45,504 nucleotides of DNA from Candidatus Limnocylindrus sp. (GTDB lineage: Bacteria > Chloroflexota > Limnocylindria > Limnocylindrales > Limnocylindraceae): positions 1-45,504 of the forward strand of contig JBBAWP010000004.1 of assembly GCA_040397155.1 (NCBI GenBank), given 5' to 3'. Made by a program: the position numbers and the translations under genes. The notes under the pieces are model-generated. The model was not told where the DNA came from and did not search any database. It was given only the letters and a program-made list of their open reading frames with translations. Shown one piece after another: positions 1 through 45,504 of the stretch (positions within the stretch are counted from its first letter, which is position 1; every line of letters begins with the position of its first letter).

Positions 1-422
1 AGGAAGAAGGTGACGAATGGCTTTGCGCCAGCGCCACCGATTCCAATGGCGAAGTTGGAGAGGCTTTCGATTGCAAATTCCAACGTGTTCTGCACCTTTC
101 CTGGAATCTCCTTGAGTCGACGTGCGGCAATCGTCAGCGGGATGATGATGACGGCCATCACCACCCAGCTCATGATGATTGAGCCAGTGATGCTCGGATA
201 AAAGTCAAAGAGTGACGCTGCATGCGTTGGATCGCCACCAAGATCAATGACCGTGTGTGGAACGATCGGCTCTAGCGCGCGCTTGATCACGTCGCCAGGG
301 AAGCCGTTCAGCCCAACGCCGCCAAAGGTTGCAATGGCAAACGCGTCAAGAGCGAGGACGCCAAGCGCTGCGAGAAGGAGGGTGCGTCGTGTCGTGGACT
401 TGCGGGGAGCCGCGATGCTCAC
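1..422 (-). CDS. atpB: F0F1 ATP synthase subunit a, N-terminal part (gene continues past the left edge)
   Basis: I translated the reverse strand from a GTG at 422-420. It gives VSIAAPRKSTTRRTLLLAALGVLALDAF...YPSITGSIIMSWVVMAVIIIPLTIAARRLKEIPGKVQNTLEFAIESLSNFAIG and stays open to position 1. The SW.VM...A.R.L...PGK.QN..E stretch is typical of subunit a. The gene follows an AtpZ/AtpI-like gene with a TAGTG stop/start overlap. It is absent from the ORF track because it has no stop codon in the window. Confidence 0.7.
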   Translation of the reverse strand, partial: MSIAAPRKSTTRRTLLLAALGVLALDAFAIATFGGVGLNGFPGDVIKRALEPIVPHTVIDLGGDPTHAASLFDFYPSITGSIIMSWVVMAVIIIPLTIAARRLKEIPGKVQNTLEFAIESLSNFAIGIGGAGAKPFVTFF

Positions 423-802
423 TACTCGCTCCTTCCAGACTTCTCGTTGACTCGCGCCTCTAGTTTCTTCTCTCGTCGCCGGCGATCCTCTTCGTCAATC
501 ATGTTCAGCGCCCGGCGGACGGTGCGTGCCACCCCAATGGAGCCAACCCCAAACCCTCCGAGGAAGCCGACCACCAAGAAGAGTGGTCCGCTCCCGATGA
601 GCCCATCCAGCCAGTTCCCCAGGAGTGCCCCGCCGAGGTTCGCCACGAGGAGCATTGCGCCGATCTGCGAGAAGAGCACGAGGTAGGCGCTCTTCCCTTC
701 GAAGGCGGCCTCCGCGGGCGGTTCGTTGGGGTTCCGCGGCGATTCTAGCCGAGGGGTCTGACTCTCGCGCTGATCTCCGGGAGCACGCTCGGGGAGGCTC
801 AC
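422..802 (-). CDS. AtpZ/AtpI-like small membrane protein of the ATP synthase operon
   Basis: The 126-aa ORF has a C-terminal two-helix core, GAMLLVANLGGALLGNWLDGLIGSGPLFLVVGFLGGFGVGSIGVARTVRR, which resembles the AtpZ family pattern (G..lG..LD..lgt.P.f...g...G). It lies immediately upstream of atpB. The N-terminal 40 aa are low complexity, so the true start may be internal. Confidence 0.6.
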   Translation of the reverse strand: MSLPERAPGDQRESQTPRLESPRNPNEPPAEAAFEGKSAYLVLFSQIGAMLLVANLGGALLGNWLDGLIGSGPLFLVVGFLGGFGVGSIGVARTVRRALNMIDEEDRRRREKKLEARVNEKSGRSE

Positions 803-1839
803 TCGGGGGTCCGTTCGGTTGCACGAGAGAGGTAGGCGATCACGCCGCCGAGCACCACAAGGAGGCCCACGAAGGCGTAGAGGGTGGCGCTTCCGGTCAG
901 CAGGAGCGCGAGGATGGAGAGCGCTGCGGTGAGGGCATAGAGGACGAGGACGGAGCCGCGGTGCGAGAAGCCGTAGCTGAGGAGGCGGCGATGGATGTGG
1001 CTCTCGTCAGGCGTATATGGAGATCGTCCGGCGGCGATCCGCCCGACGATAACGAAAAGCGCATCAATGATGGGCACGCCAAGGATGAGGAGCGCCGCGG
1101 CCACCTTCGCCGTGCCGAGAAGTGCAAGGACGGCCAGCGCGTACGCCACCGCGAGAATGCCACTCGTCCCCATATAGATGGATGCCGGGTAGAAGTTGAA
1201 GCGCAAGAAGCCGGCGAGTGCGCCTGCGAGCGTAAAGCTCAGCGCGGCGAGTAGCGGACTTGTTGGGAGTGCAATGACGCCGAGTGTGACAGCGGCGAAG
1301 AGCGAGATGCCTCCAGAGAGTCCGTCCAGTCCGTCAATGAAATTCATGCTGTTCTGCATGCCGAGCGTCCAGAAGATCGTGACGCCGAGCGCGATCGCGT
1401 CAGGGAAGAGGAGGTCGCCCGCGCCAAAAGGATTTGAGATGAAGACGATCCGCAACCCAAAGGCGATTGGGATTAGCGCAATCAGAAACTGTCCAATGAT
1501 CTGCCACCGCGCGCGCAGATCATAGCGGTCGTCAATCAGTCCAATCACTCCAGCGATCACCGTACCGAGCAAGAGTGCAGCGGCGCCATCACTCGTCAGT
1601 TCCGCCGAACCGCTTCCTGCGCTGAGTCCGAGTTGCGCGGAAAAGATCACAAGAAGTGTTCCAATCAGCGCGAACGCACCTGCAACGGCGAGGCCGCCTG
1701 CGCGCGGTACTGGTTTGGTGTTGATCCTTCGCTCGCTCGGGTGATCGGCAATGTTGTATTTCCGCGCAATCGCGCGCATCGCGAGCGTTCCCATACCAGC
1801 TGTCAACGCAGCGACAAACGCTGCGGCAGCGAAGATCAT
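799..1839 (-). CDS. wecA: Glycosyltransferase family 4, undecaprenyl-phosphate GlcNAc-1-phosphate transferase (WecA/TagO/Rfe type)
   Basis: The 346-aa polytopic ORF carries IGLIDDRYDL and NSMNFIDGLDGLSGG motifs typical of the MraY/WecA superfamily. The length fits WecA/TagO. It sits between glyA and the atp operon, as in Actinobacteria. It has ATGA-type overlaps with both neighbours. Confidence 0.75.
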   Translation of the reverse strand: MIFAAAAFVAALTAGMGTLAMRAIARKYNIADHPSERRINTKPVPRAGGLAVAGAFALIGTLLVIFSAQLGLSAGSGSAELTSDGAAALLLGTVIAGVIGLIDDRYDLRARWQIIGQFLIALIPIAFGLRIVFISNPFGAGDLLFPDAIALGVTIFWTLGMQNSMNFIDGLDGLSGGISLFAAVTLGVIALPTSPLLAALSFTLAGALAGFLRFNFYPASIYMGTSGILAVAYALAVLALLGTAKVAAALLILGVPIIDALFVIVGRIAAGRSPYTPDESHIHRRLLSYGFSHRGSVLVLYALTAALSILALLLTGSATLYAFVGLLVVLGGVIAYLSRATERTPE

Positions 1840-3185
1840 GTTGTGCTGCGTGAAGGTTGCGCGTCGCCTGCTTGTGCAAGCGCTGACGCGTCGGCACCAG
1901 GGACTGGGAAGGCGCGCGCCATCTTGATCACTTCGGCCTCAATGCGCGCAAGTGCCGCCGGATCTTCGCGGCGCGCGATCGCCTCTGCTGACCAGACGGC
2001 AATCTGTTCCATTTCAGCGGAGCCCATGCCGCGCGTGGTCGCTGCGGGCGTGCCGTATCGAACGCCGCTCGTCACCATCGGTGAACGTGTTTCGCCTGGA
2101 ATGCTGTTCTTGTTGATCGTGATCCCTGCGGTTTCTAGCGCGGCGGTCGCCTCTTTCCCAGTGACACCGAGTGGTGTGACATCGCAGAGGATGAGGTGGT
2201 TATCTGTTCCGCCGGTGACCACGCCAAATCCGTTCGACTTCAGCGCGGCGGCGAGCACCTGCGCGTTCTCGAGCGTGCGCTTCATGTAACTTCGGAATTC
2301 TGGTTCAAGTGCGAGTGAGAAGGCGACCGCCTTTGCACCAATGACGTGCATCAGTGGGCCACCCTGGCTCCCTGGGAAGACACTCTTATCAATAGCGGCG
2401 GCGTCAGCAGCTCGCGCAAAGGCGATTCCACCGCGCGGACCACGAAGTGTCTTGTGTGTGGTGCTGGTGACAATGTCTGCGTGCGGGAACGGCGAAGGGT
2501 GCAGCCCTGCCGCAATCACACCTGAAATGTGCGCCATGTCCACCATCAGTTTTGCCCCCGCAGCGTGGGCGATCTCTGCGAATCGTTTGAAGTCGAGTGT
2601 GCGTGGGTACGCGGATGCGCCAGCGATGAGCACCTTCGGCTTCGCCTCGGCGACGGCGCGCTCGACTCCCTCCCAATCAATGAGGCCGTCGTCTTCGCGC
2701 ACGCCGTAGAAGTGCGGCGTGAACCACTTCCCTGAGACGTTGACGGAGGCGCCGTGCGAAAGGTGACCGCCCTGGGAGAGGCTCATGGCAACGAACGGAT
2801 CGCCTGGCTTCATCAACGTATCGAAAGCGGCGATATTTGCGGAAGCACCAGAGTGCGGTTGCACGTTGACATGCTCGCTCCCGGGGAAGAGTTGCAGCGC
2901 GCGGGTTCGCGCGAGATCTTCAACGGAGTCGATGTGTTCACACCCGGCGTAGTAGCGCTTCCCGGGATATCCCTCTGCGTATTTATTTGTGAGGATCGTG
3001 CCCTGTGCCTCTCGAACTGCGGCGTAGGCGTAATTCTCAGAGGCGATCAGCTCAATGTGATCGCGCTGGCGCACCGCTTCGCGTTCAAGGATCGCGTTCA
3101 GTGCAGGGTCAACCTCGCGCAGCGACTGATCCGCGCGCGGATCACGCTGCGCCTGGATCTCCTCTGGTGTGCGCCGAGAGCTCAT
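1836..3185 (-). CDS. glyA: Serine hydroxymethyltransferase
   Basis: The 449-aa ORF contains ...HIELIASENY..., GYPGKRYY.GCE and TSTTHKTLRGPRGG (PLP-lysine motif). Confidence 0.95.
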   Translation of the reverse strand: MSSRRTPEEIQAQRDPRADQSLREVDPALNAILEREAVRQRDHIELIASENYAYAAVREAQGTILTNKYAEGYPGKRYYAGCEHIDSVEDLARTRALQLFPGSEHVNVQPHSGASANIAAFDTLMKPGDPFVAMSLSQGGHLSHGASVNVSGKWFTPHFYGVREDDGLIDWEGVERAVAEAKPKVLIAGASAYPRTLDFKRFAEIAHAAGAKLMVDMAHISGVIAAGLHPSPFPHADIVTSTTHKTLRGPRGGIAFARAADAAAIDKSVFPGSQGGPLMHVIGAKAVAFSLALEPEFRSYMKRTLENAQVLAAALKSNGFGVVTGGTDNHLILCDVTPLGVTGKEATAALETAGITINKNSIPGETRSPMVTSGVRYGTPAATTRGMGSAEMEQIAVWSAEAIARREDPAALARIEAEVIKMARAFPVPGADASALAQAGDAQPSRSTT

Positions 3186-3189
3186 GCCC

Positions 3190-4047
3190 CTATTCTCCGT
3201 CCAAACCGAGAATCAGGCGCTCGATCATTCGCGCTGCGCCGTCCGCTTCGCTCGGCGGTGCGAGGTAGCGTGCGGCACGCTGAACCGGCTCAGGGGCGCC
3301 ATGCATCGCCACGCCGTGACCTGCGGCGAGCAGCATCTCAAGGTCGTTGTGTTGGTCGCCGATCGCCATGGTCTCCGCGAGCGGGATGTTCAGCCGCTCC
3401 GCGAGCCACGCCAGGGCCGCGCCCTTATTGACGCCTGGGGCGGTGAACTCAAGGTATTCCGGGTGGCTGATGGTGACATCAAGATCGCCACCAAACGTTT
3501 CGCGTGCCTGCGCCAACACCGTCTCTGGGTGACCAGCGGGCGCGTGCGCAACAACTTTTGAGATCTCCTGTGGCTCTTGCCGGAGATGGTGAGATAGATC
3601 TTTAATGGAGTGGAGACGTTCAACAGGGTTGCCAGCGAGCCAGCCTTGATACGTTTCGTAGTGCGGGTCGGTTGCATCAAAGGCGTAATCGTCTTGAATG
3701 ACGGCGTGTCCCCAGAGATCGTTCTGTCGGCACCACTCAACGGCACGTGCGGCAAGTGTTGAAGTGAACGGGACGTGCCGGAGCAGCGCGCCGCTCCCGT
3801 TCTCACCAAGTGCTGGCAGCTCGCGCGCGATCGCCCCCTGCATGCCAATGAGCGGTCCGTTCACACCCGCGGTGCGCGCGTACTCAATGAAGCTTGGAAT
3901 GTTGCGACCGGAGGAGATCGTGGTGATCACACCGCGCTCGCGTGCCGCACGAATCGCGGCAATAGTGCGCTCGGAGATCGCACCGCCATGGGGGAGTAGC
4001 GTGCCGTCAAGGTCCATGACCAGCAACTTGATCGGTGAATCACTCAT
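3190..4047 (-). CDS. HAD-superfamily hydrolase, Cof-type (HAD-IIB)
   Basis: The 285-aa ORF starts with LLVMDLDGTLL (HAD motif I). It has SGRN (motif II) and the AIGDQHNDLEML motif near the C-terminus. Confidence 0.8.
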   Translation of the reverse strand: MSDSPIKLLVMDLDGTLLPHGGAISERTIAAIRAARERGVITTISSGRNIPSFIEYARTAGVNGPLIGMQGAIARELPALGENGSGALLRHVPFTSTLAARAVEWCRQNDLWGHAVIQDDYAFDATDPHYETYQGWLAGNPVERLHSIKDLSHHLRQEPQEISKVVAHAPAGHPETVLAQARETFGGDLDVTISHPEYLEFTAPGVNKGAALAWLAERLNIPLAETMAIGDQHNDLEMLLAAGHGVAMHGAPEPVQRAARYLAPPSEADGAARMIERLILGLDGE

Positions 4048-4056
4048 CTGCTCAAC

Positions 4057-5178
4057 CTAGCCGCTACGGCGGATCTCCGCGACGCGTGCGCGCCCCGAGA
4101 GATCTCCGCGAATGCTGCAGCGCCACCCAAGGCCGAGGCCGGCGACGAGTGCGCTCACCGCGTCGGCTTGACCATCGCCAAACTCGAGTGCCGCCGCGCC
4201 ACCTGGGCGAAGGAGTCGTGGAAGCTCGGCGATCAGGCGGCGAATGCACTCAAGGCCGTCGCTCCCGCCGTCGAGCGCCATGCGCGGCTCGGCGGCGATC
4301 GCCACTTCGGCGAGGCTAAGCGGGGCGGCGGTCTCATCACGCTGTCCCGCGCGCTGGAAACGGGCGGCGTCTTTTGCCGCATCCACTTCGGCCGTCGGCA
4401 CATACGGGAGGTTGGCGACAAGGAGATCAAGGTGCGGTGGATCACCTGGGGCACGGCCCGCAAGGAGTGGTTCAGCAAGATCGCCGTGCAAGAACGTCAC
4501 TCGCGATGCAACTCCAGAGCGAAGCGCGTTTGCGCGCGCGACTGCAAGCGCATCCCCCGACAGGTCGGTGGCGGTAAAGCGCAGCGGGACGGGTGACTCG
4601 GTCACAAGGGCGAGCGCAATCGCCCCGCTCCCCGTGCCAATCTCTGCGGCGTTCAGTGGTTGAGGTGCACGTCCCAACGTGCGCGCGGCGGCGGCGCGGT
4701 CAGCCAAATAGGCGAGCGCCGTCTCAACAAGGAGTTCGCTCTCTGGACGCGGGTCCAACACATCTGGTGTAACAAGAAGTTCGAGTGCACGAAAGCCACG
4801 CGTGCCGGTGAGATGACTTACTGGTCGGCCTTTCGCGCGTTCACTCACCAGCGCCGCGAGTGCGGCGGGTGCGTCACCTGCGGCGAGCGCGGCGCGTGCA
4901 GCGCGCAGCGCTTCCGAAAGCTCAGGGTGTCGCTCGCTGAGTGGTTCTGGTTCTGGCAGGAGTGCGCTGCTCGGTAGTGGGAGTGGAAATCCAGCAGCGA
5001 CTGCGGTGCGCAACGTGGCAACACGCGTACCGAGGAGTGCGGCGAGGAGAAGTTCTGCGTCGAGGCGCGGGCTTGAACTCCCTGCAACTTCAAGTGCGTC
5101 CGTGGCGATGCGTAGCAGTGCTGGGCCGTCCGCTTCGCTTTGGATGAGTCGATCGCTATGAATATCTCGGTCGTTCAC
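4057..5178 (-). CDS. prmC: Release-factor glutamine N5-methyltransferase (PrmC/HemK), unusually long with a variant motif IV
   Basis: The 373-aa ORF lies directly downstream of prfA with a 4-nt overlap. It has the SAM motif EIGTGSGAIALAL and EPRMALDGGSDGL. Motif IV reads NLPY (4402-4413) where NPPY is expected. Confidence 0.85.
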   Translation of the reverse strand: MNDRDIHSDRLIQSEADGPALLRIATDALEVAGSSSPRLDAELLLAALLGTRVATLRTAVAAGFPLPLPSSALLPEPEPLSERHPELSEALRAARAALAAGDAPAALAALVSERAKGRPVSHLTGTRGFRALELLVTPDVLDPRPESELLVETALAYLADRAAAARTLGRAPQPLNAAEIGTGSGAIALALVTESPVPLRFTATDLSGDALAVARANALRSGVASRVTFLHGDLAEPLLAGRAPGDPPHLDLLVANLPYVPTAEVDAAKDAARFQRAGQRDETAAPLSLAEVAIAAEPRMALDGGSDGLECIRRLIAELPRLLRPGGAAALEFGDGQADAVSALVAGLGLGWRCSIRGDLSGRARVAEIRRSG

Positions 5179-6260
5179 TCGCCCGCCAGACGCTCCGCCT
5201 GCTCGGCGGCAGCAAGTGCATCATGAAAGACGGAGAGGTCGCCGCTCAACACGCCATCAACATCAAACTTGTCTAGTCCAATGCGATGGTCGGTGACGCG
5301 ATTCTGCGGACCGTTGTACGTGCGAATCTTTTCGCTTCGATCACCGCTTCCAATGAGCGCCTTGCGTGCAACAGAGTTCGCACTGCGCTTGCGCTCCTCC
5401 TCTGCGGCCAGGAGTCTGCTGCGCAAGATTGCGAGCCCCTTCTCCTTATTGCGCAACTGGCTGCGCTCGTCTTGCATTTCAACCACCGTGCCGCTCGGAA
5501 TGTGCGTGATGCGAACGGCGGAGTCTGTGGTGTTGACGCCTTGACCGCCGTGGCCGGAGGCGCGCTTCACGTCAATGCGAATGTCACCCTCTGGAATGAC
5601 AAAGTCCACCGCCTCCGCGACTGGGAGTACCACCACCGTGGCGGTGCTCGTGTGGATGCGTCCAGAAGATTCGGTGGCGGGGACGCGTTGAATGCGATGC
5701 ACCCCCGACTCCCATTTGAACGCGGCCCATGCACCGGTCCCACTCACCTCGGCCATCGCCTCGCGCACGCCGCCGAGTGCCGTCTCGCTCAGCCCGTCAA
5801 CTTCAACCTTCCAGCCGCGTCGTTCGGCGTACCGCAAATACGCACGGAAGAGTTCACCGGCGAAGATCCCCGCTTCGTCACCCCCCGCCCCAGGACGAAC
5901 CTCAATGAGCACATCCTTTCCGTCGTTCGGATCCGGATCAAGGAGGAGTGCGGGGAGTCGCTCAATAATGTCGCGCTCAATCTCTTCCGCGGCGGCGCGC
6001 TCTGCCGCGGCGAGGAGGCGCATCTCCGCGTCCGCGCCAGGGTCGAGCTCCATCCCCTTTGCATCCGTCTGACGTGCACGTGCGTCGGTGAGGGCCGCCG
6101 CCGTTTCTGCGAGCGGTGCGGTGCGCGAAAGTTCACGACCGATTCGTGCCAGCGCCGTGTGGTCTGCGAGCACCTCTGGCTGAGTGAGCTGCTCCTCAAG
6201 TTCCGCTCGGGTGCGCAGTGCGATCGCTAGTCGTGCCTCCAGTTGTGCGAGGTCAGCCAT
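5175..6260 (-). CDS. prfA: Peptide chain release factor 1
   Basis: The 361-aa ORF has the PAT tripeptide in QRVPATESSGRIHTS and the GGQ motif in SGHGGQGVNTTDSAVRITHIPSG. Confidence 0.95.
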   Translation of the reverse strand: MADLAQLEARLAIALRTRAELEEQLTQPEVLADHTALARIGRELSRTAPLAETAAALTDARARQTDAKGMELDPGADAEMRLLAAAERAAAEEIERDIIERLPALLLDPDPNDGKDVLIEVRPGAGGDEAGIFAGELFRAYLRYAERRGWKVEVDGLSETALGGVREAMAEVSGTGAWAAFKWESGVHRIQRVPATESSGRIHTSTATVVVLPVAEAVDFVIPEGDIRIDVKRASGHGGQGVNTTDSAVRITHIPSGTVVEMQDERSQLRNKEKGLAILRSRLLAAEEERKRSANSVARKALIGSGDRSEKIRTYNGPQNRVTDHRIGLDKFDVDGVLSGDLSVFHDALAAAEQAERLAGE

Positions 6261-7284
6261 GCGGCGACTCCGCCGTTAGGCTCCCCCACGCCGGGCGCTC
6301 GGATCCTGCGGGGGCGCTCCCCCCATCCGCTTCTACCGCCACCGTGAGCGCTGCAATGGCCACGTCATGCATCTCGTCGTCAGGTTTGCGCGTGGTGATT
6401 CGCTGGACGGCGAGTCCGGGGGCGGCGAACGCGCGTGCGATCGGGTTGGTGCGGTACTTCCCGAGGAGTCGCAAGATTTCGTAGGAAACTCCTGCAACGA
6501 GCGGGATGCCGATCACGCGGCTCACCACAGTAGCGAGCGCATCAAGTCGACCGAGGAGCGAGAAGCTCACCAAGCTGACGAGGATCACCACAACAAGAAA
6601 CTCGGTGCCGCAACGCGGGTGCGCCGTTGGCCATCGAGTGAGTTCGGCGCGCGTCAACGCGCCACCGTTCTCCAGCGCGTGAATCGCACGATGCTCTGCG
6701 CCGTGATACCGATAGGTTCGATCAATGTCGCGACTACGCCCAGCAAGCGAGAGATACGCAAGAAGTACACCGATCTGCAACACGCCGTCCAACACGCGCT
6801 CCGCAAACAGTGATTCAATGCCTGCCGCACTGAGAGCAAACGATGCGCCGAGTGCGGGGATGATATTGAAAAGTGCAATCACAAAGGCAAAGGTGAGCAC
6901 CACCGTGACGCCAGAGATCGCGCGGTCCGAACGACTGCTTGGAACACCAATCGTTGACTGACCCGAAGAGATCTCTGCACTTCGCATCAGCCATCGACTC
7001 CCAAGGATCAGCGTCTCAACAAGGATCACCACGCCGCGCGCAATTGGGAGTCGCGCCGCAAGCCGGCGCACTCGCCCGTTAGGGAGCTGCTCGCTCGTGG
7101 TGAGGATGCTCCCATCTGGAACGCGGATCGCGACCCCAATGTGTGCTGGTCCGCGCATCAGGATGCCGTCCACAAGGGCCTGCCCGCCATACGCAAGCGT
7201 GCGCGTGGGCGCGGCGACAGCCGCGAGTGCTAATGCGATCAGGTGTGATGCGCGTCGAGCAACGACGCCACAGCGGCGTCGCAC
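6253..7284 (-). CDS. DUF1385-family membrane protein (commonly linked to rpmE/prfA/prmC)
   Basis: Motifs are YGGQALVDGILMRG, YHGAEHRAIHALENG and HPRCGTEFLVVV. The tracked ORF (to 7455) overlaps rpmE, so I place the start at the in-frame GTG at 7284-7282, just after the rpmE stop. The start is uncertain. Confidence 0.75.
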   Translation of the reverse strand: MRRRCGVVARRASHLIALALAAVAAPTRTLAYGGQALVDGILMRGPAHIGVAIRVPDGSILTTSEQLPNGRVRRLAARLPIARGVVILVETLILGSRWLMRSAEISSGQSTIGVPSSRSDRAISGVTVVLTFAFVIALFNIIPALGASFALSAAGIESLFAERVLDGVLQIGVLLAYLSLAGRSRDIDRTYRYHGAEHRAIHALENGGALTRAELTRWPTAHPRCGTEFLVVVILVSLVSFSLLGRLDALATVVSRVIGIPLVAGVSYEILRLLGKYRTNPIARAFAAPGLAVQRITTRKPDDEMHDVAIAALTVAVEADGGSAPAGSERPAWGSLTAESPHG

Positions 7285-7289
7285 GGAGA

Positions 7290-7499
7290 TCAGCGCGAGC
7301 GCCCGAGGCGCTTCTGGAATCGCTCCACCTGTCCAGCGGTGTCGAGCAAGATCTGCTTCCCCGTGAAGAACGGGTGGCAGTTCGAGCAGACTTCGGTCTT
7401 CATTTCGCTCGAGCGCGTTGAACCGACGCTGAACTTGGTGCTGCATGCGAGACACGTGATCTCGATCTGGTTGTACTTGGGATGAATCTCTGGCTTCAT
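7290..7499 (-). CDS. rpmE: 50S ribosomal protein L31 (Cys-containing type)
   Basis: The sequence MKPEIHPKYNQIEITCLACSTKF...CSNCHPFFTGKQ starts at the 14th codon (ATG 7499-7497) of the 82-aa tracked ORF. Confidence 0.95.
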   Translation of the reverse strand: MKPEIHPKYNQIEITCLACSTKFSVGSTRSSEMKTEVCSNCHPFFTGKQILLDTAGQVERFQKRLGRSR

Positions 7500-7509
7500 C
7501 AGCGGCTCT

Positions 7510-7776
7510 CTACGCGTCCGGCGCGGAGGCGACCACATTGACGCGCTTCTTCAAGCGCGACGCATGGTCAAACTTCACGCGACCTGTGACGGTTGCATAG
7601 ATGGTGTAGTCGCTACCAAGGCCAACGCCGCGGCCAGCGGCGAACTGCGTTCCACGCTGGCGCACAATGATGCCGCCTGCATTGATGAACTCGCCGTCGC
7701 CAACCTTCACGCCAAGGCGCTGACCAGCGCTGTCGCGTCCGTTGCGGCTGCTTGATCCTGCCTTCTTATGTGCCAT
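7510..7776 (-). CDS. rpmA: 50S ribosomal protein L27
   Basis: The sequence is [30 protein letters not shown]...[12 protein letters not shown]. There is no N-terminal pro-peptide. Confidence 0.95.
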
Positions 7777-7808
7777 GTTGTCCTCCTTGGTTTCTTGCGA
7801 CTACTTGA

Positions 7809-8342
7809 TTATTCAGCGTCGGCTGGCTTCTTCGCCGCCGTCTTCTTTGCAGCTGGCTTCTTCGCCGCCGTCTTCTTTGGTGCGCTCTTCTCTGCAGGCG
7901 CTTCCACCTTCAGCTTCTCGGCAAGTGCGGCGTCAGCCTTCGCCTTTTCAGCGGCGGCGGCCTTTGATGCAGCCCTCGCCTGTTCGCGCTCTGCAGCGCC
8001 GGCCTCCCAGAGCGCCTTTGCGCTGGTGCCATTCACTGCAACTTCTGTGACCTTGATAAGGTGCAGCTCTTGGCGGTGGCCCTTGGTGATGCGGCTGCGC
8101 GCCTTTGGTCGGTACTTGAAGCTGATCGTCTTTACGCCGCGCTCCTGGCCAACCACGAGTGCGGTGACCTTTGCGCCGCTGACGACTGGGGTTCCAACCT
8201 CTGTTGAGGTTGCGGTGCGCACAAGGAGGACGCGATCGAAGGTGACCTCGCTACCTGGGGTAGCGCCGAGCAACTCAACGTGCAGCTCGCTGCCGAGCTC
8301 CACGCGATACTGCTTCCCACCGGTTTCGATTACTGCGTACAT
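7809..8342 (-). CDS. rplU: 50S ribosomal protein L21 with a ~70-aa Ala/Lys/Pro-rich C-terminal extension
   Basis: The canonical L21 N-terminus MYAVIETGGKQYRV starts at ATG 8342-8340, the 7th codon of the tracked ORF. The tail ends ...AEKSAPKKTAAKKPAAKKTAAKKPADAE. Confidence 0.9.
   Translation of the reverse strand: MYAVIETGGKQYRVELGSELHVELLGATPGSEVTFDRVLLVRTATSTEVGTPVVSGAKVTALVVGQERGVKTISFKYRPKARSRITKGHRQELHLIKVTEVAVNGTSAKALWEAGAAEREQARAASKAAAAEKAKADAALAEKLKVEAPAEKSAPKKTAAKKPAAKKTAAKKPADAE
7822..7879. repeat. 30-bp-period tandem duplication inside the rplU tail
   Basis: The sequence gctggcttcttcgccgccgtcttctttg occurs at 7822-7849 and again at 7852-7879. It encodes KKTAAKKPAA twice on the minus strand. 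Confidence 0.85.
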
Positions 8343-8429
8343 GCTTGGTTCACCCTTCATATTCGAGACTTCCGCGGCGGCCGAGCCGCCGTGTCGCGGG
8401 CTGACGAAGAGGTCAGGCGCGGGAGGGAG

Positions 8430-8459
8430 AGTCTAGGTGTACCCGCGCTCCCTCGTCAA
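8430..8459 (-). promoter_or_regulatory. Candidate sigma70-type promoter for the rplU operon
   Basis: The minus strand reads TTGACG (8459-8454), an 18-nt spacer, then TAGACT (8435-8430), about 90 nt upstream of rplU. A GC hairpin (cggcggc tcg gccgccg) lies in the leader. This is pattern match only. Confidence 0.3.
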
Positions 8460-8503
8460 CCGCGGCACGCTCAGGGCGTGCTCACGGCACGCTCGACCAG
8501 CCC

Positions 8504-9652
8504 CTAGGCGCCACCCCCCTGGTGCACCCGATGGCTCTGCACGAGGCCAAGCCCAAAAGCAAGCGAGATCAGTGAGGCGCCGCCGTAGCTCACAAAGGGG
8601 AGGGGGATCCCTGTAATTGGCGCCATCCCGAGGTTCATTCCAATGTTGACCCCTGCCTGGATCAAGAAGATCGCCGCGAGCCCTCCCGCAAGGACGATGC
8701 CAAAGCGATCCTCAGCCTCCCACGCGTGCCAGATCAGCCGGATCACGATCAGGCCGAGCAGCGCAATGATCAGCAGGCCGCCAAACGCTCCGAAACTTCG
8801 AACGAGCGCCGCAAAGACGAAGTCGCTCTCTTGTACGGGGAGTGGCGCAATGCTTCCAGTTCCGTCAAAGCCGATCCCAAAAAGCCCGCCGCTCGAAATC
8901 GCGTCGAGCGCTTGCGTGAGTTGGTACTTCGGTCCTGCAGGGTCTGCGTTCGGATCAATAAAGGCGATCAGTCGCTCCTTCTGATAATCCGCAATCAGGA
9001 AGGCCCACGCGAACGGCACCGCCAGCACGCCGAGTGCGGCGAGCGCGGCAACCCAGCGCGTGGCCACACCGTAAAGAAGTAGTGCACCAAAGAGTGCGGC
9101 GAGGATGATCACGGCGGTTCCTGCGTCTGGCTGCACCGCAACCAAGAGGAACGGCGCTGCAACAACGACTATGGCGAGGAGCGTTGCGTTCAGATCGTCT
9201 GGCTGTGAATTATCACGCGTCAGCACAGTGGCGAGTGCCACAAGCGTCAGGATCTTTGCGATCTCACTCGACTGAATGGCGATCCCAAAGATGGCGATTG
9301 CGCGGGAGTTTCCCCCCGAGTCTTGACCGAAGATCAGCGTTGCAATCAGCAGCAGTAGGTTCGCCGCGTAGAGCGGCCATGCAAACGTGCGAATCCAACG
9401 CCAGTTGATTGCAGTGGTGATTGCAAACGTGAGCAGCCCAAGGAGCGTCCAGATGATTGAGCGCAAGAAGATTGACGAGAGGCTCAGCAGTTCTTGGTCA
9501 TAACTCCGCGCATTGATCCACGCCATGCCGATTCCAGAAAGCATCAAGAGCAACATTCCAGAGGCTGCAAGCCAATCCATGCGACGGACGATGCTGCCGA
9601 TCCAACCAGCTGCACCGAACGGCCCACGCGTGACCGAAGATCCGAGACTCAT
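8504..9652 (-). CDS. rodA: SEDS-family peptidoglycan glycosyltransferase (RodA/FtsW family; RodA by context)
   Basis: The 382-aa polytopic ORF ends with the typical ...GIPLPFVSYGGASLISL motif. It lies directly downstream of a PBP2-type gene. Confidence 0.8.
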   Translation of the reverse strand: MSLGSSVTRGPFGAAGWIGSIVRRMDWLAASGMLLLMLSGIGMAWINARSYDQELLSLSSIFLRSIIWTLLGLLTFAITTAINWRWIRTFAWPLYAANLLLLIATLIFGQDSGGNSRAIAIFGIAIQSSEIAKILTLVALATVLTRDNSQPDDLNATLLAIVVVAAPFLLVAVQPDAGTAVIILAALFGALLLYGVATRWVAALAALGVLAVPFAWAFLIADYQKERLIAFIDPNADPAGPKYQLTQALDAISSGGLFGIGFDGTGSIAPLPVQESDFVFAALVRSFGAFGGLLIIALLGLIVIRLIWHAWEAEDRFGIVLAGGLAAIFLIQAGVNIGMNLGMAPITGIPLPFVSYGGASLISLAFGLGLVQSHRVHQGGGA

Positions 9653-9676
9653 CGCTGTTCACTCGCCCTTCGCCGC

Positions 9677-11566
9677 CTACTCGCCATAGTAGTTTCCAAT
9701 CGACATTGCGCCTGGGATTCTGTAGTCGCGCTTGAAGTCGTACTGCAACTGCAAGTACCGCTTGAGGACTTCGATCGCTGCGTTTGAGGCGGTGTTGGAT
9801 CCGTGCATAAAGACCACATAGGCGAAGTCGGCGTCGGTGCGTCTCCAATCATCCGTTGGGGCCACAAATCCTGAGATCCAGTGGTGGTACGGGAGTCGAC
9901 CCTGTTCATCGCGCACGCCGTACTCTGCCGTCCCCGTCTTCCCGGTGAGGAAGATTGGGAGCTGCCCGAGATTCTTTGTCATGTATTCATTCGTCACCAC
10001 AAGGCGCGATGCGCGGCGCATCTCAATCATCGTGCTACTTCGCATCTCAACGCTCGCTGACGCAACAGGTGCCACTGTCTCAACGAGTGTCCCGTCTGGA
10101 TCGCGAATCTCAAGGACTACGTGTGGCTTCCAGAGCGTCCCGCCGTTCGCGAGCGCCGAAAATGAGTTCAGAACTTGCAGTGGCGTGGCGAGGTCATACC
10201 CCTGCCCGAGCGCCGACTGCAGCACTTCACCGTCATATAAGGTGCGGCTGATCGCGCTTCGCGCCCAATCTTGATCTGGAACCAGCCCGCCAATCTCGTT
10301 CGGCAGGTCGATGCCAGTTGGGCGTCCGAAGCCCCACGCCTTTCCACAATTGGCGAGCCGATCAATCTTTAGGCGCTGGGCAAGTTGATAGGTCACGACA
10401 GCCGAGCTGTACGAGAAGCCCTGCGCTGGGGTGAGCCTGCGGCCGAAACCAGCGCGATTCCATTCGTAGAACTTCTGATCACCAACCTCTAGGTATGGAA
10501 GTGATGCGAGTGTCTCGTCCTCCCGAACAACACCTTCATCAAGTGCACACGAAAAGGTCACCAGCTTGTAGGTGCTCCCTGGTGGGAAGTGGGATCCGGT
10601 TGCATGGTTCAGCAGCGGAGCATTCTTGTTGTCGAGGTACTTCTGGTACTGCGCTGTGGTGATGCCCGCCGAGAAGAGATTGTTGTCGTATGTGGGGAGT
10701 GATGCCATTGCAATGATCTGGCCGTTCTGTGGGTTCATGCTCGTCACCACACCCTGCCTGTTTCCCGCCGCCTTCACCCCCCAGCTGAGCGCGTCAAACG
10801 CCCGCTGCTGCGCCTCAGCATCAATCGTCAGCACCACACTCTTTCCAGCAACTGGAAGTTTAGTGACGCCAAGTTCGCGCACCTCTCGCCCCTGGACATC
10901 AATTTCAACTTGGCGAATGCCTGGCGTGCCGCGCAGCACCTCTTCATAACTCTGCTCCACTCCCGCGCGACCGATGTAATCCAGTTCGTTGTATCCCGCC
11001 GCAGAGAGTGCACTTAACTCGAGCGCATCAATGCGACCAACGTATCCAACAACTTGACTCGTCAGCTCTCCGAGTGGATACGCACGTCGCGCTTCAAAGA
11101 GTGTCTCAACGCCCGGTAGTGCGGCGCGCTCCTCTTCAATGAATCGTGTGATGCGTTCGTCAACAACACTCGCAATGCGCACAGGTTCCCAAATGGATCC
11201 GGTGGCGCGATCTAGTGTCATCGTGATTCTCACCGGATCGATATTGAGGATCTCTGCAAGGCGCTTTACAACCTCTGGCCGAATAGTGAGCGGTAAATCT
11301 CCTGGTCGAATCTGCACAGCGTACGTTGCAATGTTTTCTGCAAGGACACGACCTGCGCGATCAAGGATCAGTCCGCGTGGTGGCGCAATGATCTCTTCGA
11401 TGATGCGGTTACTGTCGCTCAGTGTGGTGATGCTGCGCGTCGTTGCGCCATCGCCACTCGCTTGCACCGTAACGAGTCGCACACTGAGGAGTCCGCCAAT
11501 CAACGCCGTAAGGACAACGGCGGAGATGTAGCGAAGTGGTCGACGAATTACGTGAGTGCTACTCAT
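9677..11566 (-). CDS. mrdA: Class B penicillin-binding protein (PBP2/MrdA-like transpeptidase)
   Basis: The 629-aa ORF has an N-terminal TM helix, SxxK as S331-T-Y-K and the KTG motif in GKTGTAEY. The middle motif reads S387-S-A where SxN/D is expected. It sits between the mreD-like gene and rodA. Confidence 0.85.
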   Translation of the reverse strand: MSSTHVIRRPLRYISAVVLTALIGGLLSVRLVTVQASGDGATTRSITTLSDSNRIIEEIIAPPRGLILDRAGRVLAENIATYAVQIRPGDLPLTIRPEVVKRLAEILNIDPVRITMTLDRATGSIWEPVRIASVVDERITRFIEEERAALPGVETLFEARRAYPLGELTSQVVGYVGRIDALELSALSAAGYNELDYIGRAGVEQSYEEVLRGTPGIRQVEIDVQGREVRELGVTKLPVAGKSVVLTIDAEAQQRAFDALSWGVKAAGNRQGVVTSMNPQNGQIIAMASLPTYDNNLFSAGITTAQYQKYLDNKNAPLLNHATGSHFPPGSTYKLVTFSCALDEGVVREDETLASLPYLEVGDQKFYEWNRAGFGRRLTPAQGFSYSSAVVTYQLAQRLKIDRLANCGKAWGFGRPTGIDLPNEIGGLVPDQDWARSAISRTLYDGEVLQSALGQGYDLATPLQVLNSFSALANGGTLWKPHVVLEIRDPDGTLVETVAPVASASVEMRSSTMIEMRRASRLVVTNEYMTKNLGQLPIFLTGKTGTAEYGVRDEQGRLPYHHWISGFVAPTDDWRRTDADFAYVVFMHGSNTASNAAIEVLKRYLQLQYDFKRDYRIPGAMSIGNYYGE

Positions 11567-11569
11567 GTG

Positions 11570-12073
11570 TTATCCGAGTCGATCATCGAGCGGCCGCTCG
11601 CGTAGTTGCGCGTCGCGGCGACGTGCGCCAACGAACGCTCCAAGAGTTAGCAGCGCAACATTTAGTAGGAGTCGAAGTGGCTCTTCCTCGCCGCGTGCCC
11701 CTCCAGACTCACCCAGCAGTCCTCCGGCAAGGGCGAGGAGCAGCTCTGCTGCGGCGAACCCCGCAAGTCCAGCGGCGCTTCGCCTCACCCATCCCGGCGC
11801 GGCACTCCCACGGACGCTGGCAGCGACGAGTGTGGCGGTGACGAGCGCTGCGGAAGTGAGGCCGAGGGGTCGCCAGAGGAGGGTGTCGATCAAGAGTCCC
11901 CCGATCAGTCCTGCGGCGAGGAGTACCGGGCGGCGCCTTGGGGTGCTGTACAAGAGCGTGAGGAGGAGTGGCAGGCTGATCCATCGGTCAAGGCCAACCT
12001 CTGGAAAGAGGCGTGCCTGGACCAGCGCACTCGCGATGAGCACAGATAGGAGGAGCGTGCTGCGGTTCACCAT
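11570..12073 (-). CDS. MreD-like rod-shape membrane protein (weak call)
   Basis: This small, very hydrophobic ORF lies directly upstream of mrdA-rodA, the position MreD normally occupies. I prefer the ATG at 12073-12071, preceded by caggag, over the tracked GTG at 12097. No family-specific motif was recognised. Confidence 0.45.
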   Translation of the reverse strand: MVNRSTLLLSVLIASALVQARLFPEVGLDRWISLPLLLTLLYSTPRRRPVLLAAGLIGGLLIDTLLWRPLGLTSAALVTATLVAASVRGSAAPGWVRRSAAGLAGFAAAELLLALAGGLLGESGGARGEEEPLRLLLNVALLTLGAFVGARRRDAQLRERPLDDRLG

Positions 12074-12089
12074 GGGGTGAGGATACTCC

Positions 12090-12105
12090 TGTTCCACGTG
12101 AAACG
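12090..12105. promoter_or_regulatory. parS centromere-like site
   Basis: The site reads TGTTCCACGTGAAACG, which matches the Bacillus-type consensus TGTTNCACGTGAAACA at 15 of 16 positions. It lies in the mreD/parA divergent spacer, 15-40 nt upstream of the parA start candidates. Confidence 0.65.
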
Positions 12106-12119
12106 CGCCGCTGGGCTGA

Positions 12120-12956
12120 GTGAGCCCCTCCTGCTACACTCAACCTGTGGGAGAGGTCATAGAACCAAGGAGCCTCGGCCGTGCGCAGGTCATTGTCTGT
12201 GCCAACCAGAAGGGGGGCGTAGGGAAGACCACTACCGTGCTCAATCTTGCGGCGGAGCTCGCCCACGCAGGGCACAAAGTCCTTGTCGTCGATCTTGACC
12301 CCCAGCGAAACCTCACGAGTGGCCTCGGCTTTGTTACACCCCAAGGCGCCCCGACCGCCTACGACCTCCTCGTAGGACGCCGTCCGGCCCACGAACTGGC
12401 CCAGCCGACCTCCATCCCGAACCTCAGCCTCATTCCAGGATCCGCCGATCTCGCAGGGATTGACGTTGAACTCGCGGCGGGAGATGAGAGCGGGGAGCGC
12501 CAGCTTGCTGCGGGCCTGCGACTGGCTGGTGAGGCGGAGGTTGTGCTCGTGGACACCCCTCCCTCCCTCGGCTTGGTAACAATCAGCGCCTTTGCGGTGG
12601 CGGATTCGGTGCTCGTCCCTGTGCAGTGCGAGTACTACGCGCTCGAAGGCCTCTCTCAGTTGATGGCAACGATCCGCCTTGTCCGTGATCGCCTCAACCC
12701 GGATCTAGAGGTCAACGGCTTCCTGCTCACCATGCTTGACCCACGCACCAAGCTCGGCGGAGATGTGGTGCGGGAGGTGGAGAGTCACTTTGGCGAGCTC
12801 GTCTACCGCGCTCGAGTGCCCCGCTCCGTGCGCCTCGCCGAGGCGCCGAGCCATGGCATTTCAATTCGGAGCTACGCACCAGGGAGTTCCGGCGCAGAGT
12901 CGTATGCTCAGGCGGCAAGCGAGTTCGCAACCCGCGTCTTTGGGAGTGCGGCGTGA
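12120..12956 (+). CDS. parA: Chromosome partitioning ATPase ParA/Soj
   Basis: The ORF has the deviant Walker A motif VCANQKGGVGKTTT and is followed by parB. The start is GTG 12120 or the in-frame GTG 12147. Confidence 0.9.
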   Translation: MSPSCYTQPVGEVIEPRSLGRAQVIVCANQKGGVGKTTTVLNLAAELAHAGHKVLVVDLDPQRNLTSGLGFVTPQGAPTAYDLLVGRRPAHELAQPTSIPNLSLIPGSADLAGIDVELAAGDESGERQLAAGLRLAGEAEVVLVDTPPSLGLVTISAFAVADSVLVPVQCEYYALEGLSQLMATIRLVRDRLNPDLEVNGFLLTMLDPRTKLGGDVVREVESHFGELVYRARVPRSVRLAEAPSHGISIRSYAPGSSGAESYAQAASEFATRVFGSAA

Positions 12957-12969
12957 GGAATAGGGGGGT

Positions 12970-15842
<2,873 letters not shown>

Positions 15843-15900
15843 TCAGACAGATCACATCAAACCAGCCCAGAGATCGAACGCATAGAAGGGAGGTGACGAA

Positions 15901-18624
15901 ATGGCGAAGGGTCCAACAGGGAAGGGTCCGGTAGATAACGGCGCAGACGGGATCAGCCCGGGCGGCGTGAGCGTCACCAGCGTGAAGTCGATCCGCATTG
16001 AAGACGAGATGCGCACGAGCTACCTCGATTACGCCATGAGCGTGATCGTGGCCCGAGCCCTTCCAGATGTGCGTGACGGCCTCAAGCCCGTCCACCGCCG
16101 CATCCTCTACACCATGGGCGAGATGGGCCTCTCTGGAGGCTCCGCGTATCGCAAGTGCGCCGCGATCGTCGGTGAGGTCATGGGTAAGTACCATCCACAC
16201 GGCGACGGCGCCCTTTATGACGCGCTTGTCCGCCTGGCGCAGGACTTCTCGATGCGCCACCCACTCGTTGATGGTCAGGGAAACTTCGGATCCGTTGACG
16301 GCGACTCCGCCGCTGCAATGCGATACACCGAAGCACGACTCACCGCCATCGCCGGCGAGATGCTCGCAGACATTGACCATGACACTGTTGACTTCACACC
16401 AAACTACGACGGCACGCAGAAGGAGCCGAGCGTCCTTCCATCGCGCATGCCCAACCTTCTCGTCAACGGCTCGTCAGGAATCGCCGTTGGAATGGCAACC
16501 AACATTCCGCCGCACAACCTTGGCGAAATCGCCGATGCCGCGATCGCACTCGTCGAGAACCCACAGCTCACCGCCGAAGAGTTGAGCGCGCTCGTCTTGG
16601 CACCGGACTTCCCAACGGGTGGCGTCCTCTACCGCTACGACAACATCAAGAATCCACTCACCGGAAAGTCGGAGCGTGTAGACGCCATTCGACAGATGTA
16701 CGCGCACGGTCGCGGACGTGTTGTTGTAGAGGGGAAGACAAGCTTCGAAGAGGCGCGCGGTGATCGCACCGCGATCATCATTCATGAACTTCCATACCAG
16801 GTGAACAAGGCAACACTCGTTGAGAAGATCGCCGACCTTGTGAAAGAGGGGCGCATTGAAGGGATCTCCGATCTCCGCGACGAATCAGACCGCGACGGAA
16901 TGCGCATCTACGTTGAGGTGAAGCGAGACGGTAATCCGCACAAGGTACTCAACAAGCTGTTGAAGCTCACACCGCTTCGCGCCGCGTTCAGCATGAACAT
17001 GCTCGCGCTGGTTGACGGACAGCCGCAGACGCTCTCACTCAAGTCGGTGCTGCAGCACCACATTGAACACCGCCGCATCATCGTCCGCCGCCGCACCGAG
17101 TTTGAACTGAAGAAGGCACAAGAGCGCGCGCACATCTTGGAAGGCCTGAAGATTGCGCTGGACAACCTTGATGCAGTGATCAAGACGATCCGCGCCGCCG
17201 CAGATGTGGATGTTGCGCGCGAACAGTTGATGGCCAAGTTCAAACTGAGCGAGCTGCAGGCGCAGGCGATCCTTGACATGCGCCTTGCGCGGCTCGCCGC
17301 ACTCGAGCGCAAGAAGATTGAAGACGAGTACCTGGAAGTACTTGCGCTGATCAAGGAGCTGCAGGACATCCTCGCCAATCCGAAGCGCGTCTCGAAGATC
17401 ATTGCGGCGGAGTACGCAAAGATGAAGGAGAAGTTCGGCGACAAGCGCCGCACGCGAATCGCCCAAGATGCAACCCGCGAAATGTCTGATGAAGATCTCA
17501 TTGCCGACGAAGACGTTGTGATCACAATCAGCGGTCGTGGCTACATCAAGCGTCAGCCGCTCACCGCATACCGCCAGCAGCATCGTGGCGGGAAGGGCGT
17601 TCGCGGCATGACAACGCGCGAAGAGGACGCAGTGAAATCGCTCCAGGTTGCGAACACGCATGACTGGGCCTTCTTCTTCACAAACAAGGGTCGCTGCTTC
17701 AGCACGAAGGTGCACGAGATTCCAGACGCGTCGCGTCAGAACAAGGGGATCCCGATCGTCAATCTTCCTGGCGTACAGGTTGAGTCCGGCGAAGTCCCCG
17801 TTGCAACGGTGATCTTGCAGAACTTCAGTGCGGGTGGCTACCTCGCCTTCTCCACAAAGAAGGGTGTCATTAAGAAGACGGCGCTCGAGCAGTTTGAGAA
17901 GGTGCGCTCATCGGGAATCATCGCGATCACCCTTGATAAGGGTGATGAGCTCGCGCAAGTGATTCCAACATCTGGTGAAGACGACATTGTGCTCGCCACG
18001 CGACAGGGTCGCATCTGCCGCTTCCATGAGAAGGAGGCGCGACCGATGGGACGCTCCGCTGGCGGTGTCATTGGCATCCGCATCGCCCGACAGGGAGATC
18101 TTGTGGTGGCCGCGGCGGTGGTGGAGCCTGGAGCCGACCTCCTTGTCCTCACCGAGACCGGCTTCGGAAAGCGCGTCCCGGTTGGAGCATTCAGCCGCAA
18201 GCACCGTGGCACCCAGGGCGTTCGGCTCATCCCTCTTGAGGGTCGCAAGACCGGGCCTGTGGTCGCCGTTCGCCAGGTGAGCGAGGCCGACGAAGAGGTC
18301 ATCCTGATCAGCGCTGAGGGGCAGGTGGTGCGCACAAAGCTCGAATCGATCGCCACCCGTAATGACGGCAGCTCCCAGGGTGTACGCGTGATGTCCCTCC
18401 GTGAGGGGGATAAGGTGGCGGGGATCGCCGCCTTCCGCACGGGGCTAGCAAAGCGCGACGCCGACGGCGAGAATGAGGAGGCCCCTGACGGGGAGGCCAG
18501 TCCCCCTCGCGCAAAGGCACCAAAGACCTCTTCCAAAGGGAAGGCGAAGCCAGCGGCTAAGGTGAAGGCGAAGACGACGAAGACGACGAAGACGACAACG
18601 ACGAAACCTACGAAGCGGCGATAG
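15901..18624 (+). CDS. gyrA: DNA gyrase subunit A with a charged low-complexity C-terminal tail
   Basis: Motifs are [32 protein letters not shown] and [10 protein letters not shown] (active-site Tyr region). The RBS gggagg lies 8 nt upstream of the ATG. The tail ends ...[29 protein letters not shown]. Confidence 0.97.
18572..18598. repeat. 9-bp tandem repeat (3 copies) in the gyrA tail
   Basis: The sequence is aagacgacg aagacgacg aagacgaca, encoding KTT KTT KTT. Confidence 0.8.
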
Positions 18625-18640
18625 GGATCGGAGGACGGCG

Positions 18641-19705
18641 ATGAGAGCAGATTCGATCGACGTCTATACGGGGAACGCAAACCCGGAACTTGCGAGCAAG
18701 ATTGCACGCTACCTCGGCCGTGAGCTCGGTAAGGCTGAAGTGTTCGCCTTCGCCAACGAAAACATCTTCGTCAAGATCCTTGATAACGCGCGTGAAAAAG
18801 ACGTCTTCATTGTGCAGCCAACATCGCGGCCAGTGAGCACCTCCATCATGGAGCTGCTGATCATGATTGACGCATTCAAGCGCGCCTCTGCCGGACGCAT
18901 CACCGCCGTGATCCCGTACTACGGATATGGACGATCAGACAAGAAAGATCAGCCACGTGTGCCGATCACCGCCCGACTCGTGGCAGACATGCTGCAGGTT
19001 GCTGGCGCAAACCGAATCCTCACAATGGACCTTCACCAAGGACAGCTCCAGGGATTCTTCAACGTGCCCGTTGATGAACTCACCGCAGTGCACATGCTCT
19101 CCAACTACATCAGGCAGAAGGGGACCGAGAACCTTGCCGTTGTGACAGACCTTGGTTTCGCAAAGCGTGCGCGCACCTTTGCAGAACTTCTAGATGCACC
19201 GCTCGCGATCGTCGAGAAGCGACGCGAAGGGAATGATGATCATGCCGAAGTGCTGAACGTCATCGGTGACGTGAAGGGGAAGCGCGTCGTGATTGTTGAC
19301 GACGAGATTGACACGGGCGGAACGCTGACAGAGACCGTACGCGCCATTGAGAAGGCCGGCGCGATTGAAGTGATTGCATGCGCAACGCACGGTGTCTTCT
19401 CTGGCCCCGCAATCGAGCGCATCAATGCATCGTCTGTGCAAGAGGTGATCGTCACCGACTCCATCCCAATGCCTGCTGGATTGAGTAGCCCAAAAATCAA
19501 GCGTCTCTCCTCTGCTCCGCTCTTCGGCGAAGCGATCAAGCGCATTCATCTTGGTGAATCTGTCGGTGCACTCTTCGGCAAAGAGGCGTCTATGGCTGAA
19601 GAGATGGTCTTCTGGGACGGCGAGCATGCTGGCCTCCCATCAACAACGAACGGGAACGGCCGCGCGGCGATTGGAGCCGCGGGCGCAAAGCGACGCGCGA
19701 AGTAA
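18641..19705 (+). CDS. prs: Ribose-phosphate pyrophosphokinase
   Basis: Motifs are NPELASKIARYLG, YYGYGRSDKKD, TMDLHQGQLQGFF and VVIVDDEIDTGGTL. There is a C-terminal extension of roughly 35 aa. Confidence 0.93.
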   Translation: MRADSIDVYTGNANPELASKIARYLGRELGKAEVFAFANENIFVKILDNAREKDVFIVQPTSRPVSTSIMELLIMIDAFKRASAGRITAVIPYYGYGRSDKKDQPRVPITARLVADMLQVAGANRILTMDLHQGQLQGFFNVPVDELTAVHMLSNYIRQKGTENLAVVTDLGFAKRARTFAELLDAPLAIVEKRREGNDDHAEVLNVIGDVKGKRVVIVDDEIDTGGTLTETVRAIEKAGAIEVIACATHGVFSGPAIERINASSVQEVIVTDSIPMPAGLSSPKIKRLSSAPLFGEAIKRIHLGESVGALFGKEASMAEEMVFWDGEHAGLPSTTNGNGRAAIGAAGAKRRAK

Positions 19706-19707
19706 CC

Positions 19708-19941
19708 ATGACGCTGAAGTTGCACCGACCAGATGAGCGTGGCGTGATCACCTCACACCCACCAGAGAAGCGCGCAGATTGGCGCGCCACACTGAAGAGT
19801 CCGCGCTGGAACGCTGCACCGCTCAAGAATCCCGAAATGAATCCAACGAGTCGCCCTGCGAGTGTCATCTACTGGCTCGTACTCGGCGTCATTACCTTTG
19901 GAATCCTGATGCTGGGGTACGGCTCCGGCTTCTGGCGCTAA
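19708..19941 (+). CDS. Hypothetical small protein with one C-terminal TM helix
   Basis: The 77-aa ORF starts 2 nt after the prs stop and ends 9 nt before secA. It has GC-rich third positions and the C-terminal helix VIYWLVLGVITFGILMLGYGSGFW. No family was recognised. Confidence 0.4.
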   Translation: MTLKLHRPDERGVITSHPPEKRADWRATLKSPRWNAAPLKNPEMNPTSRPASVIYWLVLGVITFGILMLGYGSGFWR

Positions 19942-19950
19942 GGCTCGCTC

Positions 19951-22671
19951 GTGGTGTTCGGCTTCCTCTCACGTCTTGTTGACTCCAATGACCGCGAGCT
20001 GAAACGGCTCGCGCCAATCCTCGACGCCGTCAACGCGCGAGCCGACGAGATGGAGGCGACAAGCGCCGAAGAGATCCGCGGGCGCATGGAGGCGATCGCG
20101 GCAGACGTGCGAGCGCGAAGTGGCGACGATCAGAAGCAGCGACTTGAAGAGGTGCTCCCGGAGATCCTGGCCGCCGCTCGCGAGGCGGCGAAGCGCACAA
20201 TCGGTCTACGCCCGTACGACGTGCAGATCCTTGGCGCAATCGTCCTTCACCAGGGAAAGATTCCGGAGATGCGCACCGGCGAAGGGAAGACGCTCGTCGC
20301 GCCGCTCGCCGCCGCCGCAAACGCCCTTACAGGCGACGGCGTGCACGTCATCACCGTCAACGACTACCTGGCGCGGCGCGACGCGCAGTGGATGGGCCCA
20401 CTCTTCTCCTTCCTCGGCATCTCGCTCGGCGTCATCACCCACGACGCCTCGTATCTCTACGACGCTGAGTTCAGCAGCGGCGAAGAGCGCACCGCGCGCC
20501 TGCGCCCCGTCACACGCAGGGAGGCGTACGCCGCCGACGTCACCTACGGCACGAACAACGAGTTCGGCTTCGACTACCTGCGAGACAACATGGTCACCGA
20601 ACTCGAAGCTCGGGCGCAGCGTGGTCACGCCTTTGCGATCGTGGACGAGGTCGACAACATCCTCATTGACGAGGCCAGGACGCCACTCATCATTAGTGGC
20701 CAGGCCGCCGAATCGCAGGACCTCTATCAAGTCTTCGCAAAACTTGTCCCTCGCCTCAAGGAGCGTCCGGCTGGCGCGCTTGAAGGCGGTGACTATTTTG
20801 TTGACGCGAAAGATAAGGCGGTTTCATCAACCGAAGAGGGTGTCTCGAAGATTGAGAAGGCGCTCGGCGTAGAGAACCTCTACAGCGGCGACCCGCTGAT
20901 GGCCCGACACTTTGAGTCTGCACTTCGCGCACACGCACTCTTCAAGCGCGACCGTGACTACATCATTGAAGACGGTGAGATTGTCATCGTGGACGAATTC
21001 ACGGGACGCAAGATGCCAGGCCGCCGCTGGTCCGAAGGACTCCATCAAGCGGTTGAGGCGAAAGAGGGGCTCCGCGTCCAGCGCGAATCGGTCACGATGG
21101 CAACGATCACCTTCCAGAACTACTTCCGTCTCTACAAGAAGCTCGCCGGAATGACGGGTACGGCCATGACAGAGGCGGAAGAGTTCAGCAAGATCTACAG
21201 CCTTGATGTGACATCTATTCCAACGCATCGCCCAATGGTTCGCGTGGATGAGCCCGATCTTGTCTACCGCACCGTTCGCGCAAAAGATGCGGCGATCGTT
21301 GCGCACATCAAGGAGCGGAGCGCGGCTGGCCAGCCGGTGCTCGTTGGCACTACGTCTGTTGAACGCTCAGAGCACCTCGCCGCAATGTTGAAACGCGAAG
21401 GTGTCGCGCACAACGTCTTGAACGCAAAGCAGCATGAACGCGAAGCGCCAGTGGTTGCGCAGGCGGGGCGGCCGGGAACTGTCACGATCGCCACCAACAT
21501 GGCCGGTCGCGGAACTGACATCAAACTCGGAGGAGACCCTGTCGGTCTCGCCTCCGAAGCCCTGCGCGTCAAAGGCTTGAATCCCGCCGAAGTTGATCCA
21601 GAGATCTACGCCGCGGCACTCGCCGACGCAGAGCGCGCATGCGCATCCGAGCGCGAAGTGGTGCTTGCAGCGGGCGGATTGCGCATTGTTGGCACCGAGC
21701 GACACGAGTCTCGCCGTATTGACAACCAGTTGCGGGGACGAGCGGGACGACAGGGCGACCCAGGCTCCTCGCGCTTCTATCTCTCCCTTGAAGACGACCT
21801 GATGAAGCGCTTCGCTGGTGAGCGCGTCGTTGGCCTGATGGATCGACTCGGCTTTGACGAGAGTCAGGCGCTTGAATCCGCAATGGTGAGTCGCACCATT
21901 GAGGGGGCGCAGACGCGCGTTGAGGGGTACAACTTTGATATCCGAAAGCGCGTCGTAGAGTTTGACGACGTCATCAACATGCAGCGTGCCACGGTCTATG
22001 GCGAGCGCGATCGTGTCCTGCGCGGCGAAAACCTCACCCTCACCATCCAGGATGCGCTGCACGGTGAAGTGCGCGCACTCGCCGTCACCCACTGTCCACC
22101 GGGCCTCACTGGTGAGTGGAACCGCAGCGCGCTTGCCACCGAACTGAAGCGCCTCGGCATTGAGCCGCCTGCATCGCTCGACACCCTTGTTGAAGACTCA
22201 CTCTTGTATGAGGCAGTGGACGCCGCAGCGGATGCTGCACTTGAAAAGAAGGCGGTCGAGGTTGGTGAAGAGCTCTGGCCGCGTGTGGAACGCGCCGTCA
22301 TCCTGCGCAGCATTGACCAGCTCTGGGTGGAGCACCTTACTGAAGTTGATGATCTTCGCCGCGGGATCGGGCTGCGTGGGCATGCACAGGTTGACCCGCT
22401 CAACGCCTTCAAGATTGAGGCGTTCAAACTGTACGAGGAGTTCCAGTCGCTCATTCGCGTCAGCATCGGTCGTGCCGTCCTGCGCGTCAGCCTGGTGCAA
22501 GAGAAGCGCGCACCTGCTCCCGTAGCGGTGAAGACCGTTGGTGGCAGCTCCGAGGTGGCAAGCGCCACTCCCCCCGCATCCGCTGCGGCAACCGCCGCAC
22601 TGAAGGCGGGTCGAAACGATGCCTGTCCGTGTGGCTCGGGGAAGAAGTTCAAGAAGTGCCACGGGGCATAG
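19951..22671 (+). CDS. secA: Preprotein translocase ATPase SecA
   Basis: The 906-aa ORF carries MRTGEGKTLVA (Walker A), DEVDNILIDEARTPLIISG, TNMAGRGTDIKLGG and the C-terminal zinc motif CPCGSGKKFKKCHG. Confidence 0.97.
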   Translation: MVFGFLSRLVDSNDRELKRLAPILDAVNARADEMEATSAEEIRGRMEAIAADVRARSGDDQKQRLEEVLPEILAAAREAAKRTIGLRPYDVQILGAIVLHQGKIPEMRTGEGKTLVAPLAAAANALTGDGVHVITVNDYLARRDAQWMGPLFSFLGISLGVITHDASYLYDAEFSSGEERTARLRPVTRREAYAADVTYGTNNEFGFDYLRDNMVTELEARAQRGHAFAIVDEVDNILIDEARTPLIISGQAAESQDLYQVFAKLVPRLKERPAGALEGGDYFVDAKDKAVSSTEEGVSKIEKALGVENLYSGDPLMARHFESALRAHALFKRDRDYIIEDGEIVIVDEFTGRKMPGRRWSEGLHQAVEAKEGLRVQRESVTMATITFQNYFRLYKKLAGMTGTAMTEAEEFSKIYSLDVTSIPTHRPMVRVDEPDLVYRTVRAKDAAIVAHIKERSAAGQPVLVGTTSVERSEHLAAMLKREGVAHNVLNAKQHEREAPVVAQAGRPGTVTIATNMAGRGTDIKLGGDPVGLASEALRVKGLNPAEVDPEIYAAALADAERACASEREVVLAAGGLRIVGTERHESRRIDNQLRGRAGRQGDPGSSRFYLSLEDDLMKRFAGERVVGLMDRLGFDESQALESAMVSRTIEGAQTRVEGYNFDIRKRVVEFDDVINMQRATVYGERDRVLRGENLTLTIQDALHGEVRALAVTHCPPGLTGEWNRSALATELKRLGIEPPASLDTLVEDSLLYEAVDAAADAALEKKAVEVGEELWPRVERAVILRSIDQLWVEHLTEVDDLRRGIGLRGHAQVDPLNAFKIEAFKLYEEFQSLIRVSIGRAVLRVSLVQEKRAPAPVAVKTVGGSSEVASATPPASAAATAALKAGRNDACPCGSGKKFKKCHGA

Positions 22672-22744
22672 CCCCTGCTACGATCGCGAACGTGAAGCAG
22701 CAAAACCCCGTCGTCGCCTTCGTGCGACCGAGTGAGCGCCCCCG

Positions 22745-23876
22745 GTGAGCGTCGACGCCGCCGGCCTGCGCGACCTGCTCGGACGTATCGAGGCAACGTC
22801 GGGGCGTCTTTGACCCAGCCGTAAAGGGGGCGCGTCTCGCCGAGATTGAGACGCAGATGCTCGCTCCAGGCTTCTGGGACGACCAGCGCACCGCCCGTCG
22901 ACTCGCCCGTGAAGCGGAAGGCCTGCGCGAAGAGATCACGCGCTGGCAGCAGCTCACCACCGCCGCGCGCGACCTCGGCGAGCTCTTCGAGCTTGCAACC
23001 TCCGAAGGTGATGAGGCGCTTCTCGCCGAAGTCTCAGAGAAGAGTGCCCGGGTAGAACAGGACTTCCAACAGGCACGCACCTCCCTCCTCTTCGCGGGCG
23101 AATACGCAGATGCAGATGCGATCGTCACCCTCCAGGCCGGTGCAGGCGGAACCGAAGCGTGCGACTGGACCGCCATGCTCCTTCGCGCGTACATGCGGTG
23201 GGCGGAGCGTCACGGATTTGCACACGAGATTGTTGACTTCACCGAAGGCGAAGGTGCCGGATACCGTAGCGTTGCCCTTGAGATTCGTGGTCGCAATGTG
23301 TTCGGTTGGCTGCGCGCAGAACGTGGCGTGCACCGGATGGTGCGCATCTCTCCATTTGATGGACAGAAGCGACGACAGACCACCTTCGCCATGTTTGAAG
23401 TGATCCCAGAGGTTGAGGATGATCAAGACGTGGTGTTGAATTGGGACGAGATTCGCGTCGACACCTTCCGCTCCAGTGGCGCGGGCGGTCAACACGTCAA
23501 CAAGACTGAGTCGGCGGTTCGCCTCACGCACCTTCCCACCAACATCGCCGTGTCAAGCCAGAATCAGCGCTCGCAGATGCAGAACCGCGAGACAGCGGAG
23601 AAGATGCTGCGAGGCAAGTTGATCGAACTGAAGATTCGTGCGCGCGAAGATGAGCTCGCGCGCGTGCGTGGCGAGACTGTGGTCGCTGGCTGGGGGAGCC
23701 AGATTCGCAGCTACGTCTTCCATCCGTATCAGATGGTGAAAGATCACCGCAGTGGACATCAGACCGCAGATACCACTGGTGTGATGGACGGCGACTTTGA
23801 CCCCTTCATCCTTGCGGAACTTGAACGGTTGGCGATCGGCGCACCTGTGGCAGCGGCGGGGCCAGACGATGAGTAA
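22745..23876 (+). CDS. prfB: Peptide chain release factor 2, requires programmed +1 frameshift (22745..22810 joined to 22812..23876)
   Basis: Frame 0 from GTG 22745 reads MSVDAAGLRDLLGRIEATSGRL and then TGA. After a +1 shift it continues DPAVKGARLAEIETQMLAPGFWDDQ.... It has the SPF motif (RISPFD) and the GGQ motif (SGAGGQHVNKTESAVRLTHLPT). The tracked ORF 22857..23876 is only the downstream part. Confidence 0.9.
22801..22814 (+). promoter_or_regulatory. RF2 autoregulatory +1 frameshift site
   Basis: The site reads GGGG CGT CTT TGA C. It has a Shine-Dalgarno-like G-run, a 3-nt spacer and then the CTT TGA C slippery/stop context, the same layout as the E. coli prfB site. Confidence 0.85.
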
Positions 23877-24615
23877 CCTAGAGCCCATGAACACTGATGG
23901 CGCTGCAGAGCTTCTGGCAGTTGAGCCGGTCGTTACGCTGCGAGATGTCCGCGTTCAATACCCGAGTGGACACACCGCACTCGCGGGCGTCAGCCTCACG
24001 ATCAACCCTGGTGAGTTCGCCTTCCTTGTTGGGCCTTCTGGCGCGGGGAAGTCTTCGCTGATCGGCCTCCTCGTGCGCGACGTGATCCCCCTCTCTGGTG
24101 AGGTGCATGTTGCGGGACACGCGGTACACACCCTTCAACCGAGCGAAGTCCCCTACCTGCGTCGACGTGTTGGCGTGGTCTTCCAAGACTTCCGACTCCT
24201 TCAGCGACGCACCGTTCGCGAGAACACCGCCTTTGCGCTGGAGGTCACCGGCGCGCCACGCGAAGAGGTTGACGCCGCTGTTGAGCGCGCCCTTCGGATT
24301 GTTGGTCTCACTGCGCTCGCCGAGCGATACCCTGACGCGCTTTCGGGCGGCGAGCAGCAGCGCGCCGCAATCGCGCGCGCCATCGTTGGCAACCCTGAGC
24401 TGCTCATTGCCGATGAGCCAACCGGAAACCTCGATCCGCTCATCAGCTGGGAGATCATGGAGCTGCTCGGGCAGATCAATCAGCTTGGCGTCACCGTCCT
24501 TGTCGCAACACACGATTCAGACGTAGTCACCACACTGCGCAAGCGTGTGATCGGACTTGAGGGTGGACGCCTTATCCGCGACGAAGCGCGTGGGACATAC
24601 CATCGTGCAGGGTGA
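23869..24615 (+). CDS. ftsE: Cell-division ABC transporter ATP-binding protein FtsE
   Basis: Motifs are GPSGAGKSSL (Walker A), LSGGEQQR (signature) and LLIADEPTGNLD (Walker B). It is followed by ftsX. I chose ATG 23869, which overlaps the prfB end by 8 nt, over the tracked start at 23797. Confidence 0.9.
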   Translation: MSNLEPMNTDGAAELLAVEPVVTLRDVRVQYPSGHTALAGVSLTINPGEFAFLVGPSGAGKSSLIGLLVRDVIPLSGEVHVAGHAVHTLQPSEVPYLRRRVGVVFQDFRLLQRRTVRENTAFALEVTGAPREEVDAAVERALRIVGLTALAERYPDALSGGEQQRAAIARAIVGNPELLIADEPTGNLDPLISWEIMELLGQINQLGVTVLVATHDSDVVTTLRKRVIGLEGGRLIRDEARGTYHRAG

Positions 24616-24650
24616 GCGGGTGAGCGGGTGAGCGGTGAAGGGGGTCGTTC

Positions 24651-25562
24651 GTGAGTAGGGCACAGAACGGTCGGCTGATTCGCCTGAGCGTCTCCGCCGC
24701 GGTGAATGGTCTCTCGCGCAACAGGCTCGCCACGGTTGCCGCCACCATGACCATGACGTTGATGCTGCTCGTCCTCGCCTCAGTCCTTGTGATTCGCGCT
24801 GGGCTTGATGCTGCGCTCAGCTATGCGGACTCCAAGGTTGAGGTGGTCGCCTATCTGAAGGTCGGCGCCTCCGAAGAGCGTGCGAACTCACTTCGCAACG
24901 AGATCCTCAAGATCGACGGAGTGAAGGAGGCCACGTACATCACCGCTGATGAAGCGCTCGCTGCATTCCGTGAGCGGCTGAAGGAGCGCGGTGAGCCAGA
25001 CCTCACTGGTGAACTTGAGCAGAACCCGCTCCCCGCAAGCTTTGAGATCGCGCTGGACAGCCCAAGTGAGACGGCGAGCGTTGCAGACGCGCTCAGTCGC
25101 CTCCCCTCTGCTGCACTCTTCTCGCGCATCGTTGATGGTCGCGCCGTTGCGGAAAGTCTTGCCAGCATCACCTCGGCGCTTCGTATCGCCGGCCTTATTG
25201 TCCTGATCGGATTCTCGTTTGCCGTCCTCGCCGTGGTCGTCAACGCGATTCGACTCGCGATCCTTGCGCGAAGTGATGAGATTGCGATCATGCGCCTTGT
25301 TGGCGCAACGTCAACTTGGGTGCGACTTCCGTTCATCATTGAGGGGTTGATTATTGGTGGCGCGGGCGCGCTGATCACCCTCTTTATCTTCGGAATCCTT
25401 GGTGCTGGAATCAGCACCATCATGCTGAACCTCTTCCGTGTCCTACCGATTGAGACGTCCGGGATCTTGCTCGGAGAGGTTGCAATTACGGTGTTACTTG
25501 CTGGGTTTGGGCTCGGCGCACTCGGTGCACTACTCTCACTTCGTGGTCGACTGAGCTCATAG
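24651..25562 (+). CDS. ftsX: Cell-division permease-like protein FtsX
   Basis: The 303-aa ORF has an N-terminal TM helix, an extracytoplasmic domain and three C-terminal TM helices (FtsX architecture). It lies immediately after ftsE. Confidence 0.85.
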   Translation: MSRAQNGRLIRLSVSAAVNGLSRNRLATVAATMTMTLMLLVLASVLVIRAGLDAALSYADSKVEVVAYLKVGASEERANSLRNEILKIDGVKEATYITADEALAAFRERLKERGEPDLTGELEQNPLPASFEIALDSPSETASVADALSRLPSAALFSRIVDGRAVAESLASITSALRIAGLIVLIGFSFAVLAVVVNAIRLAILARSDEIAIMRLVGATSTWVRLPFIIEGLIIGGAGALITLFIFGILGAGISTIMLNLFRVLPIETSGILLGEVAITVLLAGFGLGALGALLSLRGRLSS

Positions 25563-25598
25563 CAGCGTCAACTCGACCCATAGCGGCAAGGAGGGCGT

Positions 25599-26840
25599 GT
25601 GCAGCAACGTTTTGGTTTGAGCGGTAACGGGCGTCCTCCACTCGTGACGCGCGCAGGGGCACTCCTTCTCGCCCTGCTACTCGCTGTCGGCGCATACAAC
25701 CTTGGCTACAACAGCGGCAGTAGTGCAGCCGGCGTCACTGGCGCGTCTGGGGCGATCGATCTCTCCCGATTCAACGAGGTGCTTGACCTTGTAGAAACAC
25801 GGCACGTTGGCGACAAGACAGAAGAGGCCCTCGTTGACGGCGCCATCAAGGGGCTCGTTGAGTCACTGAATGATCCGTACTCGCAATACCTCACTGGCGA
25901 AGAGATGGATGCGCTCGTTGAGGGACTCTCTGGAAGCTTTGAAGGGATAGGCGCAGTGATTGAGAGTCGCGGTCCTTCAGGTGAAGCCTGCACCACGCTT
26001 GGTCCAGACTGCTATCTCCTTGTGGTCTCACCAATTGACGGCTCGCCTGCGAAGGCTGCAGGTGTGCAGAGTGGCGACCGCATCACGCTCGTTGACGGTC
26101 TCACCGTAGATGGTGAGACGTTGGATGAAGCGGTGCTTCGTGTTCGCGGAGCGAAGGGGACAAGCGTGGTGATCACGATTATCCGTGGTGATGCGGCCCC
26201 GCTCAATCTGACAATCATCCGTGACGTGATCACCGTCCCTGCTGTTGAACCCGAGATGCTCGAGACATCAGACGGTTCACCTGTTGGCTACCTGCGCCTT
26301 GCGGAGTTCAGTGAGGTTGCGGGTGACCAGTTTGATCAAGCGCTGCAAGAGGTGGTTGACGCAGGTGTGACACGAATCATCATTGACCTGCGAGATAACC
26401 CAGGCGGCTACCTCTCCACCGCCCTGCAAATTGCGAGCGAATTCATCGCTGATGGCGTGGTCTACATTGAAGAGACGAGTGATGGGGAGCGCGATGAAAC
26501 TTCAGCGAACGGTGGTGGTGTTGCAACGGATCCAACAATCAAGGTTGTGGTGCTGATCAATAAAGGGAGTGCGTCTGCGAGCGAGATTCTCGCTGGTGCG
26601 TTGCGCGATCGCGGCCGCGCGGTCCTCGTCGGTGAGACAACCTTTGGCAAGGGTGTGGTGCAGACGTTTATCGACCTAAAGGATGGCTCTGGCTTGAAGC
26701 TCACCATCGCGAAGTGGCTCACACCGAACGGCACCTGGGTGAACAAGGTGGGGCTCGCCCCCGACTACCCGATGCCAGCACCGGCAACTCCTGGTGGGGG
26801 TGATCCAGCCCTGAAGAAGGCCCTGGAACTCCTTAAGTAG
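25599..26840 (+). CDS. Carboxy-terminal processing protease, S41 family with PDZ domain
   Basis: It has an N-terminal TM helix and the PDZ-like segment SPIDGSPAKAAGVQSGDRITLVDG. The catalytic region includes VVLINKGSASASEILAGALRD and TFGKG. Confidence 0.88.
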   Translation: MQQRFGLSGNGRPPLVTRAGALLLALLLAVGAYNLGYNSGSSAAGVTGASGAIDLSRFNEVLDLVETRHVGDKTEEALVDGAIKGLVESLNDPYSQYLTGEEMDALVEGLSGSFEGIGAVIESRGPSGEACTTLGPDCYLLVVSPIDGSPAKAAGVQSGDRITLVDGLTVDGETLDEAVLRVRGAKGTSVVITIIRGDAAPLNLTIIRDVITVPAVEPEMLETSDGSPVGYLRLAEFSEVAGDQFDQALQEVVDAGVTRIIIDLRDNPGGYLSTALQIASEFIADGVVYIEETSDGERDETSANGGGVATDPTIKVVVLINKGSASASEILAGALRDRGRAVLVGETTFGKGVVQTFIDLKDGSGLKLTIAKWLTPNGTWVNKVGLAPDYPMPAPATPGGGDPALKKALELLK

Positions 26841-27002
26841 CGGGGGTACGGGCGGATGGGCGCCACCCCTTGCGCCTTACCCCGCTGAGCCGTATCGTCT
26901 ACGGCAGACGGAAGGAGGTGGTGTGCAGTGTCAATAGACAGTTGTACGACCGCCTCTCGTGAGGTCGGCGAATAACCGATCCCGAGAGCGGTAACGTTCT
27001 GA

Positions 27003-27038
27003 GAGGGCGCTGGCCGCAAGGTCAGCGCCCTTTCTATT
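27003..27038 (+). terminator. Candidate intrinsic terminator in the S41 protease-smpB spacer
   Basis: An 11-bp stem pairs gggcgctggcc (27005-27015) with ggtcagcgccc (27020-27030), including one G-U pair. The loop is GCAA and the stem is followed by TTTCTATT. Confidence 0.5.
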
Positions 27039-27104
27039 CACACCTGACCGCGTCTATACGCACCAGCCCGCAGGCTCGCGCCGCTCACCTAATAAGGAGG
27101 TCTC

Positions 27105-27593
27105 ATGGCTACGAAGAAGTCGCTCGTCATCGCTGACGGTACGACGCTGTCTTCGAACCGGAAGGCCACCCACGAGTACGAGATTCTCGATCGTTTTGAG
27201 GCGGGTGTGGTGCTGACGGGGACGGAGATCAAATCGATCCGCGCGGGGAAGGCAGACATCGGCGACGCCTACATTCGGCTTGAACATGGCGAGGCGCGCA
27301 TGATCGGCATGCACATTGCCGAGTGGCCCGGTGCTGCCAGCCAGCAGCACGAGCCGAAGCGGACGCGCCGACTCCTCCTCCACAAGGAAGAGATCATCTC
27401 GATCGGCACCAAGGTGAAGGTGAAGGGGCTCACGCTGATCCCGCTCCGCCTCTATTTGAGCCGCGGTCGCTGCAAGGTTGAGATTGGCCTTGGGCGAGGA
27501 AAGAAGGAGTTTGACAAGCGCAAGTCAATCGCTGACCGAGAAGGAAAACGCGAAGCGGAGCGTGAGCTCTCCGACTGGAAGCGCGGGGGCTAG
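27105..27593 (+). CDS. smpB: SsrA-binding protein SmpB
   Basis: Motifs are NRKATHEYEILDRFEAGVVLTGTEIKSIR, HEPKRTRRLLLHKEEI and GLTLIPLRLY. The strong RBS taaggagg lies upstream, and the tmRNA gene follows immediately. Confidence 0.95.
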   Translation: MATKKSLVIADGTTLSSNRKATHEYEILDRFEAGVVLTGTEIKSIRAGKADIGDAYIRLEHGEARMIGMHIAEWPGAASQQHEPKRTRRLLLHKEEIISIGTKVKVKGLTLIPLRLYLSRGRCKVEIGLGRGKKEFDKRKSIADREGKREAERELSDWKRGG

Positions 27594-27628
27594 TCGCCAC
27601 ACGCGCCAGCGTGTAGGATTCCCCCCTT

Positions 27629-28004
27629 GGGGATGCGTGGTTTCGACGGGAAGCCGCACCTTGAGAACGCGAGTCGAGGTTGCTATCAGGCCTCGTTAAA
27701 CCGGTAGCAAAAAGAAGTACCTGGCAATCGCCAGCCTGCTCTCGCCCTCGCTGCCTAAGGCAGTAAGGTGAGCGTGGAAGCGGCCCCCGCTTCGCGGGTC
27801 GTGGAAGCGTCATTAAGCGAAGCTGCAACAGTGGTGAGTGACACATAGCCACTGGTCAAGCCCAATTTAGGGGCATGTGACTCGGTTGAGGGTCGATCCG
27901 GCCTGTGGGAGCGCCTCAACTCAGACTAAACCGCAGGACACGCTCGTAGTGGTCTCTTGGCAGGCTTTTCGGACGAGGAGTTCGACTCTCCTCCATCTCC
28001 ACCA
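27629..28004 (+). ncRNA. ssrA: tmRNA (SsrA), one-piece form
   Basis: The 5' end GGGGATGCGTGGTTTCGACGGG pairs with the 3' end CATCTCC-A-CCA, including a G3-U pair. A T-arm GGAGTTCGACTCTCC lies just before the 3' end. An internal tag frame ends ...GGC AAT CGC CAG CCT GCT CTC GCC CTC GCT GCC TAA (27723-27758), giving the candidate tag GNRQPALALAA. The gene sits directly after smpB. Confidence 0.9.
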
Positions 28005-28031
28005 ACACTTGCACGAGGCGCGGGCCGCGCG

Positions 28032-28586
28032 CTACCTAATCTCCTTGATGCGCGCCTTCGCCATCGCCACAAGGAGCTTCTCGTCGATCTCCCAATCGTT
28101 CGGAATCGTGATGGTGTGCTTGAGTACGCGGTACCCCTTCAGTTTCGGTGTGAACGCATCAATCACCGCCTTACTAAAGGGGTTGATCAGCAGGTACTTC
28201 GATGAGGCCGAAGCGCCGAACACGTAGTCCTTCTCGGTGCGCAAGATTGGCTGATTCCAGGAGATCACGAGCTTCAGCTCTGGATACGCCGCGCGCAACA
28301 CCTTGAACATGCCTTTCATGGTGCGCGCCTGCTGTGGATCAATCGTCTTGAAGTAGTCCGTCGGCGTTGCGTGTCGATGTGCCGTGGTCGAGCCGCGGGT
28401 GAACATCACCAGCGCATTGGCATGCGCTTGTGAGAATCCGTAGTTCTCTCGCAGGTGTGTGATCTGCTCTGGGTAGCGCTTCCCTGCAACACTCTTCATT
28501 ACCGCAAACCAGTGTTTCATCGGTTCGCCGTAACGCTTCTCAATTGCAGGGAAGTGCGCTTCCCGTTTTGGATCTCTTGTCGGCAT
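28032..28586 (-). CDS. DUF4287-like / DUF1801-like two-domain protein (function unknown)
   Basis: The 184-aa ORF has an N-terminal FPAIEKRYGEPMKHWFAVMK...LRENYGFSQAHANALV segment that resembles DUF4287. The C-terminal half resembles YdhG/DUF1801-type domains. This is recognised by eye only. Confidence 0.6.
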   Translation of the reverse strand: MPTRDPKREAHFPAIEKRYGEPMKHWFAVMKSVAGKRYPEQITHLRENYGFSQAHANALVMFTRGSTTAHRHATPTDYFKTIDPQQARTMKGMFKVLRAAYPELKLVISWNQPILRTEKDYVFGASASSKYLLINPFSKAVIDAFTPKLKGYRVLKHTITIPNDWEIDEKLLVAMAKARIKEIR

Positions 28587-28602
28587 GGTGGCCGTTCGCT
28601 CG

Positions 28603-29517
28603 TTACGCCGGGATCACGACCACGCGGCGCTCTGGCTCTTCACCCGCCGACTCGGTTGCAATCCCAGGTGCGCCCTGTAGCTCCATGTGCACCCAGCGTC
28701 GCTCGAGCGCGGTCATTGGCTCGAGCTGAACTGCGCGACCAGTCTCCCGAACACGCTCGCCCGCCTTGCGCGCAAGTGCGCGGAGCTGCGCTTCACGTCG
28801 ACCGCGATACTCTTCAATGTCTACGGTGACGCGCGCCCATTCGCCGAGCTTGCGGCTCAACATCAGGTTGACAAGGTGCTGGATCGCCTGAAGACGCTCG
28901 CCGCGTCGGCCAATCAAGCTGCCGAGTTCTTCCGCCGCTTCCGGTGACGTACCCGCCACATTCAGCACGGTCTCGGAGCCTTCGCCGCTCAGACGAATCT
29001 CTGCCTCAAAGTCGAGGTGCTTGATCAGCGTCTCAAGGATCTCCTTGCCGCCGGCAATCATCTCTGGTGTGGTCTCGCTGCGCTCGCGGCGCTCGCGTGG
29101 CTCTCGTGTCTCGCCCGCTTCGCGTGGCGCTCGGGCTGGCCGATCAGCACGTTCAGGACGCGGTGCTCGCGCGGGTCGCTCCGCCCGTGCCGCTGGCGCA
29201 CGCTCTGGTCGTGCGCTGCGTGCCGGTCGCGGTTCGGAGTCGCGTGGCGCAGCATCTCGTGGTGCAGCGTCTCGTGGTGCTGAGGCGCGTGGCGCAGGTT
29301 CGGTCGCTCGCTTTGGCGTGCTGCCTGCGATTGCGCTTGCTGGCGCTGCAACGATCCGCGCTGGCTCGGCACCCATGCCGAGAACGCCCTTGGAGCCTGG
29401 CGCGATGATTTCAAAGTCGAGGTCGGCGAGTCCAACCTTGAAGGATTCGCATGCGATCTTGAGCGCCTCTTCAACGCTCTTGCCTGTGAACTCCTGGTAT
29501 GCGCTCTCGCTCGCCAT
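28603..29517 (-). CDS. jag: Jag/KhpB RNA-binding protein (Jag_N, KH, R3H) with an Arg/Pro/Glu-rich repeat linker
   Basis: The N-terminus reads FTGKSVEEALKIACESFKVGLADLDFEII. The C-terminal R3H-like segment is LEPMTALERRWVHMEL. The gene lies downstream of yidC. Confidence 0.85.
   Translation of the reverse strand: MASESAYQEFTGKSVEEALKIACESFKVGLADLDFEIIAPGSKGVLGMGAEPARIVAAPASAIAGSTPKRATEPAPRASAPRDAAPRDAAPRDSEPRPARSARPERAPAARAERPARAPRPERADRPARAPREAGETREPRERRERSETTPEMIAGGKEILETLIKHLDFEAEIRLSGEGSETVLNVAGTSPEAAEELGSLIGRRGERLQAIQHLVNLMLSRKLGEWARVTVDIEEYRGRREAQLRALARKAGERVRETGRAVQLEPMTALERRWVHMELQGAPGIATESAGEEPERRVVVIPA
29237..29281. repeat. 15-bp tandem repeat (about 3 copies) in the jag linker
   Basis: The units gcatctcgtggtgca and gcgtctcgtggtgct are preceded by a degenerate copy. 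On the minus strand they encode APRDAAPRDAAPRDSE. Confidence 0.7.
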
Positions 29518-30653
29518 TATCTGCCCCCTCGGCGACCGTGTCGGTCGCGCTTCTTGGCCGAACGAATCGTGGCGGCCGCAGATGCGGCGCGGTCAAGATC
29601 CGTGCGGGATTGTGGTGCCCCTTCAACCACGTCGCCCGCCGGAGCGCTCTCCGGCATCGCCACGGGGAATCGCGGTGCATGGTTCACGGCGAAGGCCGGA
29701 GTCCACCCAAAGAGTGGGAAGAGTCCGCCGTAGCCGAGGATCAAATACTGCTGCGCCAACGAGAAGATCGTGGACGCAATCCAGTAGATAAAGAGTCCCG
29801 CCGGCAAGATGCCGCCGTACAGGATTGAGATGAGCGGCAGGATCACCAGTGTCTGGCTCTGCATTGCCGCTGACGGATCGCCCTTTGCCGCGCCGCCCTT
29901 TGGCAGCGTCATCCGCGTCTGCAACACCTGCAACAGTGCGCTACCGAGCGCGAGCGGGGAGATGCCGACTCCGAGAAGAACGAGTGGTGCCCATGGCTGC
30001 GAAACATCAAGCCCGCCAAGCCATCCCACTGTTGTGTCAAAACAGCGGACACCGTCTGCGAGACCGTTCACGCAGCCTGGATCCAAGACCTGGAATCCGA
30101 AGATGCTCAGCATGGCGCTTGGATCGCTCGTCTTAAGTCCTTGATCGATCACTGAATACATTGGGATGAGCACGATGAACTGAAGCAGGGTCGGCAGGCA
30201 GCCGCTCAGCGGATTGATGCCGCGCGTCTTGTACAGCTCCGCCTGCGCTTGCTGGATCTTCATCCGATCGCCCTTATAGCGACGCTTGATCTCTTCCACC
30301 TCTGGCGCGAGCAGCTGCGTGCGCTTCTGTGAAACAAGTTGGCGCCGGTACGGCGAAATCAACACGACGCGGATGACGATCGTGAGCAGGAGAATTGAGA
30401 TTCCGATATCTCCTGTCAGGTTGTCAAAGAAGACCAGGCCAATGAAGAGTGCTTGGAAGACTGGCGTAAACAACCAAGAGAGGAGGCTGAACGGATCAGC
30501 GCCTGGCGATGCTGGAACGAGAGGCGCTGGCGGAGATGGCGGAACAACGACTGAGGCAGCGTCACACGCACCAACAACAAGCGCGACGAGTGTCAGAAGG
30601 AGAACCGTTGGGAGCAGTTGACGCGCTCGGTTGATCATCGGACTGGATCCCAT
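29517..30653 (-). CDS. yidC: Membrane protein insertase YidC
   Basis: The 378-aa polytopic ORF contains QKRTQLLAPEVEEIKRRYKGDRMKIQQAQAELYKTRGINPLSGCLPTLLQ, the typical YidC/Oxa1 core. An alternative start at ATG 30638 would remove most of the overlap with yidD. Confidence 0.9.
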   Translation of the reverse strand: MGSSPMINRARQLLPTVLLLTLVALVVGACDAASVVVPPSPPAPLVPASPGADPFSLLSWLFTPVFQALFIGLVFFDNLTGDIGISILLLTIVIRVVLISPYRRQLVSQKRTQLLAPEVEEIKRRYKGDRMKIQQAQAELYKTRGINPLSGCLPTLLQFIVLIPMYSVIDQGLKTSDPSAMLSIFGFQVLDPGCVNGLADGVRCFDTTVGWLGGLDVSQPWAPLVLLGVGISPLALGSALLQVLQTRMTLPKGGAAKGDPSAAMQSQTLVILPLISILYGGILPAGLFIYWIASTIFSLAQQYLILGYGGLFPLFGWTPAFAVNHAPRFPVAMPESAPAGDVVEGAPQSRTDLDRAASAAATIRSAKKRDRHGRRGGR

Positions 30654-30841
30654 CCGCCGGCGCTGAGTGGGGAGCAGCGCGCAATTCGGCGCGCACCCAT
30701 CCAGCTCCCCTTAAGGACGCCGTACTTCATGATCGCCTCTTCCGTGTATCGAGAGCAGCTCGGCTCAAACCGGCAGCTTGATGGCAGCCATGCAAAGAGG
30801 ATTCGATAGAGATGGATGAAGGCAACGGCGAGTCGCTTCAC
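30635..30841 (-). CDS. yidD: Membrane protein insertion efficiency factor YidD
   Basis: The 68-aa ORF carries the family signature YRILFAWLPSSCRFEPSCSRYTEEAIMKYG. Confidence 0.9.
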   Translation of the reverse strand: MKRLAVAFIHLYRILFAWLPSSCRFEPSCSRYTEEAIMKYGVLKGSWMGARRIARCSPLSAGGWDPVR

Positions 30842-31185
30842 GCGCGTGCCTCGCTATTGGTGCCAGAGAGAAGTTTTGCGCGGCGGAGGCAATCGGTGAG
30901 TGCGGCGCGGAGCTGCTCGCTCGATGCAGTTGCGGCCGAAGCGCGCACGCCAATCAGAAGGTCTGTGCCAGGTACAACCGCTGGCGCCAGGTCTCGTGTG
31001 ATTGCCTTGAGCCGGCGGCGAATGCGGTTGCGCACCACTGCGCCGCCAACCTTCTTGCTTGCGGCAATTCCAATGCGCAGCGAGGGTACGGCGCGATCGC
31101 GCACAGCGAAGCGAACGCCGAGCAGTGGTGAGTTGACACCGGGCGCGGCGGCAAGAGCCGTAAAGTCAGCTGCGGTTCGAATCAT
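30838..31185 (-). CDS. rnpA: RNase P protein component
   Basis: The 115-aa basic ORF contains IAASKKVGGAVVRNRIRRRLK (RNR motif). It lies between rpmH and yidD. Confidence 0.85.
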   Translation of the reverse strand: MIRTAADFTALAAAPGVNSPLLGVRFAVRDRAVPSLRIGIAASKKVGGAVVRNRIRRRLKAITRDLAPAVVPGTDLLIGVRASAATASSEQLRAALTDCLRRAKLLSGTNSEARA

Positions 31186-31220
31186 GTCGAAACCTGCGGG
31201 GCGCGAGTGCGCCGGCCCGC

Positions 31221-31355
31221 TCAGACGGTGAGGCGCTTGCGGCCGCGTGCGCGGCGACGAGCCAAGACCTTGCGGCCCGACGTCGTCGACATGCGCTTAC
31301 GGAAACCGTGTTCGCGGAATCGCTGTCGCTTCTTTGGCTGGTGCGTTCGCTTCAT
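31221..31355 (-). CDS. rpmH: 50S ribosomal protein L34
   Basis: I translated this by hand because it is too short for the ORF track. It reads [44 protein letters not shown]. Confidence 0.95.
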
Positions 31356-31706
31356 GTTGATCGCTCCCGTCAATGTGGCCTTGGCGTCGCTCCGCCGTGC
31401 GGACCGGGTGCCAAGAGGGCTGCCTGGCCTAGGGCCGCGAGGTGGGCGGATCTAGGAAGGGAAGTATCGTCGGGGAGCCGCCAGGGTGTCAATTCAGGCA
31501 CGGTAATCCCTGCGCCGATGGCGCTACGGGGAGGCTGGCGGTAGCCCAGAGGCACTCCGCCCCTGGGTGTAACAATGCTCGCGCGACGCGTCGTACGGGT
31601 TGAGAAGTTGCTGCTATTCTCCGCGTCCCCCCAACAGGGTCCGGGCGGCCGCAACGCTGCCCCACTGACTCTCTGACGCGGGGAAAAGAGAGGGAGGCGC
31701 TGCGGC

Positions 31707-33137
31707 ATGGATCGACGACAGGTCTGGCGCGCCACTCTCGGAGAGCTAGAGATCAGCCTCTCCCAGGCGACCTTCGAAACCTGGTTCCGTCGAACCGCAC
31801 TCCTTCGCGTTGACGAACAGAGCAGCACTTTCACGCTCGGTGTTGCTTCTGGTTTTGCAAAGGATTGGATTGAGGAGCGCTACCGCTCACTCATCGCACA
31901 AACAATCGCAAAGATTGTTGGCTATAGCGTGACGCTCCAGGTAGAAGTTGTGAGCGAGGATGAGCTTGATGCGCAAGGCGCGCTCGCAGGGAAGAAGAGT
32001 GCGTCAACAGACACCGCATCACAGGTGCGCACGCACACACCTTCGAGCGATTCAGTTCGCGTTGTTGATGCGAGCGAGCCAGCGCGACCAACCAACCTGA
32101 ACGCGCGATACACATTCGCAACGTATGTCGTTGGTTCCGCGAGCCGGCTTGCACACGCTGCATCGCAGTCTGTCTCCGAGCGGCCAGGTGGCGCATACAA
32201 CCCGCTCTTCCTTTACGGCGGTACTGGTCTTGGGAAGACACACCTGCTTCACGCGATCGGAAACGCGGTGATGGAGCGTTCGCCAAAGCGACGCGTCCTT
32301 TACATCACTGGCGAAGCGTTCACCAATGAGTTTATTCTCGGCATCCAGCAGGGTGCGGCCGACGCGTTCCGTTCGCGCTTCAGGAAGATTGACGTGTTGC
32401 TGATCGACGACATCCAATTCATTGCGGACAAGGAGCGGACGCAGGAAGAGTTCTTCCACACATTCAACACCCTCCACTCCGCAGGGAAGCAGATCGTGAT
32501 CACTTCGGATCGCACACCAAAGGAAATCTCACTCCTTGAAGAGCGTCTTCGCTCTCGCTTTGAGTGGGGCTTGATTGCAGACATCTCTTCGCCTGATCTT
32601 GAGACGCGAATCGCCATTCTGCGCAGCAAGGTTGAAGAGAGCGGCGTGATCGTTGCAGATGATGTGTTGGAGCAGGTCGCCCGCCGCGTGCAGAGCAATG
32701 TGCGCGAACTTGAAGGGGCGCTCACCCGTCTGGTTGCGGTGGGCCGCCTCAGCGGCATGCCGGTCACGATGGAGCTCGCCGCACGGGTGTTGAGCGAGGC
32801 GGTCTATCCGAGCCCGAAGCGCATTCTTGAGCCGGAGCAGGTGGTTGCCGTTGTCGCCGAACACTACGGCGTGACCGTTGAGCAGCTGCGCGGCCCGAAG
32901 CGCGACCGTGAGATTGTGGTTCCTCGCCAGATCGCCGCCTACCTCTCGCGTGAGGAGACCGACGCGTCGCTCGTTCGTATCGGCGGTGCGCTCGGGGGGC
33001 GAGACCACTCCACGATCATCCACGCCTGCAGCAAGATCGAGCGCGAGATGAGCTACGACGCGGAGCTCCGCCGAGAGGTGGCCCTTCTGCGCGAGGCGCT
33101 CCTCCGCTACGGCCAGGGGGCTGCTGCCTCCGCATAA
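31707..33137 (+). CDS. dnaA: Chromosomal replication initiator DnaA
   Basis: Motifs are NPLFLYGGTGLGKTHLL (Walker A), LLIDDIQF, the sensor region SNVRELEGAL, and the C-terminal DNA-binding domain with RQIAAYLSRE and GRDHSTIIHA. Confidence 0.97.
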   Translation: MDRRQVWRATLGELEISLSQATFETWFRRTALLRVDEQSSTFTLGVASGFAKDWIEERYRSLIAQTIAKIVGYSVTLQVEVVSEDELDAQGALAGKKSASTDTASQVRTHTPSSDSVRVVDASEPARPTNLNARYTFATYVVGSASRLAHAASQSVSERPGGAYNPLFLYGGTGLGKTHLLHAIGNAVMERSPKRRVLYITGEAFTNEFILGIQQGAADAFRSRFRKIDVLLIDDIQFIADKERTQEEFFHTFNTLHSAGKQIVITSDRTPKEISLLEERLRSRFEWGLIADISSPDLETRIAILRSKVEESGVIVADDVLEQVARRVQSNVRELEGALTRLVAVGRLSGMPVTMELAARVLSEAVYPSPKRILEPEQVVAVVAEHYGVTVEQLRGPKRDREIVVPRQIAAYLSREETDASLVRIGGALGGRDHSTIIHACSKIEREMSYDAELRREVALLREALLRYGQGAAASA

Positions 33138-33438
33138 CCTGTGGATATCTGGTGGAGAAGTGGTGGAAACACCGCCTTCTCGCACGGGGGGCGTGAGCGC
33201 CTGAGGACACGATGTGGAGAACCGACCTGGGGTTCCCCCCAGCCTCTCCCGAGAAACGGTGAGGTTTACGCGCACCGGGGGTGCGTGGTTCACACTTCAG
33301 GGGAGGTTCCCCACGGTTCCTGGACGAGGGTTTACGCGTAGGCTCCACAGGTTCCACACTACGAATACGACGGTGACGGGTTTAAAGAGATAAGACACTA
33401 TTAGCAAGACGCTCAGAGGGGTATGTGGAGGAGTTGAA
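33138..33438. other. Candidate oriC (DnaA-box cluster plus AT-rich unwinding patch) in the dnaA-dnaN spacer
   Basis: DnaA-box-like 9-mers, compared with TTATCCACA/TGTGGATAA, are: TGTGGATAT at 33140-33148 (8/9), TGTGGAGAA at 33213-33221 (8/9), TGTGGAGGA at 33424-33432 (7/9), and tandem ggcTCCACA/ggtTCCACA at 33341-33358 in the opposite orientation. The only markedly AT-rich patch in this GC-rich neighbourhood, tttaaagagataagacactattagcaa, lies at 33381-33407. GGTTTACGCG occurs twice. The spacer is 300 nt and non-coding. Confidence 0.6.
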
Positions 33439-34554
33439 ATGAAGCTATCGGTGACTCAAGAGAACCTGGCGCGCGGCCTGGCGGTTGTCGGTCACGGTGT
33501 GGCCTCTCGAAACACGCTTCCGATCCTCTCGAACGTCTACCTCGGCACCGAGGACGGCGGACTCCGGCTCGTGGCAACCAACCTCGAGATCGCGGTGACC
33601 CATTGGGTTCCCGCCAGGATTGAAGAGAAGGGTGCAACAACGATCCCAGCACGCCTTCTCAGCGACGTGGTGAACGGGCTCCCGAACGAGAAGATTGATA
33701 TCTCGCTTCTCCCGGACGGCCGTGTTCACCTGAAGTGCGGTCGCAGCGCATCACACCTTCGCGCAACACCCGCCGACGACTTCCCTCAAGTCGGCGCCGC
33801 TGGCGAGCGCGTAACGGCGCGGATCTCACAGAAAGAGCTGCGCGCCGCACTCGACTCAACCGTGTTCGCCGCCGCAGGCGACGAAGCGCGGCCGATCCTC
33901 ACCGGCGTGCTCACAAGCTTCACCGGAGAGAAGGCAACATTTGCCGCTGCGGATAACTACCGCATCGCAGTCGCTGGTGCTGCGCTTGCAGAGGCGGCAC
34001 CAGAGACGAGCATCATCGTGCCTGCGCGTGCGTATGCCGAACTCCTTCGTCTGCTCTCAGATGTTGATGACCTTGTTGAGATAACACTGACACCGGCGAA
34101 GAACCAACTGCAGTTCAAGCTCGGCGACACCATGTTGGTCAGCCGACTTATTGATGGGCAATTCCCACCATTCCAGCAAGTGATCCCAACGTCCCACACC
34201 ACAAAGGTAACTATCGTGCGCGACGATTTCTTGCGCGCCGTTCGCCTTGCGCAAGTTGTGGCCGACGCGTCAGCGCACATCGTGCGATTCGCGATTACAC
34301 CTGAAGGCGGTGGAGCAATTGACATCACCGCCGCCGCAGATGTTGGCGATCATGCGGCACACGTTGAAGCAACGGTCGAAGGCGAAGGGACAACGATTGC
34401 GTTCAACGCGAAGTATCTCGTGGACGTGCTCTCCCGCGTTGAAGCAGACCAGTTCTCCCTGGAGCTCACTGGCCCGATCGCACCAGGGTTGCTTCGCCCG
34501 CTTGATGGGCGCGACTACCTCCATGTCGTGATGCCGGTGCGCACCCCCTCCTGA
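33439..34554 (+). CDS. dnaN: DNA polymerase III beta sliding clamp
   Basis: The 371-aa ORF has the N-terminus MKLSVTQENLARGL and the motif LPILSNVYL. It occupies the canonical position after dnaA. Confidence 0.95.
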   Translation: MKLSVTQENLARGLAVVGHGVASRNTLPILSNVYLGTEDGGLRLVATNLEIAVTHWVPARIEEKGATTIPARLLSDVVNGLPNEKIDISLLPDGRVHLKCGRSASHLRATPADDFPQVGAAGERVTARISQKELRAALDSTVFAAAGDEARPILTGVLTSFTGEKATFAAADNYRIAVAGAALAEAAPETSIIVPARAYAELLRLLSDVDDLVEITLTPAKNQLQFKLGDTMLVSRLIDGQFPPFQQVIPTSHTTKVTIVRDDFLRAVRLAQVVADASAHIVRFAITPEGGGAIDITAAADVGDHAAHVEATVEGEGTTIAFNAKYLVDVLSRVEADQFSLELTGPIAPGLLRPLDGRDYLHVVMPVRTPS

Positions 34555-34617
34555 TCATGCGGTGCCGCACACCGCGCGGCCCAGACGCTCGTCAACCGAT
34601 GAAGAGGAGTGGACAAA

Positions 34618-35778
34618 GTGATTGAGCGCGTGCGCCTCCAACAAATCCGAAGCTGGACCGCTGGAGAGATCCGTTTCTCCGCAGGCCCCCAGATCCTCTG
34701 GGGGGCGAACGGCGCTGGGAAGACCACCGCGATCGAAGCGCTGCTTGTTGCAGCCACCGGTCGCTCGCACCGTGCAAGCGCGCTCCGCGAACTCGTCCAA
34801 GAGGGGGCAAGCAGCGGTGCGTTCACCGTCACACTTCGAGACCCACGTGAGGCGCAGGACGATCCGCTTGCGGCAACCACACTCGCCGCAGAGATCGGCC
34901 GCTCGGAGCGCACCCGGTATCTCGTGAACGGCACCGCGCGAAGGAGCGAGACGCTCGGCGAGAAGCTCAAGATCGCCGCCTTTGTTCCGGAAGAGACAGG
35001 CCTCGTCGTCGGGGCCCCTTCCGTGCGTCGCGCCGCCCTAGACCGAATGGCAATCCAGTGGAAGACGGGCTACCGCGCTGCCCTCACCAGGTATGAACGC
35101 ACACTTAAGCAGCGCAACCGGCTCTTGAAGGATGCGCTTGAGAGCGACGGTGCTGAGCGACGGGCGATCAGCGCAGAGATGAAGCCGTGGACTGAACTCT
35201 TGATCAGTAGCGGCGCGGAGATTGTTGCGGCTCGCAACGAACTGCTGCGCGCACTCGCAGGCCCCCTCACAACCGCGCACCGCGAGGTCGCCCCTACAGA
35301 GGGCGATCTCACCGTCCACTATGTTTCGCGTGAAGCGCACCTCCTAGATGACGACGCGGACGCCGCCGCCATCCGCCTACGCAGATCGTTTGAGGAAACC
35401 GCGGAGAGCGAGGGTTATCAAGGACACACACTGGTTGGCCCACACCGCGATGACCTGACGTTTAAGGCGGATGGAAAAGATCTCGCGCCGATCGCATCGC
35501 GCGGACAACAGCGCAGCCTGCTTCTTGCGCTTCTTTTTGCGGAGATTGAGCTACTGACTACCGATCGCGGCGAGCCGCCTCTTCTTCTGCTCGACGATGC
35601 ATTCTCTGAGCTTGATCCGGAGCGACGCGATCATCTCGTGCAGCGCCTTACCGCACTCCCCCAGACCATCATCACCACCACGACGCTCGGCGATCTCGCT
35701 CCGCGGCTCGTCGCTGCCAGCGCATGCCAAGAAGTGGTTCGAGGTCCGCGCGGAAGTGAGGTGAAGCGTGAACGATAA
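34618..35778 (+). CDS. recF: DNA replication and repair protein RecF
   Basis: It has the Walker A motif GANGAGKTTAIEAL, the SMC-like signature SRGQQRSLLLAL and the Walker B motif LLLLDDAFSELD. I prefer GTG 34618, with gaggag 8-9 nt upstream, over the tracked GTG 34609. Confidence 0.9.
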   Translation: MIERVRLQQIRSWTAGEIRFSAGPQILWGANGAGKTTAIEALLVAATGRSHRASALRELVQEGASSGAFTVTLRDPREAQDDPLAATTLAAEIGRSERTRYLVNGTARRSETLGEKLKIAAFVPEETGLVVGAPSVRRAALDRMAIQWKTGYRAALTRYERTLKQRNRLLKDALESDGAERRAISAEMKPWTELLISSGAEIVAARNELLRALAGPLTTAHREVAPTEGDLTVHYVSREAHLLDDDADAAAIRLRRSFEETAESEGYQGHTLVGPHRDDLTFKADGKDLAPIASRGQQRSLLLALLFAEIELLTTDRGEPPLLLLDDAFSELDPERRDHLVQRLTALPQTIITTTTLGDLAPRLVAASACQEVVRGPRGSEVKRER

Positions 35779-36118
35779 GCGTCAACGTAAAAGGAAGCCG
35801 CAGAAGTTGAGCACACTAATTCCTGAAGCGGCGCGCGCGCTCGGCTTTCAAGAAGAGCTTGAACTTTCACAACGCGCTCGTGTCTTTCACGAGCTTCTCG
35901 TGCAGATCGCGCCGCACCTTGCGCCGCACTGCCGACTCACGGCGGGGAGTGAAGGGGGCCGACTTGCGATTGAAGTTGACGACCGCGCAACCGCGCAAGA
36001 GCTCCACCTACGTAGCGCCGAGATTGCCAGCGCTTATTCAAGCCACCCAGGCGGCGCGCGCGCAATCGGGCTAACCGTGCGCCTCGGACAGGGCAACGAC
36101 GATACCGAGCGACACTAG
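35768..36118 (+). CDS. DUF721-domain protein (DciA-like) following recF
   Basis: The 116-aa ORF has a basic N-terminus and overlaps the recF end by 11 nt. This is the same position as the DUF721/DciA gene in Actinobacteria. The pattern ...LVQIAPHLAPHCRLTAGSEGGRLAIEVDDRATAQELHLRSAEI fits the DUF721 profile as I remember it. Confidence 0.65.
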   Translation: MNDKRQRKRKPQKLSTLIPEAARALGFQEELELSQRARVFHELLVQIAPHLAPHCRLTAGSEGGRLAIEVDDRATAQELHLRSAEIASAYSSHPGGARAIGLTVRLGQGNDDTERH

Positions 36119-36134
36119 GCGTATCCTCAGCGCA

Positions 36135-38606
36135 ATGAACGACAGCCTTCGAACAACGAACGCGCAACCAACCCTCCTGGTTGGCTCGGCGACGCTGGTC
36201 ACCGCGGGCGACCGCGCACTACTGCTGCGCATGCCGGCGAGCCCCACAACCGCACGCACGCTCGGTGCGCGCGCGATTCTACTCAACGCCCCAGGATCGA
36301 ACGCATCTCAACTCAAGGCGGCAGCCGAGCGCGCACTAAACCTTTTTGACCAAGGGGAAGGGGGTGCGGGTGAGCGTGCGCGCACAATCATCGTTGCGCT
36401 CCGCGAGCAGCTTGGCGAACAGAGCGAGGTCTGCATGGTCGGCCTCCTTCGTCGTGAAGCGTGGGCCGCATCAAGCGGAAACCTCACCGCCGTCGCCTCA
36501 CTCCTCCGTGAAAGCCGACACGTCACCGTCCTGCTCCCTGCTGGCGCTCCAGGCGCGTCAGCGGGAGCCGCGCAGCGACAAGGAGTTGTCACCGGACGCG
36601 TTGCGCTCGCAATTGGTGACCGGATCGCGTTAGCGTTCACCGAAGAGGAGGGGCGAGCGCTTTTGAAGCGCCGGCCAGGATCTGCAAGCGACGGCGCAGA
36701 GCTCGCACTCCTTCTTGCAAGCGAAGAGCCGACGCCACCAGCGCTGCGAAGCGCCTCGCAAACCAGCGACACCCTGTTGGCGATTCCGGCAGACAACATT
36801 GCGCAAGCCAAAGCACGCGCCCGCGCGCGATGGGAGGAGGGGAACGACGAGCGGAGTGAACTCATTGCCGCCGCCGTGCCGCCGAAGCCAGAGGCGGATC
36901 GCCGCCGCCCTGAACGCCCAACGGAGCCGTACGCCCCAATTGACCGAGCCGCCCAAGAGGTGCTCGCCGAGCGTCGAGGTGGCGGCGCGCGCGGCGGGGT
37001 GTCAACGCGTGGACCAGCAGCCCGCGTGGCTCAACCAAGCCGCGACGCAAGAAGCCGCGAAGCAATCCGCCGCGCTGCACGAGCACGCGCAGAACGCAGC
37101 CCTGGTGCTGAGCCAGAGATTGAGCGCTCTCGCGCTGAGCGTGGATCCACACCCCCCTCGCGGCTCCGCGTTGCGGCGAGACGACTCATCAGCGCAGCTG
37201 AGCGGCGCTTCCCGTGGGCTGCCTCGCGAGTGCCAGAACCAAGCCTAGGTATTGAACGCAAACGCCAGGCGTCACCAAAGCAGGCGATTGCTCGAAGTCG
37301 ACGGCGCAGCGCAAGCGTGCTGCTTGCAGCAATCCTCATTACCGCAGTTGGCGGGGTTGCAAGCGTCTATCTGAATCAAACGAATCCAACGCTTGATGCT
37401 GCAGCAAACGCGCGGGAGTCACTCGCCGAAGCAGCACGGGCCGTTGACGAGGCACTTAACCCAGTCACCAATCTGCTTGCAAGCGACCCCGACCGCGCGC
37501 GAACACTACTCGTCAGCGCAACTGAGAAACTCGTGACTGCCGAAGCGGGTGGCGCCCCGATGTCAGAGATCAACGCACTTCGCGAACGAATGGGACCGCC
37601 GCTCGACAAGCTCTTCCTTCTCACTCGCGCAACAGTGTTTGATGTGTTTGACTTCACTTCCGCAACAGTGCCCATCAAGATCACCGCAATCACCCAAGGG
37701 CCGGACGGATACAGCTACATCCTGGATGATTTCTCGGGAGCGGTATACCGAGTGGATCCGGCGGCGCAACCAAACCCGCGCGCAACCGTGATCTACCAGC
37801 CCGGATATGAACTGTTTGGGAGTACCACCGGCCGCGCGCAAACCATCAGCGCGTCAGGGCCAGACATTCTTATCTTCGACGCCTCGTCCAATCTTTGGCG
37901 CTGGCGACCAGCCGACTCAAGCGGGAAGGGAACACTCGTGAAGCTTCGCGTGCGGGACGGCGAGCTCTGGGGGAGCGACGTAACGATCATTTCCGGATTC
38001 GCTGCCGATGAAGGGACAGGGCTGTATCGAATGTATGTGGTTGACCCCTCAGCGCGACAAATCTTGCGATACACGCCCGCCCCTGACGGGACAGGCTATC
38101 CGGCCCCGCCGACTGGATATCTGATTAACCCAACGTCGCTCGCCAGTGTGGACGCGATGGCAATCGACGGCGATCTCTACCTTGCGCAAGACGGCGCGGT
38201 ACGAAGGTATGTGGGCGGCGCCGTGGACGAGTGGGTTCCAGCGGACCCTGGCGACAGCGTGATCCGAAGCACTCCAGAGATCCGACTCATCCTCTCCGCA
38301 GGTGCGAGCCGCACCGGCGTGCTCTACGGGTGGGATGTTCGTAATGAGCGAATACTTGCGTACAGCAAGGCCTCCTCTGGGAGCGTGCTCGCGCAGTATC
38401 AACTTGTAGCGAGCGACGGTGTCGTCTCCAGCATTGTCGGCGGCTACATAGCGCTGGCTCGAGATGGCGGAGCGCCGACGTTTATCTGGGCTGAAGAGGG
38501 GCGCATTCGAGGTGCGGTGCTCGGCGCAGCGGTGACCCCTGGCGCCACTCCAACTCCAGCCGTCACCGCCGCTCCCGTGATCGAACTGCCGAGCATTCAG
38601 CCGTAA
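36135..38606 (+). CDS. Hypothetical 823-aa single-pass membrane protein: cytoplasmic N-domain, Arg/Glu/Ala-rich linker, TM helix, repeat-rich extracytoplasmic domain
   Basis: It is a long uninterrupted ORF. One predicted TM helix, SVLLAAILITAVGGVASVYL, lies at about aa 393-412 (37311-37370). The C-terminal ~300 aa show about six repeats of the strand pattern h-h-D..(G)..hYRh (YSYILDDFSGAVYRVD, ILIFDASSNLWRWRP, LYRMYVVDPSARQILRYTP, LYLAQDGAVRRYV, VLYGWDVRNERILAYS, TFIWAEEGRIRG). No family was recognised. Confidence 0.7.
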   Translation: MNDSLRTTNAQPTLLVGSATLVTAGDRALLLRMPASPTTARTLGARAILLNAPGSNASQLKAAAERALNLFDQGEGGAGERARTIIVALREQLGEQSEVCMVGLLRREAWAASSGNLTAVASLLRESRHVTVLLPAGAPGASAGAAQRQGVVTGRVALAIGDRIALAFTEEEGRALLKRRPGSASDGAELALLLASEEPTPPALRSASQTSDTLLAIPADNIAQAKARARARWEEGNDERSELIAAAVPPKPEADRRRPERPTEPYAPIDRAAQEVLAERRGGGARGGVSTRGPAARVAQPSRDARSREAIRRAARARAERSPGAEPEIERSRAERGSTPPSRLRVAARRLISAAERRFPWAASRVPEPSLGIERKRQASPKQAIARSRRRSASVLLAAILITAVGGVASVYLNQTNPTLDAAANARESLAEAARAVDEALNPVTNLLASDPDRARTLLVSATEKLVTAEAGGAPMSEINALRERMGPPLDKLFLLTRATVFDVFDFTSATVPIKITAITQGPDGYSYILDDFSGAVYRVDPAAQPNPRATVIYQPGYELFGSTTGRAQTISASGPDILIFDASSNLWRWRPADSSGKGTLVKLRVRDGELWGSDVTIISGFAADEGTGLYRMYVVDPSARQILRYTPAPDGTGYPAPPTGYLINPTSLASVDAMAIDGDLYLAQDGAVRRYVGGAVDEWVPADPGDSVIRSTPEIRLILSAGASRTGVLYGWDVRNERILAYSKASSGSVLAQYQLVASDGVVSSIVGGYIALARDGGAPTFIWAEEGRIRGAVLGAAVTPGATPTPAVTAAPVIELPSIQP

Positions 38607-38661
38607 CCTGCGGCGCCGCCTCCGGCGCGCACGGCGCGGCGAAGGGTGGGATCATCACCGC

Positions 38662-39168
38662 ATGGATCTACGACGAGCGGTTGTTGAGGGGGTTCGTGTC
38701 CAGATGATTTCTGGAACACACATCCTGCTCCTCCGTGATGCAGAAGAGCGACGATATCTCCCAATCCCGATCGGTCCAAACGAAGCGAACGCGATCGCGT
38801 ATCACCTGCAAGGGGTGCGCCCCGAGCGCCCGCTCACCCATGACATTGCAACACTCATGATGAACGCGCTCGGCGCAGAGCTGCGCGAGGTTCGAATCGT
38901 GGAGCTTCGAGACGAAACATTTCGCGCGCGAATGCTGGTTGCCCCTACGGGCGGCGCAGTACAGGAACTCGACGCCCGACCAAGCGACGCCGTGGCACTT
39001 GCCCTCCGCGCCAACGCACCAATCTTTATCTCACTCGACCTCCTCGCAGCCGAAGGGATCGTTCCTGAGGCGGCCGAGGAGGAGCGCCTTTCGCTCTTCC
39101 GAGACTTTGTGAACTCGCTCGACGGCGAACAGCCGAACGATGTGAAGGGGAGTGACCCGGAGCGCTGA
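38662..39168 (+). CDS. Bifunctional nuclease family protein (DUF151/BFN domain)
   Basis: The sequence ILLLRDAEERRYLPIPIGPNEANAIAYHLQGVRPERPLTHDI...ARPSDAVALALRANAPIFI matches the conserved DUF151 core (LPIwIG..EA..I, RP.THDL, aRpSDAiaLAlr). Confidence 0.8.
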   Translation: MDLRRAVVEGVRVQMISGTHILLLRDAEERRYLPIPIGPNEANAIAYHLQGVRPERPLTHDIATLMMNALGAELREVRIVELRDETFRARMLVAPTGGAVQELDARPSDAVALALRANAPIFISLDLLAAEGIVPEAAEEERLSLFRDFVNSLDGEQPNDVKGSDPER

Positions 39169-39169
39169 G

Positions 39170-39916
39170 CTAGAGGAGCCGGACCCCTCGCGCGAGTGCA
39201 TTCGCGCGGCGGAACCAGAGCGCACCACGAAGCGACCAGAAGTCACGCACCGCCGCAAACACCACGGAGGGCCGAGCGCCGCTGGCAGATCCGGCAACGC
39301 GCGGGAAGTGCGGAACGCCAACCTCAACCATCTGCACGCCACGCGCCCGTAACTTGATAAGCAACTCTGCGGAAAAGAATGCTCCGCTTGATGCAACGGC
39401 GATGCCGTGCAGCGTGGCACGAGGGAAGAGCTTCATCGCGCAGTCCACATCGCGCACCGGAAGGCCAAACCAGAAGCGATTCGCGAGGCGATACACCGCG
39501 GCGTAGATCTTCCGTAGCGCAGGGTCGGCACGCTTGATGCGGTAACCGAGTGCAACCGTTTCGTGATTCGGCACCGCTGAGATGAGCGCTGCAAGATCTG
39601 TAACGCGGAACTGCCGATCCCCATCGGTGAAGGCAATCCATTCGTAGCGCGCGCCACCAAACCCGGAGCGGAGCGCTCCGCCATACCCGCGATTTATGTC
39701 GTGTCGAATCACGCGAACAACGTTCGGGTGGGCCGCTTCAAGCCGAGCTGCGACGGCAGGTGTTGCATCGGTAGAGCCGTCATCAACAAGGATCACCTCA
39801 TACCGCTCAGCGAGCGTAGGGAGTGCGCTCAGCGCCTCAGCAACAAGCGCGTCAAGGTTCTCCGCCTCGTTGTGACACGGAAAGAAGAGGGAGAGCTCGT
39901 TAATCGGTATCTGCAC
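39170..39916 (-). CDS. Glycosyltransferase family 2, polyprenyl-phosphate sugar synthase type (Ppm1/DPM1/GtrB-like)
   Basis: The 248-aa ORF has PCHNEAENL, ILVDDGSTD, RGYGGAL and FTDGDRQF motifs, the GT2 DxD-type core. It is soluble and short like Dol-P/polyprenol-P sugar synthases. It is divergent from the GT-C gene. Confidence 0.8.
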   Translation of the reverse strand: MQIPINELSLFFPCHNEAENLDALVAEALSALPTLAERYEVILVDDGSTDATPAVAARLEAAHPNVVRVIRHDINRGYGGALRSGFGGARYEWIAFTDGDRQFRVTDLAALISAVPNHETVALGYRIKRADPALRKIYAAVYRLANRFWFGLPVRDVDCAMKLFPRATLHGIAVASSGAFFSAELLIKLRARGVQMVEVGVPHFPRVAGSASGARPSVVFAAVRDFWSLRGALWFRRANALARGVRLL

Positions 39917-39944
39917 CTGCCCCCTCCACGGCTACACTCACCCC

Positions 39945-42900
39945 ATGAGCACTGCGCTGATCGTCGTCTTCGCACTTCTGTTGCGCATGATCATCGCATA
40001 CGTGTTCCTTCCGGCGAACGCTGGGTTCACCGCAGACCTCGAAGCATTTCGCTTTTGGGCGGCAGACCTTGGTGCGAACGGTCCGCTTGGCGCATACACA
40101 CGCGGCTACTTTCTTGATTATCTCCCTGGCTATCTCTGGATCCTCTGGCCGCTCGGCGCACTCAGCGGAGCGCTCACAGGATCGTTTGATCCTGGCGCGC
40201 TGATCAAGCTTCCAGGGATCCTTGCTGACGGCCTACTCATCGTTGCCACGGTTCGGTTGGCGAGTGAGCTCGGTGCATCAACGCGCGCGCAGCGCGTGGT
40301 CGCCCTCCTCCTTGCGTTCACACCGATCACGTGGCTGAACTCTGCAGTCTGGGGGCAGGTCGACGCCGTTGGAACGAGCGTGTTGGTCTTTGCAGTCACA
40401 GAGCTAATCAAAGGGCGCACCGTCCGCGCCGCTGCACTCGCTGCACTGGCTGCCGTGATCAAGCCGCAGTTCGGAATCCTCATCCCCCTGATTGCGGTGA
40501 TTGCAATCGTCCGCGCGCGTCGCAGCGGCGATGTTTGGTCACTCCCACTCGTTGCCCTCACCGGCACGGCGGTAGTCTCCGTTGCGGCACTTCCATTTGG
40601 CCTAACCGTGATTGACGTGATCCAGAGAGTTGGCGAGGCGGCGGCAACCTACCCATACTTGAGCGTGAACGCGTGGAACCTCTGGGCGCTCGCGGATAGT
40701 GGCGGGACAGGCATCGTCCTGAACGGAGGCTGGGGGAGCGACACCGCTCCTCTCTTTGGCTTCGGCCCACCAGCACTCTTTATCGGCACACTGTTGCTCC
40801 TTGTGGCGATCGCCGCGGCAGGGTGGGCGGCACGACACGACGAGCGCACCAGAACGGTCGCCGCCCTCGCCCTGATCGCGATCGCCTTCTTCGTCCTCCC
40901 AACGCGCGTCCATGAGCGCTACCTCTTCCCCGCAGTTCCGCTCACCCTTGCGCTCGCCGCGGCGCTCCCGCGCTGGCGTCCGACCGCCGCCGTAACCGCG
41001 CTGGTGTTGATTGCCAACACATGGGGGGTACTCACGCTTGCGTACCTCCAAAACCCAGGAGTCCCCGACCTTGGACCAGCTACCGACGCACTCCAAACCC
41101 CAGCCGCAATCATCACGGCAGCCTTTGCTGCCACGGCAGCGCTCTGCGCCGCGGGCTATCAACTTCTCCGGCTACCAACTGGCGAATCAAGGGTGGTGCG
41201 ACGAACGCCAGCGCGCACGCGCGAAGCAGACGAACACGTGCAAACAATCGCTGCGCCGCGAGCGCGCCTCAACCGGATCGACCTTTGGATGGTGGTCGTC
41301 ATTGCGGTTACCGCACTCTCACTTCGCGGGTGGCGCGTGGGTGAGCCAACGCGATTCCACTTTGACGAGGTCTATCACGTGCGCACCGCAACAGAGTTCA
41401 TGCAGCACTGGCGGTACGGCGACCCACATCCGATCTACGAGTACACCCACCCGCACCTTGCGAAGTATGCGATCGCAGCAGGCCTTGAGATCTTTGGTGC
41501 CCCACGCGTAGAAGGAGGGAGTAACTACGGCGCTCCGATCCTTGCGATCGCGTCACGACCAGAAGGCGCTGTAGGCGCGCCGCGAATCTGGGTCGCAACA
41601 GCAACCGGCATTGATGTGATCAACCCTGCAACACGTGCGGTGATTGGAACGATCAACGAACCGAGTGCCCGTGCACTGAGTGTGGCGGACGACGGATCAC
41701 TATGGGCTCTTTCCAGAAGCGGTGACCTGTTGCACGCGGTTGGCGACACTGCTGATGGGGGGAACAGCGCCCCGTTCACTCGATGGAGCACGAACGTTGC
41801 TGACGTACGCGCGGTGCGTGGTCTTGGTGACGTTGCATTGATCGCCACAGCGAACGAGGTGATCCGTGTTGAGCGTGGTGCAATCACCTCGCGAGCCACC
41901 GTTGCTGGTGTCCGTCAGATTGAGATCGTTCGCGTTGACGAAGCGAGCCACGTGGTGGTTGCAGGGAGTGCTGGCTTTACGCTTCTGCGCGCCGATGATC
42001 TTGGCGGCGCACAGATCACCACCGTGACCGGGGGAGTGAGCGCACTCGGAGGAGTGGACTGGTTTGACGAACCTCGTGTCTACGCCGCGGGACCCGACAG
42101 CATCTCTGTGTACACGCTGCGCGCGAATACACCAGCCGTAAGCGTGGCGAGGATCAGCATCGCAGATGCATCGTTGATCATTGTGAACCACGCAACGCGG
42201 ATTGTGCACGCGGTAGCACCGACTCAAACAGCGAGTGGCGCCGCCGCGCTCTGGAGCATTGAGCCAAACGGAAACGCCTACTTTGCGGACACGGAGCTTC
42301 GCAATCCAGCGGTGAGTGGTGCTGAGCCGCTTATGAGCGACAACGTGATAGGTGCCGTGATTGATGGATCAGCCGAACTGCCGGACGGAGGGCGAGGAGA
42401 GCTGATCACCGCGTGGCCAAACGGCGAGATGGTGCAGGTTGCTGTTGGCGACCTCTCTGCAGGGTGGCGTTGGCCCGGAGTGATTGCTGGAGCGATCGCT
42501 GCCGCACTTCTTGCACTCCTCGCGCGGCTCCTCACGGAGCGCCGCGACGTTGCCGCGCTCACGGGCCTCCTCGCCCTGTTGGACGGCGCAGGATTCGTGC
42601 AGAGCCGCATCGGGATGAACGACGTCTACTTGTTTGCGGCGCTCTTGGCCGCCGCCTGCGCCTTTGTCGCTTGGCTACAAGGTCGCGCGCGCGGGGTTGC
42701 GGGGGGGAGCCTCCTCCTCCTTGTTACTGGCGTAGCCCTCGGCCTCGCACTCGCGAGCAAGTGGGTGGCCCTTTACGGGATTGCAGCGCTCGGGCTGCTT
42801 TGGCTCGCGCGCAGTGCATGGGGGAGACTCGCCGCCCTGGCGGGTCTCATTGGGATCAGTGCGATCCTCCTCCCCCCCGCACTCTCTACCTCGGCGGAGG

Positions 42901-44087
42901 GGACGCGACTTCCGAATCTTCCCTTCCTTGGGGTTGCAGTGCTTGTGATCGTCGGCACGGTCGCAGTAGTCCGCCGAGCTGGCGGCATGAACCGTAAGGG
43001 TCTCGATCTGCAGCGCGTCGGCGACGTCGTCTCTACAGGCGCGTCGGCACTCCTTGTTGGGGCAACCCTCGTTGCACTCCCGCTTGCGGTCTATCTGATC
43101 AGCTATCTCCCATGGGCGGCGCTGGGAAACCAGATCGTTGAAGGCTGGCCGCTCGGAAACGACGGGAGAACACTCGCCGACCTCACCACTTCTATGTATC
43201 AGTACCACGACACGCTCCGCGTGGCACACGCCGCAAGCTCGCCGTGGTGGGCGTGGCCGTTTGACTTGAAACCGGTCTGGTTCTTCCAGGAAAGCTTTGC
43301 GGCGGCTGGCGGGTGGAGCGGCGCAATCTACAACGGCGGAAATGTTGCGTCGCGCATTCTCGGCCTCGCCGGCGCCGCGTGGCTTGCACGTCAGGCGTGG
43401 ATTCAGAAGAGCTGGGGCCTTGCGAGCGCCGCCATCATCTTTTTTGCACTTTGGCTCCCATGGGCGCGCGTTGACCGCGCCGCGTTTCAGTACCACTACT
43501 TCCCGTCTTCACAAATTGCACTGATCGCACTCGCACTTCTTCTCGCCGACTTGCGAAACGGAGCGACACGCGCGGTTCGACTGGCGCAAGGCGGGCTCGC
43601 CGCACTGATCCTTGCCGCGCCACTGTTTTGGACTACAACGCCTCTCTTGTGTGCCGCCGCAGGAGTTCTTGATGTCTATTCAGAGAGCCAGGTCTGCCTC
43701 TCTTCTGGGCTCGCAACACCAGGGCCAGTGATCGGCGCGGTGCTTCTGATCCCTGCCGCATATGCGGCGTGGTCACTTCGTCATATCCGCGATCCTCGTC
43801 GGCTGTTCCGCTGGTCGCTCGGTGCGATCGCGGTCGTTGCACTGATTTGGTATCCGAACTGGTCAGCACTTCCACTTCCAACAGGAGTGCACAACGTCTA
43901 TCAAGGTGTTTTCCCAACATGGACCTGGTCGTTCCAATTTGGGGTCACACTTAAGAAACCAGTTGACGTGCCACTCGTGAGCGGAGCAACACTCCTCTTC
44001 GCAGCGGCGCTCGCGGCGGTTGCGGTTCTTACGTATGCGCTATTCGAGTACGCGCGGCGAAGAGAACTCCACAAGGATCGCTCGTAG
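39945..44087 (+). CDS. 1380-aa polytopic membrane protein: N-terminal GT-C-like module fused to a PMT (GT39)-like protein O-mannosyltransferase module with a ~320-aa soluble insertion
   Basis: N-module (aa 1-~400) motifs are YFLDYLPGYLW, WGQVDA, IKPQFG and TRVHERYLFP, which resemble Gpi18/ALG6-ALG8-like GT-C families. C-module motifs are FHFDEVYHVRTA (DE motif at 41364-41369), YTHPHLAKY, SRIGMNDVY, and a C-terminal AFQYHYFPS of the PMT_4TMC type. An insert at aa ~520-840 (41502-42464) has repeated beta-strand patterns. The reading frame is continuous with no stop. Confidence 0.75.
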   Translation: MSTALIVVFALLLRMIIAYVFLPANAGFTADLEAFRFWAADLGANGPLGAYTRGYFLDYLPGYLWILWPLGALSGALTGSFDPGALIKLPGILADGLLIVATVRLASELGASTRAQRVVALLLAFTPITWLNSAVWGQVDAVGTSVLVFAVTELIKGRTVRAAALAALAAVIKPQFGILIPLIAVIAIVRARRSGDVWSLPLVALTGTAVVSVAALPFGLTVIDVIQRVGEAAATYPYLSVNAWNLWALADSGGTGIVLNGGWGSDTAPLFGFGPPALFIGTLLLLVAIAAAGWAARHDERTRTVAALALIAIAFFVLPTRVHERYLFPAVPLTLALAAALPRWRPTAAVTALVLIANTWGVLTLAYLQNPGVPDLGPATDALQTPAAIITAAFAATAALCAAGYQLLRLPTGESRVVRRTPARTREADEHVQTIAAPRARLNRIDLWMVVVIAVTALSLRGWRVGEPTRFHFDEVYHVRTATEFMQHWRYGDPHPIYEYTHPHLAKYAIAAGLEIFGAPRVEGGSNYGAPILAIASRPEGAVGAPRIWVATATGIDVINPATRAVIGTINEPSARALSVADDGSLWALSRSGDLLHAVGDTADGGNSAPFTRWSTNVADVRAVRGLGDVALIATANEVIRVERGAITSRATVAGVRQIEIVRVDEASHVVVAGSAGFTLLRADDLGGAQITTVTGGVSALGGVDWFDEPRVYAAGPDSISVYTLRANTPAVSVARISIADASLIIVNHATRIVHAVAPTQTASGAAALWSIEPNGNAYFADTELRNPAVSGAEPLMSDNVIGAVIDGSAELPDGGRGELITAWPNGEMVQVAVGDLSAGWRWPGVIAGAIAAALLALLARLLTERRDVAALTGLLALLDGAGFVQSRIGMNDVYLFAALLAAACAFVAWLQGRARGVAGGSLLLLVTGVALGLALASKWVALYGIAALGLLWLARSAWGRLAALAGLIGISAILLPPALSTSAEGTRLPNLPFLGVAVLVIVGTVAVVRRAGGMNRKGLDLQRVGDVVSTGASALLVGATLVALPLAVYLISYLPWAALGNQIVEGWPLGNDGRTLADLTTSMYQYHDTLRVAHAASSPWWAWPFDLKPVWFFQESFAAAGGWSGAIYNGGNVASRILGLAGAAWLARQAWIQKSWGLASAAIIFFALWLPWARVDRAAFQYHYFPSSQIALIALALLLADLRNGATRAVRLAQGGLAALILAAPLFWTTTPLLCAAAGVLDVYSESQVCLSSGLATPGPVIGAVLLIPAAYAAWSLRHIRDPRRLFRWSLGAIAVVALIWYPNWSALPLPTGVHNVYQGVFPTWTWSFQFGVTLKKPVDVPLVSGATLLFAAALAAVAVLTYALFEYARRRELHKDRS

Positions 44088-44378
44088 CGGAACCCCGTCG
44101 GTCGCAAGGAGGCGCTCAACCGCCGCGGGAAGTGCAATCGCTTCGCCAGATGCAACGCGCTGACGTTCGTCGGCAAGGGCGAGCCATCCACCGCCCTCAA
44201 TCACAATCAGCAGCGCGTCATTCGGTGAACGAAGTGGTCCGAGCGCTGCACGCTCGCTCAAGGTGATCTCTGTGATGTGCGCCGTTGTGCCGGCGTGCAG
44301 GAGCGCGCTCTCTACGCCTGTTGCCCCCGAACCGCGATCTGGTCGACGCTGTCCTGGTCCGAAGCGGCGGATCTCCAC
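44040..44378 (-). CDS. Cupin-domain protein (small, single domain)
   Basis: The 112-aa ORF contains ...GPLRSPNDALLIVIEGGGWLALADERQRVASGEAIALPAAV..., a cupin_2-like two-motif pattern. Its 3' end overlaps the 3' end of the convergent 1380-aa gene by 48 nt. Confidence 0.5.
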   Translation of the reverse strand: MEIRRFGPGQRRPDRGSGATGVESALLHAGTTAHITEITLSERAALGPLRSPNDALLIVIEGGGWLALADERQRVASGEAIALPAAVERLLATDGVPLRAILVEFSSPRVLE

Positions 44379-44388
44379 CGCGTGACGC

Positions 44389-44817
44389 TCAGCGCTTCTT
44401 GCTGCCGCCGCGGCGATTTGGTCGCTTGAGAGTTGCCTCCACTCCGTCGCTCACCTGGCGCCGTGTGCGCAACATCGCCTCATGCGCCGCTTCAGCGGCG
44501 AGCTGTGGCGGGAAGCGATTCACAACCGTGTCGCGGAGTAGGTAGAGGCCAATTGCCGTCGTAACGATCGGAAAGATTCCGTACCACTGGAAGGCGGCGT
44601 AGATCAGGTTGAGTCCGAAGGTGCTCACGCCAATCCAGAGGAGATACTCCCACTCGTTGCCGAGCACTCCTCTTCCGTTCGCTCCGCGCGTCGACCAGAC
44701 GTAGGCGACGATGGTGAAGATAAAGAGCAGGAGGTTCACCGCCCAGAATGGGGTGTAGAAGGTGCCGAGTCGCGCGTTCAGCGCGACGAAGAGATACTCC
44801 CAAGGCCACTGCGCCAT
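44389..44817 (-). CDS. Hypothetical membrane protein (about 3 TM helices, basic C-terminal tail)
   Basis: The 142-aa ORF has hydrophobic segments FWAVNLLLFIFTIVAYVW, YLLWIGVSTFGLNLIYAAF and IFPIVTTAIGLYLL. It has a plausible ATG start. No family was recognised. Confidence 0.5.
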   Translation of the reverse strand: MAQWPWEYLFVALNARLGTFYTPFWAVNLLLFIFTIVAYVWSTRGANGRGVLGNEWEYLLWIGVSTFGLNLIYAAFQWYGIFPIVTTAIGLYLLRDTVVNRFPPQLAAEAAHEAMLRTRRQVSDGVEATLKRPNRRGGSKKR

Positions 44818-44890
44818 TCCGTTACCTCACTCATCTCTATTGACCCGACAAGTGGTCGGTTCGTCAGGCGAGTATGCCATCATCGCCCCC

Positions 44891-45504
44891 ATGCGGGTCC
44901 TCCTCGTCGCCAGCCCAGCGCACCCTGCTCTCGCTCGGTTCACGCCGACACTTGCCACCCTCGCCGCACAAGGGTGCTCCATTGAGGCGTGCCTCCCCCT
45001 CTCCTCTGAGCTCACCCGCGAAGGGATCCTCCACGTGGCGCTCGGGGACTCTGAACTCGACGCGGCGCTCCGCGGCCTTACGGATAGCGACCTCCTCATT
45101 GCCCCACTCGCCGGCCCCGCCGCACTGGGCGCTGTCGCCCACGTGATTGGAAGAGGAGCGGGTGCGCCACTTCTCTTGGTTGACGCCAACGACGCGGGGG
45201 ACCTTGTTGGGTCGCTTGCCATGGCGCGTGATGGTGGAACCGTTGGTGCGGCCGTCCGCGAACGGCTGATCCAGAGTGCGGCGTTTGCCCTCGCCTCCGT
45301 CCTTGCACCCGCTGCGCGCGGAAACGACGAGTTTCCTGAACGACAACTCTTTCTCTTAGAGCGCGTTCGCACCTTCCAGCACGGTGAGAATCCGCATCAG
45401 CGCGCCGCCGCGTACCAGCACGCCTTGCGAAACCGCGCAGGTGTCCTTGGCGCACAACTTGTGCAAGGGAGCGAACCCACACTGAACGACGTCCTTGATC
45501 TTGA
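44891..45504 (+). CDS. PurH-like protein, 5' part (AICAR transformylase-type GENPHQ motif after a divergent N-terminal domain); runs off the right edge
   Basis: I translated the plus strand from ATG 44891: MRVLLVASPAHPALARF...ERVRTFQHGENPHQRAAAYQHA...GAQLVQGSEPTLNDVLDL. The frame is open to the window end and has strongly GC-rich third positions. GENPHQ.AA.Y is the hallmark that starts the AICARFT domain of PurH. It is absent from the ORF track because it has no stop. The overlapping minus-strand ORFs (44827..45372, 44864..45346) look like shadow frames. Confidence 0.65.
   Translation, partial: MRVLLVASPAHPALARFTPTLATLAAQGCSIEACLPLSSELTREGILHVALGDSELDAALRGLTDSDLLIAPLAGPAALGAVAHVIGRGAGAPLLLVDANDAGDLVGSLAMARDGGTVGAAVRERLIQSAAFALASVLAPAARGNDEFPERQLFLLERVRTFQHGENPHQRAAAYQHALRNRAGVLGAQLVQGSEPTLNDVLDL

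Follow-up and report, generated by a model that had tools for sequence, protein, structure and literature searches.

A single open reading frame of a Candidatus Limnocylindrus genome encodes a membrane protein of 1380 amino acids in which two GT-C glycosyltransferase modules are combined with a seven-bladed beta-propeller, a design which is real, which occurs throughout the class Limnocylindria, and which is without prior characterisation. The architecture, comprising both GT-C folds and the propeller, is demonstrated by Pfam matches and by Foldseek comparisons of predicted (AF2) structures. In this giant membrane protein of freshwater Chloroflexota the two modules are different glycosyltransferases, each dependent on a lipid-linked sugar, and the GT2 enzyme encoded beside it probably makes that donor.

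In the window, by which is meant the whole 45,504-nucleotide stretch of DNA that was analysed, the fusion ORF occupies positions 39945..44087 of the plus strand (ATG start, 1380 codons plus a stop codon). The GT2 gene, which encodes a putative polyprenyl-phosphate hexose synthase of 248 amino acids without transmembrane (TM) helices, lies at 39170..39916 on the minus strand, and a divergent intergenic spacer of 28 bp (39917..39944) separates the two start codons. The initial annotation had described a single ORF and, at this distance on the other strand, a GT2 gene, and the coordinates of both are reproduced here, as are the motifs on which it had based its reading: DYLPGY (aa 58-63), WGQVD (136-140), KPQ (173-175), HERY (323-326), FDEVYH (473-478) and HPHLAKY (502-508).

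The frame is intact, and its full-length form is conserved throughout the class. A protein cluster search returned 110 clusters of homologues at 53-97% identity, drawn from ENA, JGI, NCBI and Logan assemblies, of which about 100 are full-length and share the same fusion, as the initial annotation had suggested should be sought. The best 80 species-level genome matches, which come from independent assemblies, cover the fusion mostly over residues ~1-1380, and nearly all of those that no contig end truncates span this whole range; they are Limnocylindria/Chloroflexota MAGs, except for one contig labelled Gammaproteobacteria and one labelled “bacterium”. It is extremely improbable, given the unbroken fusion in about 100 protein clusters from four assembly sources and in nearly all uncut loci, that the long ORF arose from an assembly error or a frameshift which joined two ordinary adjacent genes. 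One distant relative (L086) does have a mis-called start, and its two modules are not in the same frame; this error, however, runs in the opposite direction, since it splits the modules, and proves only that such errors happen. The artefact reading is effectively refuted by the full-length homologues across independent assemblies.

The N-terminal part of the protein (aa 1-410, 39945..41174, plus strand, like all parts of the fusion) is predicted to be a GT-C module, as had been proposed for the first ~400 residues. Its AF2 model has a pLDDT of 80 and a pTM of 0.83, the alignments underlying the AF2 models used here being shallow (15 and 24 sequences), and its best structural match is yeast ALG6 (6snh, E=1.7e-5, TM 0.67/0.62). 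Further Foldseek matches are to GPI-MT-I (9wno), PimE (9dm5), ALG3 and PIG-U; AglB, GPI-MT-I, PimE and ALG3 are matched at a probability of 1.00, while the matches to PIG-U (8imx_U, 7w72_U) and to Emb structures are weak. The polytopic fold and the conserved aspartate in the first extracytoplasmic loop (EL1) place the module in the GT-C superfamily, and a profile search against solved GT-C structures gave no match at the sequence level. ALG6 is a glucosyltransferase, and the sequence cannot give the sugar.

At the family level, aa 1-420 have matches below threshold to four Pfam GT-C families (GT87, Alg6_Alg8, GT22 and PIG-U), the scores of the window protein for GT87 (23.2-23.3 bits) and Alg6_Alg8 (18.7-19.1 bits) both lying under the gathering score of 25 bits. 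Among 15 homologues of the module, 12 match GT87 (best 2.1e-8) and 12 match Alg6_Alg8 (best 1.7e-8) at E<0.01. On these sequence scores the module sits between GT87 and GT57 (ALG6/ALG8) and is a clear member of neither, so that the suggested likeness to Gpi18 and ALG6-ALG8 enzymes holds for ALG6/ALG8, along with GT87, while the Gpi18 part is not reproduced by Pfam. The residues D31 and D58 (both in EL1), D140 (WGQVD), K173 (KPQ) and H323-E-R-Y are invariant, and the VHERY motif and the EL1 aspartate are conserved; D58, K173 and H323 are paralleled by D58, K195 and H322 of PimE (PMC12041525). No copy of this module standing alone was found among the loci examined.

Because PIG-U appears among the matches, it must be considered whether only one module is catalytic, the other being a degenerate GT-C scaffold or substrate-binding subunit, as PIG-U is in the GPI transamidase. 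PIG-U has a GT-C-like fold and no known transferase activity, and its weak matches to the N-terminal module in both Pfam and Foldseek favour this reading. It is nevertheless very unlikely, since D58, D140, K173, H323-E-R, D474-E475, R888 and D893 are invariant down to 40% identity, and the N-terminal module is as conserved as the PMT core.

The two modules are joined by a poorly conserved, Arg-rich linker (aa 411-441, 41175..41267), whose identity in distant relatives is 6-32%, as opposed to 41-71% for the TM modules of the same relatives, and whose AF2 model has a pLDDT below 50 over aa 413-440. The loop at aa 406-444 contains 9 K/R and 4 D/E, and is probably cytoplasmic, which would put the two active sites on one and the same side of the membrane.

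The second module had been read as PMT/GT39-like, and the Pfam thresholds of both PMT and PMT_4TMC are passed. PF02366 matches in two separate pieces, profile positions 2-61 at aa ~452-518 and 85-212 at aa 841-970 (E=1.3e-14 for the latter), with 54.8 bits against a cutoff of 22.7; PF16192 matches aa 1079-1239 with 32.9 bits in the whole protein, which is marginal though above the cutoff of 32.4, and with 38.4 bits for the segment alone. The best-conserved stretch of the entire protein (62-99% identity) is formed by TM1 of this module and the first part of EL1 (aa 442-520, 41268..41504), in which D474 and E475 of FDEVYH and H502, P503, H504 and K507 of the amphipathic HPHLAKY helix are invariant. 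The core region TM2-TM8 (aa 839-1075, 42459..43169) carries the invariant residues R888, D893 and K939, and aa 847-956 align to residues 143-251 of yeast Pmt1 (6p25). Across 19 sequences, which reach down to 40% identity, the GT39 motifs D474-E475 and R888-IGMN-D893 do not vary. In the M. tuberculosis PMT, D74 (DE motif, EL1) and D176 (Rx4-6D, EL2) are essential, and the loops EL1, EL4 (in its C-terminal part) and EL5 make up the acceptor groove (PMC12331936); D74 and D176 correspond to D474 and D893 here.

The EL4-type loop, which lacks a MIR domain, and the PMT_4TMC region that follows it (aa 1076-1250, 43170..43694) contain the motifs HAASSPWWAWP and DRAAFQYHY, with H1095, S1099, P1100, W1101, W1102, R1178, Y1183 and H1184 invariant; all of the catalytic-type residues tested, including the SPWW and FxYHY motifs of EL4, are invariant to 40% identity. 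The loop itself (aa 1062-1155) is only 94 aa long, and Pfam finds no MIR domain in the fusion protein, which sets it apart from the eukaryotic type of PMT. Hydropathy yields ~13 hydrophobic segments in aa 442-1380, read as 11 plus a C-terminal extension of two hydrophobic helices (aa 1251-1380, 43695..44084); this extension has no Pfam coverage, and its helices are separated by an invariant loop, YPN..LPLP..N.YQG..FQF. Against the equivalog model of actinobacterial Pmt (NF058602) the module scores 27.1 bits, the cutoff being 800; by sequence it is thus a member of the superfamily or family and not an orthologue of the characterised bacterial Pmt.

Between the HPxLxKY helix and the next TM helix lies an insert of ~320 residues (aa ~521-838, 41505..42458), as the initial annotation had stated, and its supposition that the repeated strands form a propeller of seven blades agrees with the structural prediction. 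The AF2 model of the insert (pLDDT 87.1, pTM 0.87) has ~28 strands, and is matched by the seven-bladed WD40 proteins Gbeta, RACK1 and TLE1 at TM 0.65-0.69; almost all of the top 50 Foldseek matches are seven-bladed WD40 propellers, and on this modelling the insert is a seven-bladed beta-propeller. In sequence, its profile matches the periplasmic propellers of Bacteroides hybrid two-component systems (HTCS; 4a2l, E=1.8e-10). It is not a known, widespread accessory domain: no Pfam family lies above threshold in 24 homologues, with DUF5074 found below threshold in 7 of them (best 1.1e-4) and Reg_prop in one. Propeller relatives form 66 representative clusters at E<1e-30, and a patch consisting of H755, E773-P-N-G-N777, F780, D782 and D807 is conserved.

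The placement of the propeller follows from hydropathy. From aa 465 to 841 the chain nowhere reaches the hydrophobicity of a TM helix, and the insert therefore lies within a single loop; since no TM segment separates TM1 from the helix aligned with TM2 of Pmt1, it is on the extracytoplasmic side, that of the DE motif, after which it is spliced into EL1, so that it would face outward. With 26 K/R and 41 D/E the insert has a net acidic composition, in contrast to the basic linker. The site is as unusual as had been claimed, since eukaryotic PMTs have their MIR domain in EL4, and both this domain and an EL1 insert are absent from bacterial PMTs (PMC12331936).

The GT2 gene had been proposed as the source of the lipid-linked sugar. 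Its product matches PF00535 at E=5.8e-25, the DDGS and DGD motifs are visible in its translation, and among solved structures it is most similar to ArnC (9hwj, E=3.5e-13, aa 4-209) and to the dolichol-P-mannose synthase (DPMS) of Pyrococcus (5mlz, E=3.2e-11, aa 7-224). Of the NCBIfam models covering the greater part of the protein, ArnC, dolichyl-P hexose transferase and PpgS match best; MftF scores highest overall, with coverage of aa 7-130 only. The NCBIfam scores of 42-60 bits, against cutoffs of 280-529, fall short of equivalog-level identity, from which the sugar specificity would follow, and the GT2 domain together with the near-full-length similarity to ArnC and DPMS supports the proposal of a putative polyprenyl-phosphate sugar synthase. 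The GT2 gene lies upstream of the fusion in every one of the loci that have 4 kb or more of flank on that side (64/64), and within 200 bp of it in 19/19 freshwater-clade loci. A scan for sigma-70-like promoters, which tells little for this phylum, found none in the 28-bp spacer.

Conservation of the neighbourhood is weakened as evidence because DciA and BFN, which are plainly unrelated genes, show the same degree of synteny in this region near the origin. The GT2 gene might accordingly be functionally unlinked to the fusion, the two being neighbours merely through a rigid gene order near the replication origin, in which recF, DciA, the BFN nuclease gene and an unknown gene of ~800 aa keep their places as faithfully as GT2 does. 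Such a coincidence is unlikely, because the extra GT-C genes of soil relatives lie on the GT2 strand, inserted between that gene and the fusion, and because the closest solved relatives of GT2 are polyprenyl-P-sugar synthases, the class of enzyme that GT-C enzymes require. In these soil relatives GT2 is the last gene of its operon and overlaps a TMEM260-like GT-C gene by 4 bp, and the overlapping stop and start codons imply that GT2 is co-transcribed with GT-C enzymes.

Soil relatives have a larger version of the fusion gene, flanked by this GT2/TMEM260-like GT-C operon and by a phosphatidylinositol (PI)/PIM-like operon, both of which are absent at freshwater loci. Where non-freshwater loci extend 7 kb or more beyond the downstream end of the fusion (41 loci), in 38-40 of them the fusion is followed by a GT4, a PHP phosphatase, two acyltransferases, Ino1 and a CDP-alcohol transferase. 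The best match of the acyltransferases is PIM acyltransferase (137 and 98 bits), and those of the CDP-alcohol transferase are archaetidylinositol- and phosphatidylinositol-phosphate synthases, the PI/PIM assignments all being below equivalog thresholds. No PI/PIM gene occurs within 10 kb in any of 15 freshwater-clade loci, or anywhere in the 45-kb window, while the freshwater clade, including the window, retains GT2 and the fusion. Among the locus neighbours no lipid-sugar flippase of the GtrA, SMR or MATE type was found, and a conserved 141-aa membrane protein has no family match even at E up to 10. The locus had been called a self-contained two-step machine; the two GT-C modules and the GT2 synthase are upheld, and “self-contained” is an overstatement, because no flippase was found and because the relatives show GT2 and the fusion to be the retained core of a larger envelope-glycoconjugate cluster.

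The chances are about even that the locus encodes the conserved core of a pathway in which glycosylation takes place outside the cytoplasm with a lipid-linked sugar as donor. In such a pathway GT2, a soluble but membrane-associated enzyme, would act as ArnC, DPMS and Ppm1 do and load polyprenyl phosphate at the cytoplasmic face with a hexose, mannose being the likeliest, taken from a nucleotide sugar, and the lipid-sugar would then be flipped to the outer face. The 1380-aa protein would use this donor twice, as its fold and motifs suggest. The PMT module, with its candidate catalytic D474 in EL1 and R888-x4-D893 in EL2, would place a first sugar on Ser/Thr of exported proteins, and the N-terminal module, with D58 of EL1 as base and K173 and H323 holding the phosphate, would add a further sugar to the protein glycan, to a lipid-anchored glycan, or to both. 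The outward-facing propeller just after the DE motif would probably capture or position the acceptor, by analogy with the EL4 MIR domain of eukaryotes and with the carbohydrate-binding modules of other large GT-C enzymes. Fusion of the modules would keep initiation and extension in a 1:1 ratio, both drawing on one donor pool. Precedents exist for the scheme: O-mannose that PMT has attached in M. tuberculosis can be lengthened there by PimE (PMC12331936), and a GT2 synthase, a flippase and a GT-C enzyme form an established three-component scheme (PMC11127046).

The closest structural relatives of the N-terminal module all act on lipid-linked glycans, and this, together with the PI/PIM-like operon of soil loci, indicates that the acceptor could be a glycolipid rather than a protein. 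It is therefore possible, although doubtful, that no protein is glycosylated at all, and that both modules build a lipid-anchored or wall-associated glycan such as a PI-anchored lipomannan-like polymer, with the PMT-like module directed at glycan or lipid and the propeller acting as a carbohydrate-binding domain that grips the growing chain. To our knowledge, every characterised enzyme with PF02366 and PF16192 is a protein O-mannosyltransferase, and the peptide-groove motifs of EL4 are conserved in the fusion, both of which argue against such a role, as does the freshwater clade, which keeps GT2 and the fusion without the PI/PIM genes. These genes speak for it through their presence downstream of most non-freshwater fusions, qualified by their sub-threshold assignments, and so do the lipid-linked glycan acceptors of ALG6, GPI-MT-I, PimE and ALG3 and the propeller's best sequence matches in solved structures, which are the glycan-sensing periplasmic propellers of Bacteroides HTCS. 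The soil gene set also mirrors the mycobacterial PimA/PatA set (PMC12041525), and cultured Chloroflexota contain PI as a major lipid, plus unidentified glycolipids and cell-wall mannose (PMC12453558), which again fits a glycan product.

A close known parallel to the proposed glycosylation pathway is the actinobacterial system of Ppm1 (GT2), Pmt/Rv1002c (GT39) and PimE (GT87), in which a GT2 synthase of the same type is paired with a PMT-type GT-C enzyme. The actinobacterial Pmt and the PMT module have in common PF02366 and PF16192, the DE motif of EL1, the Rx4D motif of EL2 and the lack of MIR; the N-terminal module, like PimE, carries an EL1 Asp plus Lys/His phosphate ligands, and the PatA-like, PIP-synthase-like, Ino1 and GT4 genes that adjoin the fusion in soil relatives resemble the actinobacterial PIM network. 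The present system differs in that the two GT-C enzymes are one polypeptide, in its 320-aa EL1 propeller and C-terminal two-helix extension, and in its host, which belongs to Chloroflexota and not to Actinomycetota; its scores against the actinobacterial equivalog models lie far under threshold (27 vs 800 bits). With the eukaryotic PMT1/PMT2 and POMT1/2 (GT39) it shares the catalytic fold and motifs and a soluble beta-rich domain beside the active site on the non-cytoplasmic side, but theirs is a beta-trefoil MIR in EL4, whereas here a propeller lies in EL1, EL4 has 94 aa, and a second GT-C module is present. ALG6/ALG8 (GT57) and PimE (GT87) resemble the N-terminal module in structure, family Pfam matches, the VHERY motif and the EL1 Asp, although the window protein stays under both Pfam gathering scores.

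Very large polytopic GT-C proteins with soluble periplasmic domains that bind the acceptor glycan are known in EmbA/B/C and AftD, which are like the fusion in their size and accessory soluble domain; their catalytic GT-C core is single and is followed by carbohydrate-binding modules at the C-terminus, and they have neither two cores nor an EL1 propeller. In the GtrA/GtrB/Gtr*, CsbB/GtcA/YfhO and GT136 systems, as here, a GT2 synthase adjoins a GT-C enzyme that uses a flipped donor, and some of the GT-C members bear extra extracytoplasmic binding domains (PMC11127046); the present locus differs from these in having no recognisable flippase gene, a GT2 without the TM helices of GtrB, and a GT-C partner that is a double enzyme.

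A wider reading, which is put forward only tentatively, is that in the Limnocylindria, an abundant class of Chloroflexota that is so far uncultured, mannosylation follows an actinobacteria-like economy dependent on polyprenyl-P-mannose, serving protein O-mannosylation and, in soil members, PI-anchored glycolipids of the PIM/lipomannan type, and that this economy is centred on a double-core GT-C enzyme whose EL1 propeller passes the acceptor from the initiating to the extending site. If this is true, the fusion would represent a kind of enzyme without prior description, in which two active GT-C cores and a propeller embedded in EL1 are carried by one polypeptide.

The 1380-aa ORF encoding the fusion (39945..44087, + strand) is uninterrupted in the window, and 28 bp separate its start codon from that of the divergent 248-aa ORF (39170..39916, - strand) encoding the GT2, a family-2 glycosyltransferase. 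All of the motifs quoted in the initial annotation were found in the translation where it had placed them. A whole-protein search returned 914 relatives at E<1e-5. The top 110, from assemblies of ENA, JGI, NCBI and Logan, have the fusion architecture of the window protein and are 53-97% identical to it, about 100 of them at full length. The named sources of fusion relatives are Candidatus Limnocylindrus or Aquidulcis, and the names given to the proteins in the databases are generic (“phospholipid carrier-dependent glycosyltransferase”, “Gpi18-like mannosyltransferase”). A genome scan using one genome per species confirmed 486 stretches. All of the best 80 are the fusion gene, mostly spanning residues ~1-1380, and 78 of them belong to MAGs labelled Limnocylindria or with another Chloroflexota label, the two exceptions being one contig labelled Gammaproteobacteria and one labelled just “bacterium”. 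The fusion is real and class-wide, and is not an assembly artefact. Locus L028 (RGWK01000092.1) is on a contig that bears the name “Gammaproteobacteria bacterium”; its copy of the fusion has 56% identity and freshwater-clade genes downstream, and the contig is probably a mis-binned one from Limnocylindria. A promoter scan of the locus for sigma-70-like sites, which is a weak guide for this phylum, found no promoter-like sites, and the terminator-like matches fall within the coding region.

The assignment of the C-terminal part of the protein to the protein O-mannosyltransferases (PMT, GT39) is based on a Pfam PMT match that is above threshold but split, with profile positions 2-61 at aa ~452-518 and positions 85-212 at aa 841-970. 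PMT_4TMC spans aa 1079-1239, and residues 143-251 of yeast Pmt1 (TM2 onward) align with aa 847-956. Two features are essential in the M. tuberculosis PMT, namely the DE-motif Asp upstream of the first helix of extracytoplasmic loop 1 (EL1) and a second Asp in the Rx4-6D motif of EL2 (PMC12331936); both are invariant in the fusion, as D474-E475 and R888-x4-D893, and the EL4 motifs SPWWxWP and FxYHY are likewise invariant among its relatives. The actinobacterial Pmt equivalog model gives 27 bits against a cutoff of 800, a score by which the module is not an orthologue of actinobacterial Pmt. The 130-aa extension past PMT_4TMC (43695-44084, + strand; aa 1251-1380) contributes a further two hydrophobic helices and a loop with invariant residues (Y1303-P-N, L1309-P-L-P, N1317-x-Y-Q-G, F1330-Q-F), and no known family covers it. 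The PMT core would most likely start the O-glycosylation of exported proteins. The main rival explanation, in which the two cores work on a PI-anchored lipoglycan and the propeller is a carbohydrate-binding domain, has this PMT family assignment against it.

The propeller-like insertion lies within the same module. No TM-capable segment was found at aa 465-841, so the insert shares its extracytoplasmic loop with the catalytic DE motif. The AlphaFold2 prediction for aa 505-850, resting on 24 homologues, is confident (pLDDT 87.1, pTM 0.87) and all-beta with ~28 strands, and Foldseek superposes it on the seven-bladed propellers of Gbeta, RACK1, PLRG1 and TLE1 (TM 0.65-0.69) at a sequence identity of just ~10%. 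At the sequence level the insert profile picks up propellers that form the periplasmic part of hybrid two-component sensors from Bacteroides (4a2l, E=1.8e-10), a similarity that supports the lipoglycan rival. No Pfam family reaches threshold for the insert in any of the 24 homologues; the propeller is unclassified and does not correspond to any known accessory domain of PMTs. The eukaryotic MIR domain is placed in EL4, and bacterial PMTs are without it (PMC12331936); the EL1 position of the propeller is therefore new. The propeller carries a conserved patch (H755, E773-P-N-G-N777, F780, D782, D807), which is better explained by a functional surface than by a simple spacer.

When 1.84 billion representatives were searched exhaustively, the propeller was found in 66 clusters at E<1e-30, mostly proteins of 1300-1830 aa with the domain at ~600-1090. 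Five shorter hits of 800-1200 aa (P0124, P0155, P0165, P0183 and P0193) were considered as stand-alone PMT-propeller enzymes and rejected, since they start inside or after the first TM helix of the PMT module. One of the hits in this size range sits at a contig edge. The one internal short case is L086, where a different frame immediately upstream encodes the N-module and neither frame has a stop codon across the junction. The shorter hits are gene calls truncated at the N-terminus, and the propeller-bearing PMT comes with the N-module wherever this is checkable. L086 (2338-8877) is a distant, very GC-rich relative in which the PMT part was called from an internal Met and the N-module was missed, minus-strand ORFs having been called in its place, and it shows that the fusion can be hidden by frameshift or mis-annotation. 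A word-indexed search for homologues of the insert profile was uninformative, probably because Ala/Gly-rich words swamped the pre-filter: its one match was a fragment from the fusion family, both truncated and frameshifted.

The N-terminal module required a structure-based search because its sequence profile is uninformative: against PDB sequences the profile found no solved relative, its sole match, to TM sequence of a mechanosensitive channel, being due to chance. The AF2 model (pLDDT 80, pTM 0.83) has yeast ALG6 as its best structural match (E=1.7e-5, TM 0.67/0.62), followed in order by AglB, GPI mannosyltransferase I, PimE, ALG3, PIG-U, ArnT and STT3. Pfam Alg6_Alg8 and GT87 are each matched in 12 of 15 homologues, with best E-values of ~2e-8, and the N-module of the window protein itself is slightly under both cutoffs. 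Its invariant residues are D58, in the loop between the two EL1 helices, K173 and H323, which parallel the catalytic D58 and the phosphate ligands K195 and H322 of PimE (PMC12041525), the correspondence being positional. The acceptor type of these relatives favours a lipoglycan product. The possibility that the fusion joins different classes, with ALG6/PimE as GT-C_B and PMT as GT-C_A, was rejected, as ALG6 and PimE are placed in GT-C_A (PMC12041525).

Conservation was evaluated for each module on the more distant relatives (<~70% overall identity), in which the TM modules are 41-77% identical, the segment around the DE motif 62-90%, the propeller insert 25-51% and the inter-module linker just 6-32%. 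The initial interpretation of the protein as two GT-C modules with a propeller insert is upheld. The linker is basic (9 K/R in 39 aa) and EL1 is acidic, a charge distribution that would be consistent with a linker in the cytoplasm and the two active sites on the outer side. The literature available to the search had nothing on the fusion gene or on PIMs in Chloroflexota. Architecturally, the fusion is a variant of known GT-C and PMT systems that has yet to be characterised, and its genomic context is informative.

The divergent GT2 is a soluble GT-A enzyme (PF00535, E=6e-25) whose closest solved relatives, matched over ~200 of its 248 residues, are ArnC and the Pyrococcus dolichol-P-mannose synthase. 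Its equivalog scores are all far under threshold, so its sugar is not assignable. Comparison of 84 related loci by tblastn, with counts restricted to loci having at least 4 kb of upstream or at least 7 kb of downstream flank, separates freshwater-type loci (at least 50% identity, including Limnocylindrus/Aquidulcis and arranged as in the window) from others that are mostly from soil. The GT2 is upstream on the opposite strand in 19/19 freshwater-type loci, always within 200 bp, and in 45/45 others. In soil loci it is ~3.2 kb from the fusion, with the intervening genes on the GT2 strand: a TMEM260-like GT-C, which overlaps the GT2 start (38/45 other loci, 0/19 freshwater-type), and a ~458-aa putative membrane glycosyltransferase (41/45 and 0/19). 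In L005 (5984-8943, - strand) the former is 520 aa long (PF11028, E=1.5e-18) and is accompanied by the latter, which has a weak match to the LA_3751/3752 family; up to four GT-C-type modules occur together in soil clusters.

Downstream of the fusion, PI/PIM-like genes are present in 38-40 of 41 other loci and in 0/15 freshwater-type loci, and a search of the window and the freshwater-clade loci for PI/PIM genes found none. The operon lies at about +0.2 to +8.6 kb, mostly +0.2 to +6.5 kb (including L003-L005), and comprises a GT4, a PHP phosphatase, two acyltransferases, Ino1 (inositol-3-phosphate synthase) and a CDP-alcohol transferase. Below equivalog thresholds, the acyltransferases best match PIM acyltransferase, and the CDP-alcohol transferase best matches archaetidylinositol- and phosphatidylinositol-phosphate synthases. 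To our knowledge the bacterial PIP phosphatase is still unidentified, and the PHP phosphatase is a candidate for it. The soil cluster resembles the mycobacterial Ppm1/PMT/PimE/PimA/PatA/PI-synthase toolkit. This neighbourhood supports a PI-anchored lipoglycan as the product of both cores, and the retention of the fusion where PI genes are missing from the locus counts against it. Because freshwater loci hold the GT2 and the fusion without the extra clusters, these two genes are the conserved minimum, and the large envelope-glycoconjugate cluster is an ancestral or expanded state.

The window (~61% GC) is the chromosomal origin region, with jag, yidC, dnaA, dnaN, recF and DciA, and with parAB, gyrBA and secA further left. 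At 28603-36118 a ~1 kb intergenic gap (30654-31706), which may hold oriC, separates jag and yidC from dnaA, dnaN, recF and DciA. Since recF, DciA, an ~800-aa unknown gene and BFN are as syntenic as the GT2, synteny alone is weak evidence there. In the window the unknown gene encodes an 823-aa conserved protein (36135-38606, + strand) with one predicted TM helix near aa 395-415, for which Pfam, NCBIfam and the PDB contain no relative; in 60/61 related loci with enough flanking sequence its gene has DciA on one side and the BFN nuclease gene on the other. Its N-terminal half is Arg/Ala/Pro-rich, and its C-terminal half is beta-rich with a Pro/Thr/Ala-rich tail (VTPGATPTPAVTAAPV) that resembles actinobacterial O-mannosylation sites, so that, as pure speculation, the protein could be a glycosylation acceptor. 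A 111-aa ORF with a weak cupin match (44040-44378, - strand) overlaps the fusion 3' end by 48 bp, and with the gene for a 141-aa three-helix membrane protein without a family match (44389-44817, - strand) is kept in the freshwater clade only. The latter was weighed as a flippase candidate and gained no support, and no flippase was found among the neighbours of the fusion. A 345-aa Glycos_transf_4 protein (MraY/WecA-type polyprenyl-phosphate sugar-1-phosphate transferase; 799-1839, - strand), ~38 kb from the locus, is another polyprenyl phosphate user with no evident link to the fusion.

The preferred mechanism, protein O-glycosylation started by the PMT core, follows the general three-component GT2/flippase/GT-C scheme (PMC11127046). 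The GT2 would load polyprenyl phosphate with a hexose on the cytoplasmic side, a putative flippase would export the lipid-sugar, and both GT-C cores would draw on it at the outer face. The ALG6/PimE-like core would lengthen the PMT-started glycan, a lipid-anchored glycan, or both; in M. tuberculosis PMT initiates and PimE can elongate (PMC12331936). The propeller, beside the catalytic Asp in EL1, would position the acceptor, and in MtPMT EL1 forms one wall of the acceptor groove (PMC12331936).

How bacterial PMTs recognize acceptors without a MIR domain is an open question (PMC12331936), to which an EL1 propeller beside the catalytic Asp would be a new answer. Current database names hide the dual architecture of the protein. 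GT-C enzymes normally have a single core each and carry out successive steps as individual polypeptides. One conserved natural protein that joins an initiating-type (PMT) to an extending-type (ALG6/PimE) core would show that the steps can be physically coupled, and would offer a small system in which to study how substrate passes from one GT-C site to the other. Limnocylindria, an uncultured class, occur abundantly in both lakes and soils. The presence of PI/PIM-like and PMT-like genes at a single Chloroflexota locus suggests that Actinomycetota-type envelope chemistry is older or more widespread among Terrabacteria.
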